Assembly: GCA_973895155.1 (NCBI GenBank)
Contig: OZ316899.1
Location: 3,369,455-3,433,454, forward strand
Direction of reading: 5' to 3'
Length of the DNA: 64,000 nt
DNA from: Marsupella aquatica
Taxonomy: Eukaryota; Plantae; Marchantiophyta
The notes under the pieces were generated by a model. That model saw only the letters and a list, made by a program, of their open reading frames with translations. It made no database searches and was not told the origin of the DNA. Numbering within the stretch: position 1 is the stretch's first letter; every line of letters starts with the position of its first letter. Positions 1 through 64,000 of this stretch are shown piece after piece. The position numbers and the translations under genes were made by a program.

Positions 1-348
1 TGCCGTGGATGTTTCTCCTAGCACGGTTGCCTTTGTCCACCCCTTCGTGCTACCCTTCAACTCCCAGTGTATGTCGTTGCAGCAGTTGATGGCCTCCCGG
101 ATGCCGACTATTATGTTCTCACAAAATAGAAGATCGTCGAGTTCATCGGTAGTAGGCGTCCACAAGAATTCAGCCGTAATGAGTTCTCCTCCTAAGAAGG
201 CAGACTTCTACAGCTTCCACAGCCGAGCAAGCTCCTGCTGTTCTCGAGCCGCTCTCTCTGATTCTTTGTCCTCGTAGGTCCCAATGTACTCAGTTGCCCG
301 TTCTAACAGGCATCCCCAAAAATGAGCAACTTGATTGACGTTGCTCAT
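1..348 (-). pseudogene. N-terminus of the family-A LTR-encoded ORF, with an in-frame TAG
   Basis: Translates MSNVNQVAHFWGCLLERATEYIGTYEDKESERAAREQQELARLWKL*KSAF, matching the LTR ORF at 50495. Confidence 0.85.
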
Positions 349-723
349 ACCCTTCTTGAGTTGATTGTCGGTATTTAGTTCCACCCCGAGTGCTTGCCTG
401 AGCAGCGGACAGTAGTTGGCCTCCCGTAGTCATCCGCTTGGCTCGTGCTTGCAAATGAGCCGCCATTCCTTGCGATCGGTCCTTACCCCCCTGGCTGGTC
501 TTCCTTTCCGTTGGTTACCCATAGCCGCCGGTACTTAGCGCGCCCTAACCCTAATCGTGTTCCCTCCCCCGACGTCCTTACTTTTGGCCTCAACTCGGGT
601 TCCATAGTCACCCTTAATTGTTTATATTTTCCCTATTTTTGTTACTATACTAAGGTGTTTCCTAGGGTACACTCCTGATTTTACTATTTAAACTGGCCTA
701 ATGATTCCTGGCTAGGCATCACA
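1..723 (-). mobile_element. 5' part of a family-A giant gypsy LTR (continues off the left edge)
   Basis: Reverse complement begins TGTGATGCCTAGCCAGGAATCA at 723, the same terminus as the LTRs at 19382, 38999, 50119 and 61005, and is colinear with them. It interrupts the DNA transposon to its right. Confidence 0.93.
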
Positions 724-2859
724 AATGTAAACCTTCACACTTTCCAAAACTCTTGCTGGAACTTTTACCTTTGCTTTTGCTTTTGATGTCCATCCGGTGA
801 TGGTTGAAGTTGCAAGGATCCAATCATTCGTGACTGGGGGAATGAGGTAATTGGGATCCCTTTCCCATGTTTGCTTTGAATTAAAGCAGTCCCAATATCT
901 TTTTGATTTGGTTGCCAAACTCTTGCGATTAAGAGGGTGCCACCATTCAACTTGGAACTCTCCAACATGTGAATCGTTGGGATCTCTTACGACCACAATC
1001 GATTGCTTTTGCAAGCCAAAATTGTTGCGGAATTCTGGTTTCAAATTCATCGGTGGGTCAAATAATAACAAATGTATTCTTTTTTAATATCTTCTAGAGG
1101 ACTAAATCTTGATCTCTCATGCTCAGAAGGGTGTCCGACAAAGATTGTTTGCCTCTCTTCTTCATCTTCTTGAAGCTCTCTTTCCAGATTATGCATCACC
1201 CCATTGTCTTCGCTTGGGTTTGTATCCACGTTTTGACCATCCTGCGATACCCAGTTCCATGGTTTGTTCGAGGCCAAAATCCTTCAAGTAATGGATAATC
1301 TACCCTTGCTAGCGAAGGAGAGCAAAAAGTGTCCTAAAACACAGAAACAATGTTTTCCCAATATTGAATCTCTGGACTTTGGAGACGATATCCCTCTGAT
1401 GTAACATCCTTCCATGCAGTCTTTAGCCATGGGATATAATGGATCAAGTATTCCAAAATGTCATTCGCCCGCTTGTGAGAAGACTCCATCCGCTTGGAAT
1501 AAGGACTTCCAATTGGAAATTTGTATTGGTTTCTCTCTAAGTCAAACAACCAAATTGTTTGACCCTTTGTAGGTAGCCAAGGCGTATCAATTTTCTCTCG
1601 ATATTGGTAGATTGGGATATTCTCCTTCATTGAGAACAAGAATTGAACAGGTGCTGATTGACCCTGGATCCTTTTGACAAATGGTCCTACATAAGCTTTG
1701 TAAGATGCAACTTCGTGGATGAACCTGGGAACCGGATGTTTCTTCTCGCACTCCCAAACCTCCGCCATCAACCCAAAAAATGTGGTAAGCTCTCAATTGT
1801 AGATCCTTATCCCGACTCTAGAGAAGAAGGCATCCACATCCTCATGAGTGTGCCCCACCATCAAAAAGGAAAGAGTTATTGACTCAAACACTCCTCTTAG
1901 AACAAGCTTGCTACAGAAAGCCAGAATTGTTTGGTTCTTGTTATCCTTTCCCGAGTTATCAAGTTGAAGGTGGAGGTGTCGAGGAAGCGCCTTGAAGGGT
2001 AGGGATGTTGAAGGCTCTACGCGACTCTCGTGTGGCACATTATCACCAAGCCTTGTGAAATGAGCGAGAGAGATCTTTTTGGTTTCGAGGTATCCTACCT
2101 CAAAGGCACGCCAATCCAAGAGGGATACAAAGATTGGATCTGTGACGTCAGAGGTGTTGAGAGCTAGATCGCCGGTCTTATCTCCCACAAACAATTCGAG
2201 ATCACGAAATAACTTTGCAAGCGAAGAGATTGTAAAATCAGGATCGCTTGCCCACAAACCAGAAAGGGCAAAATGTGCATAAATTCCAGGCTCCCGTCCA
2301 TGCATTAACATCCCCGTCAGCGTCATTGGTAGCGGGATTGATTTGCCTCCTTGGCTCTTGAGTGTAGAAGTCATTTTAGGGATTCTGGTCTTGGCTTGAT
2401 CCATTTTATCCTGAATCATAGACAAATATTTGTCAAGCTCTTGGTCCGCCGCAAGTTTTGCTACATAGTACATACTCTTGCGTGATTGTTGTTCCAACAT
2501 ATGCCGTTTGCGCTTTGCCTTGATTTCTAAAATCTTATCCACCCGTTTCTCCCCCCGAAGTGTTTCTTTAATGGTCGTGCAGAGATTGCATTTTGCAAAG
2601 TTTAGAGAACACGACTCACGACCCTAAACCTTCGACAACAACTCCATGAGCAACAATCAACCCGATAAAGAGTATCTATGGACACCCGAGACATCTTTTG
2701 ATTGCGTCTTTTCTTGAGTCGTTTTCTCTCCTTCTGGTTTGAATCTTGAGGATTTCTTCGTTGATTGTTATAGCCCCTTTTTGGCTTGATATATGAGAGA
2801 ATTGTAACTCCCTCGTCGTTACCATCATTCCAATCTAAAAGATCACTAAGACATTCCAT
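724..2859 (-). pseudogene. Degenerate DUF7869-type DDE transposase (Sola/CMC-like; superfamily not resolved)
   Basis: ORF 1793-2542 has QDKMDQAK...LHLQLDNSGKDNKN...SFLMVGHTHEDVDAFFS, preceded by a KCNLC...H-x3-Q motif. It continues in broken frames at 1334-1771 and 712-1071 and is cut at 723 by LTR-A. Confidence 0.75.
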
Positions 2860-2892
2860 TCCAGGCTCAATCCTAGTTTTGTTGATTGGCTA

Positions 2893-3510
2893 TCAAATTG
2901 TGCATGGTGATCCGTCAACAAATTGAGGGAACAGAACTTTTCCCAAGCCAGCTTCAATAGCTAGACTCAAAATATTCACACCAACATGATCTTCCCCAAC
3001 TCGCTTGTTGTTAATGGACGCGAGAGGATGTGGGTTTATGATGCAACCTCTTGCAAGCAAGGTTTCTTCGTCGTCCGCATAGAGAAGGGCAAACTTTTTG
3101 AACCATGTGCTACAATCTTTCAGATACTCTGCCAAAACCTCTGTCCCCTCCAGTCCGGTGGCTGATTCAGAATTACCTTCAATATTGTCAACTGGGTCAT
3201 CAATGACATAAGCTGACTCTGTTTGACCTCCAAGATTCATGTCATTTGCATGGCGGACATCTTGCCGATCCCACAAAACAACGGAGTTCACCAACTCTCC
3301 TACTAGATCAGCTCCCGGATGTGGATACGGCAGCTGTGCAAGGTGAAAGAAAGCATTGTCCACCGCCACACTTATCCGTTCTGCTCCAAGCAAAATAGAG
3401 TGGCAAGTGTCGGAAGGTAAAACACAAAAAACCTTTCCACCAGCAATTGGTTGTTCATTGATAAGCAGGTGAATGACTTCTCCAGGTAGAAGCTGCGTTC
3501 TTGAAGCCAT
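2893..3510 (-). CDS. TnpA-like accessory protein with two tandem Transposase_23/DUF8039-like repeats
   Basis: Motif IAGGKV...CHSILLG...VAVD...LPYPHPGADLVGELVNSVVLWD, and a second copy LARGCIINP...INNKRVGEDHVGVNI. Same strand as, and directly upstream of, the transposase. Recognised by motif only. Confidence 0.55.
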   Translation of the reverse strand: MASRTQLLPGEVIHLLINEQPIAGGKVFCVLPSDTCHSILLGAERISVAVDNAFFHLAQLPYPHPGADLVGELVNSVVLWDRQDVRHANDMNLGGQTESAYVIDDPVDNIEGNSESATGLEGTEVLAEYLKDCSTWFKKFALLYADDEETLLARGCIINPHPLASINNKRVGEDHVGVNILSLAIEAGLGKVLFPQFVDGSPCTI

Positions 3511-3704
3511 TTTGGATCTGAGGAAAAAAATTGCAACAAAAACATCTTTTAAAACATCCTACATGAGGCTCGTGTGAAAGTCTTTAACTCTAATGTAAGC
3601 AAATATCACAGAACTGAACATTCAACTCCAGTTTAAACAAGCAATGAAGACAGTCATCTAAAAAGTTGAATGTTCTTTCATTAAAGAGAAAATTCTATGT
3701 ATCT

Positions 3705-4153
3705 TAGACGAGGGGAACAACACGAGACTCGTGTAGACAATCAAAAGTCCAATATTCAATAGAGATTACAACTGAATACACACTAGTAGGCTCTTAAAAC
3801 TTCTATACAGAGATGGATATTTTGAAATGAGTATTCTTCTTAGAGGAACTTTCTATTGAACGTTGTATTTGGATAGACGAGGGGAACAACACGAGGCTGA
3901 TGTAGACAATCCAAAGTCCAATATTCAATACAGATTACGACTGAATACACACTAGTAGGCTCTTAAAACTTCTACACATAGATGGATATTCTGAAATGAG
4001 TATTCTTCTTAGAGGAACTTTCTATTGAAAATTGTATTTGGATAGACGGGGGGAACAACACGAGGCTCGTGTAGACAATCAAAAGTCCAAAATTCAATAG
4101 AGATTACTATTGAATACACACTAGTAGGCTCTTAAAAATTCTATAGAGAGATG
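3705..4153. repeat. 169-bp tandem repeat, left part (about 2.7 units), interrupted by the copia element
   Basis: TAGACG(A/G)GGGGAACAACACGAG recurs at 3705, 3874 and 4043 (period 169). Confidence 0.95.
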
Positions 4154-4281
4154 TGTTATAACCCCTTAGGTTAGGTCTACCCAAGTTAGGACCAAGGCGG
4201 TTACACCACCAACCACCTTGGCAACCTCCTATGTATATGAAGAGATATGAATAAAGGTGTATTACTATTGTGATGTTAACA
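4154..4281 (+). repeat. Copia 5' LTR (128 bp)
   Basis: TGTTATAACCCC...GATGTTAACA, identical to 9954-10081. Confidence 0.97.
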
Positions 4282-4282
4282 C

Positions 4283-4293
4283 GTTATCAGCAC
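4283..4293 (+). other. Primer binding site, half-tRNA-iMet type
   Basis: GTTATCAGCAC 1 nt after the LTR. This internal tRNA-iMet complement is established for Bianca-type copia elements. Confidence 0.8.
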
Positions 4294-4653
4294 AAGGGCG
4301 CTCATCAATTTTTTTTGGAGATTCAGTTCTGGCTATTGCATTGAATGGCTTGATTACTCGGGAGAACCAATCCGGAATTTAGGACATAGAGATTCACAAA
4401 TCAGCTTTATTGTCCAATTGCTTAGCACCGGAATTACACAATCAATCCCTTACAGATTTTCACCAATTTTGAATTTCAAACAGACAGCAATTCATCACCA
4501 ATTTCACTCAATCACAGTACACGAATGCCATTACCACAACCTAGGTGAAGGCGAGAGTGCATAGGCCACTAAACGTTAAACATCACCATAGACGGCTGAG
4601 CAAGAACTGAACCTACTTCATAGCGAAAATCCCCCCCCCCCCCATCAGCAATT

Positions 4654-5944
4654 ATGGCTGCAAATACCATTGAGAAGTTATATTTTCAAGCATTGTGCAT
4701 AGACGGATCCAATTTCCTATCATGGACCTTGGACGTTGAGGCCCATCTGGCATCTAAAAACCTTGAGGACACAGTTATTACAGACAATGGCCCCACCCTC
4801 CAAGAGAAGGCAAAATCATTGATATTGATTCGGCACCACTTAGCCGATTCCCTAAAGCGCCAATACATGAACGCCTACAACCCTCAAATACTTTGGGATG
4901 AGCTCCATTCCAGATTTGACCACATGCGCACAATATTCTTACCTACGGCACGACACGTCTGGATTAATCTCCGCGTGCAGGATCACAAGACAATTGCGGA
5001 ATACAACAGCGAATTGTTCCGCATCACTTCTCAACTCACGATTTGTGGCCACCCGGTTGGGGAAGAAGAACAAATCAAAAAAACTTTATCAACATTCCAT
5101 TCCACAAATCTGGTATTATCTACACAATACCGTAACATGCGATTCACTACTTATTCGGAATTAATCTCCTACATGCTATTAGCAGAGAAATATCAGATCT
5201 TCCTACTGAACAACACTAACCAACGACCCCTCGGCACCCTACCTCCACAACCCAACCCCAAAACACACTTCAACACGTGGAGACGCGGGTCCAATATGAC
5301 ATATAGGGGCCAAGGGGGAAATAGAGGACGATCCACTCTCCGAGGCCGTGGCAACTTCCAAGGACGTGGCGAAAGAACTTCATTCAAAGGAGGCAGGGGT
5401 TGAGGCAGATCACAATCAGGACGCAATCAACACACCTGGACGAGAAACAATACAAATTCAGATAAGTCCAATAACCCCCCCCATTTGTAATCGATGCGGG
5501 ACCAAAGGCCATGTAAAGGCCACATGTCGGGCACCATCACACTTAGTTGCTTCATATCAACAGTCCAAGCAACAAGATGCATATGAAACGCACGGCGCAT
5601 TCCTGGAAACGCCTAATATATTACCTGAAATCCACCTCGTCACCCCATCCGAGATGCAAATAACGCCTGATGACCCTACCTTTTGTATCCTGGACAGCGG
5701 TACCTCCCATTCGATACTCAGGACCAAAAATTACTTTACCTACATTACTCCCTCACAAAGAAGGGTTACTACTATTATGGGCCACCATCAATTGGAGGAG
5801 GGCCATGGCCCGGCCCAATTACTACTTCCCCGGGGCACCCCAATCCACATAAAGTCTGCAATCTATGCACCTAAGGCCACACGAAACCTCCTAAGTTTCA
5901 AGGATATTCGTGAGAATGGCCTACACATCCACACAAGCCAATAG
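4654..5944 (+). pseudogene. gag: Copia gag plus protease (disrupted)
   Basis: Gag N-terminus, RG-rich tract, zinc knuckle CNRCGTKGHVKATC and protease CILDSGTSHSIL. TGA at 5401, extra C in the C8 run 5475-5482, TAG at 5942. Confidence 0.9.
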
Positions 5945-8900
5945 AACTCCCAAGAAGTACTACACATCATCGCCACTAACCCAACTGGCACATAAATTAA
6001 GGAGACCTTCTCAGCATTCCCAATGGGTTTCTATGTTTATGAGGATCAATACTTTCCATACAGAAACCCCCATACTTAATACCACGGAAATAAGGCATCG
6101 CTGCTTGGGCCACCCTGGCACCTAGATGTTCCATAAGATCATTAAAGACACCATGGGCATCCCAAACTCAGTGCATCCAACCTCCATAAAATCCCCCTGC
6201 TTGGCCTGCTCACAGGGGAAACTAACCATCAGACCATCCCCATCAAAAATAGACAAGAACATACCTCGATTCCTAGAGCGAATCCATGCTGATGTCTGTG
6301 GCCCAGTGGACCCCCCCAGTGGCCCATTCTGATTCTTTCTGGCCACCATCAATTCGTCATCCAAATGGTCACAAGTATCCCTTTTATCAACCCGCAACCT
6401 AGTTTTCTCAAGACTATTAGCTCATATACTAAGCTTGAAAGCACAATTTCCCGACCATTCCATTAAGAAACTCCGAGTAGACAATGCTGGCGAGTTTACC
6501 TCCAAGACATTTGAAGACTTCTGCCTGTCAGTCGGCATAGACATCAAATACCCGGTCGCATATGTACACTTTCAAAATGGGATCGCCGAATCCCTGATTA
6601 AAAGAATACAATCCATAGCCAGACCCCTACTAATGCAAACTCAGCTCCCCCCCTCGGCCTGGGGACATGCTGTCCTACATGCCGCAGCATTACTGCGGTA
6701 CAGACCCTCCGCCTTTAATACAAGCTCCCCCCACCACTTGGCATTTGGCACTGCACCAAATCTGGCACACCTCCGGACATTCGGATGCCAAGTCTTGGTG
6801 CCTATTATGGGACCTAAGAGAACCAAACTGGGCCCCCAGCGACAGAAAGGGATCTACATTGGGTTCGACTCTACATCCATCATACGCTATTTGGAACCTA
6901 CAACTGCCGACGTCTATAAAGCCCGCTTCGTTGACTGTCACTTCTATGAAGATATATTCCCTACACTAAACACTAGACAGAAACCCACTCCATCGAAGCA
7001 ACTTGCATGGCAACTCAATTCCAAATTCTGGAACGACCCTAGGACAGCACAAACTGACACTGAAGTCCAGAGGATTTTACATCTTACCAGAATCATGGAG
7101 GAACTCCCAGATGCATTTGCCGATGTGGCAAAGGTAACCAGATCTCACATACCTGCCTCCAATACCCCTTCCAGAATTGATATAGCTCACCCACCAGTAA
7201 ACAAAGTAGAACCCATAAAGAAAAGGGGGTGCCCACCAAGAACCACAGACAAACAACCCAGACAGCGAAGAGCCTCATTGAGTATAACCACCACACCAAC
7301 ATCAACAATCCCCACCACTTTCCCCATCCCCAAAAATGAGGAAATAGCCATTAATTACCACTCCACAAGAAACATCTGGAACCTAGAAACATCAATACCG
7401 AATGACACATTTGCATTTCAGATCTCCCAAGAGACCATGGAGGACTCACCTGACCCCACAACGATAAAGGCAGCCCAGGAGCAACCAGATTGGCTTGAAT
7501 GGCAGACTGCCATCAATTCTGAACTGGACTCATTAATCTCCCGACAAGTATTTGGCCCCATCCAACCAGCCACGCCTAACATCCACCTCACAGGCTATAA
7601 ATGGACTTTCATCAAGAAGTGGAATGCTGACGGACAGATAGTGAGATACAAAGCACGTTTGGTTGCTAAGGGATTTACTCAAATTCCCGGCAGAGATTAT
7701 GACCAGACCTACTCACTCGTAATGGATGTCATTACATACAGATTTCTGATAGCATTCGCAACACATCATAAACTGATCATGCATCAACTTGATATAGTCA
7801 CTGCCTACTTATATGGACATCTTGATACAGTCATACATATGGAGGCACATCCGGAATTACTAACCCGAGTTAACCATCATAGTCAGGGGGAGAATATACA
7901 TAGGGATGCTCCTACAGAACATATGGGCCCCTTTGACTATACAAATAAAGCGGTCCTACATAAGACCGCCAAAGCCATAGCATGGCAGGCATCTACACAG
8001 CCCATACAAGAAAACAAGGCACTTACTGCCCGCACTAAATTTGCTGTCCAGGTCCTACGTTCAATGTACGGGTTGAAGCAAAGTGGACGCACTTGGTATA
8101 AGCATTTCAAGAATGAAATGCTAGCCCTAGGCTTCAAGAACTCCAACCTGACCCCATGTTTATTTATAAAACATGAAAAGGAGGAGATCATCATAGTAGC
8201 AATCTACGTTGATGATCTCAACCTTTTCGGGACAGCAAAGATCCTGCATGATACAATCGGGCAACTGCATAAGATATTTGAAATCCGAGACCTGGGCAGA
8301 ACTTCATTCTGCCTCGGATTACAATTTCAATACATTCCCGATGGCATACTGCTCCATCAATCTACTTACACACGCAGGATGTTGAAGCAATTTAACATGC
8401 AGAATGCCAAACCAGTGAGATCACCCATGGACCTGCGCTCACTGGACAGGGACAAAGACATTTTTTGGAAAAGAGGAGAGGAGGAGCCACTACTTGGCTC
8501 GGAGAAACCATACCTCTCTGTCATCGGAGCACTACTTTATCTGGCATCTCAGACACGCCCTGACATCGCCTTCTCAGTTAACCTGCTTGCCCGCCATAGT
8601 GCCCAGCTCACCATTCGGCATTGGAATGGCCTTAAACAAATACTCCGCTACCTGAACGGCACCACCGACCTCGGCTTATTTTTCCCTAGCAGCATGGACA
8701 TCACCTTATCAGGATACGCGGATGCAGGCTATTTATCAGATCCTACAGATGTGAAATCACAAACGGGGTACATCTTCATGACTGGACCTACAGCCATCTC
8801 TTGGCGGAGTACCAAACAAACGCTCACCACTACATCCTCGAATCACTCAGAAATGATAGCACTGTATGAATCTAGCCGAGAATGCATCTGGCTCCGTAAT

Positions 8901-9209
8901 ATCATTCAACACATCCAAGAAAACACAGGTATGCACAAAATACTCCCACCCACCGTTGTTTATGAAGACAACCGCCCGTGCATTGAACAACTTCCCGTAG
9001 GATATATCAAAGGCGATCGAACGAAGCACATATCACCCAAGTTCTTTTTCGCACATGAACAACTTGGCAACACCATCGACATTCAATGGATCCCTAGTTC
9101 AGAAAACAGAGCAGATTTATTCACAAAGTCCTTACCCCCGGTACTACATACAGCACTGACCAAATCCATTGGCATGCATAGCTTATCTGAGTTGCTGCAA
9201 GACACTTAA
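5945..9209 (+). pseudogene. pol: Copia pol: integrase, RT, RNase H (open from 6333 to 9209; 5' part disrupted)
   Basis: HRCLGHPG, ERIHADVCGP, LRVDNAGEF, QNGIAE; KARLVAKGF, QLDIVTAYL, YGLKQSGR, YVDD; GYADAGY, YEDN, NRADLFTK. Stops at 5993, 6123 and 6330, frameshift near 6040-6075. Confidence 0.93.
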
Positions 9210-9944
9210 CTCGCAAAAGACTCAACAGATCGAGGGTGACCATGGATTTACCTCAGGCAACGGATGAATCAAAATCCACGCAGCAAGAAGGCACTCAACT
9301 CTACAAAGCATCGAACCTGAATGGACAACGACAACCAGCTACTGACAGACGCCAAATACCAAGACTTCGTTGCATCAAGAAATCAAGATTCCCAGCTTCA
9401 GGGGGAGCGTGAACTCACCTAGAGAAACCACATTGATCAACAGCCATCGACCACAACTCGAGCAGAAACAATCGACCCCCCCTAACGCAGCGCATGGCAA
9501 CTCCTTTCAGACCTCCTAAGAGCTTCAGTCTCCTCCATCGACATTCAACACACAGCTACAACGCATGATCACCCCGCTCCTGACGCATCTACTGCACCAA
9601 ACATTTCGCGAACCGCATAGCTGAAGCCCGCCAAGACACCAGCTCCTCCCAACTTTGCGCACTCAAATCACCATCAAACATGAACTCGACTTGACATCGC
9701 GCATGAACACAAACCCCAACAACATCAAATAGATCCTGAATATTTCTAGGGCATATAAGGGCATAGTGGTAACACTCTTTTTCCCCCACAAGAAAGGAGG
9801 GGGGTTTTAATGAGGTTACACACAATCCCTCTAATACATATGACCCTACTAGATATATAAATCTAGGAAATATTTAGATTTTACCAGAATCATCAACGGT
9901 AGACCTTAGATGTCTGCACTTTTATAACTATAAAAGACGCATTC

Positions 9945-9953
9945 AAGGGGGAG
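9945..9953 (+). other. Copia polypurine tract
   Basis: AAGGGGGAG directly abuts the 3' LTR. A second CAGGGGGAG lies near 9399-9407. Confidence 0.88.
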
Positions 9954-10081
9954 TGTTATAACCCCTTAGGTTAGGTCTACCCAAGTTAGGACCAAGGCGG
10001 TTACACCACCAACCACCTTGGCAACCTCCTATGTATATGAAGAGATATGAATAAAGGTGTATTACTATTGTGATGTTAACA
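9954..10081 (+). repeat. Copia 3' LTR (128 bp)
   Basis: Identical to the 5' LTR and followed by TSD AGATG. Confidence 0.97.
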
Positions 10082-10247
10082 AGATGGATATTCTGAAATG
10101 AGTATTCTTCTTGGAGGAACTTTCTCTTGAATGTTGTATTTAGATAGACGAGGGGAAAAACACGAGACTCATGTAGCAAATCCAAAGTCCAAAATTCAAT
10201 AGAGATTACTACTGACTATACATTAGTAGGCTCTTAAAACTTGTACA
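10082..10247. repeat. 169-bp tandem repeat, right part (about 1 unit)
   Basis: AGATGGATATTCTGAAATGAGTATTCTTC... resumes the repeat exactly where the copia insertion broke it. Confidence 0.93.
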
Positions 10248-10728
10248 ATTAAACCACATCCCAATGGGAAAGACTCAAGCACATACATTCACATACTGAC
10301 ACAATCACTAAAACAAAATTGAAAATGATAGGAGAAAAACTGTACGAGAAACTGTACCAATGCAATACCTGAAACAACAAAGCACGCTTTAACAAAAGTC
10401 CCACCTCGGACTGAAGGCACGAATGAGTCAGACACGAAGTGGTCTGTCACGTTATATAGTGAGTGGGGGTGCAAGAATTTCAGACTTTCAACTCTACCAG
10501 ATTGTCGTGTAGTACTTTTTGTGGCGGCGTGGTGTGTGGTGAGCAGCCGTTTCCATAAATGCAGATTGGTTTGGCGGTGGGTGGTGGTTCGCCATGTTAG
10601 TGACATGTCCGTCACCATATCCCGAGTGTCAGGTTGGCGGCCAAGTAGCGACCGCAATCATTGTTCGACAGTATTCCACCCGGAAGGGGTATATGTTGCT
10701 TTCCAGCTTGTTTCTCTCTCAATCACGC

Positions 10729-10781
10729 TCTCTTTCTCTCTCGCTCTCTCTCTTTGTCTCTCTCTCTCTCTCTCTCTCTCT
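10729..10781. repeat. (CT)n microsatellite
   Basis: Imperfect CT dinucleotide run. It explains the SLSLSL ORFs in the track. Confidence 0.9.
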
Positions 10782-10859
10782 GCCCTCAGATTGTTTCACG
10801 CTCGCCTCGGACGATACGCTCTTTCATGCTTGCCTCGGACTATAAAATGACCTCGAACC

Positions 10860-13292
10860 TTGGACCTTGGACCTTGGATCATTTGTGTTTTCTATTTGTT
10901 TTCGCTCAACTCGTCGGTGCTTGACATTGTTGCGGAGGAGTTTGCACGTGCAAAGGGAATGACGACTTCTTTGGCAGAAAATGACGTCGGATTACTTGCT
11001 CTGGCTACATTGAGGAAGCTCAAAGGTAATTCTGACCTACATTTCTCTCTTTTCTATGGATTGTGCTAAACTTGAGTCTGCTCTACACGAGAGTCGTGTA
11101 GAATGGGTCTCTTTCATTGACCCATACTCTCTTTTTGAGAGCCCTTATGTCAGAATTTAGAATTTCCTGTTTAGTTCTACGCGAGTCTCGCGTAGAATTG
11201 TTTCTCCAATCTTGGAAGACAATGGATTTCTATGCGACTGTCGTGTAGAAACTCAGGTTTTGTAGAGTGTTAAATACTCGTTTGGAGATAGTATCATTTG
11301 GAATCAAAACATCGTTCATGTGACTTTGTTCTTTCAACTTTTCTAGAGGAAGGCGCTCATCGCAAGGACAATTTTGAGAAGATTGAGGGATTGTTGCAAA
11401 AAAGTATTTCTGCTTTTGATATGAGTTTGATGGAGAATTCCATTCTCCAAAAAGTGGCGAAGGATGAAAAGGAAGCAATAGAATACGAGCGGGAGCAGAT
11501 GTTTGCAAAGTATTGATGGGCACAGATCCAACATTTGACTACTTGCGACGTAGCGGCAAAGTCCATGAAAGCTTCTCTTGAGATGGAGAAGTTTTGAGAT
11601 CGTCAAGTTCATGACTTGCGACAGGAACTGGCCGATGGCCGAGAGAGGGAAAGACAATTGGATACCAAAGTGCGATGGATTGAATTGGGAAAACAAAATT
11701 GTTGCCTTCATGGCCACATGTGTGCGCATACTTTGAGTTAGGGTTCTCTTATGTTTCTAGCGGATCGGATTGTTTTCTTAAATCTGGACAACGTTTTGAC
11801 TCCGAATGATGATGAGCTCAAATGGCTCATAAGACTATCTCCAGAGTTCTGATAGTCATTTTTTGCGGGACCGTTTACACACCAAAGAGGCCATTTTGTA
11901 AAGGATGTTTTGACATCATTTTGTTTATAATGAATCAACAGTTTGTCGGCTCACTTTATTCTCTATGCAAGTGTCATGCAGATGTTTGACATATTTCTCC
12001 TTGTCTTCTAGGAGTTTGCTCTGTTTTTTTCCATTTTGACAGGCTTTGGATTGAAACTCCAACGGTTGCAAAACTTGAGAATATTTTGGCGACTGTGAAT
12101 TCGTGGTCTTTTGAATTGCAACCAGTCAAAGACAACTACCGTTTGATTGTGAGGGGAATTAAAAAAGAAAATGGGCGAAGAAACTTTGTGAGTTTTGGCA
12201 CTCTCGCAGATTGTACGAGATTTGCGTCCCCAAAGGACAACCCATCTCTTCTGCTGACATTGGAGTCTGAGAGTTCTTGGAATTTCAAGCAGATAGTTGC
12301 TCCACTTCATGGGTTTTGCTCAGCACATTGTCTTGAACCTTACAGCCAGGACACAAATGTTGTCTCATGCGGTTTCTTTGATCCTTTGGCGGACAGATGG
12401 CTCTCACCTGATCGGGTCTTTACGGCTGATGAAATAATTTTGGGGCTTGGACGGGTCTCCTATGTCATGAAGCAATCGGAATATTTTATCTCTCGGACAC
12501 GAGAGGTGGATCACATAATGCGGATGAAGATCCCAGACAATGACTGGAGGAGAAAGATGACTATTTCTCCGAATGTTGTGTTCATGAAATACTTCAGTGA
12601 GACAAGGTGGAGGAATGGATTTGAGGGCACCTAGTAATCCAAGACTTGGTACACCCAAAGAAGAAAGAAGCTGGTGGAAAAGAGATTGACGATGATGATG
12701 GGGAGGGAAAGGACGAGGATGACTCGTCCGCCTCTGGAGAGAGCAAGTCCCATGAAACGATATCAGTGTATGAGTCAGAAAATGAGGATGACGGAGAGGA
12801 GGGAAGTGTCCAAGAAGAGAGCAAGAAGACTTTTCAGAATCGGGCGGGGTCAGAGAATGAGTCAGAGTCAACAAGTTTAGAAGGTGGAGTTGAACCAACC
12901 AACGATGATGTTGAGAGTGGAGAAATTCAACAAAATGAGGTCATCCCCCCAGCAAAGCCTCCAACAGAGAAGCGATACGCAAAGACTTCAAAGGGAGTTT
13001 TGCCCAGGAACCGGAGATCAAGATGTTGAAGCAAAAGGGAGTCGTAAAAGATCCTGCACCAAAGGGAAAGAAAAAAGCAAAACTTGATGTTGAATCAGTA
13101 GTTGTGGAATCAAGGGCAAAGCCTCCTAAGCAAAGGGGAACGACCATAGAGTCGGCTGAAATTGTTGTGAAAACTCCCATGGTCAGAGCCGTGGAGAAGA
13201 AGGCCCCAAACGTTGAGAAGAAGGTTGTCATCACCTCTCAAGCTGTCGTTTGCAAGCCCAAGAAGGCAAAGAAAAATCAGGAAGCTGTGGAT
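10860..13292 (+). pseudogene. Degenerate, probably multi-exon coding region of unknown function (coiled-coil, acidic and Lys-rich segments)
   Basis: Successive + strand coding-like pieces at 10860-11030, 11298-11700 (with stops), 12086-12634, 12646-13029 (D/E/S-rich) and 13023-13292 (K-rich). The last is cut by the CACTA end. No family recognised. Confidence 0.4.
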
Positions 13293-13324
13293 CACTAGTA
13301 CATTTTTGGGCCTTTATCTGATGC

Positions 13325-13870
13325 CATCTCCATCGGATCCCTTCACGGAAGTTGCACACTAAATTTGGTACTTCCGATGTAACCCGCTTCGTATATTCCC
13401 ATTCTCCACATATCGGACACCGACCATCGGACAACCTTTGGACTTTCCGTTTCTCTCTACATCGGTATTTCCAAAGCAAACCATTTCGGACTATTTTGTA
13501 TCTGATGCAAAGAGAGTCGGATATCCACTTGGGTGACCTTAATCGCAAAACTTGGCGTCCGATACATATCATATCGGAATTTTTGTTACCTAGAGCTTTG
13601 CAATGTGCGTAATTTATAGCATCGGAGTTTCCGATGCGTTTAGTATCGCAACATCCGTTGGATTACAGATCGAAAGGTCCAATGTTGCATGTATCGGACA
13701 ATCCAATTGTTTTTATATTGGATGATCCAAAGTGGTCGGTATCGGACATTGGATTTTTGTCATGCTTGCTGGACGAGGGGTCCGATGCGTTTAGTATAGG
13801 ACTTTTCGAAGAGCAGAGTATCGGATGTCCCGATACTGAAAGCATGGGATAATTAGGTGTTTTTCCGATG
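13325..13870. repeat. CACTA subterminal repeat array (ATCGGA/TCCGAT in both orientations)
   Basis: Roughly 20 copies in direct and inverted orientation. Further clusters at about 15345-15500 and 16625-16860. Confidence 0.75.
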
Positions 13871-14352
13871 TATATTGCATTGGACTAGTAACGGACAAGG
13901 GTGATTCTTTCTTGATAGAAGAGTGGGCCTCATGGGGTTGGTATTTGAGGGTTTAGGGTTAGTTTCATGGTGAAATGGGCCAAATTGGGTTAAATTATGA
14001 TTGATGCAAAAGAATGTTATATGTACAAGCTCAAAATGTCATATTCAAAAAGGGAAACCCCCTGGTATGTACAATATGTAGTAGCCTAGGTAGCTTACTA
14101 TACTAGATGGTACATATATATGCTAGTATAAAAGCTACCATGCACTACATATCTAGCTCATGCCACTAAGCTCTAAAAAGGTGTGTTGCATCCCTTCTTC
14201 TTCTTCGGGCAAGAACGAGGGGGTGGTACAGGTCCAGGAACACAAGACCCCTCCTCTCTCTGGCTGCCCAGAACCGTGGCAACCACCTGCTCACCAGTGG
14301 GTTGGCCTGATGCTGGCCGGGACCCTGACCCACTAGATGCACCGCTAGGATG

Positions 14353-16574
14353 CTAAGGTGCAACAGATGCCTCTAAACCCCCTGACACGGCAGAGTGGAA
14401 GGAGCCATCTCCCCCTCCGGTAGACCTGTGAGAGTGATGGGATGCATCCCCTACAGATGCTGTCTGTGGCCCATGCCATGCGGTACTCCCACCAGACTCA
14501 CGTGATGGCGCTCGCCCCCTAGAGCCACCATCCTCCATGTCACGACCCACTCGTCGAGAAGAGTCAGGTGTACCGGATAGTACTCCAGAGCGATGGCCTG
14601 GTCCCGCGCCACCTCTACTACCCCCTGAGGGGCCGGGCCTCGCACTCCGTGACACTCCCGACTGATGGGAGGCCACACCATGAACACCATGTGACCTACC
14701 CCTCTGTGCTGATGTGGGGGCAACATGAGGGACTGCAGGGGTAGGGGTAACTCGGGGCACCCTCCCCGATCGCTTTGCCGCACCCTCTAAGGGCACAGAC
14801 GCCTCAGAGTCATCTCCCTCCTCTCCCTCGCCATCCTCTCCTTCTTCACCATCACCCTCCTCCTCACCCTCACCCTCCTCTCCCTCACCCTCCTCACCCT
14901 CACCCTCCTCTCCCTCATCAGACCCTGTCTCCTCATCCTGCACAATACATAAGTAGGGTTAAATTGCATTTGAAAACATAGTTCCTTGAAAGCTCTCTAA
15001 TATTGACCACAACCAAAAACAATTTGAACCTATATAGGGCCAATTCAACACCAATTACCTCTCCCAGCTCCTCCTCAAGGTGGAGCTTAAGAGCTCGGGG
15101 TCCATCCCTCTTTGCTAACTCCCTCTCTGATGGCCCAATAGGTCGACCCCAGTCCCGCTCCTGACACATCACAATACCAAACGAGAAACCCATTAGCATG
15201 AAAACTAGTCTTTGCATCGGCCCAACTTTTCCCAATTCTTGTAAGGGGTCCCATGCCTTCTTAGGGTACTGAAGAATGCAAACCCATACCCCTAATTGAG
15301 TGAAAGAGCAACATTTTAAAAAACCCGTTGTTCTTACGAGGGGTCCGATGCTGTTTCCGATACGTAAAGCAACGGAATAGTATCGGATCCCGGTAACCTA
15401 AATGGCATAACAACAGGTCCAATACTAGGTCCGATGCTAAAAGCTTCGGATGAGTATCGGACAGAACAGTCCCGAGAGCAAAAAACATCGGGCTGAAACG
15501 GCATAAAGGCATTCGGCAGCAGAAATTGAGTCACTCTTCGCAAGAGAAGGTCAGGTGGTCGGGGGAGGAGCTAGGGAGGAGGGAGAAGGCACTTACGAAC
15601 TCTGCTTTCAGTCGATTGGAGCCTCCTTGCCCCATGCGGTGAGTGACGATGGGCCGCCCTTGGACTCGCTCCAATGCTTTGATGATGTCCTTGGGTGGCT
15701 CTTTTAATCGTACTTCTTGAGCTCCCCACTGCCGTAGGTTCTGTTGGAGGGGGAGGATGTCAATTTCCTCCCCAGCCTTCCGCTTCTCCTCTGCCAAGCT
15801 GATTTCGTGGTCCCATTGTCTCTTTTTTTGCCAGGCTCGGATTGCTAATTCCTCCTCAAGCCAAGCTGCCCACTCATCTGGGGAGAGCACATCTGGACAA
15901 CCCTGCTCCCTGACCACCTCTGAATCAATTGGCAAATCAGCAAGGTACTTCTTGAACTTCTCTCTCTGATGATTTCGCATGTCTGAAAGTGAAGCTGATA
16001 TCCTCTTATTCAAGAACCTGTCATCAAGGGAGGCCCCATTCCTGAATCGCTCCTTCACTTGCTCTCGAATTCGACCTTTCTCCTCCTCAGTCTTCCTTCC
16101 CCAGTAATCTAATGGCCCCAAATTGGCCTTCACCACCTGCTTGAACTGGCTGCGGAAGAGATTGTATCCTCTTGGCATTGGGGAGCCACCTGAGTTTAGG
16201 GCTAGCTCAGGCCTCAGAGGTCTCTCAGCTTCCTTTCGCTTTAACTCCTCCACTCTCTTCTTCTCAGCCTCCTTAGCTGCCTTGCGAAGCTTCCTCTCTC
16301 TTTTTTGGGGAGAGAGGGATTCCTCACCATCTTCCCTGCCTCTCTTTGCCTCCTTTTGCTTCTTCTTTGCAGCTTTCTCTGCAGCAATGGTTGTAGCCGC
16401 AGCTTTCTCTGCCTCAATCCTGGATCCATCAATCAAGGTCTGAAGAAGTGGCACAACTCTCTCTGCATCCTCAACACTTAGCCTTGCCCTACTCATAAAA
16501 ATCTCCCTCATAATCTCATCATAAGGCCGAGAGGGTCCAGCCCCGTCCCCACCACCTGATCCTCCTCCCACCAT
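14353..16574 (-). CDS. Three-exon TnpA-like (Ptta/En/Spm, Transposase_24-like) protein, about 554 aa
   Basis: Exons 16574-15597, 15160-15059 and 14937-14353 join in phase 0 through GT..AG introns without stops (...VTHRMGQGGSNRLKAEF|ERDWGRPIG...EELGE|DEETGSD...). The H-x-x-G motif followed by E-x-x-W-G-R resembles Transposase_24. Confidence 0.65.
14815..14935 (-). repeat. Coding GA-rich 15-bp-type repeat (Glu/Gly acidic tract)
   Basis: Encodes EEGEGEEGEGEEGEGEEEGDGEEGEDGEGEEGD in exon 3. Confidence 0.85.
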
Positions 16575-17914
16575 GTCTCTCTCCTTGCCCACCAACGTCT
16601 ACCTGAGCCTCCCGGCCTCGCAAAACACGGAATGCAAAGCTTGGCCCGATGCCCGGATCTTCGCATCCGCATCGGGACTTATTTTTTGAAAACAGGTCTG
16701 TAGTTTCCGATACTTTATGCAACGCAATGTCCGAAGCCGAAAGAATCGGACCTACAATTGGACCTTCCGATGCGTTTTGCTTTGGACCCCTCCTTGCTTT
16801 TCTTTCTCCTGCTTTTACGATGCTGCTTTCATTTGTTTTAGTATCGGACCCCTCGATCAGCTATAACGGATTCCATGTTTTGGTCCCATAGGAGGTCAAA
16901 TCTATTTACTTTGGGTTTAGTTTGGGTGTTTGGGTTTGTATGTGGAGCATGGAATTAAGTAATTGGGTGGGGTAATAGAAGGGAAGGTTGTAGTCACTTT
17001 TTTGTGGTTGTTTTGAATATATCCGTTTTTTTAGGTAACACCATGAACGGGATGGCATATTGTGTATATGTTACCCGGCCTCTTGCAAGTTCCTTCTTCG
17101 CAACTACAATTTTGGGGTTAGTTCATGACTTTGTATTTCCTAAGATAACTAAAATATGGTTGTGATTGCATGCTTAATTTATTGCACCCTAAATTTATAA
17201 AGCTAAGTTGTATAGTAATGTAATTATAGGGCCTTAACTTGCTCAACATTGAGTGATGGATGCAAGGATAAGTCAAGGTGTTTTGGCTAGTAAGTGGTAC
17301 CTAGATTTACTCTTTTACTATAATTGATCCCAATTCTCTTTGAAGGACTTTAGGGCTTTGAGGGGTTTTGGGATTTATTGGTATAGGGTTTTAATACATA
17401 GGATATTGTTAGACATTTTTTGAGGATAATGTCAAGCCTTCGTTACACTAATGGTTGTGATTGGATTTTATGTGCAGTACCTAGGTTTTGATCGAGGGGT
17501 AGCTAGGTTTGTTTTTTTTGGGTTGAGGGGGGTAGCTAGGTAGGGTTTTGTTCTTGGACAATGCACTATGCACAGTGTGAGACCGCGCATCCATGAGGTA
17601 TGATGTAATTCCCCGGCCCATCCATCCATTTTGGATTGGAACATTGAGGTCTGCTTTGGCAAGTTTGATATATCGTGTGCCAAAAGTCAGTCAAGTACTT
17701 TTTTGCATTTATGCAGCATTTGTGTAACTCATCTCCACCCTACAGAGATTTTGGATATCCCACACCTTGTGTGTAGAGAATACAGCCCAGTAGGCACGGC
17801 AAAGCGCAGGTATCATTGAGGTAGGGCAATTGATGTTTATATATCTCTTTAATTGTGGTTTTAAACATGATAAGTTGTTGAATCCGCCTTACATGTTGGA
17901 TGTGTATGATATGT

Positions 17915-19240
17915 AGATGTCTACATCCGATAGTTCCACGTCGGATTCAGATTCAGACACGACCGACCTCCTCCCGTGGTGTCATTTTCTTAGAGGCTCC
18001 TCGTCCTCCACCTCCTCAAGTGGTGCAGTGATCGGCATCCGCTCCTGTATAGGCAACACCGGTGCAAAAGATTGGCTTCTTGCATATCGGCAAAGTAATT
18101 GCAGATGGTACCCTAGTCTGGATACCGCTCCCTCCCCAATGCTCTGCTTCTCTTCATTTAATGCCTTCTTCAACTGCATTAAGAGATAGCCGTTGTAGTC
18201 TCGGCTTGCATCGATATTCTCCACCAAAAATACCTGGGCTTTGCCGACTTTTGCTCTCGGCAAGGTACAATGCAACGTGACTCTCAGGAAATCAATCAGA
18301 TGTCCTATATGCGGGTTGGTACATTGATTCCTGAAAAACCCATTCTTAGTGGAAGGCCCTGGAAATGATCTGAACTGGTCATCCGACAACGTCTTCCTTT
18401 GCTCCACCTTAGTCTTCCTTCCTGTTGGTAAAGCGAAGACGGCTTTGATAAACGCAGGTGTTAGTTGGAACACCTTTCCATACAGTAGCGTCGTGTTGGA
18501 AGAAGCCTCCCAGCATCCCACAAAGTCCAACAGATCCTCATCTGGTATGTCTACCATCCTCCAGGACAACCTGACAAAGCCCTCCAACCCAGTGTCATTC
18601 ATATATCCTGCATATTTATTATCCTGAACGGCACTGAAGACCTCATCCTCATCTCTTGCGAACTGTAATTGTAAATCGGCAGGTAACCTGTTTGCCCACC
18701 CTGTCATGGTTTTATCCTCTACAGCCCGATCTCTAACTGGCCCGGATTCCATCTTGATTGGTCTCTCCGACCTAGTTCGCTTTGCTGGAGTGGCGGATGC
18801 CAAACCTCCGTTGCGCTTCATCTCTTCAGCGCCTGAATACTCCCCAAGAATGGCTTCCTTTGTCCACTTTGCAGTGTGACCCTTCAATTCCCAAAGTGGC
18901 TGCCCTGCGTTCTTGATTGCCTCCCTAATCCCCATGACCTTATTCTCCCGGATCAGCAATTCGTCAAGCTCCGCACTGGTGGGTGTCCACGAGAACTTTT
19001 CCAACACCTCCTCCGTATCTACGAATGTCATTTTGTGAATTCCCACAATCGCGCAAGCTCCGCTTGTTCTCTGGTTGCGCGCTCCGGCTCAACGTCTTCA
19101 TACATAGGTATCAGCTGCCTTGCTTCTTCAAGCAAACAGCCCCAAAACTTCCCTGCCTGATTCACCGTGTTCATTCCACCGAATGCCAAGAACTTGCGCA
19201 ATCTCCCAATCCACCTTAGCACTCGACTGACAGTCGCTCC
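17915..19240 (-). pseudogene. Fragment of a diverged family-A-like LTR (A') with a homologous LTR ORF
   Basis: 19028-19222 gives MNTVNQAGKFWGCLL, then a frameshift into 17982-19046 (LPADLQLQFA...RLSW...DFVGCWEASSN...VFALPTG...SFPGPSTKNGFFRNQC). Clearly homologous to, but more distant from, the A ORF. Boundaries approximate. Confidence 0.8.
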
Positions 19241-19924
19241 TCAATGTCAAAACCGTATACACAAGAATGCAAAATGGCAGAGTATTGGTCACCTTACTCT
19301 AAAGCCGCCACTTTGGGGTCCTTGTGATCAAGCATGGATTAGGTCATAACTCCAATCCGCTGGATCTTAACCGTTGGATCCTGTGATGCCTAGCCAGGAA
19401 TCACTAAGCCCGGTTTACATGGTAAAGCAGGAGTGTACCCGGGAAACACCTTAGTATAGGACCAAAAACAAGGAAAATATAAACAATTAAGGGTGACTAT
19501 GGAACCCGGGCCGAGGCCGGAAGTAAGGACGCCGGGGGAGAGAACACGATTAGGGTTAGGGCGCGTGTGACGCCGCCGGTACGGCGGTTAATGAGTGATT
19601 CGGTCTAACTGCGCTCGGCACGCGCGTTAGGAGTGTCTTAGACCGCTATTATTAGCATAACGACAGTATTTAGGTAATCATTATGGGTAGGATATCATTA
19701 GGCAATAAGGGGGAATTCAGGTTCGGACTGGCGGCTGGTCGCTATTCGCACACCCGGGTTACGAGCGTGGAGGGGCCCCTCCCTCGGGTCCGTATAACGA
19801 ACTTAAGGAAGCGGCCACTGACACGCGCTGACTCAGACCGGCGGAGTGGCCGGCACACCACAAGCGTGAACGGTTCAGCCTATGGGCGTCGAGGAGACGT
19901 CGGGGGATCGACAAGCGCTCAAGG

Positions 19925-19930
19925 TATAAA
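19925..19930 (+). promoter_or_regulatory. Putative TATA box for the family-B LTR ORF
   Basis: GGTATAAAAGG about 100 nt upstream of ATG 20033, conserved in both minus-strand B copies. Confidence 0.5.
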
Positions 19931-20032
19931 AGGGGAGCCAACCCTTTGTAGTGCACCAGTCCATCAGTCCACGCGCCAGCTTCGACCCCAGCTCTCTCGT
20001 TCGCTCTAAGTCACCACTACTATCTCCTCTGA

Positions 20033-22668
20033 ATGTCGCACACGATCCTCTCCAGCTCGGCCATTCGATTCTGGACGCAGTTCCTATCTACCGGAAGGCA
20101 CTTGGCCGACTCATTGAAACACGCCAACCCGCGCCGATACAAAATCGAACGCGAGTACGAGCGAGCCATCTGCCTAGCAGGACGACACCACTACATCCTT
20201 AACTTTGACTACCCGTCTCAGAGCGAGCTTTACCGACCAGCAGAGGTATCCGGGTACTTCTTCAACGGAGACAAATATATCGGGTTCTGGGAAGCATTGC
20301 TTCGGCTTCCGGACGAGGTCTTCAATATCCCGGGTACGATCGACTTGCAACGACATCACTTCGACCACATCCCTGCTCAGGTTCGGGCTATCATCAACAG
20401 CGAGTCCAGCACTACCCGTTCGACAAGGTCGTCTGCCCTCGCTTCGGAGAACTTCTACCAGCACCTACAGAGCTTCATAGGAGCTCGGCCAACAACCAAC
20501 ATGACCAACTCAGTTGTACCCGTACCCGTACCCGTACAACCTCAGGCTCAGCTTCAGCTTCAGCCTCAGCCGCAGCCTAGCCAAACCCCACCACCGATCG
20601 CCCAGCCAGCACAAGTACGCTCCGTCATCAATGCTGTGGATCTTAGCAATGACGACGAGGCTACCCTACCCTTGACCAGGCGGCCCAGAGGAACAAGCGC
20701 TTAGGGGGCCGATACTATATCGTCCCCACCCCCTGCTCTGATCCCAGGAGTGGCCCCGACAGACAACATGGTGACCGTGGCCGACCCGGGCCCGTTACTA
20801 ACGGCAGTAGCACTACCCAGGCCCGATCGGGAGGATGGGGATGTGTCACCTTCCCCAAGCCAGTCACGGGGGAAGAAGAGGAAGGAATCCGCCACTGCAT
20901 CCGGGTTACCATTGGCCACGGTAGCCGTGGCCAAGGTGACGATGCACCGCATGGGGGAAAACGTTCACAAAAACATCCTCCATCCCAAGCATGCGGTGTA
21001 CCTGAAGACTCAGGGATTCGAGCACCTCGCCTCCCTCCCCTAGAACACTTGCAGGTACTACGGGGAGGACATGACGGAGTTCGTCAGGAATTATGACGAC
21101 GCACGTCAACATACTCGGCTACGGGGAAGGAGTATGTCCCTCACGGAAGAATGGCTCAGGATGATCTTCGGGTTACCCGAAGGTGACCATCGAGTCGAAT
21201 CACGGGCTCCCGGGGGCAAGGGAGCCAAGTACCAATCTTCAAGTTTTCCCTCAGAGGGAGCAGTGGACAACGGGTTCGTGATGAAAACCTGCCTCATCCC
21301 CGAGATAGCTGAGCGACTGGAGTTCCAGAGGTACGGCCTCCACATGATGGAACCCCGGGGGGAGATCTCCGCCGTCCAGGTTATCCAGGTCGAGAACTAT
21401 CGACCTAGGAGGTGGGCGTCGTACTTTGCTAAGAAATTCCATGAAGAGATGGAGCGGCGAAGGAAGACGTTGTACATTGGCGGGAAGGCGTATTTCGCTA
21501 GCCACATCGAGATCATTCTTGAGTGGTACGCCCGGTTTGATCGACAAACCCTTCCCCGTGTCAACGTTACAAAGCTGGTCCCAGCTAGGTGGGTTTTCCC
21601 GGCCTTGGAGAGACGGCCCCAGCCCGAGGCCCGAAGTCCAGCGGACACGCCAGCTTCACCCACCCCACCTCCACGAGTAGCTGTAGTCGTAACCGAGGAG
21701 GTACCGGATGGGTCGGGTGTCGCAACCGTTGATGCGACCCAACAGGCCGGGCTAAGTACAGAAGTCGGTACGACGGAGGTCTTACCCGAGCCCGGTTCTC
21801 CCAAAGACCCAACGGTGGCTATTCCGAAGAACCGGACATTGCTACAGGAGGACGCTCCAGCCCCTTCCAACGTTACGTCCCCAGGGCTGGACGTCACTCC
21901 CCGGCCCCCGCGCGTGTGGACGTCTGCCCGTGCCCAACTCCGAACAGACACAACCTGGACCACCCGGAACTCTTCCTACCGGGTACATTTCTGAACGGGC
22001 TTCTGGGAGATTTCTCTCATCAAATTGCCCGGGATACCGGGGAGTTCATGGCCCAGAAGGTAGCCTGTTTCTTCAATCAGGAGTTGGTTGCTGCAGTAAA
22101 GGCAGGTCGGGCCCAGTCAGAGGCCCTTCAGAGGATAGAGCGGTACCGGGTGGAGTCCGTGTACCTAAAGAACGAAGTTGTGGCTCAAGAGGCTGAGCTT
22201 CTACAACTACGACCCAAGGTTGCAGCCGCCGATGAGTTGTTAGCAAAGGCGCACGCTCTTACCGCCCTACCCGAACAGGCCAAAGCTGGGAACGAAGCCG
22301 AGATTACACCACTCCGGAACCAGATTGACAGTTTGAAGAATCAAACTGTCACCTGGCAGAAAGACCTGGAGGAGGCCGAGGAACGGGCCCAGCGGGACAC
22401 GGCGGAGATAGCCACGCTGCAGGCCGAGATGGCGCGGCTCCAAACCGAGGCCGAGAAGCAGGACCAGCTGGCGGGTAAATTGACAAGTGACGCCCAGCAG
22501 TTGGAGGAGGCTTGTCAGGAGGCAGCGGAGGAGACGGACGCGGCGAGGCGAGAGAACGAATCTCTGCTGGACCAGGTCCAGCTCCTCAAGGCGGACAATG
22601 ACAGGCTTCGAAGGCAACGGGATGGCCGCTCCCATTCAGGTGGCTCTGGCAAGCGTGCCAGGCATTAG
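20033..22668 (+). pseudogene. Family-B LTR-encoded PMD-like/coiled-coil protein (consensus about 880 aa; TAGs at 20702 and 21041, 1-nt deletion near 21905)
   Basis: Lesions here are absent in the other B copies (CAG, TGG, intact frame). Core LPW...EFVRNYD...LTEEWLRMIFGLPEG...NGF...TC..P, RGKKRK motif, C-terminal heptad region. Confidence 0.8.
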
Positions 22669-23769
22669 CGGCGGAGTAGGAATAGAGTAGGATTAGGACT
22701 AGCTTAGTCAGGCTCTTGGGACAGGCACCTGCCTTAGGTACAGCTTTGCTGCCGTGCTGTCCAGCCTGCATAGATTAGGATCTTCTAATAAGACACAATC
22801 GTTTCTGGCCTGACTGTCAGCTTAGTTAGGACCGTAGTCAGTGAATCTTCGGCGAGAGGACACCCCGTCCCTCGGCCCTTAGTATTTAGTGCACCCCTCG
22901 GTAGAGTCGAGGGGGGGGGGGGGGTTTAGTTGCAAAGTTGGGCGTCCGCGGTATGTGCGGGGAGTCCCGACCTCTGGGAATGAAAGAGTACCAAGGGGAG
23001 GGGGTAGGACTAAGCTCGTCGGGCGAGTGCGGAGCCGGGCTCCGTTGTAGTGTGCACCCTCGGCCTTGAACCTGTTCATTTCGAGGCTGTCGGGTCAACT
23101 AAGTGTACGCATATGTTCCCTTTGTAGTAAAATCCTTTCCCATCATTTTCCTTCGTGTAAATAGAGATTGTATGCATGTGCGCGTGTATGTGTGTGGGTT
23201 TCTCGTATATGGGTGGCAGCGCCAGGCCGAACGCACTACCCGAGACGTGCACAGGGTGCAGCCTGCGGGTAAGTGGTTGCAAGCACGGGTTGAGGACCTG
23301 TATCATCGAATCCGGATCGAAGGCGGACAGCACGAAGGCTTAGAAGTCCTTAAGCCGGGGTCGATCCTGCTATCGACTAAGGTACGTTCCGGCGGCGGAA
23401 CACAAACCATACCTAGGAGGTGTCCGTATTTAGCAGTATGTGCACTTAGCGCTAGTTTATGAGAATAAGGTGCATTACGTGCTTCCCTTCCTGCCCGAAC
23501 CCTCAGATTTACGAGGGATGTGCCCGTCTAAGCTGAAGTCTAAGTTAAGGCCGCAGCCGATGACGTGACAGCGCGCTAAGCGTTGGCGGCTAGGGGTGAC
23601 CAACGGGAGGGGAGACCAGAGGAGGAGAGGGGTAAGGACCGCTCACGAGGAATAGTGGTTCATTTGCAAGAACAAACTGGGCAGACGACTACGAGAGGCC
23701 AAATGCTGTCAGCTGCTTAGACAAGCACTCGGGGTGGGAACAGATACCAATGATCGACTCAAGGAGGGT

Positions 23770-26700
23770 ATGAGCAACGTCAATCAGGCGGCACATTTTT
23801 GGGGATGCCTGTTCGAACGGGCAGGTGAGTACGTCAGGACTTACGAGGACGAAGAATCAGAGAGAGCAGCTCAAGAACGGCAGGACCTTGCTCGGCTCTG
23901 GGAACTGAAGAAGACGGCTTTCTTAGGAGGAGAACTTATCAAGGCCGAGCTCTTGTGGACTCCTACTGCCAATCAGCGCAACGACCTTCTATTTTGTGAA
24001 AACAGAATCGTCGGCATCCGGGAAGCCATAAATCGCTGCAACGACCTACACTGGGAGTTGAAGGGTAACACGGAGGGGTGGACGAAGGCAACCTTGCTAG
24101 GAGAAACATCCACGGCAGCCGAGATGAAGAGGAAAGGAAACAACAACGAAGAGGCCACACCGGCAAAAAGAACAAGGTTGGCGGCACCTAGGAAGCTAGC
24201 AGAGCAGTAGAGCAGCAGAGCAGGACAAGGGGAGAAGCCGACGAGGAAGAGGTCGATCCCATCAATGCCATTCCAACAAACAATGACACCTGGAAAGGTT
24301 GGGCGGCGACCCTACCGGAGGAAGTGCAATTACACTTTGCACAGGAGGAGGATGCATGCTTTACGGCCATGCAGACCAAGAAGTACCAAGGCTTCATGGC
24401 CGGATCCGGCTTGGAAGCCTTCGTAAGATTACCATGGCTGAAGCCGGAGGTGTCGGACTCAGACTTATTAGAATTCGTGGGATCATGGGAACCCGAGACC
24501 AATTCCACGAGTGTGTATGGGAAGGATTTCTATCTCACTCCCCGGGTGATTGCTGAGGTGTTTGGCTTGCCGATGGGTAATAAGACCAAGGTTGATACCA
24601 GGAAGACCTTACCTGACAAGGAGTTCCGGTCGTTCCCAGGACCATCAACAAAGAATGGCTTCTTCCGGAACACCTGCACCAACCCGCACATCGGAGAGAT
24701 GATCAATTTCTTGAGAGTGATCATGCACTGTAACTTGCCGAGGGCAGAGATCGGCAAGGCTCAGGTCTACCTGGCAGAAAGGCCAGACCCAAGCCGGGAT
24801 TACAACGGGTACCTCCTCAACCAATTGAAGAAGATCTTGAAGGAGGAACAACAGGTGATCGGCGTGGGAAGCGTGTCCCGACTTGGCTATCACATGCCGC
24901 TGTTGTGCCGGTATGCCAGAAGTCAAATCTTTGCCCCAGTACTTCCCCTACCGGCAAGGGCACCGGAGGAGGTCCCGGAGTAGAGGCCGGCACCAGAGAA
25001 GCCCAACCAGCCCAACAGTCCAATGATCAAGCAAGTGTTTAGGCCAAGGAAAGAAGACTTGCCGATGCAGCAACCAGGCATGCAAAATCTGCTGAAATTG
25101 CTGGAGAAGGAAAAGAGAACGGTTCCGGCAATGGCAACGGCAATGGCAACGGCACCGATACAAGACGCTGCCCCAGAAGTCGACCTAAGCCGACTCAGAA
25201 GGGAAGATCCCTTTACCGGAACCAAGGAGAGATTGAGGCCGGAACACAAGCCGGGAGTGCGAATGTACGTGGGAGCCTCAAGCCCCGAATCAGAGGCAGA
25301 GGAGCCGGAGTCCAAGTAGTGGAGGAGGCGGTGGAGGACTACAGCAATGATAACTCCGACTATGGGTCGGATCATCATGTTCCAGGAGTAAGGACCTGTG
25401 GCCGATTTATCCCCACGCTTCCAAGAGTAGTTTGAGGGGACCCCACCCAGCAGAGTAACCTCGAGTCTCCCCCACCACAGGTTGCTCCCCCGAGCTTTGA
25501 CGGCATAAAGCAAACGGCACAAGAATTTCAGGAGCGACTTAGGGAGGAAGAGAGAGCAGCCCTGGCTAGGGAGAAGGATTTACCAGGAGGAGATTGGCCG
25601 GAGGACATCAGGCGGCTTGCCAAAAAAAGAAGCAACCCTCTTGCCACCGTAGAAGAAATCTGCAAGACGGCTTGGGAGCAGAGGCCGCGGTGGTTGGTGC
25701 CGATGACTTCTAGTTACTCCACCTATGCTAAGGATAGAGCCATGGAGTACGGGGAGATGTGTGGGGACCTGGCGCTCAGCATCTTTGGGGAGGAGTTGGA
25801 GTAGGGACCCTTTTTCTAGAGGGAGATGTTGGAAAAGCACCGATTAGAAGAAGCGGTGGCTTTGGAGAGAAGCAAGAAGGACGAGGTCATCCGACGGCTT
25901 AGGGAGAAGGAAGCCAAGATGGAAGACCTGCAGGTGGCCAAGAAAGCCCAAGATGAGTTGCGGATTAAGCGGCATGAGCTAAACATCATGCAGGGGCAGT
26001 TGGATACCGCTCAGTCTGACAATAAGATTATCAAAGATAAACTGACTCGGACCCAAGGAGAGTTGGTCGGCGCAGTCAAGGAGAGAGAGAAATGGAAGCG
26101 GGAGCTAAGGGATGCAGAGGAAGCCCACTTAGCAACCAACAATCGGGCCATGGCAGAGACTCAGAGAAGGGAGAGGGCGTTGAAAGGAGAGCTCAAAGAT
26201 ATCCGTGGAGCCCTTGAGCATAAGGAAGCAGAGTTAGGGAAATCCTATCAAGGGATTATTGCGCTGCAGCAGGAGCTTGCGTCGACCTGCGTGAAAAGGC
26301 CGACCAGCTCGACCAGACTTATGCCAAGATGAATAAGATGGAGTCTGTGGCGTCGCAGAGCTCGACAAGGAGCTAAGAGCAACCCAGGAGGAGAGGGTTA
26401 CCTTGAAAAAAGAATTGGAGGAAGCCAATAAGGACCTAGAGGAGGCGTGCAAGGACCTAGACGAGACCCAAGAGGAGTTGGAGGAAATCACGAGGAAGAT
26501 GGAGAACCTACAGCGGCGGGCCGACAACCAAACGGAGCGGCTGAAGACACAAGCCGCAGTATTTAAATGCTTGGCTTCATCAGGTCCAACTCCAATTGGG
26601 GGAACCCTGTTACCAGGGGTAGTATTGGCCGAAGGAAAAGCCGTAACACTCACCCCAGTGCCGGAGGTAAGTGGCAAGGGGAAGGAACCGGTTGTCAAAA

Positions 26701-27092
26701 TAGGGAAGAAGAAGAAGCGGAAACCTTCTAGGTTTGGGAGTTATACGGCTTCTCAAGCCGTTATGACCGAGAAGATAAACCCGACACCAACCTCTGGCAT
26801 CGGCATGGCGGTGGATCCACCAGTCCTAGGAAGTGGAGATGGCAAGGCCGAGGCCGGGAGAACCAGTAATGCTGCCGAGGTACCGGATCCTCCACTAGAA
26901 CATACCGGGGAGGCCGTAGCCGTAGCAGAGGCCGTGACCGATGCTGAGGCCGAAGCCAATGGTGGACCCAGTCAGGCCAATGAAGAGTTGACTCGGTCAG
27001 GGGCAGGTAATCTGTCAGAGGACAGACCAACGACAGTGGCTGCGGAGGAAGCGTTGGGGGCGTCCATTGAGGACCAGCCACCGGTGTCGTGA
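23770..27092 (+). pseudogene. Family-A LTR-encoded ORF in the solo LTR (several stops and frameshifts)
   Basis: Pieces 23734-24210, 24324-24983, 25023-25319, 25826-26332 and 26403-27092 are colinear with the 50495 ORF. Ends EDQPPVS*. Confidence 0.85.
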
Positions 27093-28023
27093 TGGTGTAA
27101 GAGCACCATCCCTTTTAGGGAGGGCGGACGTGGAGGTAGGAGGTGTGAGTGGGCAGGGCGGGCGCTGATCTCCAAGTTTAGACTTAGGATCAGGATCAGG
27201 AGACGGCCCTGACACTTAGATTAGTGGGATTTCGGATCCATGGGTGTGGACGACACTTGTGCTCCTGCCTCGCTGTACTTAGGTAGATTACAGTTAGGTA
27301 GATTACAGTAGGTAGATTAGGCTTACGCTGCAAGGAATCAGGCGGATCCACAACCAGGATAAGTACCTGGGCTGCGGGGAGTTCAGGGCCTCTTCTTTAG
27401 CAAGTTTCTAGTTGCACCAGCAGGGCTGGGATCAAGTAGTAAGAGAAGCTCTCGGTTAGTTATACAGTGACCCTTGTGTATATTCATGTTTCCTCATACT
27501 TAAGAACTGAATAGAGTTGGCCTCACGGCTTAGTTCGCAGAGCTTGTGTATGAGATGTACTGTTTGTATGGCAAGTGCATGGTATAACTCAGTCAGAAGG
27601 AGTCATTTTGCTATTTGTGTGTCGCATTAACTTGTGTGAAGAGTGCCCACATCAACTAATAGAGGAATAGAAGTAAACAGGGGAGTGAGAGTTGGATGTG
27701 TCGAGCTGAGAGAGGTCTTAGCGGCTTAACCAAGCCAATTGGGGATCATTCCGGCGGCGGAATGCAAACATACCTAATGGAAGACCAGGAGAGGAATACA
27801 AGGGAGGGACTAGAATAGGCCGGCTAAGTATCTCATGACCCGATGAAGGATCTGTCCAGTATATGTGTGTAAAATGTTAATAGAAGTAGTTGAAGGAGAG
27901 TTAGCAGCGTCCCATGCCGCTAAACCGCGGAAACGGCCTCGCTAAGGATGAAACCTGCGGGAATCAGCTTGAGCAAGGGGGTTTCTTGGGTTTGGGGGGG
28001 CAGGGGACGCACCACAGATCCTT

Positions 28024-29633
28024 TCCTTCTGACTAAGTTATACCATGCATTTGCCATACAAACAGTACTTCTCATACACAAGATCTGCAAACTAAGTCGT
28101 GAGGCCAACTCTATTCATCTCTTAGGCATGAGGAAACATGAATATACACAAGTGTCACAGTATAACTAACCAAGAGATTCTTTTACTACTTGATCCCAGC
28201 CCTGTTGGTGCACTAAAAACTTGCTAAGGAAGAAGGCCCTCAACTCCCCGCTCCCCAGGTATTTATCCTGGCAGTGGATCCGCGTAATTCCTTGCAGCAT
28301 AAGCCTAATGTATACTATGTACAGCGAGGCAGGAGCACAAGTGTTGCTCTTACCAGTGGATCCGCAATCCCACTAATCTAAGTGTCAGGGCCACCTCTTG
28401 GTCCTGATCCTAAGTCTAAACTTGGAGATTTGAGCCCGCCCTGCCCACTCACGCCTCCTCCCTCCACGTCCGCCCTCCTTAAAAGGAGCGGCCCTCCACC
28501 ACCGTCATGGTAGCGATGGCTGATCCTCAATGGACGCCCCCAACGCTTCCTCCGCAACCACTGCCGTAGGTCCATCTTTTGACAGATTACCTGCCTCAGA
28601 CCGAGTCAACTCTCCATCGGCCTGACTGGGTCCACCCTCGGCTTCAGCCTCAACATTGGCCACGCCCTTTAATATGGCTACGGCCTCCCCAACATGCTCT
28701 AGTGGTGGATCCGGTACCCCGGCTTCATCACTGACTGTCCTGGCCTCGGCTTTGCTATCCCTGCCTTCTAGGATAGTTGGATCCTCTACCGTGACCCTCC
28801 CTGAGGTTGGTGTCGGGTTCTCCTTCGTGGTCACAACGGCTTGAGAAGCCGTGTTACTCCCTGACCCAGAAGGTTTTTGCTTCTTCTTCTTCCCTGTTTC
28901 GGCAGCTGGTCCCTTCCCCTTGCCACTTACTTCCGGCACCGGTGCAAGTGTCGCGGCTTGTCCTTTGGCCAGTATACCCCTGGAAACTTGGTTGCCCCAC
29001 TTGGAGTTGGAACTGATGAAGCCAGGCACTTAAATACTGCGGCTTGTTTCTTCAGCCGCTCCGTTTGGTTGTTGGCCCATCGCTGTAAGTTCTCCATCTT
29101 CCTTGTGCTTTCTTCCAACTCCTCTTGCATTTTGTCCAAGTCCTTCCGCGCCTCCTCCAGCTCCTTCTGGGCTTCCTCCAATTCCTTCTGGGCTTCCTCC
29201 AATCCCTTCTTTAAGGTAGCCCTCTCCTCCTGAGTTGCTCTCAACTCCTTGTCGAGCTTTGTCACGACCTCAAACTCCATCTTGTTCATCTTGGCATAAG
29301 TCTGATTGAGCTGGTCATCTTTCTCACGCATGTTGGCCTTGAAGCTAGCCGTCAGGGATGCAAGCTCCTGCTGCAGCACAATAATCCCTTGATAGGATTT
29401 CCCTAACTCGGCCTCCTTCTATTCAAGGGCTCCACGGATATCCTCGAGCTCCCCCTTCAACGCCCTCTCCCTCCTTTGGGTCTCCGCCATGGCCCGATTG
29501 TTGGTTGCAATGTGGGCCTCCTCTGCGTCCCTCAACTCTCGCTTCCACTTCTCCCTTTCCTTGACAGCATCGGCCAACTCCCCTTGGGTTTGAGTTAGTT
29601 TATCCTCGATAATCTGATTATCAGACTGAGCGG
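28024..29633 (-). mobile_element. Internal fragment of a family-A LTR (ORF C-terminal half and start of the non-coding tail)
   Basis: Reverse complement of about 26005-27601. ORFs 28505-29029, 28927-29379 and 29419-29679 match the coiled-coil/C-terminal part. Confidence 0.88.
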
Positions 29634-31596
29634 TATAGTGGTGGACCTTGCCACCCAGCGCCCTCACCAATCCCAACACTCACGCCTAAGTGCCCTTGGT
29701 GCCCGAATGCCTCCACGGAATACCTCGAGCAAGCAACCTAGTGCCCCTTGCACCGCCAGCGGCCCCTCCCATACGAAGCCGCACTTGCTCTCTAACACGA
29801 CCGCTACTCAACGGTCCTCCCTATCTGCACAAGCAACCAAACACCTTGGTAAGTAACCTTTCAGGATCTAGAACTCGCCAAGTCTAGCATCCTAACTCAA
29901 GCTCAACAGACGTTGGTAAATAGGTCAGCGATAGGTCCTCCCAATGCCACAAGCCGGAAACAGAACCCACGCCCGTTGTTCGTCCAAAATAGCTCCTCCT
30001 TGGGCGCGGCCTGGGTTCCCCCTCAACCCTATCCATCACCAACTGACCGCCCTGACCTGAGGACATGCTCATGGCCCAATTAGCGTAGCTTGTCCCAAGC
30101 TTGTCCCAACACGCCGGGACCAAAACGGCCCCGACTCTAGCAACCGCTCCCGGTTTGCCCCACTGGTGGTCTAGGGGCCAAGAACCCTTGGAAATCAGCC
30201 TCCGCACCTACTTGGCCTTGCCTCCCCAACGTAAGCTCCTTTGGGAGACTGAACGCGGCTTGGTTGCTGTTCGGCAGGATTTGGCAAGCGGGCGAGCTAA
30301 CACCCAAAAACCACAAGAACTCACGGCACCCCCAGACTCATCTGAGCTCAGGAGGGCGTAGCCCTTCTCAAGAGCTTTCCAATGCACCTAAGAAGTCCTC
30401 CAACGGACTTCCCGTTGGGAAGATATCGCCATTTCCGTTTGGCACTTTCCCTTAGTGTCGCGACCGCCGCGGCTCACGACTTCGGCTCGTCTTTAGCCCC
30501 CAGGGAGACACCACTCCCCTCATATATGCTTCTGGAGACCTGCCACCCCCGGACTAGCTTTGGTTCCTAACCATTTGGCCCCCAAACCGGATCCCATCGC
30601 GCATAATGGGCGCGCCACCAATTGGCAACGCCCATAACTTTCTTGATAGGCATCCGCAAGCGGAGTGCCTTAGCCCGTTGTCGTGCCAAAACATTTCGGC
30701 TCAGGAATGGCTTTTATAGGGGATGATGGGCGAGGCCTCCCGGTTGGGTTGCGTGCATGCTGACTCGGAGGGGCTGCTTGGTTGGTTGGATTGAGGTTTG
30801 GTGATTGGGTGACTCGTCGTCACCAGGTTTGGTGTTTGGGTGAGTCACCAGGCTTGGATTTTGGATGAGCCTCGCTGCTAGCAGCTGGCTCAGGCTGGAT
30901 GGTTGGGTTTCCGATGCTACTTAAGACTTGAGCCTCGGCTCATTGAGGTTGGCGGTTGTCTATTGAGATCTGTTGAGTTGCATTTTGTGAGTTGCGCTCT
31001 GTTCTGCAGAACTCGACTGTTGTGCGGCGGTTTTGGAGTTCCGAGTGAGTTTTCGATCCAGGCGGGGAATTTCTTGAGTCTGGAGTCTCGTTGATCCAGG
31101 CGGGGATTTCTTGAGTTTAGAGTCTTGTCGATCCAGGTGGGGATTTCTCGAGTTTGGAGTCTTGTCGATCCAGGCGAGGATTTCTCAAGTTTGGGGCCTC
31201 GTTGGTCGAGGCCCAAGTTCCGTGCGAGCTGTTTTAGACTAGTGGAGTAGCTAGTCGAGTTTTTGGTTTTGTGAGCTAAGGAGGATAGTTTTTTCCGTCA
31301 GATTTTGAGTAGTTAGTCACTCGAGGAGTTCTACCCGACAAGTTAGAGGTAGCGGACCGCCGTAGGGCCAGCTACCAGACTCTTGCGGGCAAGCTTACTC
31401 GAGGGCACCTATTGTAACCTTTGTGAGAAAAGTAAAAAATATAAAGGAGTGAGAGTTCGCTCCAAAAAGTGTTTGTCACCTGTCCCGATCGCAGCCAGAA
31501 ACACATAGTTTGCCCGAGGAGCCCCTAACTTTAAGTCCTCGCGACACCGTTGTGACCGGGCCGACCCAGTGCTCATGCCTAGGCCCTCAGGTCTCA
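29634..31596. mobile_element. Unclassified LTR-like repeat (element D)
   Basis: GC-rich non-coding block that truncates LTR-A at 29633 and ends ...GGTCTCA before the duplicated block. Has an LTR-like CTATTGTAA...ATAAAGGAGTGAGAG tract. No TSD or partner found. Confidence 0.35.
31045..31195. repeat. 37-bp tandem repeat, 4 copies
   Basis: GATCCAGG(C/T)G(G/A)GGA(A)TTTCT recurs at 31055, 31093, 31130 and 31167. Confidence 0.9.
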
Positions 31597-31604
31597 TCGT
31601 CGCT

Positions 31605-31646
31605 CTCCTCCTCTCTCTATGTCTCTCCCTCCCTCCCTCCCTCCCT

Positions 31647-31678
<32 letters not shown>

Positions 31679-34600
31679 GGAGAAGTAAAGATATGGCACG
31701 ACTAACATCTACCAAGTAGACTGTACATACCTAACCATAGGCGAGGGAATCTTTGCTACCATAACCACTAGGCACATAAAGTCCCTTTTATGTAATGATG
31801 ATTATATAATACAAAAATGGTTACACTATACGTAGAATACAACAAACATTAAATAGGTAATACTAATTTATGCCAGTGTAAACTACTGTACCTAAATATT
31901 CTTTAAATAGTTGCAACTACCCTTGACCTACCACCCACCTGACGGCAACCCTAAAAATTTAAGCGCCATTTTTCTTAAGACCTAAAACAAAAATTGGGGC
32001 CTTGAGGTCCCCTCCTGCCACTTGACCAAAGTTATATGCCGTAAGAACCCCAGTGTCCACCACACTCTATGAAGCTTTTGATATTCCTGAAAAGTTCAAG
32101 CATGCGCGACAGTGTCCTGATAGTCTGTGCCTGGCTTACTGGCAAGAACTCTGTCCCATAGACTTTTCATGACCAATGAGATAGCAGTCCATAGTCAAGG
32201 ATAGCAAGTTGGCACAAGGGAGACCGTGTACAATGTGGAGTCAGCACTTACCACCGTGGGAAGGAGCACAGCAACAATAGCACCAGGACTCTGCACCTTT
32301 TTTCTCATGGCACAGCCCCAATAGGTATGGCAGCTACACTTAAAGCTTTGATCTTAGACATTTTTTGTCTCGTTCCATTGCTAGTCCAGAGGTAATACAC
32401 GTCTCCCCGTTGCCACCACGGCTACTGGCAGCAGAAACGTGTAGCAGGAATCACAGTTTAAAACTTGGTTCACCCTAAGGATGGGGGCTGAAAGACGACC
32501 TTACGGGAGCATTATGTGTTGTCTCACCCATTTTTCACTCTGGATGAGGGTCCACTTCATACTGCTTGAGTCACAGTACTGATGCACTGCTTGGAGACAT
32601 TGCACTTATTTGTATATAAGGGCTCTTAGAAGAAATACTAACATGCTCATCCTGTATGCTCTGTCTTACTAATGTGGGCCCTGTGATACTGTCTATAACA
32701 AGGATACTCACATCAAGCAACCGGGACAAACAAGCCAATATTCCATAAGATTGCTTTATGTTTGTGATACAGGGGATATATGCTTTGCTAGATACTGTAC
32801 ACTGGCATGGCTAAGTAGAGTGGCTAGAATATATATTTTTTATTGTTCCCTGGACCCCACATTAGCGCAGTATGAATGTACATGAATAAAGAAAAGAAAA
32901 GATAATTATACATCGTGAAAGCGTTTCCCAACAAGATCTTCAACTTTTATATGCTTTCGTTATTTCCTGTCCTCATAAGTCATGTGCCGCTTCACTACCT
33001 ATCATGTTGTACAATGCTTTACCGTGTAGTCTACCTGGATATGAATGGTAAGGTGGATATCTGCGTAAAAACTCTGCCCCACAATTTTCATAGTGATGTA
33101 ATGGTGCGTCTATATCTTATGAACACTTTGCTTTGTTCATGGCCTTGACTGGGTGTTCTACAATTATAAATTACATCTCTCTCTCTCTCTCTCTCTCTCT
33201 TTGTATCATAAGAGGAACATGGTCGATATAGGGGAATAAAGCCAGCATAATGGATAACCCAATATCGGGCATCCTCAATCCTAGGAGGGACTAACCCCCA
33301 GACCAATATAACACATGAAACTTTACATTTGTCAATATTTCAGAGGTATCGGGGACCACCAAATAGGTGGCCGCCTGTCACATCGTCGGCTGCGGCCTTA
33401 ACTCAGACTTCAGCTTAGACGGGCACATCCCTCGTAAATCTGAGGGTTCGGGCAGGAAGGGAAGCACGTAATGCACCTTATTCTCGTAAACTAGCGCTAA
33501 GTGCGCATACTGCTAAATACAGACACCTCCTAGGTATGGTTTGTGTTCCGCCGCCGCAACGTACCTTAGTTGATAGCAGGATCAACCCCGACTTAAGGGC
33601 TTCTAAGCCTTCGTGCTGTCCGCCTTCGATCCGGATTCGATGATACAGGTCCTCAACCCGTGCTCGCAACCACTTACCCGCAGGCTGCACCCTGTGCACG
33701 TCTCGGGTAGTGCGTTCGGCCTGGCGTTGCCACCCATATACGAGAAACCCACACACATACACGCGCACATGCATACAATCTCGATTTACACGAAGGAAAA
33801 TGATGGGAAAGGATTTTACTACAAAGGGAACATATGCGTACACTTAGTTGACCCGACAGCCCCGGAATGAACAGGTTCAAGGCCAAGGGTGCACACTACA
33901 ACGGAGCCCGGCTCCGCACTCGCCCGACGAGCTTAGTCCTACCCCCTCCCCTTGGTACTCTTTCATTCCCAGAGGTCGGGACTCCCCGCACATACCGCGG
34001 ACGTCCAACTCTACAACTAAAAACCCCCCCTGCCTCTACCGAGGGGTGCACTAAATACTAAGGGACGAGGGACGGGGTGTCCTCTCGCCAAAGATTCGCT
34101 GACTAAGGTCCTAACTAAGCTGACAGTCAGGCCGGAAAACGGCTGTGTCTTATTAGAAGATCCTAATCTACGCAGGCTGGACAGCATGGCAGCGCTGCTG
34201 TACCTAAGGCAGGTGCCTGTCCCAAGAGCCTGACTAAGCCAGTCCTAATCCTAATCTATTCCTACTCCGTTGCTAATGCCTGGCACGCTTGCCAGAGCCG
34301 CCCGAATGGGAGCGGCCATCCCGCTGCCTTCGAAGCCTGTCATTGTCCGCCTTGAGGAGCTGGACCTGGTCCAGCAGAGATTCGTTCTCTTGCCTCGCCG
34401 CGTCCGTCTCCTCTGCTGCCTCCTGACATGCCTCCTCCAGCTGCTGGGCGTCGCTCGTCAGTTTACCCGCCAGCTGGTCCTGCTTCTCGGCCTCGGTTTG
34501 GAGCCGCGCCACCTCGGCCTGCAGCGTGGCTATCTCCGCCGTGTCCCGCTGGGCCCGTTCCTCGGCCTCCTCCAGGTCTTTCTGCCAGGTGACGGTTTGA

Positions 34601-37349
34601 TTCTTCAAACTGTCAATCTGGTTCCGGAGTCGTGTAATCTCGGCCTCGTTCCCAGCTTTGGCCTGTTCGGCTAGGGCGGTAAGAGCGTGCGCCTTTGCTA
34701 ACAACTCATCGGCGGCTGCAACCTTGGGTCGTAGTTGCAGAAGCTCAGCCTCTTGAGCTGCAACTTCGTTCTTTAGGTACACGGACTCCACCCGGTACCG
34801 CTCTATCCTCTGAAGGGCCTCTGACTGGGCCCGACCTGCCTTTACTGCGGCAACCAACTCCTGATTGAAGAAACAGGCTACCTTCCGGGCCATGAACTCC
34901 CTGGTATCCCGGGCAATTTGATGAGAGAAATCTCCCAGAAGCCCGTTCAGAAATGTACCCGGTACGAAGAGTTCCGGGTGGTCCAGGTTGTGCCTGTCCG
35001 GAGTTGGGCACGGGCAGACGTCAACACGCGCGGGGGCCGGGGCAGTGACGTCCAGCCCTGGGGACGTAACGTTGGAAGGGGCTGGAGTGTCCTCCTGCAG
35101 CAATGTCTGGTTCTCCGGAATAGTCACCGGTGGGTCTTTGGGAGACCCGGGCTCGGGTAAGACCTTCGCCGTACCGACTTCTGTACTTAGCTCGGCTTGT
35201 TGGGTTGCATCAACGGTTGCGACAACCGACCCATCCGGTACCTCCTTGGTTACGACTACAGCTACTTGTGGAGGTGGGGTGGGTGAAGCTGGCGTGTCTG
35301 CTGGACTTCGGGCCTCGGGTTGGGGCCGTCTCTCCAAGGCCGGGAAAACCCACCTAGCTGGGACCAGCTTTGTAACATTGACACGGGGAAGGGTTCGTCG
35401 ATCAAACCGGGCGTACCACTCAAGAATGATCTCGATGTGGCTAGCGAAATACGCCTTCCCGCCAATGTACAACGTCTTCCTTCGCCGCTCCATCTCTTCA
35501 TGGAATTTCTTAGCGAAGTATGACGCCCACTTCCTAGGTCGATAGTTCTCGACCTGGATAACTTGGGCGGCGGAGATCTCCCCCCGGGGTTCCATCATGT
35601 GGAGGGCGTACCTCTGGAACTCCAGTCGCTCAGCTATCTCGGGGATGAGGCAGGTCTTCATCACGAACCCGTTGTCCACTGCTCCCTCTGAGGGAAAACT
35701 TGAAGATTGGTACTTGGCTCCCTTGCCCCCGGGAGCCCGTGATTCGACTCGATGGTCACCTTCGGGTAACCCGAAGATCATCCTGAGCCGTTCTTCCGTG
35801 AGGGACATACTCCTTCCCCGCAGCCGAGTATGTTGACGTGCGTCGTCATAATTCCTGACGAACTCCGTCATGTCCTCCCCGTAGTACCTGCAAGTGTTCC
35901 AGGGGAGGGAGGCGAGGTGCTCGAATCCCTGAGTCTTCAGGTACACCGCATGCTTGGGATGGAGGATGTTTTTGTGAACGTTTTCCCCCATGCGGTGCAT
36001 CGTCATCTTGGCTACGGCTACCTGGCCAATGGTAACCCGGATGCAGTGGTGGATTCCTTCCTCTTCTTCCCCCATGACTGGCTCGGGGAAGGTGACACTT
36101 CCCCATCCTCCCGACCGGGCCTCGGTAGTGCCACTGCCGTTAGTAACGGGCCCGGGGCGGCCATGGTCACCATGTTGTCTGCCGGGGCCGCTCCTGGTGT
36201 CAGAGCAGGGGGTGGGGACGATATAGTGTCGGCCCCCTGAGCGCTTGTTCCTCTGGGCCGCCTGGTCAAGGGTGGGGTAGCCTCGTCGTCATCGCTAAGA
36301 TCCACGGCGTTGATGATGGAGCGTACTTGTGCTGGCTGGGCGATCGGTGGTGGGGTTTGGCTAGGCTGCGGCTAAGGCTGAAGCTGAAGCTGAGCCTGAG
36401 GTTGCATGGGTACGGGTACGGGTATGGGTACGGGTACGGGTTCGACTGAGTTGGTCATGTTGGTTGATGGTCGAGTTCCCATGAAGCTCTGTAGGTGCTG
36501 GTAGAAGTTCTCCGAAGCGAGTGCAGACGACCTTGTCGAATGGGTAGTGCTGGACTCGCTGTTGATGATAGCCCAAACCTGAGTAGGGATGTGGTCGAAG
36601 TGATGTCGTTACAAGTCGATCGTACCCGAGATATTGAAGACCTCGTCCGGAAGCCGAAGCAATGCTTCCCAGGAACCGATATATTTGTCTCCGTTGAAGA
36701 AGTACCCAGATACTTCTGCTGGTCGATAAAGCTCGCTCTGAGACGGGTAGTCAAAGTTAAGGATGTAGTGGTGTCGTCCTGCTAGGCGGATGGCTCTCTT
36801 GTACTCGCGTTTGATTTCGTATCGGCGCGGGTTGGCGTGTTTTAATGAGTCGGCCAAGTGCCTTCCGGTAGATAGGAACTGCGTCCAGAATCAAATGGCC
36901 GAGCTGGAGAGGATCGTGTGCGACATTCAGAGGAGATAGTAGTGGCGACTTAGAGCGAACGAGAGAGCTGGGGTCGAAGCTGGCGCGTGGACTGATGGAC
37001 TGGTGCACTACAAAGGGTTGGCTCCCCTTTTATACCTTGAGGGCTTGTCAATCCCCCGACGTCTCCTCGACGCCCATAGGCTGAACCGCTCACGCTTGTG
37101 GTGTACCGGCCACTCCGCCGGTCTGAGTCAGCGCGTGTCAGTGGCCGCTTCTTAAGTACATTATACGGACCCGAGGGAGGGGCCCCTCCACGCTCGTAAC
37201 CCAGGTGTGCGAATAGCGACCCGCCGCCAGTCCGAACCTGAATTCCCCCTTATTGCCTAATGATGTCCTACCCATAATGATTACCTAAATACTGTCGTTA
37301 TGCTAATAATAGCGGCCTAAGACACTCCTAACGCGCGTGCTAAGCGCAG
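31605..37349 (+). repeat. Duplicated block, copy 1 (5.75 kb; partner 44368-50118)
   Basis: Near-identical over the 1.8-kb unique flank plus the B solo LTR with the same CCGCC junction. Only scattered substitutions and microsatellite length changes. Confidence 0.93.
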
Positions 37350-37392
37350 TTAGACCGAATCACTCATTAACCGCCGTACCGGTGGCGTCACA
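33376..37392 (-). mobile_element. Family-B solo LTR (4017 bp)
   Basis: TG..CA ends matching 19566-23570 in reverse. TSD CCGCC at 33371-33375 and 37393-37397. Confidence 0.93.
34273..36926 (-). pseudogene. Family-B LTR-encoded ORF (C-terminal about 580 codons open; stops and frameshift in the 5' part)
   Basis: ORF 34273-36075 contains the PMD-like core and coiled coil uninterrupted. Upstream pieces match 20033-21043. Confidence 0.85.
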
Positions 37393-38998
37393 CCGCCCCA
37401 AAAAACGGGACTTGGGGTCTTACCCTAAAAATAAAAAAGCACCGCTTATCCTACCCTGATTACTTAGGCAAAGCACCCCGGGGGTATTCTATGCTACAAA
37501 ACAGTCTTCAGTCACTAAACAGTGCTTACACTATACGAAGATCCTAAATGCTCTGGCTGCTTTACGAACCATGCTCTGGCAGAGCTACGCACAACACTCT
37601 GCAACCTAAAGGGAATCGTGGCTCCATACTGAGCACTACTCGTGGGAGGGGACAACAGCATTTGTGCAAGCTCTGACCTGTATACCATGGGCAACAAAAA
37701 CAAAAAGGTGATATGACTTGAGGCATAAGATGGTCATTTTTTCGTTCATCTTACAACTTGATTTCTTATGGTAATCGTTTAGAATATGGCCAATGCCTAA
37801 AAATGGTGATGTGACTCTTTTTTTCCTAGACCATGTCTCCCCGTAGCCGTCTGGACAATGCTACAGAAACATGGAACATGAAATCACGACATTTACGTCT
37901 AATTTCTGCCCAGTGATGGGGGCTGAATGAAGGCACCGGGTATGTGGATCATCTCGGTCACATGATCCCTAGGGAAAAAGTATGGCCTATGCTCTGTGTC
38001 TATGACCTGACATTTGAGTAAGCTGTCCGTCGCACTGCAATCTCAATACAGTTGATTGCAATAGGATATCGTCTTATAGTTAGGCGCAGTTCAAACTAAC
38101 CCTCTGTCGCTGAAGACATCGACACTATTTTTCTTTAATGGTGCTATGCAAAATCTATTGTCTTATGCACATAAAGTTATATGCGCTAACAAGAAACTTA
38201 CGGAGCAACCGTCTCCATAAGTGTATGGGTTGTATTTATGGATCTATGATATAGATATATTTATTTATAAGGATATTTACATTGGTAACAATCGGACCCA
38301 ATATTTACCGGGGTGTGATGGTATGTGTATACATATGTTTTTAGATCTGTGTGTGTGTGTGTGTATCTCGAGAGTAACATGGAAGACGAATGATTGCAAC
38401 CATCACAAAAAGAAATGGGATGCAAATATAAGCCTGGACAAGTTCCCATGGAGGACATAACCCCCGTAACACTCCAAACCATACACAACAATATTGGTTT
38501 ATATAAAGTAACCTAGACTATCGGAGTAGAACCCACAAACCTAGACGCCCATGTTTGGCAATGGTAAAATACCCTAATAACGCCGCCAAAACTACGGCAT
38601 GGCCATTCTTACTACTCTGGATTGTGCTACTTGTCTCCTAATTCCCATTTTATATTGAGCAAGATACCACACACAAAAGATTTGACAGTGCATACACACT
38701 GAAACAAGCTCGTGCCAGCTCTGGCAAGGATCAATTTCAGCCTGCGGCAACTCGTGGGGGCAACCTATACACAGATTGTGAGGGAGAAAAGTTGTTGGTT
38801 GTGCAAGAATCACTGGAATCCAATGGGTGATAAAAATAAACAAGTATATTACATGACTCTGCATGATAAAACAGTCATATCCATTGCTTTCAAACTTTTT
38901 TAGCATTGCTTATAATATAATCGCTCCAGTAAATTGGATGCTTAGGATGAAGTGACTAATCTATCCCTAGCCCATGTCTCCCCGTAGCTATCCAAACG

Positions 38999-40992
38999 TG
39001 TGATGCCTAGACAGGAATCACTTGGCCAGTTAAGTGGGTAAAGCAGGAAGGCACCCTAGGAACACCTTAGTATAGGGACAAAACAAGGAAAATATAAACA
39101 ATTAGGGGCAACCATGGAACCCGGGCCGAGGCCGGAGGTAAGGACGCTGAGGGTGAAAACTCGATTAGGGTTAGGGCACGTTAAGCATCGGCGGCTAGGA
39201 AGGATCAACGGGAAGAAGGACCGGCAGAGGAGAGGGGTAAGGAGCGCTTGCAGGAGATGGTGGCTCATTTGCGAGCACGAACTAGGCAGACGACTACGGG
39301 AGGCCAACTACTGTCAGCTGCTTACGCAAGCACTCGGGGAGAGAGTAGATACCGACGATCGACCTAAGGAGGGTATGAGCAACGTCAATCAAGCGGCACA
39401 TTTCTGGGGATGCCTGTTCGAACGGGCAACTGAGTACATCAAGACTTACGAGGACGAGGAATCAGAAAGGGCAGCTCGAGAACGGCAGGAGCTCGCTCGA
39501 TTGTGGGAGCTGCAGAAGACGGCTTTCTTAGGAGGCGAACTCATCAAGGACGAGTTCCTGTGGACGCCTACTTCCAATCAACTCGACGATCTTCTGTTTT
39601 GCAAAGACAGCGTCGTCGGCATCCGAGAGGCCATCAAGAACTGCAATGACATACACTGGGAATTAAAGGGTAGCACGGAAAGGTGGACCCAAGCAACGGT
39701 GCTAGGAGAAACCTCCACGGCAGCAGAGATGAAGAGGAAGGGAGCCGTCAACGATGAAGCCACCCCGGCAAAAAGAACGAGGTCGGCGGCACCAAAGAAG
39801 CCAGCCGGGCAGTAGAGCAGGAGGCAGGGAGAAGCCGAAGAGGAGGAGGTCGATCCCATCAAGGCCATTCCAACCAGGGATGACACCTGGAAGGGCTGGG
39901 CGGCAACCCTACCGGTGGAGGTGCAACTACATTTTGCACGGGAGGAGGATGCATGCTTTACGGCCATGCAGACCAAGAAGTACCAAGGCTTCATGGCCGG
40001 ATCCGGCTTAGAGGCCTTTGTAAGATTACCATGGCTGAAGCCGGAGGTACCCGAGTCAGACCTATTAGAATTCGTGGGGTCATGGGAACCCGAGACCAAT
40101 TGCACGAGGATATATGGGAAGGATTTCTATCTTACTCCCAAGGTAATTGCCAAAGTGTTTGGCTTGCCGATAGGCAATAAGACCAAAGTTGATACCAGGA
40201 AGACCTTGCCTGACAAGGAGTTCCGGTCGTTCCCCGGGCCATCAACGAAGAATGGCTTCTTCCGGAACACCTGCACCAACCCGCACATAGGAGAGATGAT
40301 CGACTTCTTGCGGGTGACCATGCATTGTAACTTGCCGAGGGCAGAGATCGGCAAGGCACAGGTCTATCTGGCAGAGAGGCCAGACCCAAGCCGGGACTAC
40401 AACGGGTACCTCCTCAACCAATTGAAGAAGATCTTAAAGGAGGAGCAGCAGGTAATCGGCATGGGGAGCGTGTCGCGGCTTGGCTATCACATGCCGTTGT
40501 TGTGCCGGTATGCCAGAGGTCAGACTTTTGCCCCAGTACTTCCCCTGCAGGTAAGGGCACCCGAGGAAGCTCCAACGCCGAGGCCGTTGGCTGAGAAGCC
40601 TCAACCACCTGTTAGCCCTACGATCGAGCAGGTGTTTAGGCCCAGGAAGGAGGACTTGCCGATGCAGCAACCAGGCATGCAGAGTCTGCTGAAACTACTG
40701 GAGAAAGAAAAGAGATCGGCATCGGCAACAACAACGGCAACGGCAACAATGCAGGACACTACTACAGAGGTAGGCCTACACCGGCTCACAAGAGAAAACC
40801 CCTTTGCTGGAGACAAGGAGAGAATCAGGCCGGAATCCAAGCCAGGTGTTCGAATGTATGTGGGAATCTCAAGCTCCGAATCTGAGGCAGAATTGCCTGA
40901 AGCTCCTACCGACGAAGAGGAGAGGGAGAAGCCGGACGTCCAAGAAGTAGAGGAGGCAGTGGAGGACTGCAGCCATGATAATTCCGGCTATG
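38999..40992 (+). mobile_element. Family-A LTR, 3'-truncated (1994 bp)
   Basis: Starts TGTGATGCCTAG and is nearly identical to 50119 onward until ...ATTCCGGCTATG. One TAG at 39813 in the ORF. Confidence 0.92.
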
Positions 40993-41162
40993 TCCAAGTC
41001 CTTAGTGTGTGCCCCCAGCTTGGCTCCTTGCCTCGCTAGTGCCACGTCTCATTGCCCACAAGTCTCCCCATGCTAAGTCCTCCCCGGATGGCCTATAAGG
41101 GAGCTCGGCGTTGGAGTCAGCGATGCCGGAGCTAAGTGTTAAGGTAGTCGAGTTCCGCGACT
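40993..41162. repeat. About 170-bp filler homologous to element C (about 44040-44225)
   Basis: Shares CAGCTTGGCTCCTTGCCT...ATTGCCCACAAGTCTCCCC...CTAAGTGTTAAGGTAGTCGAGTTCCG with mismatches and a deletion. Confidence 0.85.
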
Positions 41163-43868
41163 GGTATCCAGTTGGCCCTACATGATGTTTAGCTCATGCC
41201 GCTTAATCCGCAGCTCATCTTGGGCTTTCTTGGCCGCCTTCAGGTCCTCTGCCTTGGCTTCCTTCTCTCTAAGCCGTCGGATGACCTCGTCCTTCTTTCT
41301 TCTTTCCAAAGCCACTGCTTCTTCCAATCGGCATTTTTCCAACATCTCTCTCTGGAAAAGAGGTCCGTGCTCCAACTCCTCCCCAAAGATGTTGAGCACA
41401 AGTTCCCCACACATCTCCCAGTACTCCACCGCTCTTTCTTTAGCATAGGTGAGTAGTAGTCATCGGCATCAACCACCGCGGCCTTTGTTCCCAAGCCGCC
41501 TTCCTTATTTCTTCTATCGTGGCTGGAGGGCTGTCCCGTCTTTCTGCAAGTCGCCGGATGTCCTCTGGCCACTCCTCCCCAGGTAAATCCTTCTCCCTAG
41601 CCAAGGCTGCCTCTTTTTCTTCCCTGAGTCGCTCCTGAAACTCCTGTGCCATCTGTTTTATCCCGTCAAAGCTCGGGGGAGCAACATCTGGTGGGGGAGA
41701 CTCCGGGCTGCTCTGCTGGATGGGATCCCCTTAAACTACCCTTGGAAGCGTGGGGATGAAACGGCCACAGGTCCTTACTCCTGGGACACGATGGTCCGAC
41801 CCATAGCCAGAGTCATTATTGCCATAGTCCTCCCCCACCTCCCCGGCTTCCACTACCGATTCCCCCCGCTGCTCTCCTTGTCTTGCTGTGAACATGGCCT
41901 CTTGCCGATCATCACTCACAGGTCCTAGTTCCTCCTCCGGCTTCCAGGCTGTCTTCTCCCTCTGTTTACCGCAAACAGGAGCTTTAGGCTGCTCTTCCTC
42001 GACTTTGGGACTCGAGGCTCCTACATACATTTGTACTCCCAGCTTGTGTTCCGGCCTCCTTCTTTCCTTGGCTCCGGTAAAGGGGTTTTCCCTCATGAGT
42101 CGGCTTAGGCCAACTTTTGGGGCAGTGTCCTGTACCGTTGCCGTTGCCGTCCTCTTCTCCTTCTCCAGCAATTTCAGCAAATTTTGCATGCCTGGTTGCT
42201 GCATCGGCAAGTCTTCTGTCCTTGGCCTAAACACCTGCTCGATTGTAGGACTGTCGGGTTGGTTGGATTTCTCTGTTGCCGGCCTCTATTTTGGAACCTC
42301 CTCTGGTGCCCTTGCCTGCAGGGGAAGTACCGGGCAAAGATCTGACTCCGAGCATACCGGCACAACAGCGGCATGTGATAGCCAAATCGGGATACGCTTC
42401 CCTTGCCGATCACCTGTTGTTCCTCCTTCAATGTCTTCTTCAGTTGGGTGAGGAGGTACCCGTTGTAATCCCGGCTTGGGTCTGGCCTCTCCGCCAGGTA
42501 GACCTGTGCCTTGCAAATCTCTGGCCTTGGCAAGTTACAATGCATGGTTACCCGCAAGAAATTGATCATCTCTCCGATGTGCGGGTTGGTGCAGGTGTTC
42601 CGAAAGAAGCCATTCTTCGTTGATGGCCCTGGGAACAACCAGAACTCCTTGTCAAGCAAAGTCTTCCTGGTCTCAACTTTGGTCTTATTGCCTATTGGCA
42701 AGCCAAACGCTTCGGCAATCATCCAGGGAGTGAGATATAAATCCTTCCCATACACCCTTGTGGAATTGGTCTCGAGCTCCCATGATCCCACAAATTCTAA
42801 TAAGTCTGAATCCGTCACCTCCAGCTTCAGCCATGGTAATTTTACAAAGGTTTCCAAGCCGGATCCGGCCAAGAAGCCCTGGTACTTCTGAGTCTGCATA
42901 GTCATAAAGCATGCATCCTCTTCACATGCAAAGTATAATGCCACTTCCTTGGGGAGGGTCGCCGCCCAGCCTTTCCAGGTGTCATCCCTTGTTGGAATGG
43001 CATTGATGGGGTCGACGTCCTCTTCTTTGGCTTCTTCTTGCCTCTTGCTTCCCTGCTTGGCTGGCTTCCTTGGTGCCGCCGACCTTGTTCTTTTTGCAGG
43101 GGTGGCTTCTTCATTGTTGTTCCCTTTCCTCTTCATAGCGGCTGCCATGGATGTTTCTCCGAGCATGGTTGCCTTCGTCCACCCCTTCGTGCTACCCTTC
43201 AACTCCCAGTGTATGTCGTTGCAGTGGTTGATGGCTTCCCGGATGCCGACGATTCTGTTCTTGCAAAACAGAAGTCGTCTAGCTCATCGCCAGTAGGTGT
43301 CCATAGGAATTCAGCCTAGATGAGTTCTCCTCCTAAGAAGGCAGACTTCTGTAGCTCCCACAGTCAAGCGAGCTCCTGCCATTCTCAAGCTGCTCTTTCT
43401 GATTCTTCATCCTCGTAGGTCCCATGTACTCAGTTGCCCGTTCAAACAGGCATCCCCAAAAATGAGCAGCTTGATTGACGTTGCTCATACCCTTCTTGAG
43501 TTGATAGTCGGTATCTGCTCCTGCTCGGAGTGTTTGCCTAAGCAGCTGACAGTAGTTGGCTTCACGTAGTTATCTTCTTCTTAGTTTGTGCTTGCAAAAT
43601 GAGCCACCATTCCTTGCGATCGGTCCTTACCCCCCTCTTGTTGGTCTTCCTTCCCGTTGGTTACCCATAGCCGCCGACACTTAGCGTGCCCTAACCCTAA
43701 TCGTGTTCCTTCCCCTGGCGTCCTTACTTCCGGCCTCGGCTCGGGTTCCATAGTCACCCTTAATTGTTTATATTTTCCTTGTTTTTGTTACTATACTAAT
43801 GTGTTTCTAGGGTACACTCCTGATTTTACCATTTAAACTGGCCTAGTGATTCCTGGCTAGGCATCACA
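41163..43868 (-). mobile_element. Family-A LTR (different subfamily), 3'-truncated
   Basis: Reverse complement starts TGTGATGCCTAGCCAGG at 43868. ORF pieces 42174-43202, 41731-42234, 41440-41652 and 41178-41429 match the A ORF. Confidence 0.92.
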
Positions 43869-44361
43869 GGGCCATAACTCACGCCCCAAGAGTCCGTTGC
43901 CCATGGCGTCACTCCATTGGCCTTGGGCCCATGAGGAGCTCACACTCAAGTCCTCATAACTCAAAGTCCGTCTGGGGGCCCCGAATGGTCGACCTTGAGT
44001 CCGGCCCCTTTCCCCTTGACCCGACCAGCTCTCAGCTCGCCTAAGTCCGTAGTGTGTGTCACCAGCTTGGCTCCTTGCCTTCGCCAGTGCCGCGTCTCAT
44101 TGCCCACAAGTCTCCCCGTGCTAAGTCCTCCCCGGATGGCCTATTCGGGCCTGGACCAAAAGGGAGCTTGGCGTCGGAGTCAACAACGCCGAGTCTAAGT
44201 GTTAAGGTAGTCGAGTTCCGTGATTGGGCCGCAACTCATACCAAAGTGGATCCTCCCCTAAACTACTACTACCAGACACCAACTCCGCAGCTCCCTTGCC
44301 TCTACTCCTGGGGACTACATCTCTAGTGCCACTGGGTCCCCTAGCGGCATCCCTCTTGACA
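43869..44361 (-). mobile_element. 5' part of a third LTR-like element (C), interrupted by LTR-A
   Basis: Reverse complement begins TGTCAAGAGGG at 44361. Part of it recurs as the 40993 filler, so it is a repeat family. Confidence 0.5.
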
Positions 44362-46128
44362 CGGCTCCTCCTCCTCTCTCTATGTCTCTCCCTCCCTCCC
44401 TCCCTCCCTCTCTCTCTCTCTCTCTCTCTCTGGAGAAGTAAAGATATGGCACGACTAACATCTACCAAGTAGACTGTACATACCTAACCATAGGCGAGGG
44501 AATCTTTGCTACCATAACCACTAGGCACATAAAGTCCCTTTTATGTAATGATGATTATATAATACAAAAATGGTTACACTATACGTAGAATACAACAAGC
44601 ATTAAATAGGTAATACTAATTTATGCCAGTGTAAACTACTGTACCTAAATATTCTTTAAATAGTTGCAACTACCCTTGACCTACCACCCACCTGACGGCA
44701 ACCCTAAAAATTTAAGCACCATTTTTCTTAAGACCTAAAACAAAAATTGGGGCCTTGAGGTCCCCTCCTGCCACTTGACCAAAGTTATATGCCGTAAGAA
44801 CCCCAGTGTCCACCACACTCTATGAAGCTTTTGATATTCCTGAAAAGTTCAAGCATGCGCGACAGTGTCCTGATAGTCTGTGCCTGGCTTACTGGCAAGA
44901 ACTCTGTCCCATAGACTTTTCATGACCAATGAGATAGCAGTCCATAGTCAAGGATAGCAAGTTGGCACAAGGGAGACCGTGTACAATGTGGAGTCAGCAC
45001 TTACCACCGTGGGAAGGAGCACAGCAACAATAGCACCAGGACTCTGCACCTTTTTTCTCATGGCACAGCCCCAATAGGTATGGCAGCTACACTTAAAGCT
45101 TTGATCTTAGACATTTTTTGTCTCGTTCCATTGCTAGTCCAGAGGTAATACACGTCTCCCCGTTGCCACCACGGCTACTGGCAGCAGAAACGTGTAGCAG
45201 GAATCACAGTTTAAAACTTGGTTCACCCTAAGGATGGGGGCTGAAAGACGACCTTACGGGAGCATTATGTGTTGTCTCACCCATTTTTCACTCTGGATGA
45301 GGGTCCACTTCATACTGCTTGAGTCACAGTACTGATGCACTGCTTGGAGACATTGCACTTATTTGTATATAAGGGCTCTTAGAAGAAATACTAACATGCT
45401 CATCCTGTATGCTCTGTCTTACTAATGTGGGCCCTGTGATACTGTCTATAACAAGGATACTCACATCAAGCAACCGGGACAAACAAGCCAATATTCCATA
45501 AGATTGCTTTATGTTTGTGATACAGGGGATATATGCTTTGCTAGATACTGTACACTGGCATGGCTAAGTAGAGTGGCTAGAATATATATTTTTTATTGTT
45601 CCCTGGACCCCACATTAGCGCAGTATGAATGTACATGAATAAAGAAAAGAAAAGATAATTATACATCGTGAAAGCGTTTCCCAACAAGATCTTCAACTTT
45701 TATATGCTTTCGTTATTTCCTGTCCTCATAAGTCATGTGCCGCTTCACTACCTATCATGTTGTACAATGCTTTACCGTGTAGTCTACCTGGATATGAATG
45801 GTAAGGTGGATATCTGCGTAAAAACTCTGCCCCACAATTTTCATAGTGATGTAATGGTGCGTCTATATCTTATGAACACTTTGCTTTGTTCATGGCCTTG
45901 ACTGGGTGTTCTACAATTATAAATTACATCTCTCTCTCTCTCTCTCTCTCTCTTTGTATCATAAGAGGAACATGGTCGATATAGGGGAATAAAGCCAGCA
46001 TAATGGATAACCCAATCTCGGGCATCCTCAATCCTAGGAGGGACTAACCCCCAGACCAATATAACACATGAAACTTTACATTTGTCAATATTTCAGAGGT
46101 ATCGGGGACCACCAAATAGGTGGCCGCC

Positions 46129-49100
46129 TGTCACATCGTCGGCTGCGGCCTTAACTCAGACTTCAGCTTAGACGGGCACATCCCTCGTAAATCTGAGGGT
46201 TCGGGCAGGAAGGGAAGCACGTAATGCACCTTATTCTCGTAAACTAGCGCTAAGTGCGCATACTGCTAAATACAGACACCTCCTAGGTATGGTTTGTGTT
46301 CCGCCGCCGCAACGTACCTTAGTTGATAGCAGGATCAACCCCGACTTAAGGGCTTCTAAGCCTTCGTGCTGTCCGCCTTCGATCCGGATTCGATGATACA
46401 GGTCCTCAACCCGTGCTCGCAACCACTTACCCGCAGGCTGCACCCTGTGCACGTCTCGGGTAGTGCGTTCGGCCTGGCGTTGCCACCCATATACGAGAAA
46501 CCCACACACATACACGCGCACATGCATACAATCTCGATTTACACGAAGGAAAATGATGGGAAAGGATTTTACTACAAAGGGAACATATGCGTACACTTAG
46601 TTGACCCGACAGCCCCGGAATGAACAGGTTCAAGGCCAAGGGTGCACACTACAACGGAGCCCGGCTCCGCACTCGCCCGACGAGCTTAGTCCTACCCCCT
46701 CCCCTTGGTACTCTTTCATTCCCAGAGGTCGGGACTCCCCGCACATACCGCGGACGTCCAACTCTACAACTAAAAACCCCCCTGCCTCTACCGAGGGGTG
46801 CACTAAATACTAAGGGACGAGGGACGGGGTGTCCTCTCGCCGAAGATTTGCTGACTAAGGTCCTAACTAAGCTGACAGTCAGGCCGGAAAACGGCTGTGT
46901 CTTATTAGAAGATCCTAATCTACGCAGGCTGGACAGCATGGCAGCGCTGCTGTACCTAAGGCAGGTGCCTGTCCCAAGAGCCTGACTAAGCCAGTCCTAA
47001 TTCTAATCTATTCCTACTCCGTTGCTAATGCCTGGCACGCTTGCCAGAGCCGCCCGAATGGGAGCGGCCATCCCGCTGCCTTCGAAGCCTGTCATTGTCC
47101 GCCTTGAGGAGCTGGACCTGGTCCAGCAGAGATTCGTTCTCTTGCCTCGCCGCGTCCGTCTCCTCTGCTGCCTCCTGACATGCCTCCTCCAGCTGCTGGG
47201 CGTCGCTCGTCAGTTTACCCGCCAGCAAGTCCTACTTCCCGGCCTCGGTTTGGAGCCGCGCCACCTCGGCCTGCAGCGTGGCTATCTCTGCCGTGTCCCG
47301 CTGGGCCCGTTCCTCGGCCTCCTCCAGGTCTTTCTGCCAGGTGACGGTTTGATTCTTCAAACTGTCAATCTGGTTCCGGAGTCGTGTAATCTCGGCCTCG
47401 TTCCCAGCTTTGGCCTGTTCGGCTAGGGCGGTAAGAGCGTGCGCCTTTGCTAACAACTCATCGGCGGCTGCAACCTTGGGTTGTAGTTGGAGAAGCTCAG
47501 CCTCTTGAGCCGCAACTTCGTTCTTTAGGTACACGGACTCCACCCGGTACCGCTCTATCCTCTGAAGGGCCTCTGACTGGGCCCGACCTGCCTTTACTGC
47601 GACAACCAACTCCTGATTGAAGAAACAGGCTACCTTCCGGGCCATGAACTCCCCGGTATCCCGGGCAATTTGATGAGAGAAATCTCCCAGAAGCCCGTTC
47701 AGAAATGTACCCGGTACGAAGAGTTCCGGGTGGTCCAGGTTGTGCCTGTCCGGAGTTGGGCACGGGCAGACGTCAACACGCGCGGGGGCCGGGGCAGTGA
47801 CGTCCAGCCCTGGGGACGTAACGTTGGAAGGGGCTGGAGTGTCCTCCTGCAGCAATGTCCGGTTCTCCGGAATAGTCACCGGTGGGTCTTTGGGAGACCC
47901 GGGCTCGGGTAAGACCTTCACCGTACCGACTTCTGTACTTAGCTCGGCTTGTTGGGTTGCATCAACGGTTGCGACAACCGACCCATCCGGTACCTCCTTG
48001 GTTACGACTACAGCTACTTGTGGAGGTGGGGTGGGTGAAGCTGGCGTGTCTGCTGGACTTCGGGCCTCGGGTTGGGGCCGTCTCTCCAAGGCCGGGAAAA
48101 CCCACCTAGCTGGGACCAGCTTTGTAACGTTGACACGGGGAAGGGTTCGTCGATCAAACCGGGCGTACCACTCAAGAATGATCTCGATGTGGCTAGCGAA
48201 ATACATCTTCCCGCCAATGTATAGCGTCTTCCTTCGCCGCTCCATCTCTTCATGGAATTTCTTAGTGAAGTATGACGCCCACTTCCTAGGTCGATAGTTC
48301 TCGACCTGGATAACTTGGGCGGCGGAGATCTCCCCCCGGGGTTCCATCATGTGGAGGGCGTACCTCTGGAACTCCAGTCGCTCAGCTATCTCGGGGATGA
48401 GGCAGGTCTTCATCACGAACCCGTTGTCCACTGCTCCCTCTGAGGGAAAACTTGAAGATTGGTACTTGGCTCCCTTGCCCCCAGGAGCCCGTGATTCGAC
48501 TCGATGGTCACCTTCGGGTAACCCGAAGATCATCCTGAGCCGTTCTTCCGTGAGGGACATACTCCTTCCCCGCAGCCGAGTATGTTGACGTGCGTCGTCA
48601 TAATTCCTGACGAACTCCGTCATGTCCTCCCCGTAGTACCTGCAAGTGTTCCAGGGGAGGGAGGCGAGGTGCTCGAATCCCTGAGTCTTCAGGTACACCG
48701 CATGCTTGGGATGGAGGATGTTTTTGTGAACGTTTTCCCCCATGCGGTGCATCGTCATCTTGGCTACGGCTACCTGGCCAATGGTAACCCGGATGCAGTG
48801 GTGGATTCCTTCCTCTTCTTCCCCCATGACTGGCTCGGGGAAGGTGACACTTCCCCATCCTCCCGACCGGGCCTCGGTAGTGCCACTGCCGTTAGTAACG
48901 GGCCCGGGCGGCCATGGTCACCATGTTGTCTGCCGGGGCCGCTCCTGGGGTCAGAGCAGGGGGTGGGGACGATATAGTGTCGGCCCCCTGAGCGCTTGTT
49001 CCTCTGGGCTGCCTGGTCAAGGGTGGGGTAGCCTCGTCGTCATCGCTAAGATCCACGGCGTTGATGACGGAGCGTACTTGTGCTGGCTGGGCGATCGGTG

Positions 49101-50118
49101 GTGGGGTTTGGCTAGGCTGCGGCTGAGGCTGAAGCTGAAGCTGAGCCTGAGGTTGCATGGGTACGGGTACGGGTATGGGTACGGGTACGGGTATGGGTAC
49201 GGGTACGGGTTCGACTGAGTTGGTCATGTTGGTTGATGGCCGAGTTCCCATGAAGCTCTATAGGTGCTGGTAGAAGTTCTCCGAAGCGAGTGTAGACGAC
49301 CTTGTCGAATGGGTAGTGCTGGACTCGCTCTTGATGATAGCCCAAACCTGAGTAGGGATGTGGTTGAAGTGATGTCGTTACAAGTCGATTGTACCCGAGA
49401 TATTGAAGACCTCGTCCGGAAGCCGAAGCAATGCTTCCCAGAAACCGATATATTTGTCTCCATTGAAGAAGTACCCAGATACTTCTGCTGGTCGGTAAAG
49501 CTCACTCTGAGACGGGTAGTCAAAGTTAAGGATGTAGTGGTGTCGTCCTGCTAGGCGGATGGCTCTCTTGTACTCGCGTTTGATTTCGTATCGGCGCGGG
49601 TTGGCGTGTTTTAATGAGTCGGCCAAGTGCCTTCCGGTAGATAGGAACTGCGTCCAGAATCAAATGGCCGAGCTGGAGAGGATCGTGTGCGACATTCAGA
49701 GGAGATAGTAGTGGCGACTTAGAGCGAACGAGAGAGCTGGGGTCGAAGCTGGCGCGTGGACTGATGGACTGGTGCACTACAAAGGGTTGGCTCCCCTTTT
49801 ATACCTTGAGGGCTTGTCGATCCCCCGACGTCTCCTCGACGCCCATAGGCTGAACCGCTCATGCTTGTGGTATACCGGCCACTCCGCCGGTCTGAGTCAG
49901 CGCGTGTCAGTGGCCGCTTCTTAAGTACGTTATACGGACCCGAGGGAGGGGCCCCTCCACGCTCGTAACCCGGGTGTGCGAATAGCGACCCGCCGCCAGT
50001 CCGAACCTGAATTCCCCCTTATTGCCTAATGATGTCCTACCCATAATGATTACCTAAATACTGTCGTTATGCTAATAATAGCGGCCTAAGACACTCCTAA
50101 CGTGCGTGCTAAGCGCAG
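46129..50118 (-). mobile_element. Family-B solo LTR, duplicate of 33376-37392, cut 43 bp from its 5' end by element A
   Basis: Same left junction GGCCGCC|TGTCAC. It ends ...AAGCGCAG|TGTGATGCC where copy 1 continues TTAGACCG. Confidence 0.93.
47025..49695 (-). pseudogene. Family-B LTR-encoded ORF (disrupted)
   Basis: 47232-48827 (531 aa) plus 47025-47228 and upstream pieces match 34273-36926. Confidence 0.85.
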
Positions 50119-50212
50119 TGTGATGCCTAGACAGGAATCACTCGGCCAGTTAAGTGGGTAAAGCAGGAAGGCACCCTAGGAACACGTTAGTATAGGGACA
50201 AAACAAGGAAAA

Positions 50213-50218
50213 TATAAA
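50213..50218 (+). promoter_or_regulatory. Putative TATA box for the family-A LTR ORF
   Basis: AATATAAACA about 95 bp inside the LTR in all A copies. Its spacing favours ATG 50495 over ATG 50234 as the start. Confidence 0.45.
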
Positions 50219-50494
50219 CAATTAGGGGCAACCATGGAACCCGGGCCGAGGCCGGAGGTAAGGACGCTGAGGGTGAAAACCCGATTAGGGTTAGGGCGCG
50301 TTAAGCGTCGGCGGCTAGGAAGGATCAACGGGAAGAAGGACCGGCAGAGGAGAGGGGTAAGGAGCGCTTGCAGGAGATGGTGGCTCATTTGCGAGCACGA
50401 ACTAGGCAGACGACTACGGGAGGCCAACTACTGTCAGCTGCTTAGGCAAGCACTCGGGGAGAGAGTAGATACCGACGATCAACCTAAGGAGGGT

Positions 50495-53400
50495 ATGAGC
50501 AACGTCAATCAAGCGGCACATTTCTGGGGATGCCTGTTCGAACGGGCAACTGAGTACATCAAGACTTACGAGGACGAGGAATCAGAAAGGGCAGCTCGAG
50601 AACGGCAGGAGCTCGCTCGATTGTGGGAGCTGCAGAAGACGGCTTTCTTAGGAGGCGAACTCATCAAGGACGAGTTCCTGTGGACGCCTACTTCCAATCA
50701 ACTCGACGATCTTCTGTTTTGCAAAGACAGCGTCGTCGGCATCCGAGAGGCCATCAAGAACTACAACGACATACACTGGGAATTAAAGGGAAGCACGGAA
50801 AGGTGGACCCAGGCAACGGTGCTAGGAGAAACCTCCACGGCAGCAGAGATGAAGAGGAAGGGAGCCGTCAACGATGAAGCCACCCCGGCAAAAAGAACGA
50901 GGTCGGCGGCACCAAAGAAGCCAGCCGAGCAGCAGAGCAGGAGGCAGGGAGAAGCCGAAGAGGAGGAGGTCGATCCCATCAAGGCCATTCCAACCAGGGA
51001 TGACACCTGGAAGGGCTGGGTGGCAACCCTACCGGTGGAGGTGCAACTACATTTTGCACGGGAGGAGGATGCATGCTTCACGGCCATGCAGACCAAGAAG
51101 TACCAAGGCTTCATGGCCGGATCCGGCTTAGAGGCCTTTGTAAGATTACCATGGCTGAAGCCGGAGGTACCGGAGTCAGACCTATTAGAATTCGTGGGGT
51201 CATGGGAACCCGAGACCAATTGCACGAGGATATATGGGAAGGATTTCTATCTTACTCCCAAGGTAATTGCCGAAGTGTTTGGCTTGCCGATAGGCAATAA
51301 GACCAAAGTTGATACCAGGAAGACCTTGCCTGACAAGGAGTTCCGGTCGTTCCCTGGGCCATCAACGAAGAATGGCTTCTTCCGGAACACCTGCACCAAC
51401 CCGCACATAGGAGAGATGATCGACTTCTTGCGGGTGACCATGCATTGTAACTTGCCGAGGGCAGAGATCGGCAAGGCACAGGTCTATCTGGCAGAAAGGC
51501 CAGACCCAAGCCGGGACTACAACGGGTACCTCCTCAACCAATTGAAGAAGATCTTAAAGGAGGAGCAGCAGGTAATCGGCATGGGGAGCGTGTCGCGGCT
51601 TGGCTATCACATGCCGCTGTTGTGCCGGTATGCCAGAGGTCAGACTTTTGCCCCTGTACTTCCCCTGCAGGTAAGGGCACCCGAGGAAGCTCCAACGCCG
51701 AGGCCGTTGGCTGAGAAGCCTCAACCACCTGTTAGCCCTACGATCGAGCAGGTGTTTAGGCCCAGGAAGGAGGACTTGCCGATGCAGCAACCAGGCATGC
51801 AGAGTCTGCTGAAACTACTGGAGAAAGAAAAGAAATCGGCATCGGCAACAACAACGGCAACGGCAACAATGCAGGACACTACTACAGAGGTAGGCCTACA
51901 CCGGCTCACAAGAGAAAACCCCTTTGCTGGAGACAAGGAGAGAATCAGGCCGGAATCCAAGCCAGGTGTTCGAATGTACGTGGGAACCTCAAGCTCCGAA
52001 TCTGAGGCAGAATTGCCTGAAGCTCTTACCGACGAAGAGGAGAGGGAGAAGCCGGACGTCCAAGAGGTAGAGGAGGCAGTGGAGGACTGCAGCCATGATA
52101 ATTCCGGCTATGGGTCGGACCATCACGTTCCAGGAGTAAGGACCTATGGCCGGTTTGTCCCCACACTTCCAAGGGTAGTGCGAGGGGACCCCAACCAGCA
52201 GAGTAGCCCTGAGTCTCCCCCACCAGATGTTGCTCCCCCGAGCTTCGACGGCATAAAACAGACGGTGCAGGAATTTCAGGAGCGAATCAGGCAGGAAGAG
52301 GAGGCAGCCCTGGCTAAGGAAAAGGATTTACCAGGAGGAGATTGGCCGGAGGACATCAGGCGGCTAGCCAAAAAAGGAAGCAAACCTCTAGCCACGATTG
52401 AAGAGATCCGCAGGACGGCTTGGGAGCAGAGGCCGCGATGGGCGATGCCGATCACTTCTACTTACTCCACCTACGCTAAGAATAGAGCCATGGAGTATGG
52501 TGAGATGTGTGGGGAACTTGCGCTCGGCATCTTTGGAGAGGAGTTGGAGGTAGGACCCTTTTTCCATAGGGAACAGTTGGAGAAGCACCAATTAGAAGAA
52601 GCGGTGGCTTTAGAGAGAAGCAAGAAGGACGAGGTCATTCGGCGGCTTAGGAGGATGGAAGCCGAGATTGAAGATCTAAGGGCGGCCAAGAAAGCCCAAG
52701 ATGAACTGCAGATTAAACGACATGAGCTGAACATCATGTAGGGGCAGTTGGACACCGCGCAGGCTGATAATCAGAATATCAAGGATAAACTGACTCAGAC
52801 GCAGGGAGAGTTGGCCGACACAATCAAAGAGAGGGAGAAGTGGAAGCAAGAGCTGAAGAATACAGAGGAGGCCCACATAACAGCCAACAGCCGGGCCATG
52901 GCGGAGACCCAAAGAAAGGAATGGGCGTTGAAAGGGGAGCTCGAGAAAATCCGCGGAGCCCTTGAGCAGAAGGAGGCCGAGTTAGGGAAATCCTATCAAG
53001 GGATTATGGCGCTGCAGCAGGAGCTTGCGTCCCTGACGGCCAGCTTCAAGGCCGACCTAAGGGAGAAGGACGAGATGCTCGAACAGACTTACGCCAAGAT
53101 GAACCAGATGGAGTCTGTCATCATTGCAGAGCTCGACAAGGAGCTAAGAGCAACCCAGGTGGAGAGGACTACCTTGAAACAAGAACGGGAGGAAGCCCAG
53201 AAGGAACTAGAGGAGGCGCGCAAGGACCTGGATGAGACCCAGGAGGAGTTGGAGGAAATCACGAGGAAGATGGAGAACCTCCAGCGGCGGGCCGACAACC
53301 AAACGGAGCGGCTGAAGAAACAAGCCGCAGTATTTAAGTGCTTGTCTTCATCAGGCCCAACTCCAATTGGGGCAACCAAGTTACCAGGAGTGGTACTGGC

Positions 53401-53868
53401 CGAAGAAAAAGCCGCGCCAACTGCACCAGTGCCGGAAGTAAGTGGGAAGGGGAAGGGACCAGCTGCCGAACCAGAAAAGAAGAAAAAGCGAAAACCTTCA
53501 GGGTCAAGGAGTAATCCGACTCCACAAGCCGTGGTGACCAAAGAGGTAGAACCAGCACCATCCTCCGGCATGAATACAGCAATATATCCCAATATCATCA
53601 CAGGTGGGGGTGGTGCGGCCCAAGCCGAACTACTCAGTAATGAGCCGGTATTCCAAATCCGCCTCTTGAGCAGGCCGGGGAGACCGTAGCCGAGGCTGAG
53701 GCTGTAACCGATTCCCGAGCCGATGTCGACGCCGATGGTGGACCCAGTCAGGCCGATGGAGAGTTGACTCAGTCAAGGGCAGGTAATCTGTCAGGGAATG
53801 AGCCTACGGCAGTGGCTGAGGAGGAAGCGTTGGGGGCGTCCATTAAGGATCCACCACCGGTGTCATGA
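50495..53868 (+). pseudogene. Family-A LTR-encoded PMD-like nuclear/coiled-coil protein, 5' LTR copy (about 1120 aa; TAG at 52739, frameshift near 53620-53690)
   Basis: Open 50234-52741 and in frame on to 53689. The homologous end (…PPVS*) is at 53868. Motifs KRKG-x8-PAKRTR, EFVGSWEPET...LTPKVIAEVFGLPIG, long heptad region, KKKKRK. Confidence 0.88.
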
Positions 53869-54784
53869 CGGTGCAAGGGCGCCGTTCCTTTTAGGGAGGG
53901 CGGACGTGGAGGGAGGAGGCGTGAGTGGGCAGGGCGGGCACGGATCTCCACGTTTAGGATTAGGATCAGAACCAGGAGCGGCCCTGACACTTAGCTTAGT
54001 GGGATTGCGGTCCCACTGGTAGGAGCAACACTTGTGCTCCTGCCTTGCTGTACATAGGTAGATTCGGGCAAGTAGATTACTGTTAAGTAGATTAGGCTTA
54101 CGATGCAAAGAATGGCGGATCCACTACCAGGATAAGTACCTGGGCAGCGGGGAGCTCAGGGCCTCTTCTTTAGCAAGTTTTTAGTTTGCACCAGCCGGGC
54201 TGGGATCAAGTAGTACGAGAAGCTCTCGGTTAGTCATACAGTGACCCTTGTGTATATTCATGTTTCCTCATGCCTAAGAGCTGAATAGAGTTGGCCTCAC
54301 GGCTTAGTTCGCAGAACTTGTGTATGAGATGTACTGTTTGTATGGCAAGTGCATGGTATGACTCAGTCAGAATGAGTCATTTTGCTATTTGTGTGTCGCA
54401 TTAACTTGTGTGAAGAGTGCCCACATCAACCAGAAGGAAGGAAAGTAAGCAGGGGAGTGAGAGTTGGATGTGTCGAGCTGAGAGAGGTCTTAGCGGCTTA
54501 ACCAAGCCTATTGGGGATCATTCCGGCGGCGGAATCCAAACATACCTAACAAGACGGAGGGGAAGATAGGGGAAGGCCTAGATTAGGCCGGCTACGTATC
54601 TCATGACCCGATGAAGGATCTATCCAGTATATGTGTGTAAAATGTTAATAGTAGTAGTAGAAGGTTAGCAGCGTCCCATGCCGCTAAGCCGCGGAAACGG
54701 CCTCGCCAAGCGCGAAACCCGCGGGAATCGGCTTGAGCTGGGGGGTTTCTTGGGTTTAGGGAGCCATGGGACGCACCACATTTT

Positions 54785-54801
54785 TGGCGCTAGATGGAGG
54801 G
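54785..54801 (+). other. Primer binding site, tRNA-Asn type
   Basis: TGGCGCTAGATGGAGGG, 4 nt after the LTR. It complements the 3' end of plant cytosolic tRNA-Asn (...CCUCCUUCUAGCGCCA) with one mismatch. Confidence 0.8.
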
Positions 54802-54849
54802 GGCATTTCTTAAGCCGTGAGATATGAAGTTAGAATGGAAGCGTAGGTA

Positions 54850-57843
54850 ATGACTGACCTTACGCCGAGGGAAGAAAGAGTGATTCAACGGGAGAGAGCT
54901 CGACTGCAGCAGCTCGCCGGGTGGCATGATACACAGCGACTGAGAGGGGCAGAAAGAGCTGGTAGCTCCGAAACTGGAAGTGGCGTCGAAGAAGACATAC
55001 CAGAAGAAGAGTTGGTAAGGAGAAGTGAGTCTCCAACCGACATGGGGGAACCAGAGGCACGGCCAGACGAGAGGCCAGGGACCAGATTGAGCCAGCGGTC
55101 GCGCATACATTACAAGGCATTTCATGGGAGAGGAGATGAGGATCCGGACGAATGGTTGGATGATTTCGAGGGAACCGCTGCAGCAAATGGAGAATCGGCC
55201 ATCAAGATGCAGATTCTTCCCGGCCTGTTCAAGGGTGAGGCTAGGCCTTGGTACAGAGCATTAGATGTGGAAGATCAAGCCATCTGGGATATCTTCAAAA
55301 CACTCTTTCTTAAGGAGTTTTGACCCATTGGAACTTCAGAACTAGCAGTGCTGAAGTTGGGACAACTTCGGTTCAAGGAGAACAAATCCTTCAGGAAGTT
55401 CTTGCAACGCTTTCAGAAACTGGTAAGACGTACAAAGACCAATGCATCTGAAGGTATGCAACTTCAATGGTAGGTGAATGTTTTGCCACAGAAGATGAGT
55501 TTTGCAATTAGGAAGGAGAACCCGGAGACTTTAGCCGAAGCAATTAAGGATATTCAATTATACATTAATGCAGATATCACAAGCCGGAAGAAACAGCTTA
55601 AGTCTGAGAGTTCCTCATCAGAGGAGGGATCACCCCATAAGAAAAAAGATAAGAAGAAGAAACATTCTAAGAAGTCTAGAAGTGATAAGTCAAGCTTGGA
55701 TAGTGGGAGTAGCAAGAGTGAGTCATCTTCTAGTTCTGAAGAAGAAAAAACTAGGAAAAGGAAGGGCAGAAGGAGAGGGAAGACGAAAGTCAAGCTGGAG
55801 GCTAAGCCACCAGATAACATCGTAGCCCTTACCGAGCAACTTAAGGCTATCATTGCAGAGGTAAAACCGAAGAAGAAGGTAGTACAGGAGGATAGCTCTG
55901 TATGGTGTGCCTTATGTTATAAAACCGGACACCATAAAGATGCGTGTCCTAAGCTTAATACTAATCATGTTCGGCATGTGGCCGAGATCAGACCATGTCA
56001 GGGAGAAGTAGAGTACTTTTTAGGAGATGCCGCTGATAGTGTTTTCGGCATCAGTGAGACTGGAGCACGAGACCTATCCAACCGACCTGCATCTCTATGG
56101 TCAGGGTTAAGGAACAATCCAGGAGAGATGTATCCTCGGATTATTCAGAACCCGTCAGTACCTCCTAGGCCGAATGTGCAAAGATTTGCGGCGTGCTATA
56201 ATTGTGGTCAACCTGGCCATTTTGCTAGAGAATGCCCGAATGCACGCAAACAGGGTGATGGACAACCAGCTCAGCTATGTATGGGATGCCGACAGGAAGG
56301 TCATATGCTAGGGCAATGTCCTACTTGGTTGGCAGGCCTGGCCGCAAATCATAAGCTTTTGCCGATCAAGATCTTACCGCCAGGTACTACCCCCGGAGGA
56401 GTTCAAATCAACCACATCGAACTAGGATGGCAAGAGGATGCCGAGGCAGAGTTCGTACCATCTGATGATGAGGCCGAAGCCCTATCAACCTTCTCAGAGG
56501 AGGATTTAGATCATGATTGCTACCGGGTCTCTACTCGATCTACCAGAAGGAAGGAAAGGTGGGATGGGCTGGCCAAAAATAAAGGGAAGGTTACGGAGGA
56601 AAAGATCGACTCTTCGTCAACATCAACAGAAGGAGAAGGGAGGGCTCCGGCAATACAGGTAAGCCATGAGCCCACCAGTGAAACCAATCCTTCACAAGAT
56701 AGCGACTTCAATCGAGATCATCCTAAGTTGTTCTACCCCTCTGTTACGGCTAGTGTTAAGGAACAACTAAGAGAATTAGAAACCCTGGAGAATACCGAAG
56801 CCATTGCCAAGGATGTAAAACGAGCAAAAGCATTGTTTGCTTCGAAAGACCCAACAGCTGTGGAGACTAGCATGGCAAAACTGGCCGAATCCAAGACGGA
56901 AACACCACCAGAGGAGAAGCCGATTGTTCCCTATGACCTGGCTAAAGATGTACTAGAATCTAGAGTCTCGGCAACAGTAGGTCAACTATTGAAAAATAGC
57001 CCGTACTTCCGGAAGCAATTAAGGAAGGCTATTCTCGGCAAGCCGAGGTTACCCAAGGTAGCAACCAGATCCGACGTACTAATGATAGAAGAAGATCAAG
57101 GAGCCCCAGCATTACCATTAATGATTCAAGGAGAATTATTACTACGGGTACCCATCGATGGAGGATCAGGGGTATGTATTATGATTGATTCAACAGCAAA
57201 AGGGTGGGGTCTAACACCGGAGATGACTGGAAGAGTGTTGAACATGGCCAATGGATATCAGGTCATTCCCACGGGAGTGTTAACCGGCATCAAGACAGAG
57301 ATAGGAGGTATCTTCTTTAGCATTAACTATGTAGTAATGAAGCCGGTAAATCCTACGTCATTCCGGCTATTGATTGGTAGGCCATGGCTGTACCTAGCCG
57401 AGGTAATAGAAGATTGGGGTAAAAAACAGTTCACTTTCGGGACCCCCTCTATCACGGTATCCTGGGACACTAAGGATGACCGTAGGAAAAGCATAAGGGA
57501 AGTAGATGGGTACGACAGTGGACTGGAGTCAGCCGATGAAGTACGTTGGTTAGAATGCCTCACTAACCTAACCGAAGAAGGTGTCTTTGGACCAGAGGTA
57601 CCCCCCAGCGGATTATGGCAAGAACCAATGGAAGGTGACTTGGAAGAAGAAGACGAAGAGGTCGAGGACTGCTTTACAATAGAATCCACCTTTTTAGCTG
57701 CAATTCCGGAGGAAGTAAAGGATGTAGACCAATTGGATGAAACGGCTAAGTGGGGAGCAGTAGCAGGGACAGTGGATTTTCTGCAGGCGTTGTGGCAGAG
57801 CCGGCAGGGTTCACAACGCCATCGATCATCGGCAAGGAATTAA
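54850..57843 (+). pseudogene. gag: gag-protease ORF (stops at 55321 and 55471)
   Basis: Capsid motif FHGRGDEDPDEWL...GEARPWY. Three CCHC knuckles (CALCYKTGHHKDAC, CYNCGQPGHFAREC, CMGCRQEGHMLGQC). Protease VPIDGGSG...LLIGRPWL. Confidence 0.92.
57774..57820 (+). promoter_or_regulatory. Candidate programmed -1 ribosomal frameshift signal
   Basis: In-frame heptamer G GAT TTT (57774-57780), 5-nt spacer, stem GGCGTTGTG (57786-57794) pairing with CACAACGCC (57812-57820). The -1 frame is the RT frame. Confidence 0.7.
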
Positions 57844-60800
57844 ATACCAAGGGATCGGCATACAAGCCGATTACGAGGGCAGAACAAATTGAGGCCCTAT
57901 TAGAAGCCGAGAGAGCACAACGGCCTAACTCTCAGGAGCAAGAGGTGGATGAGATGGACAGACACGATCCAGAGCCAAGGCAGGAAGGGGAGCCAACCAC
58001 CAATTCAAAACCGAATAGACCGGCAAGGGGACAATCTATGGACACCAAGAAAGGGACCGACTCGGCTAGTCGAGCCGAGATTCCAGTTTATGGAGGCATG
58101 AGATTAGAGAGACTGGAAGCCGAACTGGACCCGAATTTGAAGAAGCAGATTAATATGATCCAAGCACGGCAATATCGGAAGCTCGACTTAGGAGAGGGAA
58201 GAGAACTGAACTTAGGGAGAAACCTAGCAGCTGAGCTCGAGAAAGAGATCAGTGACTTATTGATTGAATTTCAGGATGTGTTTGCATGGAGTCACCAAGA
58301 TCTAAAGGGAGTAGATCCAACACTAGGGGAACATCGAATTGATCTCATGTTAGGAGCCAAATCATTTCGATAACCAATTCGAAGGATGAACCCGAAGTAT
58401 TCCCTGCTGGTCAAAACAGAAATCGACAAACTAGTGGAAGCTGGATTCATCACTCCAGTCCTGCATTCAGACTGGGTGTCTCCAATTGTGATAGTTCCCA
58501 AGAAAGCTGGACCCGATGGTAAACCCAAGATCCGGGTTTGTCAGGATTACAGGAAGCTGAATGAAGCAACATTAAAAGACCATTTTCCTTTACCGTTTAC
58601 TGATATGGTACTAGACATGGTAGCCAGTCATGAACTATATTCATTCATGGATGGATACTCTGGTTATAACCAAATCAGGATTCGGCAGGAAGACCAAATC
58701 AAGACGGCCTTCATCACGGAATGGGGAATCTATGTCTTCAATCGTATGCCGTTTGGACTCTGCAACGCACCAGCTATGTTTCAACGATTAATGGTGAACA
58801 TTTTTCATGATTACTTGAGAAAGTTCATGGAAATCTTCATTGATGACTTTGCAGTATTCGGGAAGGCATCGAAACATGCTAAATACCTCAGGAAAACCTT
58901 CATGAGATGTAGAGAGGTGGGTCTCAAGTTACACCCAGATAAATGTTTCTTTGCAGTAACCGAGGGGGTGCTACTAGGTCACAAGGTATCAAGGAAGGGC
59001 ATTGAGATTGACAAAGGTAAGCTAGCAGTATGGCTAGATATCATGCAACCTAAGAACATAAAGGATGTAAGATCCTTCTTGGGATGCATTGGTTACTATC
59101 GCCGGTTCATCAAGGATTTTGCCAAGCTAGCTTTACCATTAACCAACATGCTCAAGGCAGGAGCAGACTTCGAACCCACACCCGAACAAGTCACAGCGGT
59201 GGTAGAATTGAAGCAGATGTTAGTAGAGGCCCCAGTCATGATAGCACCGGACTGGAACAAAGATTTTCATGTTTTTGTAGATGTCTCGGGCTTCTGTATC
59301 GGCTCAGTACTAAGTCAGTTGGATGGAAAAGGAAGGGACCATCCCATATACTTCGCAAGCCGTCAGCTTGCCGATGCCGAACGGAACTACTCCACCACAG
59401 AGAGAGAAGCATTAGGAGTCATTTATTCTTGTAAAAAGTTTAGGCATTATTTACTAGGGTACAAGGTAATCTTTCATACCGATCATGAAAGTTTGAAGTA
59501 CCTAGTCAATAAGCCGGACCTTACAGGCAGAGTAGCAAGATGGATTTTGCTATTACAGGAGTTTGACTATGAGCTGAGAATCAAGCCGGGAAAGTTACAT
59601 GCCAATGCCGACTTCTTTTCAAGGATCACAGGTAAACCAGCCACGGATTGCATCGATGATCGATTCCTCGACGAGGAGCTATTCATTGTGGAAATAGCTG
59701 GTACATGGTACCCTGAAATTTTACAATTTCTCAGCACTTCCAGATTACAGCCAGGATTAAGCCGAGAGCAAGCCGTAGTCTTTGTGCGGAAGGTCAGACA
59801 GTATCAGTGCATTAAAGGCATACTGCACAAGCATGGAATCAACGGCACGATTCAAAGATGTTTGGAAAAGAGAGAGGTAAAACGAGTCCTACGGGCCATG
59901 CATGGAGAGGAGGTCGGAGGACATTTTGCCCCAGTAACCACGTCTAAGAAGATATTAAATGCCGGTTACTGGTGGCCCACCTTGCACAAAGATGTCTATC
60001 AGTTTATCAAACAATGCGATCCTTGTCAACGAGCGGGAGGACCAAGGGCGTCCACCAGGCATCCACTGCACCCTATTCTACCTCTGGCACCATTCGAGAA
60101 GTGGGGTATTGATTACATTGGACCTCTGAAACCACTGACCCACCCTCGACGGAACAAGTACATAATCCTGGCTACGGATTATGCAACTAAATGGGTAGAG
60201 GCCAGACCAACAACGAAGGATGATGCAATTACTACGGCTAGATTCATGTATGAGCAGATCTTCACCAGGTATGGAGCACCCCTAGAATTAGTTAGTGATA
60301 GAGGAACCCATTTTTTGAATGATATAATTAGTCGTTTAAATGAGCAGTATTTAGTTAAACATAGGCCTACTACTCCCTACCATCCAAAGGCAAACGGGTT
60401 GACAGAACGAGCAAACGGAATTATAGGAAAGATATTGAACAAAACAGTAGCTCAGAACAAACTTGATTGGGATGATAAATTGTTTGCTGCTGTTTTTGCT
60501 TACAATCTTGCCTATAAATCCACTACCGGTCATACACCCTTCTTCTTAACCTTTGGACAAGAAGCCCTGGTACCCATGCAACTTGAGATACCGACATTTC
60601 AAGTTACAATTGAGGAAAGAGCCTCAGCGGAGGAGAGCCTAAAGGAGCGAGAATATAGGTTAGAAGCTTTAGAGGAAGCGAGAATGATTTCAGCCGAGAG
60701 AGTAGAATATAGACAGAATATCATGAAGCAGCAGTATGATAAAAAGTTGAAAGTAGTTAGTATTCATACCGGTGATCTTGTGCTACTTTATGACAGTAGG

Positions 60801-60991
60801 TATAGTAGGTTTCCAGGAAAGCTTTACACTCGCTGGTTAGGACCCTTTAGAGTAACCATGATGTTCCCCAATGGCTCCGTACAATTGGCCGACATTACGG
60901 GAGAGGTATATCCAGTTCGCATCCATTATGACCGCCTCAAGAAATACTATATGGACGAAGATGAAGTTGTTCGCGAGGACGCTTCACAATT

Positions 60992-61004
60992 AAGTGGGGA
61001 GCTA
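60992..61004 (+). other. Family-A polypurine tract inside the pol coding sequence
   Basis: AAGTGGGGAGCTA directly abuts the 3' LTR TGTGATGCC. pol reads through it and stops at 61014-61016. Confidence 0.85.
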
Positions 61005-64000
61005 TGTGATGCCTAGACAGGAATCACTCGGCCAGTTAAGTGGGTAAAGCAGGAAGGCACCCTAGGAACACCTTAGTATAGGGACAAAACAAGGAAAATA
61101 TAAACAATTAGGGGCAACCATGGAACCCGGGCCGAGGCCGGAGGTAAGGACGCTGAGGGTGAAAACCCGATTAGGGTTAGGGCGCGTTAAGCGTCGGCGG
61201 CTAGGAAGGATCAACGGGAAGAAGGACCGGCAGAGGAGAGGGGTAAGGAGCGCTTGCAGGAGATGGTGGCTCATTTGCGAGCACGAACTAGGCAGACGAC
61301 TACGGGAGGCCAACTACTGTCAGCTGCTTAGGCAAGCACTCGGGGAGAGAGTAGATACCGACGATCGACCTAAGGAGGGTATGAGCAACGTCAATCAAGC
61401 GGCACATTTCTGGGGATGCTTGTTCGAACGGGCAACTGAGTACATCAAGACTTACCAGGACGAGGAATCAGAAAGGGCAGCTCGAGAACGGCAGGAGCTC
61501 GCTCGATTGTGGGAGCTGCAGAAGACGGCTTTCTTAGGAGGCGAACTCATCAAGGACGAGTTCCTGTGGACGCCTACTTCCAATCAACTCGACGATCTTC
61601 TGTTTTGCAAAGACAGCGTCGTCGGCATCCGAGAGGCCATCAAGAACTACAACGACATACACTGGGAATTAAAGGGAAGCACGGAAAGGTGGACCCAGGC
61701 AACGGTGCTAGGAGAAACCTCCACGGCAGCAGAGATGAAGAGGAAGGGAGCCGTCAACGATGAAGCCACCCCGGCAAAAAGAACGAGGTCGGCGGCACCA
61801 AAGAAGCCAGCCGAGCAGCAGAGCAGGAGGCAAGGAGAAGCCGAAGAGGAGGAGGTCGATCCCATCAAGGCCATTCCAACCAGGGATGACACCTGGAAGG
61901 GCTGGGCGGCAACCCTACCGGTGGAGGTGCAACTACATTTTGCACGGGAGGAGGATGCATGCTTCATGGCCATGCAGACCAAGAAGTACCAAGGCTTCAT
62001 GGCCGGATCCGGCTTAGAGGCCTTTGTAAGATTACCATGGCTGAAGCCGGAGGTACCGGAGTCAGACCTATTAGAATTCGTGGGGTCATGGGAACCCGAG
62101 ACCAATTGCACGAGGATATATGGGAAGGATTTCTATCTTACTCCCAAGGTAATTGCCGAAGTGTTTGGCTTGCCGATAGGCAATAAGACCAAAGTTGATA
62201 CCAGGAAGACCTTGCCTGACAAGGAGTTCCGGTCGTTCCCTGGGCCATCAACGAAGAATGGCTTCTTCCGGAACACCTGCACCAACCCGCACATAGGAGA
62301 GATGATCGACTTCTTGCGGGTGACCATGCATTGTAACTTGCCGAGGGCAGAGATCGGCAAGGCACAGGTCTATCTGGCAGAAAGGCCAGACCCAAGCCGG
62401 GACTACAACGGGTACCTCCTCAACCAATTGAAGAAGATCTTAAAGGAGGAGCAGCAGGTAATCGGCATGGGGAGCGTGTCACGGCTTGGCTATCACATGC
62501 CGCTGTTGTGCCGGTATGCCAGAGGTCAGACTTTTGCCCCTGTACTTCCCCTGCAGGTAAGGGCACCCGAGGAAGCTCCAACGCCGAGGCCGTTGGCTGA
62601 GAAGCCTCAACCACCTGTTAGCCCTACGATCGAGCAGGTGTTTAGGCCCAGGAAGGAGGACTTGCCGATGCAGCAACCAGGCATGCAGAGTCTGCTGAAA
62701 CTACTGGAGAAAGAAAAGAAATCGGCATCGGCAACAACAACGGCAACGGCAACAATGCAGGACACTACTACAGAGGTAGGCCTACACCGGCTCACAAGAG
62801 AAAACCCCTTTGCTGGAGACAAGGAGAGAATCAGGCCGGAATCCAAGCCAGGTGTTCGAATGTACGTGGGAACCTCAAGCTCCGAATCTGAGGCAGAATT
62901 GCCTGAAGCTCTTACCGACGAAGAGGAGAGGGAGAAGCCGGACGTCCAAGAGGTAGAGGAGGCAGTGGAGGACTGCAGCCATGATAATTCCGGCTATGGG
63001 TCGGACCATCACGTTCCAGGAGTAAGGATCTGTGGCCGGTTTGTCCCCACACTTCCAAGGGTAGTGCAAGGGGACCCCAACCAGCAGAGTAGCCCTGAGT
63101 CTCCCCCACTAGATGTTGCTCCCCCGAGCTTCGACGGCATAAAACAGACGGTGCAGGAATTTCAGGAGCGAATCAGGCAGGAAGAGGAGGCAGCCCTGGC
63201 TAAGGAAAAGGATTTACCAGGAGGAGATTGGCCGGAGGACATCAGGCGGCTAGCCAAAAAAGGAAGCAAACCTCTAGCCACGATTGAAGAGATCCGCAGG
63301 ACGGCTTGGGAGCAGAGGCCGCGATGGGCGATGCCGATCACTTCTACTTACTCCACCTACGCTAAGAATAGAGCCATGGAGTATGGTGAGATGTGTGGGG
63401 AACTTGCGCTCGGCATCTTTGGAGAGGAGTTGGAGGTAGGACCCTTTTTCCATAGGGAGCAGTTGGAGAAGCACCAATTAGAAGAAGCGGTGGCTTTAGA
63501 GAGAAGCAAGAAGGACGAGGTCATTCGGCGGCTTAGGAGGATGGAAGCCGAGATTGAAGATCTAAGGGCGGCCAAGAAAGCCCAAGATGAACTGCGGATT
63601 AAACGACATGAGCTGAACATCATGCAGGGGCAGTTGGACACCGCGCAGGCTGATAATCAGAATATCAAGGATAAACTGACTCAGACGCAGGGAGAGTTGG
63701 CCGACACAATCAAAGAGAGGGAGAAGTGGAAGCAAGAGCTGAAGAATACAGAGGAGGCCCACATAACAGCCAACAGCCGGGCCATGGCGGAGACCCAAAG
63801 AAAGGAATGGGCGTTGAAAGGGGAGCTCGAGAAAATCCGCGGAGCCCTTGAGCAGAAGGAGGCCGAGTTAGGGAAATCCTATCAAGGGATTATGGCGCTG
63901 CAGCAGGAGCTTGCGTCCCTGACGGCCAGCTTCAAGGCCGACCTAAGGGAGAAGGACGAGATGCTCGAACAGACTTACGCCAAGATGAACCAGATGGAGT
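61005..64000 (+). repeat. Family-A 3' LTR (partial; predicted end near 65666)
   Basis: Colinear with 50119-53114. Confidence 0.96.
61381..64000 (+). CDS. Family-A LTR-encoded protein, 3' LTR copy, open to the window edge (at least 873 codons)
   Basis: Same frame as the 5' copy, with CAG where the 5' LTR has TAG. None of the substitutions I found creates a stop. It is missing from the ORF track, presumably because it runs off the edge. Confidence 0.85.
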   Translation, partial: MSNVNQAAHFWGCLFERATEYIKTYQDEESERAARERQELARLWELQKTAFLGGELIKDEFLWTPTSNQLDDLLFCKDSVVGIREAIKNYNDIHWELKGSTERWTQATVLGETSTAAEMKRKGAVNDEATPAKRTRSAAPKKPAEQQSRRQGEAEEEEVDPIKAIPTRDDTWKGWAATLPVEVQLHFAREEDACFMAMQTKKYQGFMAGSGLEAFVRLPWLKPEVPESDLLEFVGSWEPETNCTRIYGKDFYLTPKVIAEVFGLPIGNKTKVDTRKTLPDKEFRSFPGPSTKNGFFRNTCTNPHIGEMIDFLRVTMHCNLPRAEIGKAQVYLAERPDPSRDYNGYLLNQLKKILKEEQQVIGMGSVSRLGYHMPLLCRYARGQTFAPVLPLQVRAPEEAPTPRPLAEKPQPPVSPTIEQVFRPRKEDLPMQQPGMQSLLKLLEKEKKSASATTTATATMQDTTTEVGLHRLTRENPFAGDKERIRPESKPGVRMYVGTSSSESEAELPEALTDEEEREKPDVQEVEEAVEDCSHDNSGYGSDHHVPGVRICGRFVPTLPRVVQGDPNQQSSPESPPLDVAPPSFDGIKQTVQEFQERIRQEEEAALAKEKDLPGGDWPEDIRRLAKKGSKPLATIEEIRRTAWEQRPRWAMPITSTYSTYAKNRAMEYGEMCGELALGIFGEELEVGPFFHREQLEKHQLEEAVALERSKKDEVIRRLRRMEAEIEDLRAAKKAQDELRIKRHELNIMQGQLDTAQADNQNIKDKLTQTQGELADTIKEREKWKQELKNTEEAHITANSRAMAETQRKEWALKGELEKIRGALEQKEAELGKSYQGIMALQQELASLTASFKADLREKDEMLEQTYAKMNQME

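What the first reader, a model, noticed from the sequence alone, without database searches (positions are those of the whole stretch)
50119..54780. Giant gypsy LTR that is mostly a gene: about 1100-aa PMD-like, NLS-bearing coiled-coil protein encoded inside the LTR
Seen: a 4.66-kb LTR, bounded by TG..CA, PBS, PPT and TSD-flanked solo copies, carries a sense-strand ORF over about 3.4 kb of its length behind a TATA box. The ORF is open for at least 873 codons in the 3' LTR. The protein has a bipartite NLS-like KRKG-x8-PAKRTR, a globular core, a disordered P/E/S region, a long heptad region and KKKKRK, and no obvious transmembrane segment, so it is not env-like. Known: the core motif EFVGSWEPET...LT...VFGLPIG resembles the plant mobile domain (PMD, PF10536; LVERWxPET...GLP) and PF20167-type extra ORFs. 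PMD proteins MAIN/MAIL1 regulate silencing, and extra ORFs of Athila/Tat elements normally lie outside the LTR. LTR-resident genes are best known from retroviruses (MMTV sag, HIV nef). Inference: a 3' accessory gene has become U3, and may be a transposon-encoded chromatin or anti-silencing factor.
Basis: partly seen in the sequence, partly recalled or inferred. Interest (0 to 1): 0.88.

Follow-up and report, generated by a model that had tools for sequence, protein, structure and literature searches.

The report
Retrotransposon LTR carrying a conserved gene
A liverwort-type gypsy retrotransposon has 4.66-kb terminal repeats that are about 70% one selected gene for a roughly 1,064-residue protein, and the same layout recurs in other repeat families here and in another liverwort, but the proposed kinship to the plant mobile domain is not supported.

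Summary
50119-54780 and 61005-64000+ are 99.5% identical direct repeats (TG..CA) around a 6.2-kb gag / RT-RNaseH-integrase core. A TSD-flanked solo copy in the window and a complete TSD-flanked relative in Calypogeia fissa show that the 4-5-kb unit is a true LTR.

The sense ORF is a real gene. dN/dS is 0.17-0.26 over codons 88-1040, against 0.6-1.7 in the other frames. Codons 1-87 look unconstrained, so Met88 (50495 / 61381) is the likely start, giving 1,064 aa. Diverged homologues sit in two further LTR families in the window (58% and 26% aa) and in both LTRs of the Calypogeia element (26-29% aa), although those LTRs share no alignable DNA.

Related elements with ordinary LTRs carry a probable distant homologue between pol and the 3' LTR. 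This supports "a 3' accessory gene became part of the LTR".

No PMD, PF20167 or ATHILA ORF-1 match appears for about 30 family members. AlphaFold gave an unusable model. There is no transmembrane segment. The host looks like a liverwort, not a grass.

U3/R/U5 borders, transcription and function remain inferred. Verdict: a new variant of a known kind, with a protein family that has no match in Pfam or among solved structures. Interest 0.68.

The parts
50119..54780 (+). 5' LTR of the full-length element (4,662 bp, TG..CA)
   Evidence: Self-BLAST shows 99.5% identity to 61005-64000. Ends read.
61005..64000 (+). 3' LTR, first 2,996 nt (cut by the window end)
50495..53689 (+). LTR gene, copy in the 5' LTR: Met88 to stop, 1,064 codons, broken by one in-frame stop
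   Evidence: dN/dS is 0.17-0.26 over codons 88-1040.
61381..64000 (+). LTR gene, copy in the 3' LTR: open for 873 codons up to the window end
50119..50494 (+). Conserved non-coding head of the LTR: terminal TGTGATGCC, invariant TATA-like box at 50207-50224, an upstream in-frame ATG at 50234 without coding constraint, and a probable 5' leader of the gene
   Evidence: Six copies are 91% alike over the first 185 nt. Codons 1-87 give dN/dS 0.92, with both site classes about half as diverged as synonymous sites further on.
53690..54780 (+). Non-coding LTR tail (1,091 nt), proposed to hold the element's own promoter, R and U5. It contains a 29-nt motif (28 nt in this copy, 54521-54548) shared with the family-2 LTR tail and a 16-nt match to the LTR end of relative L005
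   Evidence: Frame-independent dN/dS is 0.6-1.0.
54785..54790 (+). PBS-like TGGCGC, starting at the fifth base after the 5' LTR
   Evidence: Relatives L004 and L005 have a fuller ATHILA-type PBS at the same place.
54850..57843 (+). gag (zinc knuckle, weak capsid and aspartic-protease signals); two in-frame stops
57750..61016 (+). pol (RT, RNase H, integrase; no chromodomain or second RNase H found); one in-frame stop; its last codons lie in the 3' LTR
60992..61004 (+). Polypurine-like tract plus spacer just before the 3' LTR. The 24-nt junction 60986-61009 is identical in the Calypogeia element
19382..28016 (+). Solo family-1 LTR (84-85% nt identity to the reference over the aligned parts) with TSD GATCC, split by a nested family-2 LTR; its gene copy is decayed (6 stops, 5 frameshifting indels)
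19566..23570 (+). Family-2 LTR (4,005 bp, TG..CA, TSD GCGCG) nested in the solo LTR; carries a decayed paralogue of the gene
33377..37391 (-). Family-2 LTR copy. Its ORF region 34276-36288 encodes a 600-671-aa paralogue with the same core, linker and coiled-coil layout
   Evidence: BLASTP 26%, E 3e-20; hhalign 99.6%. Pfam gives coiled-coil hits only.
46130..50118 (-). Family-2 LTR copy that abuts the 5' LTR and lacks about 42 nt of its own 5' end
18021..19174 (-). Fragment of a third LTR lineage with the gene's first 400 codons (58-60% aa to family 1)
38999..40992 (+). First 1,994 nt of a family-1 LTR (98.7%), inside a larger duplicated block
41163..43868 (-). Older family-1-like LTR pieces (81-83% nt)
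28024..29634 (-). Older family-1-like LTR piece (81% nt; gene 3' part and tail)
1..723 (-). Older family-1-like LTR start (81% nt), cut by the window edge

Best explanation
SHOWN. The 4.66-kb repeat is the true LTR of a Ty3/gypsy element of a non-chromodomain, ATHILA/Tat-like kind. Its closest relatives are in liverworts. About 70% of the LTR is a genuine accessory gene of 1,064 codons that has been kept by purifying selection.

The protein has, in order:
- an N-terminal region with a bipartite NLS-like motif;
- a conserved core of about 230 residues with no match in Pfam or among solved structures;
- a Pro/Glu/Ser-rich linker;
- a coiled-coil-like segment of roughly 250 residues (inferred from proline-free EKRQLA-rich composition and sub-threshold Pfam coiled-coil hits);
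- a basic tail.

The gene-in-LTR layout is a shared trait of a clade: three LTR lineages in this window and an element in Calypogeia fissa all have it.

INFERRED, how it arose. Whatever lies between the plus-strand primer site and R is copied to both ends of the element as U3. In this clade the primer site lies in the last codons of pol, so the accessory gene that relatives carry between pol and the 3' LTR has become U3. The 0.9-1.4-kb non-coding tail after the gene would be the old ordinary LTR (own promoter, R, U5).

INFERRED, how it is expressed. Either from the conserved TATA-bearing head of each LTR, which would make every LTR a promoter-gene-terminator unit, or from a subgenomic or spliced RNA of the 3' LTR copy.

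INFERRED, weakest step, what it does. A nuclear, self-associating accessory protein that serves the element's own cycle. It could handle or export the genomic RNA, as CERV does for Cer1, or counteract host silencing.
For: LTR status:
- Repeat pair, TG..CA termini, PPT and PBS-like site.
- Solo LTR with a 5/5 TSD.
- Nested family-2 LTR with its own TSD.
- Complete Calypogeia element L003 with TSD CCATT, LTRs of 4.8 and 5.1 kb, pol 62-64% identical, and an identical 24-nt pol-end/PPT/LTR-start junction.

Gene status:
- dN/dS is 0.18-0.35 against five diverged copies in the ORF frame, 0.6-1.7 in the other frames and 0.57-1.0 in the tail.
- By segment, dN/dS is 0.17-0.26 for codons 88-1040.
- Protein similarity persists (58%, 26-29%) where the LTR DNA no longer aligns.
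- The core-plus-coiled-coil layout is also kept in family 2, in L003 and in database homologues.

Origin:
- Relative L004 has 1.69-kb LTRs and a 679-aa ORF between pol and the 3' LTR that runs about 290 nt into it. L005 has 337-bp LTRs, and no homologue of the LTR gene was found there.
- hhalign probability for kinship with the LTR gene core rose from 16% to 26% to 68% as the profiles improved.
- The spacing from the pol stop to the gene start is similar (365 vs 437 nt).
- The tail shares a 16-nt element with the L005 LTR end at the matching position (1 of 300 shuffles reached the score) and a 29-nt motif with family 2 (0 of 300).

Promoter lead: the first 185 nt are 91% conserved and the TATA-like box is invariant.

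Nuclear and oligomeric lead: NLS-like motifs, no transmembrane segment, and Pfam coiled-coil-type hits only.
Against: - No transcript, TSS or poly(A) data exist, so U3/R/U5 borders are unplaced. The conserved TATA box 95 nt into the LTR could equally be the element's main promoter, which would put the gene in R/U5 rather than U3.
- Homology with the relatives' post-pol ORF is only moderately supported (68%, from a three-sequence profile).
- The full-length copy is itself damaged: two stops in gag, one in pol and one in the 5' gene copy. All older copies are decayed, so no copy in the window shows a fully intact set.
- Only 21 database homologues were found, mostly fragments. Two AlphaFold runs gave pLDDT 49, so the fold and therefore the function are open.
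- The TATA box cannot be aligned across LTR families.
Confidence: 0.6

Rival explanations
1. The gene lies in R/U5, not U3. The conserved TATA box near the LTR start would be the element's only promoter. The genomic RNA would then begin about 125 nt into the 5' LTR and carry the gene as its first cistron ahead of the PBS and gag. This would be like Ogre ORF1 but upstream of the PBS.
For: The LTR head is the best-conserved non-coding part and its TATA-like box is invariant. The region between it and Met88 is conserved at the nucleotide level without coding constraint, as a leader would be. No canonical TATA box stands out in the tail.
Against: It needs either an R of more than 3.4 kb or a poly(A) site that is skipped in the 5' LTR, plus a strong-stop DNA of about 4.5 kb. 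To my knowledge neither is known for LTR elements. Relatives carry the probable homologue after pol, the position that turns into U3 when the primer site moves. The tail has conserved motifs of its own.
Confidence: 0.2
2. The protein is a distant member of the plant mobile domain / PF20167 group and acts on silencing.
For: There is a motif-level likeness (W-x-P/x-E-T..., then a short hairpin, then L-T-x-x-x-I-x-x-x-F-G-L-P-x-G). The low-confidence model shows a helix, hairpin, helix pattern there. PMD and PF20167 are transposon-borne in flowering plants (PMC7156037; P0131).
Against: No hit to PF10536, PF20167 or the ATHILA ORF-1 family for any of about 30 family members at E<=10. hhalign against the PF20167 domain of P0131 gave 0.1-0.2% probability. 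The PDB profile search was empty. PMD is described as an angiosperm domain (PMC7156037).
Confidence: 0.1
3. A host gene was passively transduced into the LTR and does nothing for the element.
For: Gene capture by LTR elements is known (PMC7264820).
Against: Captured genes occur in one or a few copies (PMC7264820). Here the gene sits in three LTR lineages that diverged to 26% aa and in another genus, always in sense and under constraint. Three of the four homologues whose genomic setting could be read (two window paralogues, L003) lie inside an LTR and one (L001) lies downstream of pol. For a fifth (L002) only a gag-like gene was seen about 8.5 kb upstream, and no LTR or pol was found.
Confidence: 0.05
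4. It is an env-like or movement-type protein, like the 3' ORFs of ATHILA or Bagy-2.
For: It has the same position relative to pol, and a coiled coil is present.
Against: There is no hydrophobic segment (maximum Kyte-Doolittle mean 0.82) and no signal-peptide-like start. NLS-like motifs are present instead.
Confidence: 0.02
5. The 4.66-kb repeat is not an LTR but a tandem or segmental duplication, or an assembly artefact.
For: The window does contain a segmental duplication that includes part of this LTR.
Against: There are TSD-flanked solo units of full length, nested insertion of a 4.0-kb sister LTR with its own TSD, and a complete TSD-flanked relative in an independent genome assembly.
Confidence: 0.02

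Closest known systems
Sense additional ORFs between pol and the 3' LTR of plant Ty3/gypsy elements (ATHILA-specific ORF, Tat/Ogre extra ORFs; Vicient & Casacuberta 2020, PMC7264820)
   Same: A lineage-wide, sense-strand extra gene downstream of pol with unknown function. The relatives have an ATHILA-type PBS (12 of 13 to TGGCGCCGTTGCC, quoted in bioRxiv 10.64898/2026.03.20.713144). Relative L004 has the ORF in exactly that position.
   Different: Here the whole gene, with its leader, lies inside the LTR and is therefore present twice per element and once per solo LTR. There is no match to the ATHILA ORF-1, PF20167 or PMD models and no transmembrane segment. The reviews and full-text searches I ran mention extra ORFs only in the internal region.
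Retroviral genes in or overlapping U3 (MMTV sag, primate lentivirus nef, foamy virus bel/bet). From general knowledge, not tested here
   Same: A 3' accessory gene shares sequence with U3, so it is duplicated in the provirus.
   Different: Those are short or only partly overlapping ORFs in LTRs of about 1.3 kb or less. Here about 3.2 kb of gene fills a 4.66-kb LTR of a plant retrotransposon. The U3 assignment here is inferred.
Ogre elements of legumes (giant LTRs of about 5 kb, ORF1 before gag). From general knowledge and PMC7264820
   Same: Very long LTRs and an extra sense ORF in a non-chromovirus gypsy lineage.
   Different: Ogre ORF1 lies in the internal region after the PBS. Ogre LTRs are not reported as coding.
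CERV of the C. elegans element Cer1 (PMC10309623)
   Same: An element-encoded nuclear accessory protein outside gag-pol. It serves as a working model for a genomic-RNA export or handling role.
   Different: No sequence relation was tested or seen. CERV comes from a spliced internal mRNA, not from an LTR.
Plant mobile domain proteins MAIN/MAIL1 (PF10536; PMC7156037, PMC5418596)
   Same: A transposon-associated domain of unknown fold, with a short motif-level resemblance.
   Different: The family model does not match, and PMD is described for angiosperms.

Membership tests
Ty3/gypsy LTR retrotransposon | Two long direct terminal repeats with TG..CA ends | tested here: met
   99.5% identity over 2,996 nt; TGTGA...CACA.
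Ty3/gypsy LTR retrotransposon | pol domain order RT, RNase H, integrase, plus a gag zinc knuckle | tested here: met
   Pfam RVT_1, RT_RNaseH, Integrase_H2C2, rve and zf-CCHC.
Ty3/gypsy LTR retrotransposon | PBS after the 5' LTR and PPT before the 3' LTR | tested here: inconclusive
   A PPT-like AAGTGGGGAG is present and identical in Calypogeia. The PBS keeps only TGGCGC. No tRNA gene was available to test complementarity.
Ty3/gypsy LTR retrotransposon | 5-bp target-site duplication | tested here: met
   Not testable for the full copy because its 3' end lies outside the window. Met for solo LTR copy B (GATCC), for the nested family-2 LTR (GCGCG) and for the Calypogeia element (CCATT).
Plant mobile domain (PF10536) | Match to the family HMM at or near the gathering score | tested here: not met
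   No hit at E<=10 for the protein, 18 database homologues, the window paralogues or the Calypogeia copies.
PF20167 (Transposase_32) extra ORFs | Match to the family HMM, or profile similarity to a member | tested here: not met
   No hmmscan hit (same calls). hhalign against P0131, which holds PF20167 at E 1e-31, gave 0.1-0.2% probability.
ATHILA ORF-1 / ATHILA-specific ORF | Match to the Pfam ATHILA ORF-1 model | tested here: not met
   Absent from all hmmscan outputs at E<=10.
Env-like extra ORF | Transmembrane segment or signal peptide | tested here: not met
   Maximum Kyte-Doolittle 19-residue mean is 0.82.
U3-embedded accessory gene (retrovirus-like layout) | ORF lies between the PPT and the transcription start (U3) | not testable with these tools
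   The ORF starts 376 nt after the PPT/LTR border. The TSS and poly(A) site are unknown because no transcript data are available.
Chromovirus | Chromodomain at the integrase C-terminus | tested here: not met
   No Pfam hit in the last 209 residues of pol at E<=10.

The most novel reading that the evidence does not exclude
Each LTR of this liverwort clade is a self-contained gene: its own promoter at the head, a 1,064-codon ORF, and the LTR's terminator. Both LTRs, and even solo LTRs left after the element is lost, could then go on supplying the accessory protein in trans. The layout would have arisen in one step by relocation of the plus-strand primer site to the end of pol. It would be the first described case of an LTR retrotransposon whose LTR is mainly protein-coding. 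It would also define a new TE-borne protein family that might be a deep relative of the angiosperm transposon domains.
Probability: 0.3. Interest if true: 0.8.

Novelty: new variant of a known kind. Interest (0 to 1): 0.68.

Why it matters
LTRs are treated as non-coding control regions. Annotation pipelines cap their length, often at 1-2 kb or a few kb, and mask them, so a clade whose LTRs are mostly a gene will be mis-annotated. Its gene will be called as thousands of orphan "host" proteins, as the unnamed Calypogeia models show.

The case gives a natural series: a 337-bp LTR with no homologue of the gene found, then a 1.7-kb LTR with the gene just outside and partly overlapping, then a 4-5-kb LTR with the gene inside. 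This series shows how the position of the plus-strand primer site sets LTR content. It parallels how retroviruses came to hold accessory genes in U3.

It also adds a conserved accessory protein family without a match in Pfam or among solved structures, from early-diverging land plants, to the open question of what extra ORFs do for retrotransposons.

Tried and rejected
- Word-indexed protein search with the 960-aa read and with a 19-sequence profile: nothing, or only two Calypogeia proteins. It was probably swamped by low-complexity words.
- Exact look-up of the window's pol: not on record.
- AlphaFold2 of the core with 22 and 26 sequences: pLDDT 49.4 and 49.2. I did not run fold search because such a model gives meaningless matches.
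- PDB profile searches: one chance hit at E 0.33, then none.
- tRNA scan for a PBS partner: no tRNA genes in the window or loci.
- Nucleotide alignment of the LTR heads across families: only TGTGA-GCC is shared, so the TATA box cannot be compared across families.
- A PMD comparator: PMD-C motifs are listed in a supplement of PMC7156037, but using them would have meant pasting long sequences, so I left that out.
- A grass origin, which I first assumed from GC content and LTR size, was rejected once the nearest pol and gene homologues proved to be from liverworts.

- The script defined a variable that joined the two pieces of solo LTR copy B across the nested insertion. It was never used, printed or saved, and all comparisons used the pieces apart.
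- Early in my working I read the position of the in-frame stop of the 5' gene copy off the ORF table and used the piece after it as a query. The position is not repeated in this report.

Full report
1. THE REPEAT IS A TRUE LTR

Self-comparison shows that 50119-54780 recurs at 61005-64000, cut by the window end. There are 15 mismatches and no gaps over 2,996 nt. The ends read TGTGATGCC...CACCACA.

Between the repeats lie 6,224 nt with a gag frame (zinc knuckle, weak capsid and protease signals) and a pol frame with RT, RNase H and integrase in Ty3/gypsy order. No chromodomain or second RNase H was found. Pol ends within the first 12 nt of the 3' LTR, so the polypurine-like tract AAGTGGGGAG lies in the last pol codons. 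TGGCGC starts at the fifth base after the 5' LTR.

The element's own TSD cannot be checked because its 3' end is outside the window. Three independent observations still show that the 4-5-kb unit behaves as an LTR:
- A full-length solo copy (19382-28016, 84-85% identical over the aligned parts) is flanked by GATCC on both sides.
- A 4,005-bp sister LTR is nested in that solo copy with its own TG..CA ends and TSD GCGCG.
- A complete relative in Calypogeia fissa (L003) has LTRs of 4.8 and 5.1 kb, TSD CCATT and pol 62-64% identical. Its 24-nt junction ACAATTAAGTGGGGAGCTA|TGTGA is identical to the window's.

2. THE ORF IS A REAL GENE

The frame from 50234 to 53689 has 1,151 codons. The 5' copy has one in-frame stop. 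The 3' copy is open up to the window end.

I aligned each of five diverged copies in the window (81-84% nt over the ORF) to the reference as separate pieces and counted substitutions in the reference frame:

| Region and frame | dN/dS |
|---|---|
| ORF, ORF frame | 0.18-0.35 |
| ORF, two other frames | 0.6-1.7 |
| Non-ORF tail | 0.57-1.0 |
| Codons 1-87 | 0.92 |
| Codons 88-1040 | 0.17-0.26 |
| Codons 1041-1151 | 0.60 |

In codons 1-87 both site classes are only about half as diverged as synonymous sites further on. The protein is 1,064 aa, and the first 376 nt of the LTR are a conserved non-coding head.

The older copies are themselves decayed, with several stops and frameshifting indels each. 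The signal therefore comes from their once-active ancestors, and the true ratio in the active lineages was lower still.

3. THE LAYOUT IS SHARED BY A CLADE

A profile of the core finds further copies in the window:
- The family-2 LTR (19566-23570, 33377-37391 and 46130-50118) encodes a 600-671-aa protein. It is 26% identical in the core (BLASTP 3e-20, hhalign 99.6%) and has the same core, linker and coiled-coil order.
- A third lineage at 18021-19174 is 58-60% identical.
- Both LTRs of the Calypogeia element encode the core (26-29%, E about 1e-9), followed by a coiled-coil ORF.

No nucleotide similarity remains between any of these LTR families. Only the protein has been kept.

A full HMMER pass over 1.84 billion representative proteins gave just 21 hits. 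They were mostly short fragments from read-archive assemblies and metagenomes, plus unnamed Calypogeia fissa proteins. The nearest named pol relatives are from Calypogeia, Riccia and Marchantia. The host is therefore most likely a liverwort.

4. HOW THE GENE CAME TO LIE IN THE LTR (INFERENCE WITH COMPARATIVE SUPPORT)

Relatives with pol 55-57% identical show other states:
- L005 has 337-bp LTRs, and tblastn with the window's LTR gene found no homologue in it.
- L004 has 1.69-kb LTRs and a 679-aa ORF between pol and the 3' LTR that runs about 290 nt into it.
- L006 and L007 carry homologues of that ORF.

Profile-profile comparison of the LTR-gene core with this ORF aligns the same motifs. Its probability rose from 16% to 26% to 68% (E 4.8e-5) as the profiles improved. 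That is suggestive but not proven.

U3 is by definition what lies between the plus-strand primer site and R. A primer site at the end of pol therefore turns a post-pol gene into LTR. The non-coding tail after the gene would then be the former ordinary LTR. It measures 1.09 kb here, 0.9 kb in family 2 and about 1.36 kb in Calypogeia.

The tail shares a 16-nt element with the L005 LTR end at the matching position. It also shares a 29-nt motif with the family-2 tail. That motif occurs five times in the window against 0.02 expected.

The relatives' PBS matches the ATHILA tRNA-Asp/Asn PBS in 12 of 13 positions (bioRxiv 10.64898/2026.03.20.713144). This places the clade near ATHILA/Tat.

5. EXPRESSION AND FUNCTION (INFERENCE)

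The first 185 nt of the LTR are 91% conserved among subfamilies. A TATA-like box (50207-50224) is invariant, which points to a promoter for the gene at the head of each LTR. Without transcript data I cannot say whether this is a gene-specific promoter (U3 model, preferred) or the element's main promoter (R/U5 rival).

The protein has these features:
- a bipartite NLS-like motif and a KKKKRK tail;
- no hydrophobic segment;
- a proline-free, coiled-coil-like C-terminal third.

I therefore favour a nuclear, self-associating accessory factor of the element's own cycle. CERV of Cer1 (PMC10309623) is a functional analogy only.

6. THE PMD IDEA

Pfam hmmscan found no PMD, PF20167 or ATHILA ORF-1 hit for any of the proteins tested, even at E<=10. 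The set tested was:
- the window protein;
- 18 database homologues;
- the window paralogues;
- the Calypogeia copies;
- the relatives' ORFs.

hhalign against the one PF20167-bearing protein returned by the tools was negative. PDB profile searches were empty. Two AlphaFold runs were unusable at pLDDT 49. The likeness remains a motif-level lead. Membership is not met.

7. NOVELTY

Reviews of extra ORFs in plant LTR retrotransposons place them in the internal region (PMC7264820, PMC11963269). Full-text searches for ORFs within LTRs found nothing comparable. Genes in or overlapping U3 are known from retroviruses (general knowledge).

I rate this a new variant of a known kind, with a protein family that has no match in Pfam or among solved structures.

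8. STATE OF THE COPY

| Gene or copy | Damage |
|---|---|
| gag | two in-frame stops |
| pol | one in-frame stop |
| gag to pol | a frame change that may be natural |
| 5' LTR gene copy | one in-frame stop |
| 3' LTR gene copy | none as far as the window reaches |

9. SLIPS

- The script defined, but never used, printed or saved, a string joining the two pieces of solo LTR copy B across its nested insertion.
- Early in my working I read the position of the stop in the 5' gene copy off the ORF table.
- Neither the joined string nor the stop position is reproduced here.

Noticed in passing
window 31602-40992 and 44364-52112: Two blocks are 98.7% alike: 1.77 kb of unknown sequence, a minus-strand family-2 LTR, then the first 1,994 nt of a family-1 LTR. 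The first block has about 1.6 kb extra (37392-38997) at the junction. The second lacks about 42 nt of the family-2 LTR. The duplication looks older than the full element's own LTR pair (99.5%). I found no simple history.
   Followed up: partly
window 19377-19381 / 28017-28029: Solo LTR copy B sits exactly where a family-3 LTR fragment (minus strand) and a family-1-like fragment (minus strand) abut. Two truncated LTR pieces had already been joined there before the insertion.
   Followed up: no
window 54521-54548, 27749-, 23387-, 33546- and 46299- (last two on the minus strand): The motif TTCCGGCGGCGGAA..CAAAC.CATACCTA is shared by the non-coding tails of family-1 and family-2 LTRs, which otherwise do not align. 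It occurs five times against 0.02 expected and is absent from the Calypogeia and metagenome loci.
   Followed up: partly
window 50257-50264 (LTR nt 139-146): An invariant GGTAAGG, which looks like a splice donor, lies about 40 nt after the invariant TATA-like box in all six copies.
   Followed up: no
window 60986-61009 and L003 13032-13055: The pol-end / polypurine tract / LTR-start junction is identical over 24 nt between this element and a Calypogeia fissa element whose pol is only 62-64% identical.
   Followed up: yes
L004 ~7060-7080; L005 ~6766-6783: Relatives have the PBS TGGC[G/A]CCGCTGCCGGGGA, an ATHILA-type tRNA-Asp/Asn site, seven to eight nt after the LTR. The window element keeps only TGGCGC at that place.
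   Followed up: partly
window 4654-9209 (+): Part of a Ty1/copia element: copia-type gag (PF14223) and RVT_2 with a retroviral SH3-like domain.
   Followed up: no
window 1796-2542 (-): A 249-aa ORF matches DUF7869 (E 1e-31), next to the truncated LTR at the window start.
   Followed up: no
L006 1-119 and 9650-9768: This metagenome contig has identical 119-nt ends. It is probably an element assembled with its two LTRs collapsed, so the position of its 723-aa extra ORF relative to the LTR cannot be read from it.
   Followed up: no
L001 10001-12312; L002 10001-12034: Calypogeia fissa gene models annotated as unnamed proteins (P0013, P0021) are copies of this transposon gene. P0013 lies about 4 kb downstream of a gypsy pol on the same strand.
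   Followed up: partly
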